A stretch of 64,000 nucleotides of DNA from Cenococcum geophilum (lineage: Eukaryota). The stretch spans positions 18,724,001 to 18,788,000 of the forward strand of contig CP158635.1 of NCBI GenBank assembly GCA_050273025.1. The letters run 5' to 3'. Positions 1-64,000 of this stretch are shown one piece after another. The notes beneath the pieces are model-generated. The model worked only from the letters and a program-made list of their open reading frames with translations. It did not search any database and was not told the origin of the DNA. The position numbers were made by a program, and so were the translations under genes. Every line of letters begins with the position of its first letter. Position 1 is the first letter of the stretch.

Positions 1-3000
1 CGGTAAAAGGGACGCGTAAGCCTATATAATTGGTAGTCTATAAACAAGGATCTAAAGCTAGAGAAAGGAAAGGAGAAGAAGAGCAGCGCTAGTTAAAGTA
101 GGGTTCTTTTTATACGGTCTTCTAGTTATATAACTGTAAAGTTCTGCCAAGTTTTACTAACTAAGTTCTACCAAGTTCTGCTAGGTTCTGCTAGTGCTAT
201 AATACTTAATGAGTTTAATTTATAGCTAGGCGGTAATCTTTTTGCTATATTTAATAAGCTTAATCTCTATAACGATAATAATAAGTTAGATAGCTTTATA
301 CTACCTATTAACTTTACTTAAACCTAGCTTTAACCTGCGTATAAGTTGCTTAATAAGTAATATAAGATATTAGCTATAAGCTACTACTATAACCGTTTAA
401 TATCTGCTATAGTTAGTAGTACTAGTATATATTCCTAAGTAATTAATGTTATTAATTAATTAATCTATTTAGTTTCCGAGCTGCGTTTACTAGGGGTATA
501 AGGTAAAAGGGGGAGGGGTATTATCCTAATAGATATTAGCTACTATAGTTGCAATATCCGCTTAGCGGATATAAGGTAAACTTACCTAGTATTAGCTAAC
601 CCTGCCTAATATTAGCCCGCTATATACTAATTAGCATTACTATTAATTTCCTATAGTGCTCTTCGCATATATTTACCTCTATTTAATCACATTAACCGCA
701 AAGACGTATCTAACTAGCTAGTTATTAGTGGTATAGATATATCTAACGGCTAATATAAGGGTAATAATGGAGGAGTAGGAGCTAGAGACCTAAGAGTTAG
801 TAAAGGTATAAGTATATTCTTTTCCTAAGTTATTAGTAAGAGGTTTATAGCTAACTATTAACTAGCCTATAATATATTAGCGCTATAGTAAGGCGCTAAT
901 TACTATAGCGCTAATATTTTAAATCTTCTATTTAAAACCTATAAAGCCCGTATAAGAGCTTATAATAAGCGCTTATTTATAGCAGCGTGCTACTCTAATA
1001 CTTAGGAAAACCGCTCTAATATTTATATAATTAACCTAGAAGGACCTAAGAGTTACCCTATTTCTTTTTATTTCTACTTTTATTTTTTATCTATTAAAAG
1101 CTTAATAAGGGATAGAAGCTCTTTACTAAGGATATTAGGATCCTACTTAGGTATTACTTACCTTAATAATATTGTATCTAGAACCCACCCTATATTATAA
1201 AGGTGATAGAGCTACTTATCTAGTATAATATAATTAACTATAGGCGTTTATAGTATATCCTAATACCTAGCCTCCGCCTATTACGTAAACTACTTTTATA
1301 TATTACTTAATATAGGCTCCTAGCGGGTTTTCACAATATCCGCACTAGCTATAGTGCGGATATTATACTTATAATCCGTAAATATTGCTTAGTTATAGTT
1401 ACTATAATATAAGTCTTTGCTAATAGTAAACTGTGAGTTTCTATAGTGTATAAGTTATATCGCTTATAAGTATACCTAATCCTTATTAACTAGCCGCTAT
1501 AGGGTAAACGGCAGTTTACTATATAACTGCGTATTAGTTAACCGCTTCTTTAGGTATAGGTTAGTATAATAAGCTTTTTAGGTAGGCGTACTATAGAACT
1601 ACTAGGGCTTAACCTATACCCGCTTCTTATATCTACCAACTACTTAGTATTAACTAATGCTATAGATAAAGCATTACTTATAATATCCGTAGTCTTTACA
1701 TTTTATCGCCCGCGGATATTATTACGCAGCGCGCTTACGCGAAAATCGCCTATATACTAAGGTTGTATATACTTAGAACTACCTAATTTATTATAAGGAC
1801 CCTACTAGCAGCTCTTAACTATAAAGATTGCTTTACCTAAGAGGCCTTTTCCTTGGCCTGCCTAGCTAAACTACTATATTAGTATATTACAGGATTTATA
1901 GTAAGGTATTCTATATTAGATTAAACGGTAGATATCTAGGATATCTATACTATATACTACTACATCTAATATAACTAAAATTTAAATTTAAGACGTTGGG
2001 CGCGTGTATTTGGCGTATAAGCGGTCTTTATTAATATCCGTAAGCGTTATATAGTAGCTCTATACTACTTCTTTAGTAATAGCAGTATTATAGCCGCAAT
2101 AGATTAACTAGCTGCGAATAGTATTATAATAGGCAGCTATCTACTTCTTAGAATTAAAGAAGATAATCGGTTTTAAAATTAGCTAAAGTTAATTAAACTA
2201 TTAGCGGTATATCCGTTATACGGATATTAAGCGGCTTCTTAATTACTCGCCTTCTTTTTAGTTACTATTACTAGCAGTATATAAATATACTAGAGTAGCA
2301 GTAATAGTAAAGTAAAGAGCTTAAAAGTCCTTCTTTTCTAGCGCAGTTATAACCCTTTATATAATCTTTAGCTCTAGCCAATTAATTAGGGGTTTAATAA
2401 CTTATATCTTAGGTTTAAACCTAGCTAGCTTATATATAGTCTAAAATATAAATAGGTCTAGCGTTGTAGTATATATAAACTAAGGCTTATTAACTAAGAC
2501 TAAACGTACTTTAAAGAATTATACGTACGCTATACGGAAGGTCTCTCCCTAATTAGTAAGCAGGTGTACTTTATTAACTACTATAAGGGTAATATAAGAA
2601 TAAAATATTAGGTCTACTAAAACCTTATATAGCTTATTACTAACTAAAAGCTTTAGGGAGATAAGGATATATATATAGCTGCCTATACGGATATCCTTAA
2701 TTAGCTTAGCGGATATTATCTTCCCTATATATAAATAGGTCGAATATAAGATAGCTTTATAATCTTTTTTACTTACTTTAACCTAATTATATTAAGTAGA
2801 AGAATAATAATAATAACCATATTAGGTATAAGATATAGTAGTACTTATATTATTATACTCTTACTAAAAGATATCTTTGCTATAAGTATAAGATCTTACC
2901 GCTTAAATATTAGCACCCTTAGGGCCTTAAGCTGCTCTATACAACTATAGTATAGATATATCTCCGCAATAGCTTTATCTAGCTTACTTATTTAAAGCCT

Positions 3001-3560
3001 ATAAGAGCTGCTTATAAGCTAGGGTAGCTCCCTCTATAGGCTATATAGCTGTAAAGACCGCTAGAGATCTATTTTAATATAATCCCTAGCCTATTACGTC
3101 CTACTAGCTTATTAATCTGCTTAACTAGCTTATGGTTTATAACCTCTTTACCTTATTTACTTTAATAGAGGCATTAGTAGATAGCGCTTAAAAGTAGTAA
3201 AGGAAGAGTAAAGGGTTAGATAAAGGCAGGAAGGACTTAAATATATTATAATAGATAGATCTTAATAGGGTTTAATTATTAGATTATTAGATTATAGATA
3301 TAATAAATAGAGAGTAGGTAGTTAAGATTAACGTATTATTAGTGCGGATATTACTAATTATTTACCTTAGTAAACCGCGTTATAGCTATTTTAAAATTAA
3401 TATTAGGAATAAAAAGGTAAGGAGACTTCTTATATAGACTATTTAATTCGCCGGAGCTTAGTATATAATTAATAGATTTTTTAAGCTATCTAAACTTGTT
3501 ATAAGAATAAGAAGTGAATATCCGTAATATTAGCTATACGGATATCGCGACGTGCGTTAT
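1..3560. mobile_element. RIP-degenerated transposon relic (probably extends left of the window)
   Basis: Very AT-rich, TpA-rich and almost devoid of CpA/TpG, with no ORF >60 aa. Composition switches abruptly to normal near 3560. A degenerate helicase frame can be read inside it. Confidence 0.9.
1150..3130 (-). pseudogene. RIP-inactivated RecQ-like SF2 (DExH) helicase carried by the transposon
   Basis: Manual minus-strand translation, with G>A/C>T changes reverted: ~2860-2880 AKISFSKS (AKTSFGKS, Walker A); ~2520-2580 VVNKVHLLTN*GETFRIAY (VVDEVH..WG..FR..Y, RecQ motif II plus aromatic loop); ~1850-1880 I**FS*AGQ (QRFGRAGR, motif VI); ~1395-1412 YYSNY (CCSNC, RecQ Zn-binding). Ends are approximate. 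Confidence 0.8.
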
Positions 3561-3578
3561 AAACGTCGGCCAAAGTGT

Positions 3579-3660
3579 CTCAGACCATACAGGGACAGAT
3601 GGCCTAAACTGGTTTAGTGCTATCGGGCCGGATTTATCCGGCCTCCCTGTGTGGTCTGAG
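3579..3660. repeat. 17-bp inverted repeat enclosing two short hairpins
   Basis: ctcagaccatacaggga (3579-3595) vs tccctgtgtggtctgag (3644-3660), 1 mismatch. Internal palindromes ctaaac-tg-gtttag and ggccggat-tt-atccggcc. Confidence 0.8.
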
Positions 3661-5506
3661 CATGCTGAGACAAGTCGACGGGGGTTGTAACTATGTGTCA
3701 CGTGCGGCTCAGCGACTCAGCGGGCGCTCAGCCGAGCAGTGAACACCACTGTAACTATGCCGACCGTCATGACCCTATCACCCACGTTCGGTGTGCTCCA
3801 TGAACATTGGAAAAGTTTAGTGTTGCCGCCTACTTGAGCACACCCCTTGGGCGCGTCCTCCCAAAGTAAGTCGCAAGTACCGGAAAGTTATGTATTTTGC
3901 AGTGCAAGATGCATCGAATCACATGATGCCGTAGAGACGGAGAATGGCCAAATGAAGATCGAAAAGCGGAATGGCGTAAGACAGACCAGGTCCTATTCGT
4001 GAGCGGTCGAATTTGGGCTTAAAACCCCTGCATCTCTTCTGTCTCGAGAACAGCTGTGCGTTCTCGCGAAGCCCAAAACGGAATTTGATGATGCTGTGGC
4101 TCAGGAACTACTTCCAAACTAGGTTCGGACGGGAATCCGTCCATAAACTTATTCACATCACTAAACTATGGACAGAAGCGCTTAATTGTAAGCCTAACCT
4201 CAAGTACGATGCTTAATGTGGTGCCGAGGACTGCTGAGCTCCATCCGCCACTAGATTTCATCCATCGTGTTTAAGAGTTTCTCATCAGCTTTAGTCCCAA
4301 TCTTTACTCTCCACATCTAGGGTCATCTCTATCTCCACCCTAGAAGTTCCCTTAACCCTTGGTTTATCCATATCTACAAACTTGCCAAATCAAGATCTAC
4401 AGCAATATTACCTAAAATTCGCGCAGCCATTGCGCTTAATGTCCAGGTTCTAACTGCTTTATCCAATGTCCGTAGGAAACGTTTCTAGGGCTTCCGACTC
4501 ACTCATTTGCTTCCACAAATGCTCAGTTACACTTCTCACTGCCTCGGTTTATTCCCTGCTACTGAATAACTAGACATCTATAATATTATCCTCGAAGCCT
4601 GTCTAAGTATCATTTTTGGACTACATTCTTTATTCCTAATTCGTTCCTCCTATTACTCGGAAAATGCACTAATCCATTGTTATTCTCGCTGGCCTCTGTC
4701 GCCATGGCTTTTCCTTTTGTAGCGGACATACCTGGTGTTGATTCCTCTCTTTTCTGCGCCCACCGCAACAAGCCTCGCCAGCAGCCAGGAGGCAACCAAG
4801 CTGGTGGCGCTGCGACATGCCCATTTAATTCTCAGCATCAGCCTGCCGTGCCGGTCACATCAAAGTATCCATATAACAACGCGAAGAATGGCCTACCAGG
4901 CAATGGTAAGGGTGGCTATCAAGCTCCTGCGCCGGGAGATACAGCGCATCAATCTGAGGCTCCTAGTCCTAATGATATCAGAGGACCTTGTCCTGGTTTC
5001 AATTCTGCTACAAATAATCATGTAAGTCCTTAACCTATTGCAATATAGCTGCACATATGTCTTCTTGGCTCATAATGGCATCACTACTGTCAATGAACTT
5101 GTCGATGCTCAACAAAATGTGTACAATGTTAGATACGAACCTCTGCCGTTTTGCTAGCTGCATTAGGTCTTACTTTGACTGATGGTACGCTCTAGCTCCA
5201 TGACCGTACGTCGACTAGTCATGATTGCTCAGTTATTTCACAGGCGACTTAGTTACGGAAAAGCTCTCGATCAGTTGTGATGCCACTACCCGCACCTCAA
5301 TCGATCCCACGTTGACTGGCAGCGAGCCTGGCTTAGATGGCCATAACAACTTCGAGTCTGATACTTCTGACACGTAACGACTTCTTTTTGGCTGACGGTG
5401 ATAACCTTTCTTTCAATGGGTTAGTTTAAAGGATAATTTACAAGATTGACATCGCATGAATGCTAATACGTTCTCCTAGGACGCTCTTTGGTAATGACTA
5501 TAAGAC

Positions 5507-6319
5507 CAGTAATGTAACTGGTCTGGTTGGTTACAAATTTGAGCTCTGTAACCAACCAATAGCCCATTTAAAGCTCCGAACCGGTTTGGTAACTAGTTTA
5601 ACCGGTTTAACCAGATAATATTTAATATATTGTAAGGCTTAACATAGTATTAAGTTATAATTAATTATTAACAACGATATATTTAATACTGTCTTCTTTA
5701 TTACCCTTATCTTCCTTATCGTTCTTATTACCCTTATCGTCCTTATCACCCTGCCTATTTTAACCCCCCTCCTCTTTACCAGCTTCCTAATCTATATTAC
5801 CCTATATATTAGAATCCTTTGGGCAGCAGCTTTTGGCGACAGCCTTAGCAGTAGTTTTTCTTTAATAACTACTATTTATAAGACTGCTTCTCCCTTTGCG
5901 TAATAATTAATTAGCTAAAATAATAAAAGCCTCTATTAAATTGGTAGTAAGTAGAAGGGTAAGGTAACGCGATGTGTATAGACAGGTGATATGCATAGAC
6001 AGGCGACGCGTATAGATAGGTAATGCGTATAGATAGGTAACGCACTATACTAAAATTAACTCTTAAAATAGTATCTAGAAATAAGGTGGTAGAGCTTAAT
6101 AATTTAGTGGCTTCGGCTCCCCTATATGGCGTATATTCTTACCCAAATTATTACCGCTAAAGGCCTATACTAACTCTATTGGTTTAGCTGGTTACCTGGT
6201 TAATTAGAGAGCTTTAAAACCAACCAGCTGGAAGCCAATTAAAGCTCCGAACTGGTTGCGATTTTTGAAGCTTTTCCAACCAACTAACCAATAAGCGAAC
6301 CAGACCAGTTACATCACTG
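5507..6319. mobile_element. Non-autonomous hAT-superfamily DNA transposon (813 bp), RIP-mutated interior
   Basis: 22-bp TIRs cagtaatgtaactggtctggtt / aaccagaccagttacatcactg (1 mismatch). Perfect 8-bp TSD tataagac at 5499-5506 and 6320-6327. The interior has a RIPed acidic C-terminal coding remnant (minus strand, ~5660-5860). Confidence 0.92.
5971..6043. repeat. 17-bp tandem repeat (~4.3 copies) inside the hAT element
   Basis: gatgtgtatagacaggt / gatatgcatagacaggc / gacgcgtatagataggt / aatgcgtatagataggt. The copies differ only by transitions. Confidence 0.85.
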
Positions 6320-7951
6320 TATAAGACACATGCCAGGGTAACTTCAACCGCGAGAACCTTGCGCTCTACAGGTATTAGCGATCTTAGCAATCTCTCGCCG
6401 AGAACCCCAACTGCTTCTTCGGCCCTCTTGCATTGCTCCTCTAGGGCGCCACATCCTTCCTGTAGGCACACATGCACCCTCCACCCCACAGTACTAACAC
6501 GTGGGATACAGATACGAGCTCATGCCAAACGGCAACCAAAATTACGCACCCGACTTGGAAACGATCTCCTCATTCTTCGGTGCCTCCCAGAATGCTGCAG
6601 AGAAAATGTCAGACAACTGGACCAACTGCGTCACGCCCTATAATAACGTCGACGTGACACTCGAGATACTCGCACAGTACACCCTGCACCCAGTGCTCTT
6701 TGGTAGTAAGACATCGGACGGCTCGTTCGATGCGCTGCCTAGCTTTGGATCTATCGAGGGTAAGCGATCTCGGGCCCTAACACGGCGTGTCTACTGTACC
6801 AGCTCGCGACTTAGAGCGTGTCGAGCTACCTGAACGGCGTCTTAACAACGACGGTCGAAGCCCTCAGCTTCATCGCCGCGAAAGTCTCGCCGTCCTTTGC
6901 GAATCTAGGATGTCCGCTCGCATTGGCCAAGTAGCGGGCTCCCACAGCGAGGCGGATAGTCGAGTTAGAGGCACGGGGTGCGATTAACGTAACACTGTGA
7001 GTCAATGCCCAGCATTGTGAGAATGGTGAAACGCCGAGAGCTCTAGCACCAGCCACTTGTTTATATTTTGCATGTGTTTCAGCGGCAGAAGTGTAGGTTT
7101 CGGATGCGTAGGCCGGAATCATATCTCGCATTCCGCGGCTGCTTCCAATTCGTTAAGTTGGCGGTGAAGACTGCTTCCTGTACATGCTTTTCATTCTGCG
7201 CCTTTTTATTTTATTTTTAAGAAAGGTGACTTATGAAGGCGACTTTACGGTAAGCGATTGGATAGTTTTGCAGTCCTTCGGTCTTTGGGTTAGAGTCAGT
7301 TGACTACCACGGTTGCTTTAGTCATATTTGATTCTTATTTAAAAATAGTACATCAAAGCTTGCTTGACTGCGAGCTTTTTGCCTTATCTTTACTATTTTA
7401 TCTCACTCAAATAATACCAGTCGTAGCCCAGAGACGTGGAACGCGGAGACTTATCTAGATTTAAGATATATCTCGACGAAAAATCCCACGACGTTACGTC
7501 TCGCGGCTGAAAATTATTGTCTGCCAGCAGCGCAATGGAACTTCTCAAACACAACTGTGGCGATCGACAGACGCCACAATACCCGCCCTTTGCCATTTTC
7601 CACGCGGCGTACATGAACGCCACTTGCTCCTCGAACAAAAACAACGCAAACCCTTTCCCAAGCCACGAGCCTTCACAAATCCAGTGCCCGCCGTGATTTT
7701 TGGAATACCCAACCAATAGGGAAATAGCCGCCATTTCTCGCATAACCTCGTTCAAACAAAGGAAAGAGTGCCTAGTGAGGATCATTCCAGATACACAGAA
7801 GATCCAAACCCAGGGGTAAAAAATTATGTCAACAATTAGAATATACAGACAACGAGCGGAAGTGCTAAGTAGTAAGGATTATTCCAGGAAAATCATAAAC
7901 CAAATACTCTAAAGAAGATACAATGCGAAAAGAGAATCCTATGTAGTCCAG

Positions 7952-10900
7952 CTATATGATGCTCTTTAGGCCACGGAAGCCTCCGGACTTCGATGCTTTG
8001 TCTTTCTTCTCGGCCTTCTCGGCTTTGTCTTTGGACTTTTTGCCAATGTTCTGTGCGCCGCCTGTGTTTGTTATTAGTCGGCCGTCCAAAAATGAATGAG
8101 AAGAGCTTACCACGACCATAGACCCTAACCTCAGACTTGGGTATAATCTTTTCCTTTTTCTCGCCTTTGCTGCTGCTAGTCTCTACAGAAAAGGCGCTCT
8201 TGCCGCTGGAAATGACTGTCTCCGGTGCATTCGGTGCTTGAAATGAAGCAGTAAGAGAGGATTCATAGACAGCTGAGAGGTCATGTGTAGGGCTTGTCGG
8301 CTCCCCATAAGCTTTCCGGGAGTTTAGGGATTCGAGCCGCACCGGACGCGCAGGGTATGATTGTGCTGGTGGACTGTTGTTGGACAATGGGGAGTGGTAT
8401 TCGCTGTAGTAATCGTCTTCTTCCTGCATATTTGTATTTACCTGAGGACGAGGAAATCGAGAAGCGTAGCCACCGACACTGCTGCCAGTATTGCTATTCT
8501 GGCGACTGAAAGCCTGTATCGATGGCTCATCGGCCGTGCGATTCAAATCGTGCATGTGGCCTCGACCTTTATTCCGGCCCCTTTCGGCTTGTAGTTCGCC
8601 GTCGAGCTCATGGACACGCATCTCCAACTCAGTGTATTGGTCAAGCAGGCGATAGTGAGTCTTTTTCATCTGTTGTAGTTTCGCTTGACTCGCTGCCAGG
8701 GCAGAGTCTACCATTTGCTGCATGGAACTTGACAGTTGGCCTGGCTGAGAATTCTTCTGCGTCGATTGGAGGCGGTTTTCAAACTCTGAAATTTTGCGCT
8801 CATACGCCTTCCGGGTTCGTTCACGATCGGCATCTCTACTGTTGAGCTTCATATTGGCGATTTCGAGGTCACTGCGTAAATTATCGCGCTCTTTCTTGGT
8901 AGCCTCGAGATCTGCAAGACTTTCCTGGAGCTTCTGACACTTCTCTTGCAAAGTCCCAACGTCGGCCCGCAAGTTATCTAACTCTTTTAGATCTAATTCC
9001 GTTGAACGTAGTTTCTGTTTTGCATTCAGTTCTCTTGCCTCACTCTCAACTGCAAGTCTTCTTAGCCGTTCACAATCGTGTTGTGACTTCTGCAAGTCAA
9101 GTCGGAGACTGTCCTCATCCGAGTGCCAGTGTTTTTGCTCTTCCTTGTAGGAACGAACCTTGGAGCTCAACTCGCTCTCCCATTTCTTAAACTGGCTCCG
9201 GCCAGTGAGAGTTTCTTTCTTCAATTGTGCATACATTTCGTTCGCTTTGGCGAGTTTAGCTTTTAGAGCACGATTCGTGTTGATAAGATTCTGCGTTTCA
9301 GCCTCGACAGTCGCTTCCTTTATATGCTTGCGCTGCAGCTGCCCAATGTGGGACAGATGTTGGAGTTTGAGGTAGCGTTCAAAGTTTAGATCGTTTCGTA
9401 GGAGCATGACCTCGCGCTGAAGAGATGCTATACTCTGATTTTGGAACTCAGTGCGGGTTGGTGAGCCCGAGTGATGGCTTTGAGACATCGCTTGGGCGAA
9501 TTGCTCTAGCCGTGGTGATGGCAGGGTACTGCTTTGAGGAGCAGACATGGCGCCGGCCTTGCGCAGAGAACGCTTTCTCTTTGGCTGCGGGTTCTTAGTT
9601 TCCAAATCACTTAGAGTGCGCAGAGGTGGCAGAGTAGGGCTGTCCATGACGTCTCTGGCTTTAAGGACTGGTGAGGCAGGCTTCGATGATTTGGCTACGG
9701 AATGGCTGTAGGTGCTGTGGTATGATTTTCGAGGCATTTCGATGCCATCTGATTGCCAATTGCTTGATGGGGAGAACATAGTAGATTGTGTATTTCGCCA
9801 GCTAGTCGCAGGCTCGTCATTCGCGATAGCACCATCGTCGTCAAGAATGAATATCCCCTCTTGCGGTATATCGTCTGTTCGGGCAAGAGGTGCTGGTACA
9901 GCAGGAAGCTTCGATGTAGGGGGTGGCCCTGGATCATCGAGGGTTGAAGAAACAGCCACGCATAATTCCATGCAATCAGTGACGACATCTGCAGGATCAC
10001 TCTTGAGCCAGCGGGTATCGCTGAGTTCGTCCTCGATAGTTGTAGTGAACATGTTAGGATGCAGCAAGTGAACTTGGCGATAAGGTTCCGTTCTACTCCG
10101 AATGAGATCTTGGTCTAGGTCGAAGTCGTCCGCACCAGGAAAATCTACATTTTTCAGGTATTTACGAGGTTTCCGTATGTAGCTCATAAAGTTCAGAGGA
10201 AAGAGTCCATAGAGGAAGGTGAAGAAGTGAAGAAGCCCAGGTGCCGTATTTTCTGCGTAGTCAAATGACCGATGCAACTTTTCCCATGTCTGCTCAGACT
10301 CTGAATCTTCGTTTGAATCCTGACCTGTCGACTTCTCGGATTCCTCGTCAGTCGGATTTTGCTCCTCAGAGTTAGCCCCTCCAAACCGGTCCCAGCACAA
10401 CATCCTGCTGTAAATGAGGAAAAGCTTTGATAGATGGAAATCCGAGGTCAGCGAGCTTGTAATATGGGGCAGAAACATGATGAGAACCGTCAATGCTAGT
10501 TCAATAACAGTAGCAGAGGCATCGATCATCAAACATTTCTCAAGATGCTGGATCAAGGGCGTTTCAAGGACGAGATAGAGATGTGGCGGCTGGACTCGTA
10601 CAAAGGCGCTGAGTAGGTTAAGTGCTTGCGCCCGATATTGTTTCTGGACGAAAAGCTCATCTAGGGCAAGTAGTAGTTCCTGTTACAAAGTGTTAAATAT
10701 CGTGTAGGATGTTCTCGTCTGGCACATACCTTTGGCTTTCTCCGACCAAATGTTATAAGTACGGATTCTAGCTCGTGCGCGATGAACTCATCTTGCGGAG
10801 ACGCAGTATCATCTTCAGTAAATGGGATCTTGGTGCGCTCCAAATACGCCTCCAACAGCCTCTTCGAAAACTGCGCGGAGAGCTGCGCTTTTCCCCCGCT

Positions 10901-11415
10901 CTTGTCGTCTTCAGCATCGAATATTAAGATTCCCTGGAGAAATTCGCGAGCATCCTCAATTTCTTCCCTTTTGTGTCCTATTGCATCTATTGTAGGCCTT
11001 ATTACTAAATTCCACCATTCCGCCAGCCGACTTTCTCCCCGAATCGCCGGTCGTAGAAGTTTCAGCGCGCTGAGGAAGGGTCCATGCTTGTCTGGGTTAT
11101 CAGCCACATATTTCTTGTAGAGTGGCAGCAGCTCGTCCTGGAGGCGCTGCGAATCGTGGTCGTCTATGTTCTGGTACCGGTCTAAGAATGCTTCGATGGT
11201 TTGCTGGAGGTCTTCGGGAAGAGGATAAGGCGTGATTGGGGCGGAGAACGTGGAGTTGAGAGCCTTGACGGCCTCCCTCATGGACCTGCGTATCTCAAGT
11301 AGTCAGCTCCTGCAAAAGCTATGCAGATCGCAAAGCCGCGACCAGTGGCCCAAGCTGACGGGTGCAGCGGAGAGCTGGAGAACCAAACAACGGGAGTGTC
11401 TCACCCGGACGACAT
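7952..11415 (-). CDS. TSC1: Hamartin / tuberous sclerosis 1 homolog (multi-exon)
   Basis: N-terminal helical region with FFTFLYGLFPLNFMSYIRKP and HLLHPN motifs. C-terminal coiled coil beginning LQREVMLLRNDLNFERYLKLQHLSHIGQL. Micro first exon ATGTCGTCCGG|gtgag at 11415; last exon ends ...GGFRGLKSII* at 7952. Confidence 0.88.
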
Positions 11416-13223
11416 TTCGTATTTGAGGCTCAGATTTTGATATTTTGTGGTGTCGTGCGCGCAGGCAGTCTCACGCAGTAATCCCGGACAGGCAAGTCGA
11501 CGTTATGTCTTTTGACAATGACGATGCTCAGTGCACTTGGCAGCGAAGTGAGCTAAAAAGTCAGCAGCTGACTGAGAGGTACGACTGATGGCCGACAGCG
11601 TGGGGTAACGCTCATAGATATTCACGACGGCCATTGTTCTTGTACGGCGAACCCTGTGAGTCTGCCGGATGATTCCGCCAAAGCTCCCCTTCGGCCCCCG
11701 TTTGTACCTTTTCGAGAGCGCCAAAAGTAATCGAAATGTGCAATAGGTGAGCGCCTACGCTTGGGTGGTTATCTCGTGGGCTGCACCAACTACCCTCCCA
11801 ATGCACTCTGTGGGATTGCTTGCGTCCAGAGAAGCGGGCTTGACGCCACCCACGAAACGGTGGGAGCCCCCTGCTCAGGAACGTTTGCTTTTTTGGCTTC
11901 ATCCTCCCAGCATGCCATGTGTGGTACCACGACCGTCAATCAATATATCAGCGAGGTGGGTGCGAAGATCGAGTCAAGAGAAGCCCCTCAATCTCAATTC
12001 CTACGAGGCCCGATGCTCTTAGCAGGCCGACAACAGGCCGACAGCAAATCCAGAGTGCCCAGAATGCCTATGTATGACCCCCTTTGCGTCCCCGCAACTC
12101 TCGTTTGGTTGCAGTCTCCCCTGCCGAGCCATGCAAAGCACCGCTTGCCTCGTTGCGTCCCTTGCTCCTGCTCGCCGTGGCGTCGACTACCCGGCCGCGT
12201 TACACAATCCTCTTTAGACAATGCTTGTATCGGCCAGCCACTTTCCCCCACGGCCCCTCTTTCAACCACGTTTGCATATTGAGTCCCCCAAACGACATGG
12301 GGTGTACCATAGGGACAAGAAAGCGTTGAAAATAACGGTCACTTGGAATCATTAGCGTCCCAGGGATGGCAATCCTTGCTGCCTTGGGATTCTTCACTCT
12401 GCCATGGCCTTCCCGCTCTTTGGCTCTAGCACTGAAAAGTCGGGGGATGACGTGAGACGGCGAGGGGATGACCCGTTATCTTATTCGGTCCGAATCATGA
12501 CTTTGGATATGTATCAGATGTCCGGCTTGGCCAAAGAACATTCAAACGCTTGTGTTTCGAAGAACTATGTGCGGCAAACGCGCTGTTTCGGAGGCACAAA
12601 AAGCGGTGCGACTCAAGTCATCCAAACATGTATCTGCAATCGCGGAGCGTTTCGCGGCGCTATAACAGCAAGATCGGTACTGGAAGTGAGTGCCTTACTC
12701 TTTTACACTGAGGTAAGGAAATCCTCCGGCTCAGTTACGCTTTTAACATTGCGCACATGCACACATACGCATAGTACCGTTGCGGCGCGCTGACATTGCG
12801 CGTACCTGCATTGAGACTATCGATTAACAAACTATTGTTCCCGGCTACAATGGCCGCAGGAGTTGTCACTGAGGTAGCGACGCTTCCTGAGACATCAATG
12901 GTACTATTTAATGTAATTTTATAGAGCACTTGTGGCTTGTGATGCGACAATAGCCTTCTGTAACTGCTAGTGGCGCCTGTCAAGAATTTCACGTCGTCAA
13001 AATTAGGAAAACCGTGTCTTAGATACATCCGTAGTTAGACCGGGCTTGTGGGACAGACCTTGCGTGCATCGGGTCGTCCGTTGATTTAATGCAGAATTTC
13101 AGCCTTGCAGATCCAAGATTCATCGAGCACTTCGTAATCAGGCAGCAATGGCTCGTTGGATTTGGCCCTGCTTAGCTGAATATTTGCATTTCCACCACAA
13201 CATACCTGCAAGATATCGGGAGC

Positions 13224-14209
13224 ATGGAGGCCATTGATCAACACCCGAAGATCATTCTCTTTGGCGATTCTCTCACCGAATGGGGATTTTATGAGGAGAA
13301 CCACGGCTTTGGATGGGCCCTCGGGCAATACTACGGAGGCAAAGTTGAAATCCTGAATGAAGGTACGTGTATGCAAGATAGGGATTTGAAACTAAGTGGC
13401 TAAAGCGGGACAGGCCGTGCAGGGTGAGTTCTCTTATGTAGATCATTCCGGGGGTCCAAATTGCCTCTCACGCTCAAGCAGTTTCTCTTCAACGTGGCTC
13501 AAGCCAGACTTTGAGAGGATTGTTCAGAGAGCCAAGGAGCCTTACGCGCCCCCCACACTTCTCTTCACAATCTTCTTAGGCGCCAATGATGCTTGCCTAC
13601 CTCCCGCCGGTGCACATGTTCCACTAAAACGCTATGAAGAGAACTTGCGCAAATTTGTAGAGACCATCTTGACCGAAGAGGCCATGACAGACACCAAAAT
13701 CGTACTCATCACCCCACCACCGATCAACATTCCAGAACCACTGCGCAACTCTATCGATATTGGCCCCGCCGGCGAGGCCAAAGTTGATCTGGAGCCGGAA
13801 AAAAGCACACGAGGTTACCGGACATACATGAGCAAGAAGCAATACGCAGATAAGGTTATGGACATTGCGAAGAGCTATGAGGATGTGACGGACCAAGTGA
13901 TTGGATTAAACTACTGGAAGGCCTTGATTGACACCGCATTAGAGCAAGAAGGGAGACTTGCTGACGAAGATGCATATGATGAGAACAGACTGCCAGGGTG
14001 TGGTTTACCTGCGGCGAAGGAGTTCAAGCAAGGGTATTTCACAGACGGATTGCACCTCGATCACTTAGTAAGATGACCACTCACGACACTGCTTCAAGCT
14101 ACGTGTTCGATTCTAAAGCGGTTTCAATTAGGGCTACGAGGTTCTTACGAAAGGACTAATGGATGCCGTCTTAACAAAGTGGCCTGAGCTGCACAATGAC
14201 CAGGTTTGA
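13224..14209 (+). CDS. SGNH/GDSL hydrolase (IAH1-like esterase), multi-exon
   Basis: KIILFGDSLTEW (block I), IFLGANDA (block III) and TDGLHL (block V). GT-AG introns. Confidence 0.88.
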
Positions 14210-14316
14210 TCCTTCTAGGCTGGGTTTGGTCATCCGAAGCTAGGGTGCGTGTGGCCTGGTTACATAAAGACGTCGTAGTAGGATTGGGTGTCTTGATAGA
14301 TAACCCATTTCCAAGC

Positions 14317-15486
14317 TCAACCTCGATTTAGAGTATTGCCAGAACCTTTAGGGTTATCCTCCTTGAACTCATCCCACGCCCGCGCTTTCACCGTTTCTGC
14401 GTCTGCTTTCTCGAAATTATCTTCATCAGGCTCTGGCCGAATGCCAGATTGCTCACCGCCGCCCCCAATTATTCCCCCTCGCCGTTTTTCCTCTTCTAGA
14501 TACTCGTCAATCGTCATGGTTGGGAGATTATGATCTGGTCTAAAGACCCCTTGCTGTAACCTCTGTCGGCTATCTAGCAGTGTGAATGGCCGCAGAGGTT
14601 TGCCATCACTACTTAAAATAGGCCCTGGCCCACTCAGCCTTGACATTGGGGCATCGAGACGCTCAGAGTACCCGTCGAGGCCCCTGTCATCCCTTTGGCG
14701 AGAGTCCCCTGGATCTTGAGACAGGTCCGGTGGCGGAGCAGGAGGTGCTAGTGCAAGAATCTGCAACTCCTGTGCAATGGACTCGAGAGATTGATATGTT
14801 TGGTGTACACATAGTGTAATGTTAGTTAGTTGAAGCTGCCGCAATGCGGAGTCGTCATTCTCTAATGCAGCGGGATTTCGCCTGAGATACTGGAGAGACT
14901 GGTCTTAGCGCAGAAGGCATCATGAACAGAAAATCACAAACCTCAAGTTTCCGTTTCAACTCCTTTTCTCCCTTGAACCTAGAAATTTTGGTTTCGCGTC
15001 GGGCAGCAGCGTCAGTAGCAGATGCGGTAGAAAATGAATCCCGACTATCTAGATACTTTTCCAATAGTCTCGCATCCGCTTTCGAGAGAATACCATGTAA
15101 GTCCAAAAGCCTAAGAAAACGCTCATAGCTAGCTCTCGCGCGCTGCAGATAGGATTTACGGTCGCCACCGGTGATTTTCAAGATCAGCTCCGCAAGATAA
15201 TAATTGATCGGCATGTACCTGTGGGGGTGAGACTTTCTCTGTCAAAAGATTTTCTTTATCGCAGTACGTACTGCAAGTCTCCGGATGAGACATCATCCAA
15301 TGTTTCATTTAGGCTGAACAGTGAGACCTGATCTGCCACTTTTAGACATTCTTCATAAGTGGCAATAGCAGCGCTGAGGTTCTCTTGGAAGGTGGCGCTG
15401 TTAGAATTCCACGATAATTCTATTTCTTGACGTTTTGCTTCAGCTTCAGTGAACAGGCCACGGAGTGTCTTGGGTTGTTCCTCCAT
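14317..15486 (-). CDS. TAP42: PP2A-associated protein Tap42/alpha4 (IGBP1)
   Basis: SLFSLNETLDDVSSGDLQY, ARRETKISRFK, GVFRPDHNLPTMTIDEYLEEE and the conserved C-terminus KARAWDEFKEDNPKGSGNTLNRG. Three exons. Confidence 0.93.
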
Positions 15487-15859
15487 AGTTAAAGAAATAT
15501 GTCTTGTTATTGATGTTTGCTTGCTTGGGTTGCAGTTTCCACAGAAGCAAAACCACTGGGCAGAAATCAGTCGTCACGTGCATGCATGGACCATGCCCGC
15601 TTGTGTTCTCAGAATTGGCAACAAGCTGCCGTGTTTCTTCCCTTCAGGTTACACGTCAACAAACTCAGATCGTGTCGTGCGGAACACTACAATGTCTGTA
15701 GGCGACCAGCAGTGAATTTGTGCCTGGATCTAGCTACTTAGGCTTCATGTCCGACAATTTCGTTTTGCTTGCCCTCTCAGCTCACAGCAAACTAACCTGA
15801 CTCCAGCTTTTCTGTGCTTTAAAAGGAGCTACTTGACCAAGACTAATTTGTGCGGTGAT
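15487..15859. promoter_or_regulatory. Probable bidirectional promoter between TAP42 and DCL1
   Basis: Head-to-head start codons ~370 bp apart. Inferred from geometry only. Confidence 0.5.
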
Positions 15860-18800
15860 ATGGTGGTCATACTTTTCGATGGTGATGATGAGCCCGAGGA
15901 TTCACAAAGTGTTGACGTACCTGATCAAGATCTCAACGATTCTGACATAGATGCTGATGATTCCCATCAACACGGTCCACGTACATCGTTAGAAAAGCGC
16001 AAGGCGCAAAATGCAATTTTCAAAGCGTGGGCTAGCAAAAAGGCCGAAGAGATAACTGCCAAAGAGGTCAAAGATGCCATCCAACGTGCCGACGATGAGA
16101 CCTTATCCATCAGTGACATCCTAGCAAAACAAGAGTCCAGCGCAAGGATCACGAACCCTAGAGATTACCAAAACGAGCTCTTCCAGAAAGCTAAGGAAGA
16201 AAATATCATCGCCGTACTGGATACGGGCTCAGGCAAAACCCACATAGCTACGTTATTACTCCGCCACTTCATCGACGAGGAATTAGAGCGACGAGCCGCG
16301 GAAGCACCTCCCAAGATTTCTTTCTTTCTTGTACGCACATTCTACCGTTCCTCTGAGCCTAACTAATGCTATCCTAGGTTGACTCTGTGAACCTCGTCTT
16401 CCAGCAAGCAAACGTTCTGCGCTGTGGCCTCGATCATGACGTCGAGGGAATATGCGGCGCCATGGGTGCCCAGCTATGGTCGAAGAGGGCTTGGGATAAG
16501 CGTTTTACTAATAACATGGTTATCGTCTGCACTGCTGAAGTTCTAGTTCAATGCCTCATGCATTCATTTATCAATATTCATCAGATCAATCTTCTAATCT
16601 TCGACGAAGCACATCATGCGAAGAAAAATCACTCCTATGCAAGGTTGGTGGTACACCTCGCTATCTTATTTATATACTGATTCTGTGACTCAATTTCCAA
16701 GAATAATCAAAGATTTCTATCTTGTCCAGACCGATCCATCGAAGCGACCCAGGATATTTGGGATGACGGCCTCACCAGTAGATGCTAAAGTAGATATCCA
16801 GCAGGCTGCTAGGTATAAGGGCCTAGAAATGGAATGACCCTTTGCTAATGATACTCAGGGAGCTAGAGAAACTGCTTCATTGCAAGATTGCAACAACATC
16901 CGACCTAAGTCTCATCAGGAATAACATCAATCGGCCCTCCGAAGATGTTGTCGAATACGATCGACTGCCTACCCCATTCGAAACTCTCTTACATCAAGAG
17001 CTTAAAGCCAGATTCGGAGATATCAGTCCATTTGAGAAGCTGTTTCAAGAATCTAAAAAAATCAGCGCTGAACTTGGCCGTTGGGCGTCTGATATGTTCT
17101 GGTCCTTTTCTCTTGCAGAAGAACAGGCACGCAAGATCGAGATGAGAGAAGAGCGAAAATTTCATGCCCAAAAGGAGGGAAACCCAATAGCAAAGCTTGA
17201 TGCCCAAATAGCTCGTTTACGCGAGGCTGCGCAAGTCATCAAAGACTACAGCTTTAGCACCCCAGAAGCTAACTCTCGCGACTTAAGTTCAAAAGTCCTC
17301 GTCCTTCATAAATGGTTACAACTTTACTTCTCTAGACAGTCCGATGCGCGATGTATCGTGTTTGTTGAAAGAAGATCCACCGCCCGGTTGCTCCATCTCA
17401 TCTTCGGTTATCTTGGCGGAGCCCATCTGAAAAGCGGAGTCCTCATGGGGGTAAATTCCTCAGTTGGAGATCTCACCATCACTTTGCGAAAACAAGTGCT
17501 GGCAGTGGCAAGCTTCAGAAAAGGAGATCTTAATTGCATCTTTGCTACTTCCGTAGCAGAAGAAGGTTTGGATATCCCACAATGCAATCTCATTGTTCGC
17601 TTTGATCTATACAGAACTATGATATCATATGTTCAATCAAGGGGCCGGGCACGGCACAGAAACTCGAAATACCTACACATGGTCGAGAAGGGCAACCCCA
17701 TGCATACTCAGGCGGTACTTGAAGCTCGAAGATCCGAAAAGCTCATGCGCCAATTCTGCCAATCTCTGCCGGCTGACCGCCTGCTGCTTGGGAACGACGT
17801 TGATTTTGAGAACGACATGGTCAAAGAACGTGGTTTTCGTACATTTACTGATCCATCAACCGGGGCAAAGCTAACATATAGCTCGAGCTTAGCCGTCCTT
17901 GCTCATTTTATATCATCTCTGCCGCAAGGCAACGAGGTTCCTTTACAACCAAATTACATCATGTCAATCGAAGCCGGGAAGTTCGTCTGCGAAGTCATAC
18001 TCCCGGATAACTCACCCATCAATTCCGCCATAGGCCGGCCGGCTTCAAAGAAATCAGTTGCCAAATGCTCAGCGGCTTTTGAGGCATGCATCCTACTCCG
18101 CAAGGGAAAATACCTTGACGGCAACTTATTACCAATCTACACAAAGCAGCTACCTGTCATGAGAAATGCCATTCTCGCACTTGACATGAAGAAGAAGAAT
18201 TTCTACCGTATGCGAATCAAGCCCAGTGTGTGGGCGTACGGTCGAGGTGATCTTCCTGTCACTCTATACCTCACAATATTAGATGTTACAAATGGTTTGG
18301 AGCGACCATATCAGCCGATGGGTTTGCTTACTAGAGTTCCTTTGCCGCAGATGCCTCGATTCCCGGTTTACCTCAGGGAAGGAAAGGTCACGGAGGTGAA
18401 GTCCATGTCCTTTGGATCTGGGTTCGACGTTTCTGGAGACATGATCGAGCACCTAACGACATTGACCTTAAGAGCCTACAAAGACATATTCGCGAAAACG
18501 TACGAACACGATCCAACCAAGTTGTCTTACTGGTTTGCACCATTGAGAGATCCGAAAACGGTAGTGATGGAAGGTTACGAAAGTCCCGCTGATTTTATCA
18601 ATTGGAGTGTCGTGCAAGACGTTTTCGAAACTGAGGAATACAAATGGACTCCTGACATGAAACATGAGTATTTGAGATACCGTTTTCTTGTTGACAAATG
18701 GGATGGTGGTCGGCGTTTCTTCTCTGTCGAAGTTGCGCCAGATATGAAGGCTATGGATCCTCTACCTGCGCACTCAGAGAAGTACAAGAAATTCAATGAT

Positions 18801-20724
18801 AGCATTCTCGACTACTCTGTCAGTCTATGGAATAAATCTCGAAAGAATTACTCCTGGGACCTCTCGCAGCCGGTCGTAGAGGCTGAGCGAGTTCCGTTTA
18901 GGCGAAATCTATTGGCTCCAGCGGAAGAAAAAGAGCATGATGGTAAAATCAGGTGCTTCGTGTGTCCGGAGCCTCTCAGAATTTCTGCTGTAAGTCAACT
19001 CTGAGATGCTGTAGCAAAATACTTATTGTTTTATAGCTTCCAGCCCCATTCGTAGCAATGTGTTACGTCTTTCCTGCCATTATTCACCGTTTCGACTCAT
19101 ATCTCATTGCCGTGGAAACATGTGATCTTCTTGGTCTCAATATTGGACCGGGATTAGCGCTAGAAGCCCTTACTAAAGATTCTGACAATAGTGATGAAAA
19201 TGGAGAGGAGAAGATAAACTTCAGAAGCGGGATGGGTCCAAACTACGAACGCCTTGAATTTATGGGCGACTGCTTTCTCAAGATGGCTACATCGATATCA
19301 ACATTCGTCCAGAACCCGGACGATAACGAATTCGAGTTCCACGTGAAGCGAATGTGCCTTCTGTGCAATAAGAACCTCTTCGAAACAGCGATTAACTTGA
19401 AGCTCTACGAGTATATTCGTAGCATGGCTTTTTCTCGGCGAGTTTACCCGCATTTATATCCAGACATTGCTAATAGAATTCAGGCGAACGTGGTACCCTG
19501 AAGGTCTCAAAATGCTTGAAGGAAAGGGATCTAAGAAGACAGGTGAAGAAGTCATCAAACACTCCCTTGGAGACAAATCCATGGCCGACGTCTGCGAAGC
19601 CTTCATCGGTGCGGCCTTCATGGAGCATAATGAATTAGGCGAATACGATCCCAAGAAATGGGACCAAGCTGTCAAAGCCGTAAAAATTATGGTGTCCAGC
19701 GATGATCACACCATGGAGACATGGGCAGACTACCTCAAAGCCTACAGCAAACCGAAGTATCAAGTGGCGGAAGCTACGGCTTCGCAACTTGACCTTGCCG
19801 CGCAAATCGAAAAAAAGCACCATTATCATTTCCGTTACCCTAGACTACTACGATCGGCCTTTATCCATCCATCTCAGTCATTCATGTGGGAGAAAATTCC
19901 TCACTACCAGCGCCTTGAATTCCTTGGTGATTCATTACTAGACATGGTCTTTGTGATGCATCTCTTCTACCGTTATCCCAATAAGGATCCCCAGTGGCTT
20001 ACGGAACATAAGATGCCAATGGTATCTAATAAATTCCTCGGTGCATTGTGTGTTAAGCTGAATTTTCACGGACATCTTCGGCACAACAACGCAGTTCTGC
20101 AGCACCAAATACAAGAGTATGTGACGGGGGTGCAAGAAGCTGAGATTGAAGCAAACGGTTCTGCTGACTACTGGACCACGGTCAGCGAACCTCCCAAGGT
20201 AAGAATCAATACCTTGTTCTATCATAACATATACTTATATAGTATAGTGCTTAGCAGATATCGTGGAGTCATATGTTGGAGCCATATTCGTAGACTCGGA
20301 CTTTGACTTCAATGAGGTTCAGCGCTTCTTTGATCAGCACATAAAAGTTTTTTTCGAGGACATGTCTATCTATGACGCCTTTGCAAACAACCATCCTATA
20401 ACTCGCCTTACCAAGCTTCTCAACATCAATCTCGGATGCTGCGACTGGCGAATAGCCACCCGTCTCTGCGAGTCTACGATCCCTGGTGCCCGCCCTACGG
20501 CCCTTGCTATGGTGCTCATTCATTGGAACGTTATTGCGGACGGTAGTGCCATTTCCGGAAGATATGCGAGAATCAAAGCAAGCAACACTGCTTTAGACCT
20601 CCTTGAAGGACTCCCCCAGTACGAATTCCGTCGTCGCTTCGGCTGTGACTGCGTTGATGAGGAACTCGAGAATACGGGGGATGGGGGGGGAATCGGGGAA
20701 GCAATCGGTGGTTTGGTGATTTAA
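15860..20724 (+). CDS. DCL1: Dicer-like protein 1 (helicase, Dicer dimerisation domain, RNase IIIa/b, C-terminal dsRBD with Zn motif)
   Basis: [85 protein letters not shown]-terminal C...H...CDC typical of fungal Dcl1/Dcr1. Start codon uncertain. Confidence 0.95.
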
Positions 20725-21601
20725 CACTTGTGGAAAATATTCTACACTTGCTGTCTTGCCTCGTGCTGACCATCGTTAGTCTCCTGAGGAAAATGTGAAG
20801 TCGGGATCAGCTACATATTTTAGCCTATATCTATAGTTTTATTCTACGGATGAACTGCGCTGAGCACAAGGGTTACCTTACGATTATTATTTTCAGTACA
20901 CGTCATTACTTCATTTATGACTAGATATTAGGATAGAATATCATTTCCTGGGATTATTCAAATCACGACTGCGTTTTGTATTCGTCATTCATCTAATGCA
21001 ACCTCGTGAGCAACTTAATAAGTTTACATAACATGCTCCTATGAAAAACCACCGCGTTCTCAACTCCTTGAGATGAACACTGGTGAGGTCCCTCCACAGT
21101 AAGAAGTAAAAATAGAAATATCGCATAAAAACGATACTAAGCCAACTCCGATGGTACGGCACGGTCCTGAAACGACTAGGGATCTGGCGTTGAAGTGATT
21201 AACGGAGACATGACGAGCATGCAATTTCTGATCTACATGGCCTGTGGATGATACACCAACAGTAGACTTAAAGCATCCTGCTGATGGCTACCGGAGCCTA
21301 TACTAATTTCGATCAGTATTGTTTCATGATTGAATTGATCCCATGCGCCGCCATCAAGTTGTACACCCGATTTTTAATAACTTAGTTAACTCGTTCAGAG
21401 ACTCGACCAAGACTCATAGAATGACATAAGAAATGAATCAATTAGCTACTCGTGCATATGTCTTACCTAAGGCTCATCGAATCAAAACGTACCTTTTGAG
21501 TACCTAGGTAAAATCTTTGCTTCAATTTGGAGAACGATGCGACTCTAGAAGAGGTCAAAGCCCAGAAGTAATGGTCACCGTTGGCGATAAACAAAGGCAC
21601 T

Positions 21602-24548
21602 TTATTCTTCCTCGTCATCCCAATCTCGATCGATTGCTCCCAAAAGCATCTTCCAGACGTTTCCATCCCAAGGAGTTGTATCAACAATGTCCCTATAATC
21701 AAGTTAGAGATATTAGAAGGATATATCGCACACTTGGCATTGTGAATGGAATTGCCTCGAATACCACGTACATTGGGAGATGTAAGTCTGAGTCCAGTTT
21801 TTGAAGTCGCTCCATTCCTCTCTCGTCATTACCAAAACGGATGAACTGGATTCCCACTTGTGTATCAAGAAGACCGAGCTCTTCGAGTTTGTTAACGAAT
21901 ATCCTGATGGGCTCATCGACTCCACCAAGAGGTCGTGATCCACCCTGCCAGACACCATCCGTAAACACGTAAATACAAATGGAACGCCCCTTGGAAGACC
22001 AATGCCGCAGATCTATGCCCATAAAGTGCCTATGACGGTTTGATTCTAGAGCTCTAGGAAGCTCTGCTCGGTAAGGTTCGAGGATTTTCCCAAGACGTGA
22101 TTTCATGTCACATTGACCCGCAGGTTTTCTCCTCTGTACCTTTTCTAGAAGATGGCGTGTACGTCTCGAATGATGGGTTTCCAGGGAATTGGTGAAGTGC
22201 AGGTCAATCCCATCTGGGTCCACGTGTTTAACCAGGTATGACAACGCGCCAAAAGTCTTCGTCACTTTAGACCAGTAAGGACCCATAGATTTGGAGTCGT
22301 CAATTAGAAATACCTAGCCGAATGTAAGCACCATTTCAACAGCCTTATAAACTTTGCTTACATGATCACGGTTTCCCAGTCGATCAAGATATTCTTTGCC
22401 TGTCAAATCCTTGGTACCAGAGCCCAACTTTACTCTATTTTTCCATTCAAGAACTTCTTCAACTGACAATATGGGCTCCTTCTTTTGATAAGGATTGTGG
22501 ACAGGTGTCTGGCCAGTTGAAGTAGCACTTGGGGGAGTGTAGGGAGATATATATGGAGGAGTAGGGGGGGATCTATGTGGGGGACGAGGAGGAGAGGGAG
22601 GGGATCTATCTGGAGGAGATCTACCTGGAGGGGGGCCATAGTTATCTTTCGGCGGTATACCTGTCCTCAAAAAAACATCTAGCTCAGCGAAATCGACCAG
22701 AGGATCATTTATCTTCCCACCGGATTCGTCCGAGTAAAGTGAGTCTACAAAAACCCGCCCAGATCCAAGCGAGGAAGATGGTGTTGTATTATTTGGAGAA
22801 GTACCGGATTCTGACGTCGTTCCTTGGGGGCTCTCATATGATTCCGGCGTTTGTTGTAATGGAGTGCGCGGTGCTAGGACTGGAGGCGAGAAGATCCGGA
22901 AGACTTTAGGGTACTCTTGCTCTCTCGCATTGATCAGAATACTCCGTGAGCAACTTTCCACCTGAAGAATGTTAAATCGAGATTTGATATTTCCCAACAT
23001 GCCCTCTATTAGTGTGACAACGTGCTCTGTAATGTGGTCCTCATCGAGTCGTCGATTCTTGGCCTCTTTGTGCATTTTCGACACAGCTGGAAGTATTTTG
23101 GTACCATCATGAAAACAGCCGTTGTATTCAGTTTTGTTGAAGTTCGTGATTCGACCTGTCTCTACTCTGCGTAATTCGCGATATTGCTTAACGCCGGACA
23201 CACCTAAAAGAGTCCACACAATAGCTTCGCTAAAAATGCAGCCAAGTGACCAAATGTCGATAAGTGGTTCAAAATCATATGTGAGGGTTTCCGTGGACAC
23301 CCCCATGCAACACTCAGGTGCACCTCTTGAGTTTCAGCAATGAGGCTTGTTTTCGGGAAATGGAATCTCTTACTATACATGGGATTGCCAAATGTTTCTT
23401 TGCGTTTCGGATTTCTTTTATCGCCAGTTTTACTTGCGAAGTGGCTCATTCCCAAATCAGCAAGCTTGAAATTGCGATCATATTTTGACGAAGTGGCCCC
23501 ACTAGTCACTAGGATGTTCGAAGGCTTAATGTTCTGATGTGACCTAACATCCTTTAACCGTTTCGATCTTTCGCCCAATAGAGGGAATTTATGTACATAC
23601 CCTTCTAATTCGTGTATCCTTTTGATAGGTTCGACCACCTTGAACAAACTGCTCCAGAACTGTAAAATGTCTTCTTCGCTTGAAGGCGGCGTTATACTCT
23701 CAAAGTAATCCATCAGATTACCGCTGTCGGCATGCTCCAGTAGGATGTTGTATGTTCTACCATGTCGGTAGGCTCCAAAGAGGGAAATGATGTGAGGCTC
23801 ATGCTTTACCGGTAGCATCATCTGATTGAAAGCCTCTACTTCATTCTGGTAGTACTTTTCAGCATCCTTGGCGAAGTATGTCTTAAGGACGAACGTCTTC
23901 GGCCTTGACCAACCATTCGAGTCCTGAAATGTTGGAGGATTGTTAGCACTGACCGCACGTACTTTTTCAAGTCAAGGACGGAAATTTCCTTACCAGATGT
24001 ATTAAAGTGTTGTAATTTTCAAGCACTTTGACCTTATAAATGACTGCACTTCTTCCCTTTCTCATCTGTATTTTTTCAACAATTGGCAGAATATGATCTT
24101 CTTCAAAGCAGACATTCCATAAATTTTCCCTTACGAACTTCTGGGGGCAAAACTGCCATTGTGCGCTGTAGAATGCCGGGTAGAATTCTTCGATAGGGGG
24201 AGGCCAGTTATGAGGAGGGTGGGTAGGAGACAGGAAAGGTAAGTGTCTGTCGTCGAGACCAGGATATCGAATAAACTGTGTTATATACTCTGCTTTTCCG
24301 ATGAATACGAGGATCGAAAAAACACGGAGGTAGTTCTTCTGGCGGATTTCGTTTCCTAGATTTGGCTGAGATAAGAGTTTAAATATTTTCCCCATCTGAT
24401 TAGCATTAAAATAGTCTTGAAGCGCATAGAATTGTATGAATTTTGCTTCGGAGGAGGAACTATTACTGCCGCAAACTTGTTTCGCTTTGATATATATCTG
24501 AAAAGCTTCGATACATTCTGCGTAACCAGGCTGCTGCGATGTAGCCAT
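21602..24548 (-). CDS. Protein-kinase-fold (probable pseudokinase) - Pro-rich linker - vWA domain fusion
   Basis: Spliced by eye. N-terminal YLRVFSIL..LDDRHLPF..QWQFCP region; kinase motifs GRSAVIYKV, FVLK, NEV, HQNIKPSNILV, KLADLG, SAPE, DIWSLGCIFSE; PPxRSPP linker; vWA MIDAS FLIDDSKSM plus VFTDG, GIQFIRFG and DIVDTTPWDGNVWKMLLGAID. Stop at 21602. Confidence 0.85.
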
Positions 24549-26160
24549 CACGAGTGGCGCGCAACGTATGGAAATCGAGGAAAGATAGTATAGCAATATA
24601 AGTTGCGGGAATGGACACCCTCATTGACGTAGAAGTTTTGAAGAAGTGTGTTTTTGAAACCTAGCGGAGAGCAAGGTCTTTTGCGGATGAAAAGGTGACA
24701 AGGCTAAGGAAGACAAGCAATGAGGGGCGGTAGTGCCATAACCTCCGCTGCAGCAGTGCCGAGTCGTTTGTCAGCCTAGCAGGTGATCATCTGCTGCTGC
24801 AAATATCCCATATGCCAGAGCGCCGTGACGTGTACGTCTAGCTGCATTCACCGGGATCTAGGAAGAACGCATAAGTTGTTTTCATAGCCGTTGGACCGCT
24901 AGGAGCACTTTCAGATGCTCGAAAGAAATTCAAGAACGGGAATGGTAGACTCGTTAAAAAAAAAACCTTGACAAAATAAAGAAATTTGTAGCACGTTATT
25001 CGGATCCTATTCTGGAGTCTTCAAAATCCGGTTAGGGATGCCTCGCAAATAGAAACCTCAATGAAACTAGATTCGACTGCGATCACTGTGACTGGTTACT
25101 AATTTTTTTTTCCTTGGCTTCGCTACCGTAGCCTGACTTAGTTACTATGAGTTAACCTCCGAGGACACTCACCGAAGACACTCACCGACGTAATACGTCA
25201 GTGGCAGAGTCCATGTTTTTCTAGAGTAGACTAAAGACATGCTGAACCTACAAAACTTCGCCTGCTAGGCCTCGCGTGGACGCCATTTCATTGAGACCGC
25301 TGCGGCACGAAGGATGCATTTAAAGGCGTTTTACCTGACTGCGTACGTACAAGGAAAAGGAGAGACGTTGGATTTGCCTTTGTATGCTCGAACTGACCAT
25401 GACATGACAGCCCCGTCCCTGCAATAGCTCACAGCCTGTTCCATATTGCGTTAAATACTGTCTCGCTACTGTCTCGCTACCAGCGCCAAGTTGTGTTAGC
25501 CTCGACGATTCCGCCACTTAAGCCACAGGGTTCAAAAACAGCCATTCAATTACCATATAAACTCTAGACAGGCTTTTGAAGGATTTTAGAGGGGGTATAC
25601 AGCAGAAATAACTAATTGACGTGTACCGTTATCGGGACTACGTACACGTTGGGTCTGGTGAGCGTCTTTAAATATTCTTAGAAACTTGTCTAAAATACTG
25701 TACATGTTTCGTAGCAATGCTTAATCGAAATCTCATATTAGAAGCAAGCCAGCATTGCCCAATAGAGATCATCGTAACCATATGCCCGGCTTTCGAGAAT
25801 TATATCTTTCGGAAGGACTTCAGCTCCTGATGCGCCCTTTGCAAGCCCTGAACCAGAATAAGGGGCCCGAATCTCCTGGTTGTTTCCGTCATAAAATGTG
25901 CAATGATGCACGAAAATCCAAGTTACCTCTAGTTCCTTTCCTACATATATATCATCAGAATTCTCCTTCCTCAACCTGCCTTCTTGCGCCTCTTAGAAAT
26001 CCGTGCAGCTCGACCAGTCCGGGTCTGCAACATCACAAAGCGTCGTATCTAGAGGCCTGTCTCAGCATAGGCAGAGATCTGCAGCGTTGTGATCTCCGAT
26101 CTCAACTATATTAGTGGGATAAGAATGTGGAGCTCAGACGAATACCCTAAAAAGCAGCGA

Positions 26161-28279
26161 TTAGGCTTTATCTGAGCATTTCCCGTCATTGGCAGCATAA
26201 GGACTCGAGCGATCCTTCCGTCTCACCCACCAATAAACGATATACCAGGCCACAAATGTCGCTATCATCACGGGCAGGCAAATTGCCAGATACAGTTTCA
26301 ACCCTCGTAGCTGGAAGACTCGTTTCTGTCGACCATCATTGTCCGTAGTGAATTGAATGATGCCTGTACTCATGAAAGTCTTTATATCCGTTAGATATAT
26401 AGGATTATGTATGGATAAGTTTTGAGCACATATTCTTACCGCAATAGAGATTCCCGGCAAAAAAAACAAAGTGACCAAGGTGATTATTCGCATTGATACG
26501 GTCTCCTGCTTGGTCTTCTCGGCTATTTCATGCATGCTTGTTGCCATAGCATCTAGATTGTAAATTGATCTTAGTGCTTCCTGTGTGAAAGATTCACTAG
26601 CTTGCAGGCCTCGGTACTGCAGAATTCCATAGAGCTATATGCACAATTTTAGTCATACTTTCCGGAATTGAAATGAAAACACTCACCAGGTTCTTACGGT
26701 CGGCCAGAAGACGCAGCATGCTTTCAATCCTCAGTTGCTGCATTCCGAGATCTCTTTCCACACCCAGGATGCGATTCTCAAACCTGGCAATGTCAGTTCG
26801 ACAGTCAGACTTAATCTCCCGGGGGAGGTCTGCAGCCTCAGTCGTGGAACGATAGTGTTCTCTCAGCTCCTTGAGAACGGTAACGTTTTGTTTGAGCACA
26901 AGGAGTGTTTCGTGTGCTTTTTCTTCGATGTACTGAATTCTTTGGAGATCAGTGAATGAGAAATTCTCTTGTTGGCTGGTATTGTCTTCATCTTGGAGCC
27001 CGGGACGTAACTCATTAGACTTCGGCTTCTCGCCCGGTTGAGACTCGGGTGGACCCACCATCACATTCGGCAGCTGAGAAGCCATAAGGCTTGAGGGCAT
27101 CTCTAAACGTAAACCCTGGAAGGGCGAAAATTGAATTTTAGATGTAAAACTCCTTTCTGATGCTGTGCTCTGAGCCTGCGATGAGCTTGAGTGTGGCCTG
27201 GATGGAGGCCGTGGCAATGTCTCTTGGTGACTCACGGAGAGGGTTGGCTGAGTGCGAGGAATTATCGGAATTGATATTGATTCAGATCCTGAACTCGACA
27301 ACCGATTAACAGGAGTAGAAAGAGTCTTTCTGGTGACCTCCTGTAGCCCTTTCTCCAGGTCAGTGATGTACCATCGCCAGTTCTCTCCAGCCCAGTCACA
27401 AAATATCATGTGTGCCGTCAAAGCTGCGGCAAAAGAACGGCTAATCGATTTGAAAGAACCCAGTTGTGACAGTTTTGAAGCCTCTTCTATTCGTTTTTTC
27501 AGTAGCTTGTTCCCTTTGACATTTATCCATACTGAGCGACCTGTTTCAACATCAAATGAATGATATATTGCGGTCTGGCGTATTAGCCAGGGCAAATCTG
27601 CTTGCCCACTTGACTTTTCCACTGACTGTAAGTTGTAGCACAACCGGATCTCGCGACCTGAACGTCCTAATTCAGGCACATTCAAGCCTTTGTCCAGAGG
27701 ATTCAGGTAATTTTCATGTCGTAAACCGCTGAAGTGGAAATCTTGTGCGTATTCTTGCTGCCCGAATGGGAAGATGAAATCCAGAAATGAGGGCATCACT
27801 TGGTGATATGTGAGTGCCAGGGTAAACATGTTGTGGGAAATCCTCAGTGGATCACGGGAGTTCCGAGCGTGTATAAAGCTAAGTGTGTTAGCATAGAAAC
27901 CCATAATATCTGTAGTTTATAGAACCTGACATGAATCTACAGCGTGGATCCGTGCGTGTTGGCTTAAATGCTTCTCGGAGTTGCTCCTTTAGCCTGTTTG
28001 TATTTTCGACACAGTTGGAACTGAATTCTCCGGGAAGGTCAGTATGTTCTATATTATCTGAATTTCAATCGTTGATTGATTCCGGCGAGACGTACCTTCA
28101 TCACCATCGTTGAGTTCCAAGAAATCAAGAGCAGCATGACTTTCATCGTGAAACAATCGATCCTTTTGGTCTTTAAGTCGGGTAAGGTAAGCTCTGAGGA
28201 TATATCCGGAAGCGGTCTGATGCACAAGATTCTGGGGGTATGTCTCGAAGAGCTCGCAAGAACGAACTAATGGATCCAT
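26161..28279 (-). CDS. Fungal CorA-like protein (large soluble N-terminus, helical stalk, two C-terminal TM helices)
   Basis: Five exons with GT-AG introns give an intact frame: DPRCRFIFIHARNSRDPL, CYNLQSVE, RQTAIYHSFD, ENWRWYI, then KTKQETVSMRIITLVTLFFLPGISIATFMST (TM1) and LYLAICLPVMIATFVAWYIVYWW (TM2). Confidence 0.85.
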
Positions 28280-30329
28280 TTGGAGCTAACGGGATATAAG
28301 GGCAGTATACACAACGAGAGTGAAGGTGCATGAGCACCTTCAGTCTCCATGAAATCAGTCTCTTTTAAGCAATATAATGATGCCCCAATAGGAATACATT
28401 CCGTTCCGAGTACGCGCGCAAAGCTTTTCCACAACGTGGCTGTGCAGAAACGGTCCCACGAATATCACTTGGGTAAAACAACACCACGCAACCCCTGACT
28501 TTATTTACCAGAAAAGCCTAGCTTCCGCTCTTGGGAAACTTAGTAGGTGGGGGTTGCGACCTAAGTATCACTAGCTGGATGACGCAGGTCCAGGATATCT
28601 TTCTTCTCACCCTACCGTAATATCAGGGCATCGCTCGCAAACTTTATCATTCGTTAATCAAGGCCTTACCCTTGATAACCCAGGAAGGTTTCGTAGCATC
28701 TGAAACTGGTGATCGCCACTGCATATTTGTGTTTCATAGTTAGAGCCATGATTGGCGAAGTAGACTGCTGTGACCAACTTAGTGTCGCATGCGTTGTTGA
28801 TAAAAGGCGTCCACGTGAGGCGCTGCTAATTTAATCCTAGTTACGTCATGTGAGTTCTGGATGAGAATTTAAAGTACTTGAAAACTAAAATATACGGAAG
28901 AGATTAGGGGGTTCTGAAGTTCTTAAGTCATTCACGGTAATTACCTGGGGTTTACATTGGTTAAATTCCGTGGAAATCCTGTCTTAGATGATAGGAAGTA
29001 ACGGTGTCCCAGTCCAAGCTCAATATTTAGCTAGCTGAGTTTGTATGACAGTAGAGCTTGGATGTGATAGCTGTGAGATAATTAATGTGGTTGTTATGAC
29101 GAAGGGCCGTAAAGTAGAACCCGGGAATATATGCGAGGCACGGTGGTATTTATTTGAATATGGACTATTCAGATAGTGACGTAGCAAAGATAGCAGAAGA
29201 AGTCCGCTGTTGCAATTGCGACCGTTGTGAAAGGGCCATGGTGGGGCTATCTCGCTTCAGCCAATAAACTCTGAATTTATGCAACACTTGATGCATAGAA
29301 AGACACACGTGTTCGGAGATTTAATTTGGAAGCGCTGGATATGAGGCTGAGGATCTTCATACGTGCAGCCCATGTTATAGGCGGCATTGGGTGTGGTAAA
29401 AAATGCCACAGGGGCCGTTACCAGGAGCCAAAACGGCGAAGGAAAGAAAGTCGCACCGTTCCTATTCCCTAGATCATATCAGCTGATTCTCTGCGTTGGT
29501 CATGTCTCGTATATGTGTAAAAGCAGCTAGAGGAAAAAAAGTGAGGAAAGGGTTGTAATATGGCGTAACGCACAGCGCCACTTTCACGTGCAGCGGGAAC
29601 GTCGACGGCGGATGACAAGGCTGTAAACCATGAGAATGTCGATTTCCGTAGCTTTAACCATTGGATACATAACAAATAGTATGAAAAGTCGTGGCTCAAT
29701 ATCTAGCCTAGCCCTAGCTATCCGAGGCTGGAGGAAAAGAGACTTGGACATGATTGGCTCTGGTGTAGTCTAGATATTCCTAGTACTCTGCGGGGCCCCG
29801 CATCAACCATATCAACTACCACGATAACCATACTTTCTTCTTTCGGATATTACTTATTTGGGTGGCTTCGGCGCAGGCTCTTAGGCACAGTATAGATCAG
29901 TGTAGTGAACCTCAATTTAGCTGCCGCTGGAAGCCGGATTACATACTTATTTTACCAGCACCCAGCACCTTCCCCTACAAGGAAATATATTATTCCTCTA
30001 CCTAGGCATCGACCCCTGCTCCTGCGGTTGGAAGACCTCATTCTCACCTACTCCGCAGCATGTGAAAGCCAAGGATCATTGAGGAATTCAGCATCATCCT
30101 ACAAGCCCATATTGCGCGCCCATTTGGAACGTCTGCACGCTTCGAGAAAGCAAGAATAACTGCCGTAGTCTTAATGAAGTGGATTGGCCATGCTACGCCA
30201 TTCTACTCTTTTCTTTAGACTGAAGCACCCAGGCAGACTTCTGTCTAGCAATATAAGTATCATGTTCCTCATCATACTACTGTTTGACTGAAAGAAGAGA
30301 TACCAAAACAAATGATCAATACCAGAGCT

Positions 30330-30971
30330 ACTTCTAAGAACCGCAGCATTACGTAGCAAGTGTTGTATTAATAATCGCCATACGTACGTCTTAGGCTGTG
30401 CAAGCTGCTCCCCCTTACTCGTCTTTGTGCTAGTTGTAAAGACGGTGGCTGTGCTCTTGACTATAGTCGTTTTCGTTGTCGGAATATGCGGAATAGTGGA
30501 AATAGTATCTTCGAGACTCATCACAGTAGTCTTATAAGCCGTGGAAGTAAGGGCGGGTAGTGTGGTCTTTTCTGTGATGACTTTATCCGCGGACTTAGTT
30601 AGGGTAGTGGTAGATTGAGGGAGAGTCATCGTGGAGGTGATAAATGAGGTCTTAAAGCTCGAGACTGAGATCGCAGGTTTAGTGATTGTGAAGACAGAGG
30701 TGCTGGTGACTACAAGAAGCTTGTGATTACTGAGGTAGGCGCTTTAAGCGTGGTTGTGGATCCGATTATTTTTGTGCTTGTAATCGTGACGTAAAATGTT
30801 GATCCCGGTTGGGTGTAGATAAGTGATTCGTGATTCGGTTTTGAATGAGGTTGTGGTGATGAAAGACGTTGAAGCTTTTAGAGCGTGCTTGAATACGTTG
30901 AGCCGGGGATGGTGGCAGCTGAAGCCACGGGAAAAATGTAAGAAGCATACTAAGGCAATTAGATGCGCCAA
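30330..30971 (-). pseudogene. Frameshifted remnant of a secreted Thr/Ser-rich (mucin-like) protein
   Basis: Hydrophobic start MAHLIALVCFLHFS, followed by Thr-rich tracts (TTTSFKT, STTTLTKS, TTKTTIVKSTATVFTTSTKT) spread across different frames. Confidence 0.45.
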
Positions 30972-31647
30972 AAGACGTCTACTATGCTGTGATAGACCAA
31001 TTTGGGCCTTGTGACGTGGAGATCAAAGGAGAGATAAACATTTGGCTGGCTTGTAGCCCAAGACGCCGCCGACGTGGGAAAACCATGCTGCACGTATTTC
31101 CCGAGTGGTGAACGTTGGTAGCGAGAAAATCATCAGTGCTAGGTAGTTGAAGCCGCGCAGTAGAAAGCCTTTTGATCAGATATGGGATAAGCAAAAGGGG
31201 TTTGCTTGCGTAACTTGAGAATCTCACCCTTGGCAAATTATTAGTGTATGGTGATGCCTTGCCACAGGTGGGGTTGATCAAGTACAGAGGGCCGTGTTAG
31301 TCTTTTGGGGAGGAATTGGTCTAGGTCTAATCGACTAAAGGGGTTCGAGGGTTGGTGTGCAAGTGTAATGTACCAATGCCGCGGGAGAAAGATTCGGAGC
31401 GAGCAGTGCCCTCATGTGTGATTGATAGGGGGTAGCTAACGGTAATGCGAGAAGCTTCTGCTACACTGCGAAGGAGGACACACCGCTACCGTGGCGTTAA
31501 ATATAAACTGCCTAACATTTCTAATGCCCCTCTTGAGTTCATCACCTCACACCTTTTCAAGACTTATCGATTTATCCTTCCGCCGAGAAACTCTATTATT
31601 TGTATCTTAGGCTGCCTATCTGCTAAGTTTCCGAAAGTCATTTCGAA

Positions 31648-31863
31648 ATGCCTCTCCCAATCCACACTTCTAATGAGAAGCCCTCCGTCTCCGAGACGAA
31701 CCCCTCAGTAACAGCGCAGCCATCATCCCAAGTATCCAATCAAGATTCGCAAATGGCATCAGCGAATTCTCAACAAAAAAAATCAGAAGCCGAGCTTGCG
31801 GCTGAAAAGTTGTATGAGGAGAGAATTGAGGAGGAGTATGCCAAACGGGAGGGCGGCGCATGA
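31648..31863 (+). CDS. Conserved fungal microprotein (71 aa) ending LYEERIEEEYAKREGGA
   Basis: ATG in good context downstream of a TATA-like atataaa (~31501). I recognise the C-terminal motif from uncharacterised small proteins of filamentous ascomycetes. Confidence 0.7.
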   Translation: MPLPIHTSNEKPSVSETNPSVTAQPSSQVSNQDSQMASANSQQKKSEAELAAEKLYEERIEEEYAKREGGA

Positions 31864-31997
31864 ATAATGGTGGAAGATAAGCCTGGCTTGGGATATATTT
31901 CAAGCTAGGCCTTCTGCGAGTTGGCACAAATTTGATGGCTATTTCAGCGGGCTTCAACTTAGGTCCCCACTTCTTGTAATAGATAAGCCCAATATAA

Positions 31998-32582
31998 TTA
32001 CCCAGACAATGCTTTCTGCACTAGTTCTTGTGGTCTCCCACTCATGGGAATCTTCAACGCAAGCTCGTGTCCCTGCTCGCTCATCTTAACCCATGTCTTC
32101 CTTAGTATACTGACAATCTTGTCCTCGTCGTGCTCTTTCTCGAATTCCTCAAGTTGATCGTCCAAGAATACTAGACATGCCACATCTTCTAGCACTTGTG
32201 TTTCTTCATCTTTCTTTAAGTCCTCCTTTCTTATGAGTGCTGCCACCCTTTCTGCTACGTCTGATCTATATCCACACTCTTTGCATATCTGTTCCACCTG
32301 TTCTGCCTGCCGCTTCTTAAGGGAAGTGCGCCAGGAGTGATATCCGACTCTGGTCATTGGATAGGAGTCGCGGGGGACCTCCCAGCGACGGAAATGCTGG
32401 GCGTGAATGGCAAGACGAAGGGGTTCGGAGGCATTAGGCGCACGCTGGCCTAGATATTCGGCCATTTTTTGCGCATAGTGGAGCTCGTATGGGACATCTG
32501 CGCCATTCACTGCTATCCTCTTTGGATCAAGGGAGTGTGCGGAGTCGATCGCCGCGATAGCTTTTTCGAAAGGTGTAGACAT
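31998..32582 (-). CDS. DUF4202 family protein (often mis-annotated as glutamyl-tRNA synthetase)
   Basis: IDSAHSLDP, ELHYAQKM, AQHFRRWEVPRDSYP..RVGYHSWR, QVLEDVACLVFL, ILRKTWVKMS. Intronless. Confidence 0.88.
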   Translation of the reverse strand: MSTPFEKAIAAIDSAHSLDPKRIAVNGADVPYELHYAQKMAEYLGQRAPNASEPLRLAIHAQHFRRWEVPRDSYPMTRVGYHSWRTSLKKRQAEQVEQICKECGYRSDVAERVAALIRKEDLKKDEETQVLEDVACLVFLDDQLEEFEKEHDEDKIVSILRKTWVKMSEQGHELALKIPMSGRPQELVQKALSG

Positions 32583-32868
32583 ATTTGGCGGAGCTTTTTT
32601 GTACTGAAATGAAGGCTCTAGGGGAGGGGAGATCCAGTGTAATAATGCCTATAGAAGATTAAGTGCTCAATTAAAGATAAGGTGAAAAGTTGATCATTGC
32701 CCGCCAAATTCAAGCCGCATACAGCATCCTGCTCGCACGGGCCTCATCTCCGCCGATCATTCGTCCCTCCAACTCCACCTCGACTTCAAAACAAGGTCAT
32801 ATCGCGTTCAACCTCACCAAAACCACCACCTTACGCGCCCAATCTTTGTGACTCCGTCGACAATCGCA

Positions 32869-34183
32869 ATGGCAGCTCCTGGGGCTAGTCCCACTGCACC
32901 ATCAGCCGCCAACCTTGCGCTCTCCCCGCTTAATTCCATACCTCCGGACATATCACTCCACCGCGCCCTTCTCTTCGCCCTCGACACCCCTGTGCAACTC
33001 ACTCCACAGGTCTGGGAAAAGTTCTGGCCCTTCATTGATAATGTATGGTGTGTGCACCAAAAGCCACAAGGACCCCACCCATCCGGCGTCTCCAAAATTT
33101 ATGGCGGATGTCGACTGAATCGTAAAACCAATTTTCCGCCCCCGCCATTGCATGAAAACTCCCGGCCTCGACAACGACGCGAGGGCGGGACATGTAAGGC
33201 AAAGTTCCGACTGGCTATCTACCCAGATGGGAGACGTGTCGTAGAAAGGACCGGTGACCCTCATAGTCATACGCTGGAGCACATTGATAGCATCAAACGG
33301 AACTCTGGAATACGGAGTTTGGTTCTGGATGATTTCTTCAAGAGCTGGGAGGCCGGTGGAATCCTGGCATATTTGCGAGATACTGCGCACCAAACTGATG
33401 GACGGGATTTGTTGAAAGAGGCTGGAGGCCTATATCTCAGTCGACAGGAAGTCCAGAATATTATGAATGGAGCACTCAAGAAGGCTTACCCAGGCCAGGA
33501 CATATCGGAAGTCAAGTAAGTAACTCTACCCACGTTCGGCATCTCTGTTGGCTCTGCGGTACCTGGGATGGGTGAAAGTAGGTTAAGTGGTGATAAATAT
33601 GATTTGGCTGATGCCTACCTTAAGAAAACAAATGGACAAGTACAAGACATACACAACCTGCAACTTCAAAGGCTGCAATGCTCCAGCCTTCCCAGATATC
33701 AAGGCGCTCATGGATCACCGTAAAGCCGTCCACGGGCTTAAGAACCATGATCACAGCGACAAGCTGTATGCATGCCCTGATAAAACCTGTTGGAGGCGGA
33801 AGAAGTCGAAAGGTTTTGCGACGCTCCTAGGTCTCGAAGAGCATATGAGGGAGAAGCATGGTCCGGGAAGCAATGCGGAGCAAACAATGGATCCACAATT
33901 GCAGTCGCCAGCCATGCAAGGTCCGTTGCAGCAAATGCTCACAGATCCTATCACACCTGCTTCCAGTACGCCAGAGTCGGTCGCACAACACCATGGGCAG
34001 GATGGGCAGATAAGGCCCGAGGAAACAAGAACCTTATCCGAATCAGAGCAGGAGAGCATGAAACTACGTCTGAAGCGGCTCGAAATTGAACGTACGAAAC
34101 TGGACCATGAGATCCAGAGACTGAACAGAATTCTTTATGGAGAGTCTTCCGAAGATATATCCAACAACCATGGGGATGGGTGA
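32869..34183 (+). CDS. Putative transcription factor: WRKY/GCM1(FAR1/MULE)-like Zn finger + two C2H2 fingers + C-terminal coiled coil
   Basis: C-x27-C-x22-H-x-H (GCRL...TCKAKF...PHSH); C2H2 fingers CNFKGC...HRKAVH and CPDKTC...HMREKH; heptad tail LKRLEIERTKLDHEIQRL. One intron starting ~33516. Confidence 0.75.
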
Positions 34184-34919
34184 GAGAAAGGCTACTAAGC
34201 GGCACAATAATAATATTGGACGAGTTGTATATCCATGATCCTAAGTAAAGACACATCTCACAGCAAGGTGGTAGAGCTTTGAGCATCGGCCGACCGCTGA
34301 CCTGCGTTAAGTTCCGCCGCCATATCCTACTTCGAGGGTACGAGAGTTGCTATAAGAGCCATGACGAGGCACTCCCGAGTGGCACAGGAGAGGTTACGAC
34401 GCATTCGCACTCATGACGAGAAGATGGATAAATATTCTGAGCACACTAGACGCGTGGGCAAATCGAGAGGTGTTAGAGTTAGGATTCTGGGTGGATTTGA
34501 GGCATCGTTAGGACTTCCAAATCAAAGAACATAGGCGTATGAAGTTACCGCTTCGCTGTAAACCAATCTCAATACTACCTTTCTATCCTTCTACGTCTAA
34601 GGTTTTAGTATATACGATTAAATGAATAATCTCTAACATTACGACCTGAACCATATTTTGAGAATTGTTTAATTATAGCCCAGACAATGGGAATAAGTCA
34701 ACAATGTCCTCAAGCCGTCCTCCAAACGTGCGTCCACTATCACCAAGCTCTCTTAAAGATTATCTTCATCACCAGGTCATGTTAAGTATCGTACCTAACC
34801 AGGAATCCCACCACGGAAAATTACGAGGGTTGCTCAAATCCTCAACCCATTCACCGATTACCACACCCTACTATCTGCACTCGCCCGAACCAAGCTGTTC
34901 AGATACAAGCATCTCAAAT

Positions 34920-35453
34920 ATGTCAACCGTAGAATTCTACCCACTAACCCACGCCTTCATCGCACGCGCCATGCAAGAGACAATCGACCACTACCTCTCC
35001 AATCTCTCCCACAACTCTTCCACACACTCGTACGGCTTCCCGATCTTCGACCGCATCGCGCTCTGCCGCCGCACCATCGCGCGCTGTGATGCGACTGATA
35101 CGCCCCCGCAAGTCATCTGGGACGACTTTAGCGCGGAGAAGGCTGCACTAAGCAGGAAGTGGAAGCACGAGATGGTTGGGGATCAGTTGGGGAGAAAGGA
35201 GGAGGGGGCCGTGAGGAGAGCGCTGGAGGCGATGGAGAAGCGGAGGGAGCGAGAGTTGGAGGAAGGGGAAGCGCAGGAGGGTGGGGGAGCGATGCTTGGG
35301 TCAATGTCGTCCGGGTCGTGGGAGAGGGATGTTGATGATTTGGAGGCGCAGTATCAGCGGTGGGATGCGCATGTCCGGCTGCGGAAACTGGCTGTGGAGA
35401 TGGAGGAGAAAATGGAGACTGGGAATACGATTCAGGAGGGACTGCGGAAGTGA
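34920..35453 (+). CDS. Hypothetical protein with charged helical C-terminus
   Basis: Open frame of 177 aa from ATG 34920 with coding-like GC skew (C-rich then G-rich). No recognisable domain. Confidence 0.5.
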   Translation: MSTVEFYPLTHAFIARAMQETIDHYLSNLSHNSSTHSYGFPIFDRIALCRRTIARCDATDTPPQVIWDDFSAEKAALSRKWKHEMVGDQLGRKEEGAVRRALEAMEKRRERELEEGEAQEGGGAMLGSMSSGSWERDVDDLEAQYQRWDAHVRLRKLAVEMEEKMETGNTIQEGLRK

Positions 35454-36450
35454 TGTGATGATGTTATTCTTGTACCAGGGCTACACTTGGGACGTCTGTC
35501 GAGGTGTCTATTGGCTCGGTGGCGCTGGTTTGCTGGGCTTACGTGACAGCTATTGGGGACTCACTGGAATTGTAGTCGTTGCAGATGGTTAATTGTGTTT
35601 GTGCTGGTGCATTGCGAGAACAATAACCATGTTTAGTGTCGTGGAGCTAGTATTGTCTTACATGCATTAAGTATAGGAATCTGTCTAGCCAACAAGGATC
35701 CTGTCTTCAAGACACTGCTTCGCATTAAGAGCATTGAAAGGTAAAATTATGTCTTTGAGTCACAATCTGCCATTAACTTCATCAACTACGTAGACATCAT
35801 CAATGAAAACCGAAAAATCCCTTTTGCAGTCAGTTCAGCCCAGCTGAGCCTCATTCGCCTGTCCCTTCGCCTGCGCGCCGGTACTTCAGCGTATATCTAA
35901 ATCCCCGTGTTGTAAAACGCCCACATAACGCATCCAAGCGGATAAAACATACTCCGCATAACTATCGCAACATCCTTACATCTCAAAACCCAGCGCCCAG
36001 CTAATCGTCACACTCGTACATATCCTCCTCTTCACGATAAATGCTTAATCGGACAAAATTTCCAATCAAGGGCTTTTTTGGCAACGACAAAAACGAAAGA
36101 CGACAGCTAAAACACGTGTTTGGTTATCTAAATTTATGACCAGCCTTGCCTGGTAGCCCAATGCAGGCCTAGTTTTTCAAGAGCTTAAGGTGGAGTATAA
36201 AATGCCTCCTCTGAAGTAACGGGCGTGACAATTCGGCGACGGGAAGGAGTGCTACCATAAACAGTCGATAAGTCGTAATTATCTTGGTATATAGCCGGGG
36301 GAGGGTGTAGTTTGAGCCCGGACAGATGTGGGAAAGGTGGCTCCTCCCCTACACGATTGCGTTGGAGAACGCAACTCCGAGGATTTAGATGTCCAAGGCA
36401 TGCATACGGTAATCGAATCGTATTTCATCCGAATAGTGCTTACGGCTTAC

Positions 36451-39168
36451 TTAGTATGTTTGAATTCGTGGGCTAAACATCGCGTTACTCTGCTGGATCA
36501 TAGCCTCAATTTTTGCCGTCTCGTTTGCTTCCAAGCTATGCATCAGCTCAACTTGCTGTTCTTGGTTCAAGCCGATACTTCGAGCATCTAAGCTCCACGA
36601 TGGAGGATAAAGATAATCCGTAATAGGGAAGCCGTTGCTCGCTGCATATGATTCATTATATGTAGGACTTGTCAGAGCATGGGATACAGGAGGCATGCTG
36701 TAAGTCTCTTGATGTGGGAGAGAAAAGTTTGGGTTCCAGTTTGGTAGGTCGGAGAATGTTGCAGGGAGGGGATTGCATTGAGAGCCTGGGTCATAGTTCA
36801 TGTGTGGAGTAGGGTCACTCTGGTACTTCGGGCTAGTGTCGATAACAGGCTGAGGTGGCACTTGCGGTGGAGATGGTTGGGCGGAGTAGTAGCCCTGAGG
36901 AGGAGGGGAGGACTGGTACGAACTGCCTGTGCTTTGATGTGGAGTGAAAATAGACTGTTGAGGAGAAATGTAGCCGAACGGCGGCTGTGACCTTTCTGAA
37001 GGGGTGTTGAGAGATGTGGTGGAGACTGTCGCGGGGCTGGTGGTACGAGATCGGTTTATCCCATCAGTTGCGCTTGATGTGACTGAGGCACTCTCAGAGG
37101 GAGATCCAACAGAGATTGGGATATCGCCATCCTTGTCATAGATCTTCATGCAGGCACCAATAAGGTTACGATATAGCTCATGAGCGGACGCTACCCCGGG
37201 CCACCGTTCCGAAGCCAGTTGGATAGCCTCCAACGCAACGGAGAGGTGGTGTTCGACATCTTCTCGGCTATGCGTGCGGCGAATCTCCGAGTAAGAGAGA
37301 GTCCAAAGTATGGTGTTAATGGCCATGAATATGGATTGCGTGAAGATCCAAGTAAGGTCAACATTCCCAGTCTCAATCTGCCTCCGTTGCATGTAGATGT
37401 TGTATTCACAAGCGTCGTAGCACTGGGCAGCAGCTCTGACGGACGGTCTCGGGACTTGTGGAGAAGGACGGAAGAGAAAAACGATCATAGTATTATATCT
37501 TCCAGTAAACCTAAAAGGTATAAATGTTAGCCTCAAGTCGCACAATGCTAGAACCTTCCATGACCGGCCCCAACATCAAAGATTGGATGTAGAGCGTCGC
37601 GAATCGCACGAATGGAGTGGGAAATTATTCAACAGCAAAAGAGAAGTCCAGCATTAGCTTACCAAACTTTATTCAATCCAGATCCTCCATCCATCTCTGG
37701 GCTCGTGTCTCTCCAAGCAATTAATTTTGCTTCCATTTGTTGGAACCAATGATCCTGATCGTCTCTCGGCTCAGGTCGCTTTTTCTGGTAGAGTTTCCTT
37801 CTGATCTCCAATTGGAGGAGCCTCATTTTAAAGAAATGGATTGATATCCATTTCTTTAGTGATGCCTGAGGGGCTGGCTGAATTCCTTCTCTTGCTATAT
37901 ATTGATCATCGACAAGTTCGAAGAATCCTACATCAATATGTGCTTCTCTCGTAGCGAAGATACTTGGTCGGCCAAGACTATGAGCAAGTCCGAACTCCAT
38001 AGTTAGAACGCTCCAAAATAGTCGTCTTCTCATATCAATTTCGAGGGGATTTGCCTGAGTACCCCCTGGACCTCTAGTTATAGTCTTTTCTTCGTTGAGA
38101 CCAAGCGCCTGGGTAAGCCGAACGGCGAGACCAATGATATAGTAGACGGCGGTGCGCGTGGGAGTAAGAAGTGAGTACCCGGCGATGAGGCAAAAGCACT
38201 GCAGTGTCTTGAGGTTCATGGGTTTGATAGCTCCCTCCAAGAATTTGAGCGCGGCAAGGTAATAACTATCAGCCAGACCAGCATACTGAGTATCCATCTT
38301 CTGTAAGCTAATGGCGATCACCATCCGCAGACTAAAGTTTTGATACGCATCAGTAGAGCCATTGTACACATCTTCAACGTCCTGAGCAAAGGTTGGTTCA
38401 TGAAACATGGGATACATAGGATGAACTATCATATCTCGGTTAGCACCGTCCCGAGGCAAACCTTAGCAGGGAATACGAGCCTTTGAGATTAAACAGCTGA
38501 ACTAACAAGTTCGTCAAGTCCCTATTTGGTAATTCCTCAGCCGCAACATCGCTTATCAGCGGGTAGATCTTCGATGTTGGCTTAGCCTCTTCCTGAGCAA
38601 AGCGCTCCTTTATCAACCTAGCTCTGGAATCCGGGACAATGTCTGATATGCTCTTGGAATCGGTGAATTGCTTTGCGAGCTGCATCACCAGCCGGGTGAT
38701 GGCAATACCACTCGACGGCCCAAGGAACTTGGATTCATCACTCTCCTGTATCCGGACAGCAGCAGCCCCGCGCATCACATCCTCCGGGTCTGGCTCAATA
38801 TCATCTCGCTCCAGGTCGGCTAATTGTTTCTCTAAATCGCGAACTTTATGTTGTAGGTGGACTACATAGTTCCTCGGTATTTTGGTGCCCTTGGTCGGGT
38901 CGTAGTACTCGCAGTGGGAATTCGTTCGCTCGCAGGGTCCGCAACGAGGCAGTCCGGGATCGCATCGAGTTTTCCTCTGCCAAAAGTCAATTTTGCCGTC
39001 GTCTTGGATGCGAAGGATAGGCCTTACCGTGCGACACCTGCAGCATGCAGTAAGGGTGTGAGCGATGCGGGGAGAGCTAGCTTCTTCGTTTGCGCGGACA
39101 CTTCCTTCACGCTTGATTTGGGTGGATGGGCGGCTTCGCTGGGCGGCTGGATCTACAGCCTCGGCCAT
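36451..39168 (-). CDS. Zn(II)2Cys6 transcription factor, Ppr1/UaY-like
   Basis: ACCRCRT|RKTRCDPGLPRCGPCERTNSHC followed by YYDPTKGTKIPRNYVVHL. Fungal_trans-type middle region (MRRRLFWSV..LGRP) and S/P/Q-rich tail. Confidence 0.9.
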
Positions 39169-39974
39169 GGCGAGGCTTTGTCGAAGAAGTTGCTTGTGAG
39201 GGAGTTCGAGGTGGTTATACTCGTAGCGCTCGACTCCATACCAAAGAAGCAACCATGGTATGATGAGACACTTTAGCTGCGACAAGAAAATGCTTGGACT
39301 CCGCAGTCGCACAGCCAAGAACCAGAGAGGGGTATCTTGGAGATGAAGGACAAGGCGATTTTTGGATGGAAATATGGCGGATGAGAGCAAAAGGTACCCC
39401 GGCTGTCTTTGCGAGGCACCGACGCGGCGCTTGGAAATGGGGCGTTTGGCAGGCGGGCTGGACTCGCCTTCTGCTTGAATAGCACTGGATGGGTGTCGTG
39501 GGGTTAGTGTCTTGGTGCCCGTGGGTGTACATGTACATACAGTAATTTGCGCGCAGCAGGGAGGGGTGCTGGATCAAAGCCCGCATTGAACCTCACCGCT
39601 AGCCGGCTGCCCTACTGCCCACGATCCCCATCGAATATTTGATCCCCAGGCCCGTTGCAGGTCCGTTGAAGACGCTCCGGACCACTACATCTAATCGGAA
39701 AGACCGGTGAGCACCACCCTGCAAGGCTGCAGCCCAGGAAGGCTGAGCGAGAGCCGCTGCTGCGCCTCCTCCACCCTCTCGTCCACGTTGTGTAGCCACG
39801 CCACGTCCTGTATACTGCTCCACTGGAACGACAGAGGTGAGCTGAAAACGCGGCTTTCTTGCTTCACTTGTGCTTTCTATGCGCCTGCCTGGTCGTACCG
39901 CTACACTCTCACACACTCTCAGCTCACCGACCGCCCCAACGCCCTGTAGCTGCTTCGGTGAGTGAGCAGGCGCG

Positions 39975-40026
39975 GCAGACAGGCAGACAGGCAGACAGGC
40001 AGGCGGGCAAACAGGCAGGCAGGTAG
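39975..40026. repeat. (AGAC/AGGC)n simple repeat in the shared promoter of the two Zn2Cys6 genes
   Basis: gcagacaggcagacaggcagacaggcaggcgggcaaacaggcaggcaggtagg. Confidence 0.8.
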
Positions 40027-40217
40027 GGTGATGCAATACTACAGCATTCCGGAAGCCAAATATGTCTTTTCTTTATTCTCCACACATGACCCCAAGTGCT
40101 TCTCCTTAACCTCTGGCCTTTGTACTCTTACCAGTCACTCCCGTATCCCCGAGGCGTTCGCACCAGTAGACTTGCAAGCTAGCATGTCATGTGTAAATCC
40201 ATATTAACTAGATTGCC

Positions 40218-42645
40218 ATGTCTGCAGAAACTACCCCATCCCTCTCCGGCAACGACCTGATGGTCTTGGAAACCCCGCTCCTCCGTGTGAGCAGGCCGGT
40301 GGCAGCTTGCTCGCGATGCCGCTCTGCCAAGGTCAAGTGCGACGGAAAACTCCCCGCCTGCACTGCTTGCGAGAAGTCGAATCGGGCCGCCGAGTGCTCC
40401 AGCACGAACGACCAGTTTGCGCGCGGTAAGGAGAGGAGCTATGTCGCCACTCTTGAGGCGAGAGTAGAGAAGCTTGAGAAGAAGCTCAACGAAGCAAAGG
40501 CGAGGAGGAAGTCCTCAGTAGCCATGCCAGACTACGATGCAGCAGGAACACCTCGTCGCACTTCCGTGGATACTCTAAAAGCCTCCAAGCCTATCAGTAA
40601 ACGTGCTGCACGACGAAAAGAAGCTTCTGATATTGATGAACTAGTTTCTGATTTCGGGCTTCTGTGAGTACCATCTTCTTTTTGCCCACACTGCTCCAAT
40701 GGAACGCAAGTGATTAATAAAATTCCTAGTGCTGTCAACGCTACTGCTAGAGATTTCTACGGCTTCACATCAGAAATGTCGTATGCTCGTCTCATTCTGT
40801 CTGCAAGTTCCAAAGAGTCTTTGCCCACTGGCATGACTAAGGCCCTCCCTCCACGATACGCAGCAACACCTCTAATTCAGCATTATCTGAACAACATTTT
40901 TATACTCTTGCCAATCTTCGAGGAAGCAAGCTTCTATGCTTCCGTGGATGCAGTTTACCATTCAGATCCTGAAAAGGCTTCTGCCTTTGATCACTGGACC
41001 GTACGAATGGTGCTCGCGCTGGCGTGCCTTACAATATCCGATCGACGTGGTGACAACCACTACTTAGATGCTGTAGGCCATGTTAATGCTGCTTTAGAAC
41101 ATGCTGAAAATGTTCTGCATCCCGGCTTTATCACTAGCATTCAAGCCTTAGTGCTGCTTGTTGAGTATGCGACGATGGACCCTCATCATTTCGATAGCTG
41201 GACCTTGATCGGCGCTGCTTCGAGAGCTATGGTGGATCTGGGTATCCATCAAGACCCATCAAAAAGTGCCTCTATACCAAGAGTAAAACTAGAGCTTCGA
41301 AGAAGAGTTTACTACTGCGTATATGCACTGGACAGGTCAGTCGTCTCATTAGGATCACTCATTCTCCAACTAATAATCCATCAGGTCTACTTCCTTGGTC
41401 CAAACCCGCGCATTCTCCTTCTCCGACGACTCAGCTAAAGTTGCTTTGCCCTTCTCATCCAACTCTCTCTCACCCTCTAAGAACTCTCCGAAGACTCACG
41501 TTTGGCTCCAATCCTTCGATGCGGCCCTCGACCTTTTCCGCATCCGCCAAATTCAATCAACCTGGTATATGGACCTCTTCCAATCCGGTCGTGAGGCCTG
41601 GTCAGATCCCTACCCTTACATCTGGCGCACCTATGACGAAATGACAAGTTGGTTTCAAAACATGCCCGCTACCGCACTCCCTTCAACCAAAGCGTTCTTT
41701 GAGCTAGAACTCCTCTACAGCTATGTCTACATTCTCTCCCCAAGCCCACGCATTCCAAGGATATGCGAATACGCTCAGCGTTTAATATTTGAGCATTGTA
41801 TCGCTTACGCTACCAACCTCCTCGCTGTTCTTGCCAAGCCTTCAAACTCCACGAAGCCGCCTCTGACCTTCTACGACGCCATGCGCGCTTACATGACTGG
41901 CCGGCAGTTCGTTGATGTCCTTGCTAGGAACCAAGACATCATTCTAGATCCCATCCCGCCAACCCCACCTGTCCCAAGTGGTTCAGGGTCTGCTTCCGAA
42001 GATCCCCTAAGCCCGCCAGCGGATGTTCCCCCGCCGGCGCTCCCTACACCTCAGCCATCTCCTGATGGGACCCCAGCAGCAGATCCGACTAATCGCGCTA
42101 TAAACGCCATCAACGACTTCACGACCATCCTCGGCCGCTTCGGCCTATGCTTCGGCTACATCAACTGGCGCGACCGCTTCCAGCGCGAATCCGCGGCCCT
42201 CCTTGCGCAACTGCAACATCGCGCATCGCTCTCTCCAGTCCCGAGCCCCCAGCATCGCGCCGTCCAGCCACACCATCCGCAAAGCGTCTGGGGCAACATG
42301 TCCACCAGCCCGGCAATGACGCATCCCCACCCGCACTCATACACCTCGACCCCGCCAAGCTATCCCGCAAGCCTGGCCAGCCCGTACAGTCAATCCACCT
42401 CGCCCTACGCGCCCGCCTACACCACTCCGTCAATGCAGCCGGTGGTCGACTGGGGCCCGGCGCCGCAAGCCCAGGGCCAAGCGGCATATTTCCCGCCGCT
42501 GCCGCCGCTGTCAGGCGTGTCCGGAGCCGGTACCGGCATGAGCAGCACCGCGCCAGCGGTAGACGGCCTGGGCGCTGGGAGCGAGATGGCCACGACGGGG
42601 TGGGAAACGCTACCTGGTGGAAGTCTGAACGCGAGGTTTATGTGA
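40218..42645 (+). CDS. Zn(II)2Cys6 transcription factor with fungal-specific TF middle domain
   Basis: ACSRCRSAKVKCDGKLPACTACEKSNRAAEC; dimerisation helix SYVATLEARVEKLE; ELRRRVYYCVYALDR. Two introns. Confidence 0.92.
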
Positions 42646-43238
42646 TGTTGTTGTATGCAACGAGATGATGTAGGATGAGACGCGGGAAATTCAGGAGTTG
42701 CTTTGGTAAATAGTTTGCTACGCGCTATTTAGCTACACGGATATGGGTTGGAGTGTAGATTCAGTGTATACGGAGTTGAAATTGGAGTAGATAACGAGAG
42801 GTCACGATCAATTTTTTATGAGGTCAGCAATGTATCGAATATCTCTTAAAAGGACGCGGGGATATTAAAACATGTGGGCATTACAAGCCACATAGCCAGT
42901 CCAATTTGAGCAATCGAAGTTATTGCAGAAGACTAAATTAAAACACTCTCATTCATTCAATGAATCATATGAATATCATCCTTGCTGTCCAACTCACCAC
43001 TGAGGTTCAGAAATCTGATCTATTTAACCAGGCCCCAAGAAAGAAGGAGAAGCAAAATGCCAAGTGCCGCGCAATGCAAATGCCCCAAGCTGAGCCAAGA
43101 GCAGGAATAGTGATAGAGGCAATACAAGGGGGAGGGGGAAGAGGAAAGGACGCTGGAGCTAGGTCCATCATAGGCAATTCACACACGCTAGGAGCAGATG
43201 TGGCGTGCGGGTGAAAAAACCGCGGAGTCTGGTATGGC

Positions 43239-46044
43239 TCAAGGGTTGCTCAGTGCGAGACACGCATCAACCGCCAATCCAACCCTACATTAAAAAAAAT
43301 TAGCCCGCAAGCTCTGACTTGGATAGAAGTGAAATGGATTTGGTGTAGGATGACGTACCGCCCCTCCTTTAATCTCACAACATCATCGATGATTTCCCTA
43401 TCCAACCCTGGGAACATTCCCGCCAGGGTTTCTACAACCACACGATGCTCTTGCCACTGTATCCTCCTCGCCTCCTCCGCCTCAGCGCTCGCCTGCCGCG
43501 CCGCTGCATCTTCGGCGCTTACGCGCTGGATAACCCTTTGCTGCTCAGCACTGCGTCTCTCTTTCTCATTCGAGCTACGCGGGTTATCACTACTACGCGG
43601 CGCTAAAGGTGGAGCGGGCGATAAGCGCGGCGTGCTACCAGGCTGCGGCGTAGACGCTAGCTGGCCAGCTTGACTGGAAGAGGCGGTGTCAGAGTCGGAA
43701 AAGATGCGGCCGATGGTACTGAGAGGTTTCTGGATCGTCCTCAATAGTCCCGCCACAGCTGCGTTTTCCTCGCCCTCTGGCGCCGGCTCTGAAGCGCCCT
43801 TGCCTCCATCCTGTTTCAAGCTTGTCGAGCGGCGCGGGCCCACCCTCTCGGCGTCAAGTGAGTTCCTAGGCGTGACTTCTGCACGGCTTAGAGATGATTT
43901 CTCGGAGAGGTGGAGGTGCGGTGAGGGCATGCGGCGATGCTGTGGCTGCGCGGGAGTCGGAGGCGGGTTCGCTTGGAGAAGGCGCTGCTGAGCTTCTTCC
44001 TCAGCGTGGTGCCGTTCTGCGATGGCGGAGACGGCAGCCTCGACATTCGTTTCAAACTCGGCATCGGATATGGTAAGGGAAGTTCGATCAAGGTTCTCGA
44101 TAAATTGGACAGCGCCCATCTAGCCGTAAAGGGTCAGACATGCGCAGTAAGTTAGGCACAAGGGTGGAAGATCAGGAACGCACAAGAGAAGAAATGTAGT
44201 ATCCTGCCTCTCCACCAAGTTTGTCTTGATTGCGGAAGCGTAGAATATATTGCACGTTTGACACTAAATGGTCTGGGTTTGCCTGTAGTACTGTATAAAT
44301 GAGTAGTGGCACAAAGGAGTCGGCCGATTGATCCGTTTGCGAGGTACGTAAGAATCCTGTAACATCAGCCAAGTCGTCGGCGACAGGAGGCAAATATACA
44401 AATCATACCAAAAATTACTTTACAACAATTAAGTACACAAATTACTTTGTCTCTCGGCGCTCGGTAGCTCTTTATTTTGAGCAATTCTATTATCATTAGC
44501 ACTATGTTAAGTGATTTGGGTCAAAGCTTCAGCATACCTTGTTGTGCTAGTAATAAGAATTTCCTGCCTTTCTCTCCTACTGGTTTAATGTCCAGATGTT
44601 CCTCTCTTACCCACTTATAGATTCGTACTTTTTGTGCTAGTACTTCATCTCGCTCGACATCTTCTTGATGCTGCCCTCGCCGGCCTTGGCCGGGTGGTTC
44701 CTGTGCACCTCTTCGTCGGCCTTTCCCACCTTGGATTGGTTCAGGCGGGGGTATGGCGGGAGAGAACGTCTGTGAATACAAGCGGTTCATCACGAGTTTC
44801 TCCATTCCTTCTCTTGCATTATCAAATTCAGCGTCAGACACTGTCCGCCAGACTTCACATTGGGCCATTTTCTTGCTGATGAACTCTAGAAAGTCACTTA
44901 TTATCTTGACTTGTTCATGTACCATCCATTGCTTCTTTCCGAACTCGAGGAGGAACGACCGCAAAAATTTCGCAACAGGGTCTGCTGTCCGGTGTCGGAG
45001 CTGTTCAAGGAAGCGGTGAAAATCAAAAGGAAGATCGGGTTCAGGGTCTGGTGCAGGTGGAGGCGGTTTATACATGTTAGCATGCGCTTTGGGTGACGAA
45101 GAGTCTTCGTATACCGGTGCCTTTTCATTCGAAGTACCACCAGTATTAACAAAGTAGAGGGACGAGGTTCTTGGAGGTGGTGAGTGGAGTGTTTGGCTTT
45201 TTGAGAGGCTCGATTCACCTGGGTGAGGCAAGGTTCCGGCGTTAAGGGGCTCCAAACTTGACTTGCGAAGCGGATGTGGTATTGGAGAATCTAGTATAGG
45301 CCCGGCAAATTCCAACCGTGGAGACATGATCTCCTCTATCCCTGGCCCTTCCATTCCATCGTCAAACTGCTCCATAATACTTTGGATTTCAGATCTGGAG
45401 TCGTCCATTGTATCCTCCCCTGCCTCATATTTCTCATTATACTCTGCCGCTTCGGCGTCCTCTGAAGTTCTTCCATTCATTTTTGACTCCTGTGCTACAG
45501 GCGTGAGCGCACGGATCGAAGTATCCTGATTCGAATTCAAATATTTCTCGTCTTTAGGCGGCGGTGGTGGCGGCGAAGGAGAGCGAACTGTCTCTTTCTC
45601 CGAGAATGGCTCTGGGGGTGGAGTTGCAGGCCTTGGAATACTTTCTGCTTGGCCGGGCAATTGTTCGGCGGGCTCCTTGGACGGTGTAGAAGGTATTTCA
45701 GGTCCTTTATCATCTTCAAGTTTTTCATTCTCCAGCTTAGAATCTTGAGACAGTGTTTCAGGCAAAGGCCCTCCCGTCTGCTCTAAGTCGTTCTGTGTGT
45801 CTGGAATGTCTGCCCTGTGTTTGTTGACCCGCTCCTCCATATTTGGTAGCTTTGCTAGCTGTGCGGCCGCCTCAAGTCCATTGTGCTTGCTACTCGAGCT
45901 CTCGGTGAGAGGCTCTTTAGATTCAGTATTTTTGATGTCTTCGCCGAGTTCTAGGTTTTGGGCTTCCTGAATGTCGGCTGTCTCGCCTTCCTCAGTCGTG
46001 ATCTGGTCCTCATGAGGTTTAGCAGGTTGGATCGGAGAAGACAT
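43239..46044 (-). CDS. VPS9: Rab5/Vps21 guanine-nucleotide exchange factor with C-terminal CUE domain
   Basis: FDFHRFLEQLRH, NAREGMEKLVMNRLY, SADSFVPLLIY..NP..LVSNVQYILRFR..GEAGYY (VPS9 domain); TLAGMFPGLDREIIDDV..GLAVDACLAL (CUE). Confidence 0.93.
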
Positions 46045-46409
46045 AGGCCGCCGTCCGGCTGAAGATGTATTTTGGAGGGTTTAGGTGCTCTTTAGTAATC
46101 TGCCCATGGAGCAGCATACACCGAAAGGGAAAAACACAGATTTGCACTTGTGGTTTGCAGTCTGTAGAGAAGGAGAGTGTTGAGTCGTGCCTTGTCTCAA
46201 AGTTGAGCTACCTTATCCATGCAGGTGTATGCGTGGATGATGGGTGCCAAGATTGGCATCTTGGCCGAAACCCGCCGGCGCTAGTTAAAATGCCGTCTAG
46301 TGCTAGCAACTTGGTAGGTGCGAGTCAACATCTCTTTCCCACCCTATACCAGCTGCGCGGCATTCTTTTCATTAGACCTCATAACGCCCATCAACCGCCA
46401 TAATAGCTC

Positions 46410-48282
46410 ATGTGCGGCATATACTTGTCAATCAGCTCTTCTGGCTATGTTTCTCCAAATTCCGGGACTCGACAGTTCTTGCACAACCGGGGTCCTGACA
46501 GTTCAAGAGAGCATAAAGTTGTGGTTGGGCCTCCTGCGCCTTTTGAAGTCATCTCATATCAGCCGCTCTATATTACCTTCATATCCACTGTTCTGTCACT
46601 ACGAGGAAGCAATATTGTACCTCAACCACTCATCGATGAAGCTTCCCAATCCGTTCTTTGCTGGAATGGGGAAGCCTGGAAACTTCATAATGTTGAAGTC
46701 GCTGGTAATGACTCCCAGGGGGTCTTTCAGCTTTTTCTTAAGGCTTCAGCCGGTGAAGCAGTGACCGGTGAACTTTCTGCACACAAAAGAATCCTAAATG
46801 CAATTTCTTCCATATCTGGTCCCTTTGCGTTCGTCTTTTATGACGCCCCAAATGCTCGCTTATACTATGGCAGAGACTGCCTTGGAAGACGCTCATTACT
46901 GCAGAAAACTGACTCTACAGGCGAGCTTATTCTTTCTAGCATCTGTGACAATAATTTAGGCGACCAGTGGTCAGAAGTTGAGGCTGATGGTGTATATTTC
47001 GTTGAATTATTCCCTCCAACCAATGCCGGTTCCCAAAATATCCTAATAGCAAAGCAAGAATATTTCAATGTTACTCGCGCTTATGCACACAATTGCGAAG
47101 GCGGGGACTCTGCGACGCACTTAGTATGTCAGCTGCACTTGCACTAATAGAAGATACTAATTTACTTTGTAGAGAATGCCTTTCCCACAATTTAACAAAG
47201 CTCTACCAGATAGCATTCCACCGGCCCTTTCACTTAGCTCTCCATCCGTTGACCAGCTCCATCAAGCACTCCGCAAGTCACTTGAGCTGCGAGTTCGAAA
47301 TGTGCGCTTATCATTTGAAGTCGGACTGGAAGGAACCAGCCAGAATGATTCCAAAATTGCGATCTTATTTTCCGGCGGTCTCGACTGCACAGTTCTTGCT
47401 CGCTTGGTCCATGATATTCTTCCGATAGAAGAATGTGTTGACTTATTGAACGTTGCGTTTCAGAATCCCCGAGTTCATCGATCACTTGAAAATGCAAATG
47501 AAATGCACCCCTCACCCTATGAGCTATGTCCAGATCGGATTACTGGAAGAGCATCTTATGGTGAACTCCAAAAGGCGTGTCCCGGGCGGACTTGGAGATT
47601 CGTGGAGATTAATATCCCATACTCAGAAACGATGACACACCGTGACACTGTTGTTTCGCTAATGCACCCGCACAATACTGAAATGGATCTTTCCATATCC
47701 TACGCTCTCTACTTCGCCTCCAAAGGCGTTGGTCTCGTCCACAGTCCGTCTGATGACAGACCACATAACTACTCAACTTCAGCTCATGTTTTAATATCCG
47801 GCCTTGGAGCTGATGAATTATTTGGAGGTTACCAGCGGCATGCCACTAGTTTCTCTCGGCGAGGCTACCCTGGACTGACCACCGAGCTTGAGCTGGATAT
47901 TAACCGCTTAGGAAAGCGAAACCTTGGACGAGATGACCGCGTGATTTCTAATTGGAGTAAAGAAGCAAGATTTCCATATCTGGATGAAGGACTTCTTGCA
48001 TGGGCTCTGAATCGTCCCGTCTGGGAGAAGTGTGGATTTGGCGCGTGCTCATCATCCATTGATTCAGGCCATCCCACCGGAAATATAGAGCCTGGTAAGA
48101 AGGTTTTGAGACTTCTGGCCTGGAAATTAGGTATGACAAAGGTCGCTGAAGAGAGAAAACGCGCGGTGAGTGCTGCACCTCTCACAGAAAAGCTGATGCT
48201 GATAGCCCAAAAGATACAGTTCGGCGCCCGAACAGCAAAAATGGAAACTGGAAAGACGAAAGGGACTCAGATCCTGTCTTGA
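46410..48282 (+). CDS. Asparagine synthetase domain-containing protein (ASNSD1/YML096W-like)
   Basis: N-terminal MCGI and NRGPD (class II glutamine amidotransferase fold), WNGE, GRDCLGRRSLL; then LFSGGLDC, SGLGADELFGGY, RNLGRDDR, IQFGARTAKM. Confidence 0.9.
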
Positions 48283-49072
48283 TGACTCATGTTCTGGTAC
48301 GTTTTGTCTCAGTTTTTCTTCAGCTCTAGTATACCAGAGACCTCTTTCGCGGCGATGATGACGGGACTGGGGCTTCGGCTCTAGTCTTACAGATACTTGG
48401 GAGATTGCTAGGGCCCATGCTCTGCATCTACGGTTGTCAAACTGCTCTGAGTTTCCAATCCATGGTAACCGGGTCGTTTGGCAACCGCGGTGTGGCGTCA
48501 GACCTTGGGATCTATGACCCAGAAAAGGCAAGTCTGAGCCACGCGACTTTATAAGCGAATGCCCTTACGCTCCGTTTGACATCGATCTTAGAGCGGCTGT
48601 CACTGATAGTTCTGCAGTTATTAATATCACTATATATTTGACACAAATCGGATTCTAGTTGATGAGTGGGTAAGGGCGATGTCTTGTTCGAAATTTGAAA
48701 GGCTTAGCCATTTAGATTTATCGTACCTTGAGTTCCCCCAGAGCAGTTACTGCCTCCAAGGCAAGCATGCTCAGATGTTGAAACGCCGAAAGTGGCGCCG
48801 ACGGAGAAGACGGTATTGGCGAAGATAACAGTGAAAGCGGGCGTGAGGACAGAGAACCTAGAACAGGATAGACATAATCAGGACGGAGTCCTGGAGGCTT
48901 CGTATCACAAGCTCGTTATATTTTTTCTAAATCCAGAAGGCCAACAGGATCTTCTTACCGTGTATAGAGATCTGCAATTCATGAAGTAGTATAAGCGGAC
49001 TCATAAATGGTAAGACTAGCGTCGATGGTTTCCCGCTACCATCTGGCGATCTATTAGGACGATATATTGCGT

Positions 49073-49422
49073 CAGTGGTCGCATGAATGAATATATTCAT
49101 TAAATGAATTGAATATTTTAAAGCCCTTATGAACATATAGGACCCTTTTTGAAGCTTTAGTAGTTATAGAGGACGTACTTAAAAGCAACTAAGTATAAGG
49201 TTTTCGGTATATATACTTATAAGTACGCCGATCGTTCTTATATATATATAGAGCCCGGTTATTTTGACCAGGAAAGTGAGTTTAGGACGAAGATTGAATA
49301 AAATACTATACTAAGGGTCGTGATAAACGCTTTATAAGCATTCCTTATGAATATATTCATATCTTATGAATGAATTGAATACAAGGGTCATATTCCGAAT
49401 ATATTCGTTCATGCGACCACTG
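49073..49422. mobile_element. hAT-type MITE (350 bp)
   Basis: 26-bp TIRs cagtggtcgcatgaatgaatatattc / gaatatattcgttcatgcgaccactg (1 mismatch). 8-bp TSD tattgcgt at 49065-49072 and 49423-49430. Confidence 0.92.
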
Positions 49423-49449
49423 TATTGCGTATATGATATCGATAATTTG

Positions 49450-50152
49450 CAGGGTGGGGAAAAATCTAATCGATCCGATTCGATACGATACGCGAGATCG
49501 TATCGTATCGAATCGTATCGATTGACTTTTTTCGATACACCTACCAAAACAATACACCCCCAATAGCCCCACTAGTATAGCTCTAAATTATATAAATAAG
49601 GGCTTATTTTATAGTCTTAGAATAGAGCTATAAAATAAGCCATTATTTATATAATTTAGAGCCGTTTTAGTGGAGTTATGGGAGGGGGGACCTACTACCG
49701 GTCGCAAAATATTGGTAACTCGCCCAGAGCCGAACGTCGCGCATCTCCCACTCCATTAAAATAATATACCCCTATAACTTTACTAATATAGCTCTAACTT
49801 ATATAAATAGTAACTGATTTTATAGCTTTACTTTAAAGCTATATTAATAGAGCTATAGGGGGTGTATTATTTTAATAGAGTGGGAGACGCGCGATGTTTG
49901 GCTCTGGGCGAGTTACCAATATTTTGCGACCGGTAGTAGGTCCCCCCTCCCATAACTCCACTAAAACGGCTCTAAATTATATAAATAATGGCTTATTTTA
50001 TAGCTCTATTCTAAAACTATAAAATAGGCCTCTATTTATAAAACATATACCTATATTAGTGGAGCTATAGGGGGAATTCCAAGAAAATATCATGATATTT
50101 GATACGATACGGAATATCGTATCGAGATAAGATTAGATTTTTCCCAACCCTG
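49450..50152. mobile_element. hAT-type MITE with long internal fold-back (703 bp)
   Basis: 22-bp TIRs cagggtggggaaaaatctaatc / gattagatttttcccaaccctg. 8-bp TSD ataatttg at 49442-49449 and 50153-50160. Subterminal (ATCGT)n pentamers. Internal ~175-bp inverted arms at ~49601-49776 and ~49854-50029. Confidence 0.93.
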
Positions 50153-51387
50153 ATAATTTGGGGCTTAATGCGACTGTCTGCATCGCTTTTCTAAGGTATT
50201 TCGACTATGCCTTCCAATCCGAATCCACTAAATGATAACTGGTGAAGTGGATTTAATTTTATGAGTTCTTTTGTGATGGACTTTTGGGGTGGCTGACTTG
50301 AGTAGCGTGAGAGCTAGACCATGTTTCTACCTGAAGTTTTGACAGCTTTTACCTCCAACTTTGCAAAACGGCTGACTGCTTACCTATCCAGCCCATGGGT
50401 TAACTTCCCCTATGAGGGATGTTGTGACGCTGGAGTTTATGCCAAGCTGTGAGTGTTTTGCAGCCTGTATTTTGGTGTGAAACGTGGCAGAGTGCTGATC
50501 CGCATATAGATGTTGTCTCCCTCTAAGTACCGCTCTCCCCTCAAATCGTACTCAGAGATCTACTGCTTAATAGCTCAGGTTAATACCCAAACATATAAGA
50601 AGGGATGGAGAAAAAGTATGAACAAGTGTAGATTGAGGCGCGGAGATTGAGGCGGAAGCAGAGGCAGAGGCACGAGGACGAAGCAGCAAAGGCAAGATGG
50701 AGCACGTGTAGTAGGTAGAGCTCGGTAGCTTTCGTAGTAGAATTTATATATATTTGCAAGCGTAATACGTCTACTTCTTATCTAATATACAGGAAATATT
50801 AATTTAAAATACATGAAAAATCCAGAAAGAGGACTCCTTTAAATGCATCAAATGTCGTGTAGTGTTTGTCTGCTTTATTTTAGGTTGTCAGATATTCTAG
50901 AAGAATTGTTCTTTACGTAAAGGAATAATAATGGCAGTTTTCAACAACGATCTTATGAATCTCCCAGATCCAGCCTCATCGCCGTGACGTGGTGTCAGCC
51001 TGTCCTGCAGCCCTGTAGATGCATGCACGATCACCAGCATTGCCCCGTGCAGGATGTAAATATGGTAAACCACACCCTTGTAACAAGCGAGGTAATAGAA
51101 ATCTCTTTGCACATAATAAAATAGGTGCGCATCGAATGGTACCAAGTGGCATTAATTTAAGACAACGGCAAAAAGAAGCTCATCCAGGTAATAACCGACT
51201 GCTCGGGCCGACCCCACTTCTGCGTGGCGAAACGGCATACCTAATTAAGAAATAGGGTGGCTTTCCCTGTGAAAAGCTCTTTGCTCTCGTGCGGAATATT
51301 ATTCCAGTAGGCTTTATGGCATAGAGCCAACAGATGAGATAATACTGTGCCTTCAGTAATTCCTACTAGTAAATTTATCTTTCAATC

Positions 51388-52505
51388 ATGTCTCTCTCGA
51401 CTGACCCTATCAAAATTTCACTCTCTCAATCCGAGCTGAAAGTCGGTGCACTTACCCAGCGCAATCTAGAAATTGCAACTCGTGCTCTGCATCGCGATGG
51501 CATGGTTGTGATAGAAAATGTAATACCTGAAATGCTCCTCGACAGGCTGAACGAGAAGATGGTGAAGGATGCACTTGAGTTACAGGCAAGAAAAGATAAC
51601 CCGTACAACAATAACAAAGGCTACATACAACAAGATCCGCCATTGACCGCGGATTGGTTTAGTGAGGATATTTATTTCAGTAAGTTAGACATATTTAAGG
51701 CTCGATTTATTTGAGACTCAAACCTGTCGCCTTGCTTGTGATTATTTATCCCTTTGTTCCCTCTTTTGAATTTCATAGCTCAATTATACTATCTAGATCC
51801 TATCGTAACCCAGGTGACCTCTACAACTCTTGGGCCGTTCCCTCTCGTCTCCTTTATCTCAGGCAACACCGCACTTCCTCCAACAACTACCTCGTCTCCA
51901 ACAGCTCAACTCGCCCACACAGACGCCCCCTTTGACCACCTCGACCTCCCCTTTGCCCTTGTGGTAAATATTCCTCTTGTAACCATGACGCCCGAAAATG
52001 GCTCAACAGAGGTATGGCTTGGTACGCATAGCATTACAACACTTGCATGTCAAGAAGGGGTGCATGGAGATCGAGCAAGTGGAAGGATTAAAACGAAGTT
52101 GGTAGAGGAGAGAAAGAAAGTGAGAGGACCATGCCAGCCGATTGTGAGCAAGGGGAGTGTGGTTATCAGAGATTTGAGAATCTGGCATAGTGGAATGCCA
52201 AATTCATCAAAGGTGCCAAGGGTCATGCTTGCTATGAGTAAGTTAGCCTTCGACGGGGCTTGAGCACTCTAGTAAGACAGTATATCGCTAACACTCATAA
52301 AGTCCATTTTGCACCTTGGTATCGAAACACGATGCAGGTTGAATTTGCAGAAGAGTTAAGACCACTTGTTTGGAAGGAAAGGATTGGTTTGAGAGTTGCG
52401 GCGAAGTTCTTGACCAAATACGAGGTGGAAAAGAGGTACTTAAACCGACCATTTGGGAATGTGTATGGATTTGATCAGCAAAAGCGGATTGAAGGTATAT
52501 TCTAA
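51388..52505 (+). CDS. Phytanoyl-CoA dioxygenase (PhyH)-family Fe(II)/2OG dioxygenase (KanJ-like)
   Basis: ALHRDGMVVIENVI, HTD (HxD), ENGSTEVWLGTH, RDLRIWHSG (distal His), PRVMLAM. Two introns. Confidence 0.88.
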
Positions 52506-53450
52506 ATTTGATTCAGAAAGAGTATTAGATGTTTTACCTGGTTCTCCTAGTACGAACGCAGACTTGTACGATCTATTGAGCAGTATTTGCAACATTTGTT
52601 CTAGGAATTATTTTAGAGCAGGGTTTTTGTGTTCACAATGTGGTTGGCTAAGGTTGTAAGGCATAAATGGAAACAATTAGAGTTGCTTCTCACCCAAGTG
52701 ATACAGCCGCTTAGCTTCTATACAACATTCATTTTTGTCCGCCCTGCACCGGGGCTATGCCAGCAACTCCTCAAAAAGCGTGCTCTATGGACATATTACG
52801 ATGGAGTGTTTTCTGTAATTTCTCGAAGGTGAATCTAACTACTTGGTTCACGTTGGCAAACCTGATACCCTCAACGCAGGATCGAAGGTGTCAATTTTAT
52901 ACCCGCAGTCTTAGTGACATGTTATCTTTTGGCTATAATTTCGGTAACGACGCGCTCTATGCTCATTTATTCAGCTAACATACTTGGCTTTTCTGGGTGT
53001 CTCTGTTGTTCTATCTATCCTCATCTAACAATGCGATGTTGATTATTTCTTCTCCATAGCCTTCTCTCTGTAATCGGACGAACATATTTGGAGAAACAAA
53101 CTCTTCGGAAGTCACGTATCAAGCCATTAGCCAGCTGAGTCTGTGCTCCAGTATGCGTAGCTGCGGGAATGCGGCTTCCCGTCTTCCCACTAGGGCCCTA
53201 AACTTAGGTAGCCGGCTGCTCGACCAATTTCAATCAAGTCGGAGGTCAGTCTCTACATCACGAAGTGGAAAGCGGCTTAATATGCATGCCTGAGCCACTG
53301 CTAGGGAACTGCTTAAATCGAGACCAAAACATTTCAACTGTTCGCGAGGATCAGAACACCATTCTACGGCGGCTGCAGCGTCCCTGAACAAACAATTAGT
53401 GTTAATGATCAGAATGGACGAGATCAACTCCAATTACAATTTCACCTTTT

Positions 53451-55041
53451 TTACGGTTTCATGTTTCTTCTCCCCTCGAACTTCTCCGTGTTCATCCTCT
53501 CCTCAGAGATAAGAAAACTTGATGGAAACCATTCGATTTGGTCACGAGATCCGCCAACCATTAGATGCGACAGTGCTTCCGCGGATTTGAGACAGAGGAC
53601 CATGCCTGACAGAAAAGTATCAGTTTGAGGTCTATTGGAGCTCGAAGCAACCACCGATGAGATGTGTTACAAAAACACAGCGAACTGATCCCATAAACAT
53701 AAAAATTTACCACTTACCGTTTCCATTAAACCCCGCACTTATCCAAAATCGTTTCATTCCCGGTATTTCACCCACCAATGGTAGCCCATCTCTTGTCGCG
53801 CCCATAATTCCGGTCCATTCTTTCTTGACCCTCAATTTCTCATTTTCTTTCCCCTCACCCCAATTCTCTACCCCAAAGTAACCTCGCGCTGCCTCTTTCA
53901 GATAGATTGACATTTCTTGATTCATAGTGCTATCATCACAAGTCCCATACTCACTTACTCCTCCATCGTTCTGTCTACCTAAACCACCACCGATGACGAT
54001 ATGCTGACCGTCAGAACTCCCAGGCAGAAGTCGTGGGATCATGTACTCATATCCCTGATTATATATGAAGGAATATGTCGTTGGCAGCGGTGTCGGGAAT
54101 TTTGCTTTGGGGCCAGGAATTTGCGCAGTTAGAAGGCCTCGCATAGGCACGATAAGGCCCTGCATAGCAGGAAGGAGGTGGGCTGTGTAGCCATTGGTCG
54201 CCATTACCACATTCTGAGTTCGAACAATGCTGAGTGAAGCGTGAATCTCCCATAGAAATCCTGTTCCTCCAGTCTCTCCATTTTCCCCTCTAAATATTGG
54301 ACGAACTTCGGTAACAGCGGTATTGGTCCACAGCTGCAAGCCTCTCTTCAAGCACAACTCTAATATCCCGACAGTGAACCTATAAGCTGACAAGCTCCCT
54401 GCTGCATACTCGAAAGCGCCTTGCAACTCCTCCTTCTCTTTAACAATTCTACTTTCATTCTCCTTGCTAACCCAAAACCTCTTTATTGCGTCCTCTTTTC
54501 CCCACACCTGATACCAGCCCACACCCCCCTCTTTCCTCTCCCCCTCACTCACATCCCCTCTAATCATCTCAATCGACTCCTTGCCATTCTCGAAAGCCTC
54601 TTTATCGTACACAATGTCTACTGTGTTGCAAGGCCTAGATTCACACTCAATCCCATGCTCCCTCGCAAACGCATGCGTAGCCACAATATTCGCATGCTCC
54701 AGCCTTACAATCTTCAGCGCCTCCTCCGGCGACAAATGCGCGCGATGATCCGCATAGGTCCGGTAGGACGCCGCTTTCGTGTGGCCACCATTACGGCCCG
54801 TGGCACCGCCGCAGGCCTCGCGCGCTTCGAGCATGACGACCTTACCTTTGACGCCTTTTTCGAGGAGATTCCAAGCGACCATTGTGCCGCTGATGCCACT
54901 GCCAATGATCACGTAGTCTGCTGAGCTTGGGAGGCCATCGGCGCTGCGGTAGTTCGCGATTGCGGCTTTGGGCTCATGCCAGTAGGATGGTGTGGGGTTG
55001 GGGACGGGTAACTGGACCGGAATGTGGCCACGGGAATCCAT
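53451..55041 (-). CDS. FAD-dependent oxidoreductase (DAO / PuuB-like family)
   Basis: VIIGSGISG (Rossmann), LEAREACGGATGRNGGH, VVMATNGYT, WTGIMG.TRDGLPLVG, AGFNG|HGM. Second exon ends at 53451. Confidence 0.9.
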
Positions 55042-55761
55042 TTTTTGGATAATCGTAGCCAGTAGAGCTTATTACAAAAAGCAAGTTCAAAACGGGATAT
55101 TAGAGAAGGTGGTCACTTGTGAGGACGTGTCAGATGTTCGTGGCTACCCATGTCCGTTTATCTTTCCCATATTGGGTATAGATCAGGGGTGTCTTGGCAG
55201 TTCATCTGTATATTGTCGCTCAAGAGCCTACGTTAATTGGACAGAGTTCTCCTTTTTGACTTGTCCGTTCGATAGGACGTGACTAAGACAGATGAGTAGA
55301 TATACCTTGACAACGTTCGAAATACTTCAATTCGGAGGTGGATAAGTCCACATTTTTGGTTGGTAAGTAGGAGATCGTAGTACGAAATTGACTTAGTGCT
55401 TGCTCAAAAGTGGTGATTATCTATAGACGATCAAATGTAGAGCTTGTGTGATGAGTCGGCTGCACCTGCCGAATTAGCCTAGTGTCAATATTGGCCTAAT
55501 ACCTTGTGTTCATATCTTCTCGAATAATTAAGCAGCCTATTTTATTACATATCACCCTTCTTACAAGGAATAAACGTTTTCCGTATTTATAAAGTCACTA
55601 CTATAGTACAGAAGGTTCTGTCTTTTCAAAAATCATGTGTGGTCGTCCGTGCTTCATGGGCGGTTCTCAGCCACATAAGCGGCATTTCAGCACAACCGCA
55701 AACCAAGGCTATCTTAACTACATCCAACTCCAATGCTACATTACATAGCCAAAAATACCAG

Positions 55762-58700
55762 ATGGATCATATTCCTACCCCTCTGGACTCTCTACCGGGT
55801 ATTGACATTCCTGTTACTACGATTGTGCCATATGACTTCCAGGGCTTTACTACATTTCCATCTCGTTATGGATTTGGCTTAGAAAAGCCACTGGGAGAGG
55901 AGCAGTCTGCGGACGATACAGCAAGCCTGATGCAGTCATGGCTCTACTTTGGCCTACTGGCTGAGTTTTTCGGAGAGCCTGTGAATGTTGAAGAGTTTAC
56001 CTGTAGATCCAGAGAGCCCTGCACGCAAAGCCTTCTCTGCTTAGCACCGCTGAACCGTCTCATGAAATCCCATAGTCCAGAAAAAGATCGGCAACCACTG
56101 TTGCTACAGAAGGCTTGTGAGAAGCTGAGGATTTTCTTGAAAAGCCCGCACTATTTTACTTCACCCGTACTTGAGATTGAGCTCTCGGTCCGTGTGCTGA
56201 TCCATACTCTTGGGGATTATGTTGACTGTCCTGCCACCAGCCAGAATATGCATATATTGATTGAGAACCGCTTATGGGAGTCCGGTTGGTGTCCATCGCA
56301 AGTTGCAGAGATAGGCCGGTACGAAAACGAAGTGGTAGCATACTATTGTGTCGGCTTCGTCGACCCAACCCTTACAATGTCTCTCATTCTGGTTGCTCAA
56401 AGATCCAATGCGTTGCCAATAATGTTTCCGAACAGTACCAGAACCGGCACACACACAGAACCAATCCCTGTCCCGACGACGACGACCTTTTCGGTTCCAA
56501 CTCCAATACGGTGAATAGGTCTAGCGGATCCGACGAGTTGGAGCCTTGTCCTTTCGTCCACGTTGATGCATAAGAAGTTCGCAAAATTATAGAAGAGGGT
56601 GGAATTCCACTTGTATTGATTGATACGTCATCTGGTGGTGGGCTGGAGCTGCGAGTCCGCGCCGCCGCAGCAAGGGATAGATATATCGCCATTTCACACG
56701 TCTGGTCCGATGGGCTAGGTAATCCAGCTTTGAATGCCTTGCCTAAATGCCAACTGGAACGGCTAGATTTCTACTTTCGGAACTTGCCACACCCTTCCAG
56801 CACAGGTATGATGGCCAACTACAGCCATATCCACAGCTTTGCCTCAATCTCGGTGGACTTTTGCAAGAATGAGCTTTATATTTCGTCGAAAGTCTAGACC
56901 AACACTCTTCTGGATGGATACCTTGTGTATCCCTGTTGGGGGTGATGCAAAGACGCAAGATCTAAAGAATCGAGCAATCAATCAGATGGCTTTCATCTAC
57001 AGTATGGCTTCCCAGGTTCTTATTTTGGACTCGGCTATACAACTCTCCCGAATCGGTGGGCTGCAAAAAAGTGAGATCCTCGCTCGCATTAATTACTCGG
57101 CATGGATGGGTAGATGCTGGACGTTGCAAGAAGGCGCCTTGACTCCCTTCTGTTATTTCCAATGTGCAGATGGTGTTCTAAACCCTCTCGCACACTTTCC
57201 GCAATGGCTTGAAGATGAGGATTTTATGGACAGCTTCCTAGCTAAGTTCCGCTTGGTGAACTTCTGGCAGGCCACAAAACCGGTTAGAAGCTTCCCGTGG
57301 TCAGTATCCAAGAAATGGAGACTCCCATCCGCCTGGGGACCGTGGTTTGCGCACTTCGATTTATGGGGCTTGATATCGGCTATGCGACGGGGCGATAAGA
57401 AGTCTGTACGGCCTTGTCAGGTGCTTATAGAAGACATGGTCTACCGCTCGATGTTCAACACTTGCATAAGATCGTTGCATGTGTCCGGATACAGCCGCAG
57501 TAACGCTTTTTTCCCCGAACGAACTTCGAATGATAATGCGCGTTGGATCCAACATCTCGTAGCAGTCTGGAATTTACTAGCCAAGCGTTCAACGACAAAG
57601 AGTGAAGATGTGCCAGCCATCTTTGCAAATCTGCTTGGTTTCAACTCTTACCAGATCCTCAAATTACCTCCCGAGGAAAGGCTTAGAGCAATGCTTTGGA
57701 GCTGCGAGGTGCTCCCATTATCTCTGTTGTACAACTCTGGTCCAAGGATGCGTCACACTATGAACCACAAGAATCGTTGGGTTCCCGCTGTACCAAGCCG
57801 ATATCTGTTGGAAGAAGCACCGCTCATGTACTTTGGCAATAATAAGGACCTCGTACTGGAAAGCGAGAGGATGGCTCAAGGCTCGAGGCCTATCATTTTC
57901 CTTCTTGAAAAGTGTCTGTCACGGCCTAAAAGAGAGTCTGTTCTCCGCGGCCCTAACGGTGAATATTGGAGAGTGGAGAACCATCGTTCCGAGGAAGACT
58001 GTCTTGACCTTAGCCAATTTCAAGCAACCTGCTTCATTATTAAGAAGCGCCCAGATTCAAAGGTCGCTGAATGCGCCTGTCTACATATATTACGGGTTAA
58101 TGAAGGGGAGCTTCCCTCAGCGAATGAGAGCAATGGGAAAGACACACGTAATACTAGGACTCATTCAAGCAATCCCGGACAAAGCATCGCTCTCAGTACG
58201 GGCAAGACTGAAAATTTCATCGACACCGCCCATAAGCGCACCTGGCGCTTTTGGCGACATAGTAAACTAGCATCCAAGGACGAGAGCCATAGTCCCGGTG
58301 GTAGGGTTCTGTCGGAGACACAGGAGGTAAACAATTCCTTCACTTCTTTAGTTGGAGTTTATGACTGTCCTATGGTGGTTCGGTCCATCGACAGTGAGGA
58401 CGCCGAAATGTTATCCGTCATTGATAGCGGGAAAGTTGTGCCCAATAACTGGAAAATTACAATCCTTAGTGGTAAGTTCTACAGCCCCCTAGTTCCTACT
58501 GCCATTTATCAATAAGGCCACTTCACCCATCGGGGCGACCCTTCGTATGTTTACTTACCTTTCATACCGTACCAGATGTGGAAGATTGGAAAGCGCCGTT
58601 CTCACGCCTATCCAAGACCCACGTTAGCGACATGTTTAGCAGCGTGAAGGAAGACCTTCGTTGGTTCTTGAAATCCACCAAAACCTGGGTGCCACTCATG

Positions 58701-59108
58701 GTTATAGTCCTTGTTGCCTCAATATTACGTATAGTCGTCGCCTTCAAGGTTGGGTGGCATAAACTCCATCCCGTTGGTCGCGCTTCCCTCATTTTATGGT
58801 TCGTGCGACGTACGATCGGCGGGCCAATTGCCTTTATACCAATTTCTCAAACACTATTCATCATTGATCGTCGCAATGAGCATAGTTTCACATCGTTGGA
58901 TGTGGCGTATATAACTCTAGATCTATTATGGACCTTGTATTTAGCCATGGCGTTCACTTACATGACGCAACAATGGCTGAAGCACCGATTTGAGAAAAAT
59001 TTAGCAACATACCAAGAGGGATGGAAACCTGAGAAGAAAACTAGCACGGCTTGGAAGACCTTGAAACTCCGTTTACGATCGTTACCCGACTGGAAACGAA
59101 GGTCATGA
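55762..59108 (+). pseudogene. Heterokaryon-incompatibility (HET) domain gene with C-terminal transmembrane exon, disrupted
   Basis: QSWLYFGLL, GWCPSQV, YIAISHVWSDGLGN, LFWMDTLCIP, AINQMAFIY..A..VLILD, WMGRCWTLQEG, RSTTKSED. Lesions: frameshift ~56345, in-frame TAA 56571-56573, frameshift ~56860. The last exon (58577-59108) is hydrophobic. Confidence 0.85.
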
Positions 59109-59756
59109 TTGATCTTTTTATAGCTCCGTTCAGGAATATTTTTCTATCCCGTTAGAACAGCGACTCTACGCGATTGCTGGCCATTGCTTAAAAAAAAAAT
59201 TGCGTTACTGTCACGAGTAGATATTTCTGCTTGGACCCTTAATCATGTTTCCTAAAGCGAGAGTGACTGAAGCCGCCAATGTCACGCAATCTCCCTCTCT
59301 TTTGCCTTTGATATGGAACACAAGTGTGAAAAAATGAGTAATAGTGAGCCGATGAGGGAGCGGCACTATGTAGTTATGAGGGCTCATGGGTGAGCCATCC
59401 AATATGGTGGTCCTAAACTAGACGCATAACTCATACGGCTTTGTATTGTAACAGCAACAGCATTATAAATAAAACATATCTTCTTCTCATGTACCTTAAA
59501 GGAAGCATTTAAGCCATTCTACTATTTTTAATGCAGACCGATAAAGCCTCTAAAGGGCTTCACAAGCATTGATTATGCTGTTTGAGCACTGAGATCATAG
59601 TTTCCCACCATGGTGAAGGTTCTTGCAATATGAAGCATCTACCCATCAGCTACCCCATCCCGGCCAGATTCCCTCAAAAGCACCCTTCCTGAGTCCGTGA
59701 AAACACCTCCAAAACCAAACCCCCCAACCCAGGCCAGAGCATCCCCAAAATATTCC

Positions 59757-60125
59757 CTAGGCACCACCGTCCAACTTCTTCCCGCCGCCCTTCCCACTCC
59801 CCCTCCCCCACGTGCTTTTCCCCCACTCCTTCCTCCCAGACTTCTGCGAGTCCCTCTTCTCCGCGTTCTCCAGCGCCTCCTCCGCGCGCTTCGCCTGCGC
59901 CTCCACTTCCATCTCCTTCTGCGCCTTCTCCTTCCCCGCCGCCTCCTTCTCCGCCATCACCTCCGCCCGGATGCAGCTGTAGCAGGGGAAGTACGACGCG
60001 TGGGGCGGCTTGAGCTCTGCCTCGGCGCACACGATGGGCCAGGTGCGTGCGGCGTCGATGCACATTTCCTTGCGTGGTACCGACAGGCAGCCGCAGGTGT
60101 ACAATTTCTGGCGCGTGAAGCACAT
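59757..60125 (-). CDS. Small Cys-rich putative Zn-binding protein with charged helical tail
   Basis: MC-x7-Y-x-CGC...C...C...CxxC pattern followed by an E/K/A-rich helix. GC-rich, coding-like sequence. Confidence 0.65.
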   Translation of the reverse strand: MCFTRQKLYTCGCLSVPRKEMCIDAARTWPIVCAEAELKPPHASYFPCYSCIRAEVMAEKEAAGKEKAQKEMEVEAQAKRAEEALENAEKRDSQKSGRKEWGKSTWGRGSGKGGGKKLDGGA

Positions 60126-61000
60126 AGTGCCGGTGTGAGTGGAGTATTGAGGCCTAGATTATGGAGGGTTAGTAAAGTGGTTTGGGTGACTGGAGGGATT
60201 TGCGAGGACTGTACGTGAGTTTTTGGGGTTGGGTGGTGAGGCGCAGAGGAAGCTGGCTGACCACGGGTGTTGGAGTGAAATTGTGGGTAGCTTGACGGTT
60301 GTTGATGTTGTAGATCAGTGAAGGTGGATGAGTCCTTATGTGCACCTTGTCTTAGCTAACTTCGCGTGACTCTAAGTGGAGCTGGCCAGCGATTCACCTT
60401 GGAAAGCAAGATAACTAGCAGTTGGCGTAAGAACACGAAAGAGCTAATAGCTTAGCGATAACTAGATTGCTTGAATTATTAGAAATTTAAGACTGAGCAA
60501 CCATTGCAAGGGAACGGTGAATATGTGAGGTTCTGGAATGCTCTAGAAATGAAGTGGATTCGATATTCCAGGCTTATTCATAGTCGGGGCAGCGAAGTGT
60601 CTGAGAAGGTCTCAGGAGTAACGGACTTTATGGCCTGACAATTATCAGGGGAAGCAAAGAGGCGCCTTGTACTGTGATCTCTCAGGGGGCTAAACAATGA
60701 AGTGTAATTAATAATGAGGCTCAAATTTTCGATATAAAGTGCTGGATATGTATAGCACTACATAATTGAACCCTGATATCACTATATTAATTGGATGGAA
60801 GAATTCTGCCAAGATTGAGATCAACATTGAGACCACAGGGCTACACTTCGAAGTAAAGAGCAAATACCAATTTTAATTCAAGGAACAGCCGAGAAAAGAA
60901 ATTCATGTTCCGCTGTTGGGCTATGTCGATTCAATTTACCATCTTGAACGCCTTTGCAGTGCTAGACTTCCCGTAAGCTCCGTATATAGCCGTCGAACAA

Positions 61001-63980
61001 TCAGATCTCCTTGACAAATCCAACCTCAACTAATTTTTCGACAGGTATTTCCATCTGTGCAATCTTGGCGCGCGTATTCTGTCGGAGCCACATATAGATG
61101 CCTAGAAGGATCCGCTTGAAGATGTTATTCTTCTCTACAAGTAAGCGCAGCTCCTCCTTACCAACAATATACACAACCTGTTTCTGAAATGCTGAATCGA
61201 GCGCCGCAATACGCCGGTCTGTTGCTGTGTCGTTTATCTGCACTTCGTCAAGGGCAGGAGTCTCAGGGATGGCAGTGACACGTAGAGAGGTGCTGACAGA
61301 GCTTGTGACCGCAGAAGATTCAGCTATAGATTCAGGCTGGGAAGCCTTGCCAGATGATGGAGCTGCAGAGGTTGGTAGGTCCACCATCTCGACGATAGCG
61401 TTGCGGAGCTCGTGGTAGACGACGTCGCCGAGCTCGGCGCTAATAACGCGATCATTGTAGCCATGGCGAACGGTGAGGCGGTAGCAATTAGGGATAGAAG
61501 TACGAGAGATAGTGTATCTGTCCTCATCCGGGACATGAGGTTTTGAGAGTGCGCGTAAATGCAAAAATACATGTACTTCTTGCTGTGCTTCGAATTTTCG
61601 TAGGAATTCTTCGTACACGGTTGGTACCATGTCTCCAGACTTGTCGAAGAAGATCCCGAGCCCTATGAAACATTTAAATTAGCTAAAAGCGGCAATGTAC
61701 AGAAATAACCGCAACGGACCTTTAATAGTAGTGAGCTCTCCACCCCCGAAATCGTTTGCGAGCCTCAATTTCCCATCAGACCCCTTGACCACAACGTGAT
61801 GAAGGCGAGTTCTGCCCCTCCCTTCCGCCTGCCACTGCTTCTCTTTACCGTAGCGCCAGAGGGCGAAGGTGCTTGCTAAGATAACTGCAAGTAGAAGAGT
61901 AAACCATGCACCATCTGGCAGTTTAGTGAGGGCGGATGTCAAGAAAAGGCCATCGAGAGTTGCGAATACGAGCCATACAGCAAATACGAGCATCCAGTTC
62001 AAGCGCCAGACGACCAAGGCAACCAAAGCGATCATATTAGTCGTGATGAATGTGACTAATATGACGCATACACCATATGCATGTCCAAGCCGAGTGGTCT
62101 ATACAGTTGTTAGGATCGGTCAAGTATATCTGGACGTGGGGATCTTACATTATTGTATACTGCAGTGACAATGACAGTTCCAATCATCAGAAGCCAATTA
62201 GCCATCGGAATGTAGACTTGACCGTGGAAGATGTCGCTCGTATAGACCATCTTGATCTGGGGGAAATAGCTCATATTCATCACCTGGGAGAGAAGCTGGA
62301 AAGTGGACGTAATGATAGCCTGAGAGGCGACGATTGCGGCAAGAATAGAGATTACAAGGGATGGGTAAAACATTCCAGGTGGGACTGTGTTAAAGAAGGG
62401 GTTACTGTAGGCCGAGGGATCGTGAGAAATATAAGCTGCTTGGCCAATATAACCCAGCAGTAAGCACGGGTACACCAGGCACAGCCAAGAAATCTGAATG
62501 GCTCGTTTGGAGAAAGCTCCCAAATCAGCAAATAGGGCCTCGACTCCTGCTGACATGTTAGAATTTCGATTACTGCTGTAGAAAGGAGAAAACCAACCAG
62601 TAAAAGCTAGTAGAATCCCACCAAGCTGTATCCAGCCGGTGGTCTTATTCCTAACCAGAAAGTTTCCTGCAAAAAAGGGCGAGAATGCTTTTAGAACGGT
62701 ATGATCATATTTTACTAGATTCTTTAAAGCGGTCAGTCAAACAAACCAGTTGCAGGAAGCAGTGTGCTACAGCATAGTACTCACATAGATACCGAACGTA
62801 AAGTTAAACATTAGCCAAATAATCACAATCGGTGCAAATGCGCTTCCGATTTTGACTATCCCAAGAGGTTGAATGAGGAAGAGTAAGACTAGGATGGCAC
62901 ACGAGACACCAACAATAGTTCCGGTGCTGATATCCGGCTTAACGACCGTCAGACCTATTATACTGTTAACCAAATTGGCTTAATAGCATAGGAAAGTTCA
63001 CACGAACCTTGAATAGCGCCGAGTACAGATTGTGCCGGAGTGAGAATACCGTCCGCAATGATGAGACTGACTCCCAATACAGCCAAGGCCTTCAGCAGAG
63101 CGCGACAAACTATGCTTCGCTCGAGGAAGCCCCTTACGTTCTTATTGCTCGGTTTCATTTCAGTGCTGAGGTAACGCTCCAGTTTGACCATGTTCTTTGT
63201 TTTCGGGTCATGGGAGGATATATGACTCTATAATGCTATTAGTTGCTGATGTTGAATCAGGTATAATTGGGAGCTTACATAGCGCGCTAACAGACTGTAC
63301 ATAGCAAAGGTGCCACCTTCACCTTCGTCATCGGCACAAAGTACGATGAAAACGTACTTGACAGTGACTATAAGTGTGATAGCCCAGATGATCAAGGATA
63401 GAGCACCAAGAAGGTCTTCATAGGAAGGATTCGATGTGAAGGTTGACGAGTATACGTAGAGTGGACTCGTCCCAATATCGCCATAGATAACTCCGGTAGA
63501 TTGGTAGGCTAGCCTGAGGTCCGAAGATCAGTATGCAGTTTGCGGATCGTCAAAACCCTGCAGGCGATCTTGCCAAGGGCTGAGGACTACTGCAATGCCT
63601 TCCATGCATGGAACGTGTGACACGGTCGCTTACCACATAAGAATCCACCCTGAAAAGACCTGCGACTTGTTAGCGTACTGGAATGGAATGGGTTTGGTAG
63701 CTATGAAAAAGACATTTTTGGATAAAACTATAGGTCACTGGAACAAATTTGCAATTGTCCATGATTGTTGGCTCAATTGAGTGGAACTTACTTGCTTTCG
63801 CTCGAAGTCACCTTCTTTGACACCCTGACCTTCATCATAGGCGGACTCAACGTCCCCAGAGCGCGTTTTAGCCATTTTCAGGTCATTGTGCTCTTCATAG
63901 GAGGTGGTGAAGCCTTTTGATCCGGCATGGTGTGGATCGTCGCTCTGTGTCATTGCAAAATGAATTCCATCGTTGGCCAT
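61001..63980 (-). CDS. HAK1: High-affinity K+ transporter, KUP/HAK/KT family (multi-exon)
   Basis: [14 protein letters not shown] (~63455-63495), [65 protein letters not shown]. Confidence 0.94.
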
Positions 63981-64000
63981 GCCAGGTGCGCGATGCGTCA

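What the first reader, a model, noticed from the sequence alone, without database searches (positions are those of the whole stretch)
21602..28279. Candidate undescribed two-gene system: CorA-like 2-TM protein plus kinase-vWA fusion
Seen: two apparently intact, co-oriented genes 1.6 kb apart sit alone in a gene-poor interval between Dicer and the next conserved block. One encodes a CorA-fold membrane protein without the Mg-selectivity motif. The other is a kinase fold joined by a Pro-rich linker to a vWA domain with intact MIDAS (DDSKS, TDG). Known analogies: bacterial TerY-P triads (vWA + kinase + phosphatase) are conflict modules, CorA-family proteins act as membrane effectors of some type III CRISPR systems, and fungal allorecognition loci are often linked sensor/executioner pairs. 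Inference: a sensor (vWA) - switch (kinase fold) - membrane effector (CorA-like pore) cassette for fungal immunity, allorecognition or regulated cell death. My recollection is that both gene types are expanded and uncharacterised in Pezizomycotina; I cannot verify their co-occurrence here.
Basis: partly seen in the sequence, partly recalled or inferred. Interest (0 to 1): 0.8.

Follow-up and report, generated by a model that had tools for sequence, protein, structure and literature searches.

The report
Conserved fungal kinase-vWA and CorA-like gene pair
Two neighbouring fungal genes, a channel-like membrane protein and a kinase fused to a metal-dependent binding domain, stay side by side across distantly related moulds and lichens, so they probably work together, though what they do is untested.

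Summary
Both genes are real, intact, spliced and transcribed on the minus strand of a Cenococcum-like genome. One encodes a 628-aa CorA-fold, two-helix membrane protein (Pfam PF26616) without the GMN motif. The other encodes an 880-aa kinase, Pro-rich linker and vWA fusion.

I fetched 80 metagenome loci using the vWA domain alone, which fell into 62 dereplicated groups. Of the 15 kinase-vWA groups with at least 3 kb on both sides, 12 have a CorA-like gene directly adjacent. None of 7 vWA-without-kinase groups does. The pair occurs in four orientations, no other gene family is shared around it, and partner divergences correlate (Mantel r 0.90).

Eight NCBI gene models from Sordariomycetes merge the two genes, and Melanomma carries both on one 69-kb scaffold. 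I found no publication on the pair.

The function is not shown.
- No phosphatase partner is present.
- Selection is purifying (dN/dS 0.13-0.41), and alleles differ little, which does not fit an allorecognition locus.
- This lineage has Asn in place of the catalytic Asp (HQN).
- Glonium has the CorA-like orthologue but no detected kinase-vWA.

Best reading: a sensor/switch protein controlling a CorA-derived channel, most likely in an accessory stress or defence role.

The parts
21602..24548 (-). Kinase-vWA gene, coding sequence of 880 aa in 6 exons (24548-23994, 23923-23601, 23543-23374, 23323-22362, 22313-21772, 21692-21602 including the stop).
   Evidence: All five introns are seen as CT..AC joints in RNA contigs or raw RNA-seq reads. 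The open frame was checked. It is 93% identical to database protein P0121 over the vWA exon.
21493..25382 (-). Kinase-vWA transcript as covered by spliced RNA contigs. It has a 5' UTR of about 830 nt upstream of the ATG at 24548.
   Evidence: Contig pieces span 21493 (X1, X3) or 21400 or lower (X4) up to 25362-25382 (table 8). First mates of the stranded run X21 lie on the + strand, which fits a minus-strand RNA.
24144..24548 (-). N-terminal helical region (aa 1-135) that precedes the kinase domain and is conserved in the family (motif ..RVFSILV..L.D..LP..). It belongs to no Pfam family.
   Evidence: Alignment A3 has nearly invariant F77, L80, F92, D100 and P104. The AlphaFold2 model has pLDDT mostly above 85 here. 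Pfam finds only the kinase.
22908..24143 (-). Protein kinase domain (aa 136-488). K199 (FVLKTY), E213, N302, DLG and APE are present. The catalytic loop is SHQNIKPSN (23516-23542), with Asn where 57 of 58 recognisable relatives have Asp.
   Evidence: Pfam Pkinase. Structure matches to kinases at Z 20-23.5 and Foldseek E 1e-11. Motif counts. HQN is present in 5 of 5 Cenococcum-type database proteins and in L001. Coordinates.
22452..22907 (-). Pro/Ser-rich linker predicted to be disordered (aa 489-640).
   Evidence: pLDDT below 50 for residues 489-627. This is the fastest-evolving part, with dN/dS 0.79 against L003.
21605..22451 (-). vWA-like domain (aa 641-880). It carries FLIDDSKSM (22284-22310), GQCDM (22101-22118), YVFTDG (21954-21971), IQFIRFG (21831-21851) and the C-terminal DIVDT..GNVWKMLLG (21638-21691).
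   Evidence: Alignment A1 has invariant D5, S9, T118, D119 and G120. Pfam hits are weak: VWA in 8 of 12 members (best E 3e-4) and vWA-TerF-like in 2 of 12. ESM Atlas feature score is 0.94 to VWFA clusters. The model shows alternating strands and helices at high pLDDT. Coordinates.
24549..26160 (-). Spacer between the two coding sequences. Most of it is UTR: the kinase-vWA 5' UTR and the CorA-like 3' UTR. The gap not covered by transcripts is about 50-300 nt, around 25383-25433/25678.
   Evidence: tables 2 and 8. No contig piece bridges the two genes.
26161..28279 (-). CorA-like (PF26616) gene, coding sequence of 628 aa in 5 exons (28279-28096, 28027-27931, 27878-26687, 26634-26440, 26379-26161 including the stop).
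   Evidence: All four introns are seen as CT..AC joints in RNA contigs. Frame checked. It is 94% identical to P0001, which carries PF26616.1.
27299..28279 (-). Cytoplasmic alpha/beta N-domain (aa 1-287), the best conserved part. It includes DPRCRFIFIH (27869-27950, spanning an intron), PWLIRQTAIYHSFD (27551-27592) and WRWYITDLE (27353-27379).
   Evidence: Invariant columns W191, R194, Q195, Y199, H200, D203, W261 and W263 in A2. pLDDT above 90. dN/dS 0.08-0.16.
26969..27298 (-). Ser/Pro-rich insert (aa 288-397) between the N-domain and the stalk helix, predicted to be disordered. It is a candidate phosphorylation or docking region (inference).
   Evidence: pLDDT below 50 for residues 288-397. 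It aligns poorly in A2.
26224..26968 (-). Long stalk helix (aa 398-535) and two transmembrane helices. TM1 with FLPGISIATFMSTG lies at 26350-26493 (spanning the intron 26380-26439). TM2 lies at 26224-26301. There is no GMN.
   Evidence: The model has helix 454-563, a short hairpin, then helix 580-613. CorA fold match. Motif survey. Coordinates.

Best explanation
The two genes form one functional module that has been inherited as a pair across Pezizomycotina.

Proposed mechanism:
- The PF26616 protein is a CorA-derived membrane channel. It keeps the CorA cytoplasmic domain, stalk and two transmembrane helices, but MSTD/MSTG replaces the Mg-selective GMN. Its ion selectivity, and probably its gating, therefore differ from Mg2+ uptake channels. 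By analogy with CorA it is probably oligomeric.
- The kinase-vWA protein is its cytosolic sensor and switch.
- The vWA domain uses its metal-ion site to dock on a ligand or on the channel's cytoplasmic part.
- The kinase domain converts that event into a change in channel state, most plausibly by phosphorylating the Ser/Pro-rich insert of the channel protein.
- In the Cenococcum lineage the catalytic Asp is Asn but the domain is still under purifying selection. Here the kinase probably acts mainly by binding or conformational change, like a pseudokinase.
- The output is a regulated cation flux.
- I think the most likely role is an accessory stress or defence response of the 'sensor-executor' type, not housekeeping Mg uptake and not allorecognition.

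Shown: gene structure, expression, folds and motifs, conserved adjacency, co-divergence, purifying selection.

Inferred: physical contact, phosphorylation, channel activity, physiological role.
For: Adjacency.
- 80 loci were fetched from JGI metagenome contigs with the vWA domain alone. 23 of them carry a CorA-like gene.
- After dereplication into 62 groups, 36 groups are kinase-vWA.
- Of the 15 with at least 3 kb on both sides, 12 have the CorA-like gene as direct neighbour, with gaps of 235-2630 bp between matches.
- 4 of the 21 partly testable groups have it too.
- 0 of the 7 vWA-without-kinase groups (87.5 kb) have it.

The pairing, not the wider neighbourhood, is what is kept.
- Orientations are 10 tandem-upstream, 3 divergent, 2 tandem-downstream and 1 convergent.
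- In an all-against-all ORF clustering of the 40 loci of at least 6 kb, only three families are widespread: vWA (30 groups), kinase (25) and CorA-like (15). The next family reaches 4 groups and is an antisense ORF inside the CorA-like gene.

Independent database signs.
- Eight NCBI models carry PF26616, Pkinase and the vWA in one protein of 1298-1510 aa, with the CorA-like part first: Plectosphaerella, Whalleya, a Xylariaceae sp. and five Fusarium species.
- Kinase-vWA and CorA-like proteins share identical longest-contig lengths: 68860 (both Melanomma pulvis-pyrius), 22022, 485504, and 21413/6657/31749 for one pair of clusters.

Co-divergence.
- Across 27 pairs the two distance matrices correlate with Mantel r 0.90. 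None of 5000 permutations reached that value.

Expression and selection.
- Both genes occur as spliced RNA in all 4 runs laid, as separate transcripts.
- Both are under purifying selection between Cenococcum-type haplotypes. Kinase-vWA has dN/dS 0.21 and 0.41. CorA-like has 0.13 and 0.18. No copy has a stop.

Folds and motifs.

Family breadth and accessory character.
- The vWA profile finds 2919 representatives at E<=0.001 and 487 at E<=1e-30.
- 59 of the 63 new top representatives of at least 550 aa carry the family's kinase part.
- Named hits span Dothideo-, Sordario-, Eurotio-, Lecanoro- and Lichinomycetes but are patchy.
- Flanks differ in every lineage.
- HET-domain genes lie in 7 of the 62 groups. 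In L053, a kinase-vWA locus without a CorA-like gene, one sits directly next to the gene.
Against: - No contact, phosphorylation or ion flux is shown.
- 3 of the 15 fully testable kinase-vWA groups have no CorA-like neighbour (L023, L029, L053). The ORF next to L023 is not CorA-like.
- Glonium stellatum has the closest named CorA-like relative (P0002, 66%) but no kinase-vWA among the 22 and 91 hits.
- Only 2 of about 20 named species in the CorA-like hit list recur in the kinase-vWA list (Melanomma, Peltula). Many CorA-like genes may therefore work without this partner. Both searches are incomplete.
- In L016 the kinase-vWA is close to that of L014 (distance 0.27) but its CorA-like neighbour is very divergent (0.63). 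Partners can be exchanged.
- The Mantel correlation is partly what any two genes of the same genomes would show.
- The merged NCBI models may be annotation artefacts. In this window the transcripts are separate.
- Purifying selection, modest allelic divergence and steady expression in culture and in metatranscriptomes would suit a homeostatic role just as well.
- The catalytic Asp is missing here, so a phosphorylation step cannot be assumed for this genome.
- The vWA fold is not confirmed by a structure match. Kinases filled both result lists.
Confidence: 0.4

Rival explanations
1. Homeostatic transporter control. The CorA-like protein is a divalent-cation transporter or channel of altered selectivity. 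The kinase-vWA is its feedback regulator, with the MIDAS site sensing cytosolic metal and the kinase or pseudokinase adjusting transport. This is an ordinary physiological module, not a conflict system.
For: - CorA fold.
- A metal-binding motif in the partner.
- Purifying selection on both genes.
- Both genes expressed without any known challenge in the 4 runs laid.
- About one copy per named species.
- Housekeeping neighbours in this window: Dicer, TAP42, hamartin, DUF4202.
- TerY-P triads are themselves predicted to be metal-sensing phosphorylation switches (PMC10542128, passages read).
Against: - GMN is lost in every recognisable family member.
- Distribution is patchy and flanks are not conserved.
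- Four gene orientations occur.
- Both proteins diverge fast, at about 50% between classes.
- The sister genus apparently lacks the kinase-vWA.
Confidence: 0.25
2. Linked but not a gated channel. The CorA-like protein serves as membrane anchor, scaffold or substrate that localises the kinase-vWA to a membrane. Alternatively, both act in one pathway and are kept together for co-regulation only, without direct gating.
For: - Conserved adjacency and co-divergence prove only a shared function.
- The most conserved part of the CorA-like protein is its cytoplasmic N-domain, not the pore region.
- The transcripts abut in tandem loci, and divergent loci could share a promoter.
- The kinase-vWA RNA is deeper than the CorA-like RNA in all 4 runs. 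This is a weak hint only, because contig depths are poor measures.
Against: TM1 with its FLPGTF motif and TM2 are retained across the family, and stalk plus transmembrane helices are under purifying selection (dN/dS 0.21-0.22). That argues for a working membrane part.
Confidence: 0.15
3. Allorecognition (het-type) locus. Allelic or non-allelic incompatibility between variants of the two linked genes triggers cell death after hyphal fusion.
For: - Two-gene linked architecture.
- HET-domain genes near some kinase-vWA loci and one HET-like ORF at 56812-58512 in the window.
- Known het systems are often linked pairs (recalled, not read here).
Against: - The window, L001 and L003 haplotypes differ by 11-74 of 881 and 11-24 of 629 residues, with dN/dS 0.13-0.41 and dS up to 0.09. 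The flanking DNA is similarly diverged at 96.7%. I see no sign of deeply diverged allele classes.
- Neither protein has a HET domain.
- Only 3-4 haplotypes were compared, so this is weak evidence.
Confidence: 0.05
4. No functional link. The two genes are neighbours through inherited synteny or chance, as members of two common fungal families.
For: The CorA-like family is large, with 459 hits. 3 of the 15 testable kinase-vWA loci lack it.
Against: - 12 of 15 against 0 of 7 controls.
- No CorA-like hit anywhere else in the 552 kb of representative loci and only one in the 64-kb window.
- Adjacency survives four different orientations while all other neighbours change.
Confidence: 0.05

Closest known systems
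CorA / MIT superfamily Mg2+ channels (Thermotoga maritima CorA structures; Pfam PF01544)
   Same: The overall fold is the same: cytoplasmic alpha/beta domain, very long stalk helix, two C-terminal transmembrane helices, and the FLP.TF stretch in TM1. Foldseek gives probability 1.00 and TM-score about 0.5 on the target.
   Different: - 7-9% identity.
- GMN is replaced by MSTG (family: MSTD).
- A disordered Ser/Pro-rich insert of about 110 aa lies before the stalk.
- PF01544 does not score this protein. Only 11 of 38 relatives reach E<=0.01.
- Oligomeric state and ion are unknown.
Pfam PF26616 'CorA-like' family of Ascomycota (uncharacterised)
   Same: The window's protein belongs here. All 120 listed relatives, including the 94%-identical P0001, carry PF26616.1. 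ESM Atlas clusters of the same name score 0.91-0.92.
   Different: I found nothing in print about its function or about a partner gene. The link to kinase-vWA genes is the new element.
Bacterial TerY-P triad (TerY-like vWA, Ser/Thr kinase, PP2C phosphatase)
   Same: A vWA domain works with a Ser/Thr kinase. The triad is predicted to be a metal-sensing phosphorylation switch, and TerY-P-like modules act in phage defence (PMC10542128, passages read). Weak Pfam vWA-TerF-like hits occur in 2 of 12 and 4 of 37 relatives.
   Different: - Here vWA and kinase are fused in one eukaryotic protein.
- There is no phosphatase partner.
- There is no zinc ribbon or OB fold.
- PADLOC models match only the generic kinase domain.
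- No prokaryotic relative was found by pattern scan.
- The conserved partner is a CorA-like membrane protein.
Wheat Lr9 (WTK6-vWA) and the single kinase-vWA proteins of grasses
   Same: A cytosolic kinase is fused to a C-terminal vWA domain. The fusion arose repeatedly, and Lr9 confers rust resistance (PMC10260399, passages read).
   Different: - The plant proteins have a vWA/Vwaint pair, and Lr9 has tandem kinases of a receptor-like-kinase subfamily.
- No Vwaint was detected here.
- The origin is independent.
- No CorA-like partner is reported there.
Wheat WTK3-WTN1 'sensor-executor' pair (tandem kinase plus an NLR that forms a Ca2+-permeable channel)
   Same: A genetically paired, co-evolving kinase-type sensor and a channel-forming executor (bioRxiv 10.1101/2024.08.30.610185, abstract read). 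This is the logic I propose for the fungal pair.
   Different: The executor there is an NLR resistosome, not a CorA-fold protein. The function there is demonstrated, whereas here it is inferred.
CorA-family effectors of type III CRISPR systems, and TRPM6/7 channel-kinases
   Same: A CorA-fold membrane protein used as a regulated effector, and a cation channel coupled to a kinase.
   Different: - There is no CRISPR or nucleotide-signal machinery in a fungus.
- TRPM7 is a TRP channel covalently fused to an alpha-kinase.
- These are analogies only.

Membership tests
CorA / MIT channel superfamily | Fold: cytoplasmic alpha/beta domain, long stalk helix, two C-terminal transmembrane helices | tested here: met
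   The model of P0001 (94% identical to the window's protein) gave 49 Foldseek PDB matches at E<=0.001. All 20 rows shown are T. maritima CorA.
CorA / MIT channel superfamily | GMN signature at the end of TM1 (Mg2+ selectivity) | tested here: not met
   The window reads FLPGISIATFMSTG. None of the 52 recognisable TM1 ends among 65 family sequences reads GMN there. 2 of the 65 have the tripeptide elsewhere.
CorA / MIT channel superfamily | Pfam PF01544 at or above its threshold | tested here: not met
   No Pfam family for the window's exons or for P0001. 11 of 38 relatives reach E<=0.01, best 5.7e-6.
CorA / MIT channel superfamily | Homopentameric channel conducting divalent cations | not testable with these tools
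   No oligomer model or flux assay was made.
Pfam PF26616 (fungal CorA-like) | Match to the family model | tested here: met
   Precomputed PF26616.1 on all 120 listed relatives, including P0001. The local Pfam copy returned no PF26616 hit for any sequence I scanned, probably because it lacks this model, so the window's own translation could not be scored.
Eukaryotic protein kinase (PF00069) | Kinase fold and family model | tested here: met
   Pkinase E 7e-10 (window exon 2) and 2.4e-22 (P0121). Structure Z 20-23.5 to TGF-beta receptor, IRAK and RIPK kinases and others.
Eukaryotic protein kinase (PF00069) | Complete catalytic set (VAIK Lys, alphaC Glu, HxD Asp, catalytic-loop Asn, DFG Asp) | tested here: not met
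   K199, E213, N302 and DLG are present, but the catalytic loop is HQN. 57 of 64 family sequences have HxD, 6 are unreadable, and only the Cenococcum type has N.
von Willebrand A domain with MIDAS | DxSxS ... T/S ... D metal-site residues | tested here: inconclusive
   DDSKS and TDG are present, and D5, S9, T118, D119 and G120 are invariant in A1. The middle Ser/Thr position appears to be Cys here (GQCDM). Assigning these residues to the site is inference without a structure match.
von Willebrand A domain with MIDAS | Family model or fold match | tested here: inconclusive
   - Pfam VWA gives E 0.29 for the window's exon.
- 8 of 12 relatives reach E<=1, best 3e-4, below the 23.8-bit cut-off.
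- ESM Atlas scores 0.94 to VWFA clusters.
- The PDB profile search found no vWA.
- Both structure searches were filled by kinases.
TerY-P triad | Separate PP2C phosphatase gene in the module | tested here: not met
   No third ORF family is shared by more than 4 of the dereplicated groups among the 40 loci of at least 6 kb. No PP2C was found among the 37 window ORFs scanned.
TerY-P triad | Match to defence-system models for TerY-P components | tested here: not met
   PADLOC hits of 4 kinase-vWA proteins cover only the kinase domain (mad6, MkoA, PD-T4-6 and others). None covers the vWA part, and there are none for the 2 CorA-like proteins.
Fungal allorecognition (het) locus | Deeply diverged allele classes or balancing selection | tested here: not met
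   Window against L001 and L003: dN/dS 0.13-0.41, dS 0.03-0.09, all copies intact. Only 3 haplotypes were compared.
Fungal allorecognition (het) locus | Incompatibility phenotype | not testable with these tools
   Needs confrontation or transformation assays.
Plant kinase-vWA / WTK6-vWA (Lr9) family | vWA followed by a Vwaint domain, with a kinase of a receptor-like-kinase subfamily | tested here: not met
   No Vwaint hit. The resemblance is in architecture only (PMC10260399).

The most novel reading that the evidence does not exclude
An ancient, widespread 'sensor-executor' immune or regulated-cell-death module of filamentous ascomycetes. A cytosolic kinase-vWA sensor detects a danger or non-self cue through its metal-ion-dependent adhesion site and opens a CorA-derived cation pore. 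In logic this would be convergent with the CorA effectors of bacterial type III CRISPR systems and with plant tandem-kinase/NLR calcium-channel pairs. In some lineages HET-domain genes might replace the CorA-like executor.
Probability: 0.3. Interest if true: 0.85.

Novelty: new variant of a known kind. Interest (0 to 1): 0.7.

Why it matters
Fungal innate immunity and regulated cell death are known mainly from NLRs, HET/TIR, HeLo/MLKL-like and gasdermin-like proteins.

A kinase-vWA protein that stays next to a CorA-fold membrane protein across five classes of Pezizomycotina would add a new, experimentally tractable two-gene module. It has a clear candidate sensor (the MIDAS site), switch (the kinase or pseudokinase) and output (ion flux).

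It would give a first functional handle on PF26616, a fungal family with hundreds of members and no known role. It would also offer a eukaryotic parallel to bacterial vWA-kinase switches and CorA effectors.

If the role turns out to be metal homeostasis, it would still be a new way of regulating CorA-type transporters.

Tried and rejected
- Whole-genome access: none is held for this window. Paralogue counts and genome-wide adjacency in the source genome could not be computed.
- Earlier notes of this scan: nothing by place or by sequence.
- Complex prediction with full-length CorA-like P0001 plus the vWA part of P0121: verdict 'no answer', score 0.00, controls not run, and my alignments were not used. 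This is not evidence either way.
- Structure confirmation of the vWA domain: both PDB searches with the 877-residue model were filled by kinases. The PDB sequence-profile search with A1 found only chance hits.
- Prokaryotic relatives: the genome-contig scan with A1 matched 602 patterns, and none was confirmed.
- A third partner (phosphatase or other): none in the ORF clustering. Small ORFs shared by L031, L033 and L041 upstream of the CorA-like gene have no Pfam family.
- Alternative executor in loci without a CorA-like gene: the 454-aa ORF after the L023 vWA is not CorA-like (hhalign probability 0.1) and has no Pfam family. HET genes appear in 7 of 62 groups, but only L053, and perhaps L055, has one directly adjacent. 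HET genes are common in these fungi, so this is a lead, not a finding.
- Mobile-element borders around the pair: only a 19-nt imperfect inverted repeat and a 27-nt two-copy repeat, both likely chance.
- Reverse question, what share of PF26616 genes have a kinase-vWA neighbour: it could not be answered.
- Literature searches that returned nothing relevant to the pair. Many 'CorA' hits were the word 'coral'. Supplements were not consulted.

Full report
**What is in the window**

The minus strand between 21602 and 28279 carries two intron-containing genes. I built first models from six-frame translations and GT..AG sites. I then corrected them with RNA.

I laid three runs kept as contigs (two metatranscriptomes, and one labelled RNA only by guess) and one raw RNA-seq run of a 95-99% identical strain on 21400-28400. 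Every intron appears as a CT..AC joint.

- Kinase-vWA introns: 21693-21771, 22314-22361, 23324-23373, 23544-23600 and 23924-23993.
- CorA-like introns: 26380-26439, 26635-26686, 27879-27930 and 28028-28095.
- Two of my first guesses were wrong. I had missed a 57-nt in-frame intron in the kinase, and I had drawn the third CorA-like intron too long.
- The final proteins are 880 and 628 aa without internal stops.
- The transcripts are separate but nearly touch. Kinase-vWA contigs run up to 25362-25382, giving a 5' UTR of about 830 nt. CorA-like contigs start at 25434-25679. No contig bridges them.
- NCBI names inside the 90% cluster of the closest CorA-like protein point to Cenococcum geophilum or a close relative.
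- The surrounding genes are ordinary: hamartin, a GDSL lipase, TAP42, Dicer, then the pair, then DUF4202, Zn-cluster regulators, asparagine synthase, an oxidoreductase, a weak HET-domain ORF and a HAK potassium transporter.

**The CorA-like protein**

- Its main exon finds 459 relatives at E<=0.001 among 3846 candidates. All 120 listed carry Pfam PF26616 and are fungal where named.
- The classical CorA model PF01544 does not score this protein. It reaches E<=0.01 in only 11 of 38 relatives.
- An AlphaFold2 model of P0001 (94% identical, 38-sequence alignment, mean pLDDT 75.5) shows an alpha/beta N-domain, a disordered stretch at residues 288-397, a helix from about 454 to 563, a short hairpin and a second membrane helix.
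- Foldseek against the PDB gives 49 matches at E<=0.001. All 20 rows shown are T. maritima CorA at probability 1.00 and 7-9% identity.
- The GMN signature is absent. The end of TM1 reads FLPGISIATFMSTG here and FLPGTF..MSTD in the family.
- The strongest conservation lies in the cytoplasmic N-domain, for example PW.IRQTA.YHSFD and WRWYI.

**The kinase-vWA protein**

- Pfam finds a kinase domain.
- The model of P0121 (93% identical in the vWA exon, pLDDT 78.4) has a folded N-region, a kinase, a disordered Pro-rich linker (489-627) and a C-terminal alpha/beta domain.
- Structure searches return kinases only, with Z 20-23.5 and TGF-beta receptor, activin receptor, IRAK and RIPK types on top by small margins.
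- The vWA call therefore rests on four other lines of evidence:
  - conserved DxSxS and TDG letters;
  - weak Pfam hits, with VWA in 8 of 12 relatives (best 3e-4) and vWA-TerF-like in 2 of 12;
  - language-model similarity of 0.94 to VWFA clusters;
  - the strand-helix alternation of the model.
- The family keeps all catalytic kinase residues. The Cenococcum type has HQN instead of HxD. That holds for 5 of 5 database proteins of this type, the window and L001. 57 of 64 family sequences have HxD and 6 are unreadable.
- The kinase domain is still under purifying selection (dN/dS 0.40 against L003). It is therefore kept as an impaired or non-catalytic kinase.

**Is the pairing more than chance?**

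I aligned the vWA parts of 12 family members (A1) and scanned the JGI metagenome contigs with 10-kb flanks. 174 stretches encode relatives, and the best 80 were kept. The query says nothing about CorA.

- tblastn with 15 CorA-like proteins finds a CorA-like gene in 23 of the 80 loci, always next to the kinase-vWA gene.
- After dereplication at 85% nucleotide identity there are 62 groups, of which 36 are kinase-vWA.
- Of the 15 kinase-vWA groups with at least 3 kb on both sides, 12 have the CorA-like neighbour. Of the 21 with less flank, 4 do.
- The 7 groups in which the vWA has no kinase (87.5 kb) have none.
- No CorA-like hit lies anywhere else in these loci. The 64-kb window has exactly one copy of each gene.
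- The arrangement varies: 10 tandem with the CorA-like gene upstream (as here), 3 divergent, 2 tandem downstream and 1 convergent.
- An all-against-all ORF clustering finds no other widely shared family. vWA occurs in 30 groups, kinase in 25 and CorA-like in 15. The next best reaches 4 groups and is an antisense ORF within the CorA-like gene.

So the two genes stay together while everything around them, and even their relative orientation, changes.

**Independent database signs**

- A profile search with A1 among longer proteins gave 91 hits. They span Dothideomycetes, Sordariomycetes, Eurotiomycetes, Lecanoromycetes and Lichinomycetes.
- Eight NCBI models of 1298-1510 aa carry PF26616 and a kinase together with the vWA. 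They come from Plectosphaerella, Whalleya, a Xylariaceae sp. and five Fusarium species. The CorA-like part comes first.
- These may be merged annotations. Either way they show same-strand adjacency.
- The Melanomma pulvis-pyrius kinase-vWA and CorA-like proteins both sit on a 68,860-bp contig.
- Further equal contig lengths link P0187 with P0026, P0196 with P0042, and three members each of the P0137 and P0063 clusters. Equal length meaning same contig is my inference.

**Co-divergence**

- For 27 pairs I compared partner distance matrices. The pairs are 15 loci, 4 same-contig database pairs and 8 merged models.
- Mantel r is 0.90, and none of 5000 permutations reached it.
- Part of this is what any two genes sharing genomes would show, and close Fusarium relatives inflate it.
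- One exception is L016, where a close kinase-vWA relative has a very divergent, downstream CorA-like gene.

**Selection and polymorphism**

- L001 is 97.5% and L003 about 94-95% identical to the window over the region.
- Pairwise dN/dS is 0.21 and 0.41 for the kinase-vWA, and 0.13 and 0.18 for the CorA-like gene. The linker is the least constrained part. All copies are intact.
- This is purifying selection with ordinary divergence, not the pattern of a het locus. Only three haplotypes were compared.

**Points against a strict, obligatory pair**

- Three fully testable kinase-vWA groups lack the neighbour.
- Glonium stellatum has the closest named CorA-like protein (66%) but no kinase-vWA.
- Few named species recur in both hit lists.
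- The CorA-like family is probably larger than the partnered set. I could not measure the reverse share.
- In some loci without a CorA-like gene, HET-domain genes are near. In L053 one is directly adjacent. This is a lead only.

**Comparison with known systems**

- TerY-P triads combine a TerY-like vWA, a kinase and a PP2C phosphatase (PMC10542128, passages). Here there is no phosphatase, there are no PADLOC matches beyond the generic kinase domain, and no prokaryotic relatives were found.
- Grasses have independent kinase-vWA fusions, and Lr9 is one with two kinases (PMC10260399, passages).
- Wheat WTK3 with the channel-forming NLR WTN1 is a demonstrated kinase-sensor and channel-executor pair (abstract).
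- CRISPR-associated CorA effectors, TRPM7 and HER3-type HRN pseudokinases are analogies from memory.
- I found no paper on the fungal pair.

**Verdict**

The linkage hypothesis is strongly supported. The functional story is plausible but untested. My best mechanistic reading (confidence 0.4) is a vWA/kinase sensor-switch controlling a CorA-derived channel in an accessory stress or defence response. The main rival is homeostatic regulation of a transporter.

Noticed in passing
window 23516-23542: The catalytic-loop Asp of the kinase is Asn (HQN). It is fixed in all Cenococcum-type copies examined, yet the domain is under purifying selection. This looks like a lineage-specific shift to a pseudokinase-like state in an otherwise catalytically complete family.
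   Followed up: partly
L053 10938-13004 (-); L029 304-2799 (+); L051 161-931 (-); L067 865-3138 (+); L020 about 16240-17250 (-); L055 3389-4138: HET-domain genes lie near several kinase-vWA or vWA loci. In L053, which has no CorA-like gene, the HET gene sits convergent and directly next to the vWA end. In L029 the HET ORF is followed by an ORF with a weak NPHP3_N (NACHT-type) hit.
   Followed up: partly
L072-L078 (for example L073 7276-8622): A vWA subfamily (31% identical to the window's) has no kinase. It has conserved upstream ORFs of unknown family instead, and no CorA-like neighbour.
   Followed up: partly
window 56812-58512 (+): An ORF with a weak HET-domain match (E 1.2e-6) lies 28 kb from the pair.
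   Followed up: no
window 1-3000 and 49000-50000: Stretches of low G+C (0.29-0.32 and 0.36, against about 0.47 elsewhere). They may be relics of repeats or RIP.
   Followed up: no
window 15734-20721 (+): A Dicer-like gene with helicase C, Dicer dimerisation, platform, two RNase III and dsRNA-binding domains lies just downstream of the kinase-vWA gene's 3' end, convergent with it.
   Followed up: no
window 25342-25411: One metatranscriptome contig (X3 only) skips 68 nt with GT..AG on the plus strand, inside the kinase-vWA 5' UTR region. It may be an antisense or alternative transcript, or an assembly artefact.
   Followed up: no
protein P0317: A 4191-aa database protein has 12 matched stretches of this vWA type, which looks like a tandem vWA array.
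   Followed up: no
window 29200-31300 against L003: The non-coding interval beyond the CorA-like gene is the most rearranged part between haplotypes. It aligns only in pieces, at 88-93% identity with indels.
   Followed up: no
L016 (whole locus): The kinase-vWA is close to that of L014 (distance 0.27), but the CorA-like gene lies downstream and is very divergent (0.63). This suggests partner replacement or an old duplication.
   Followed up: partly
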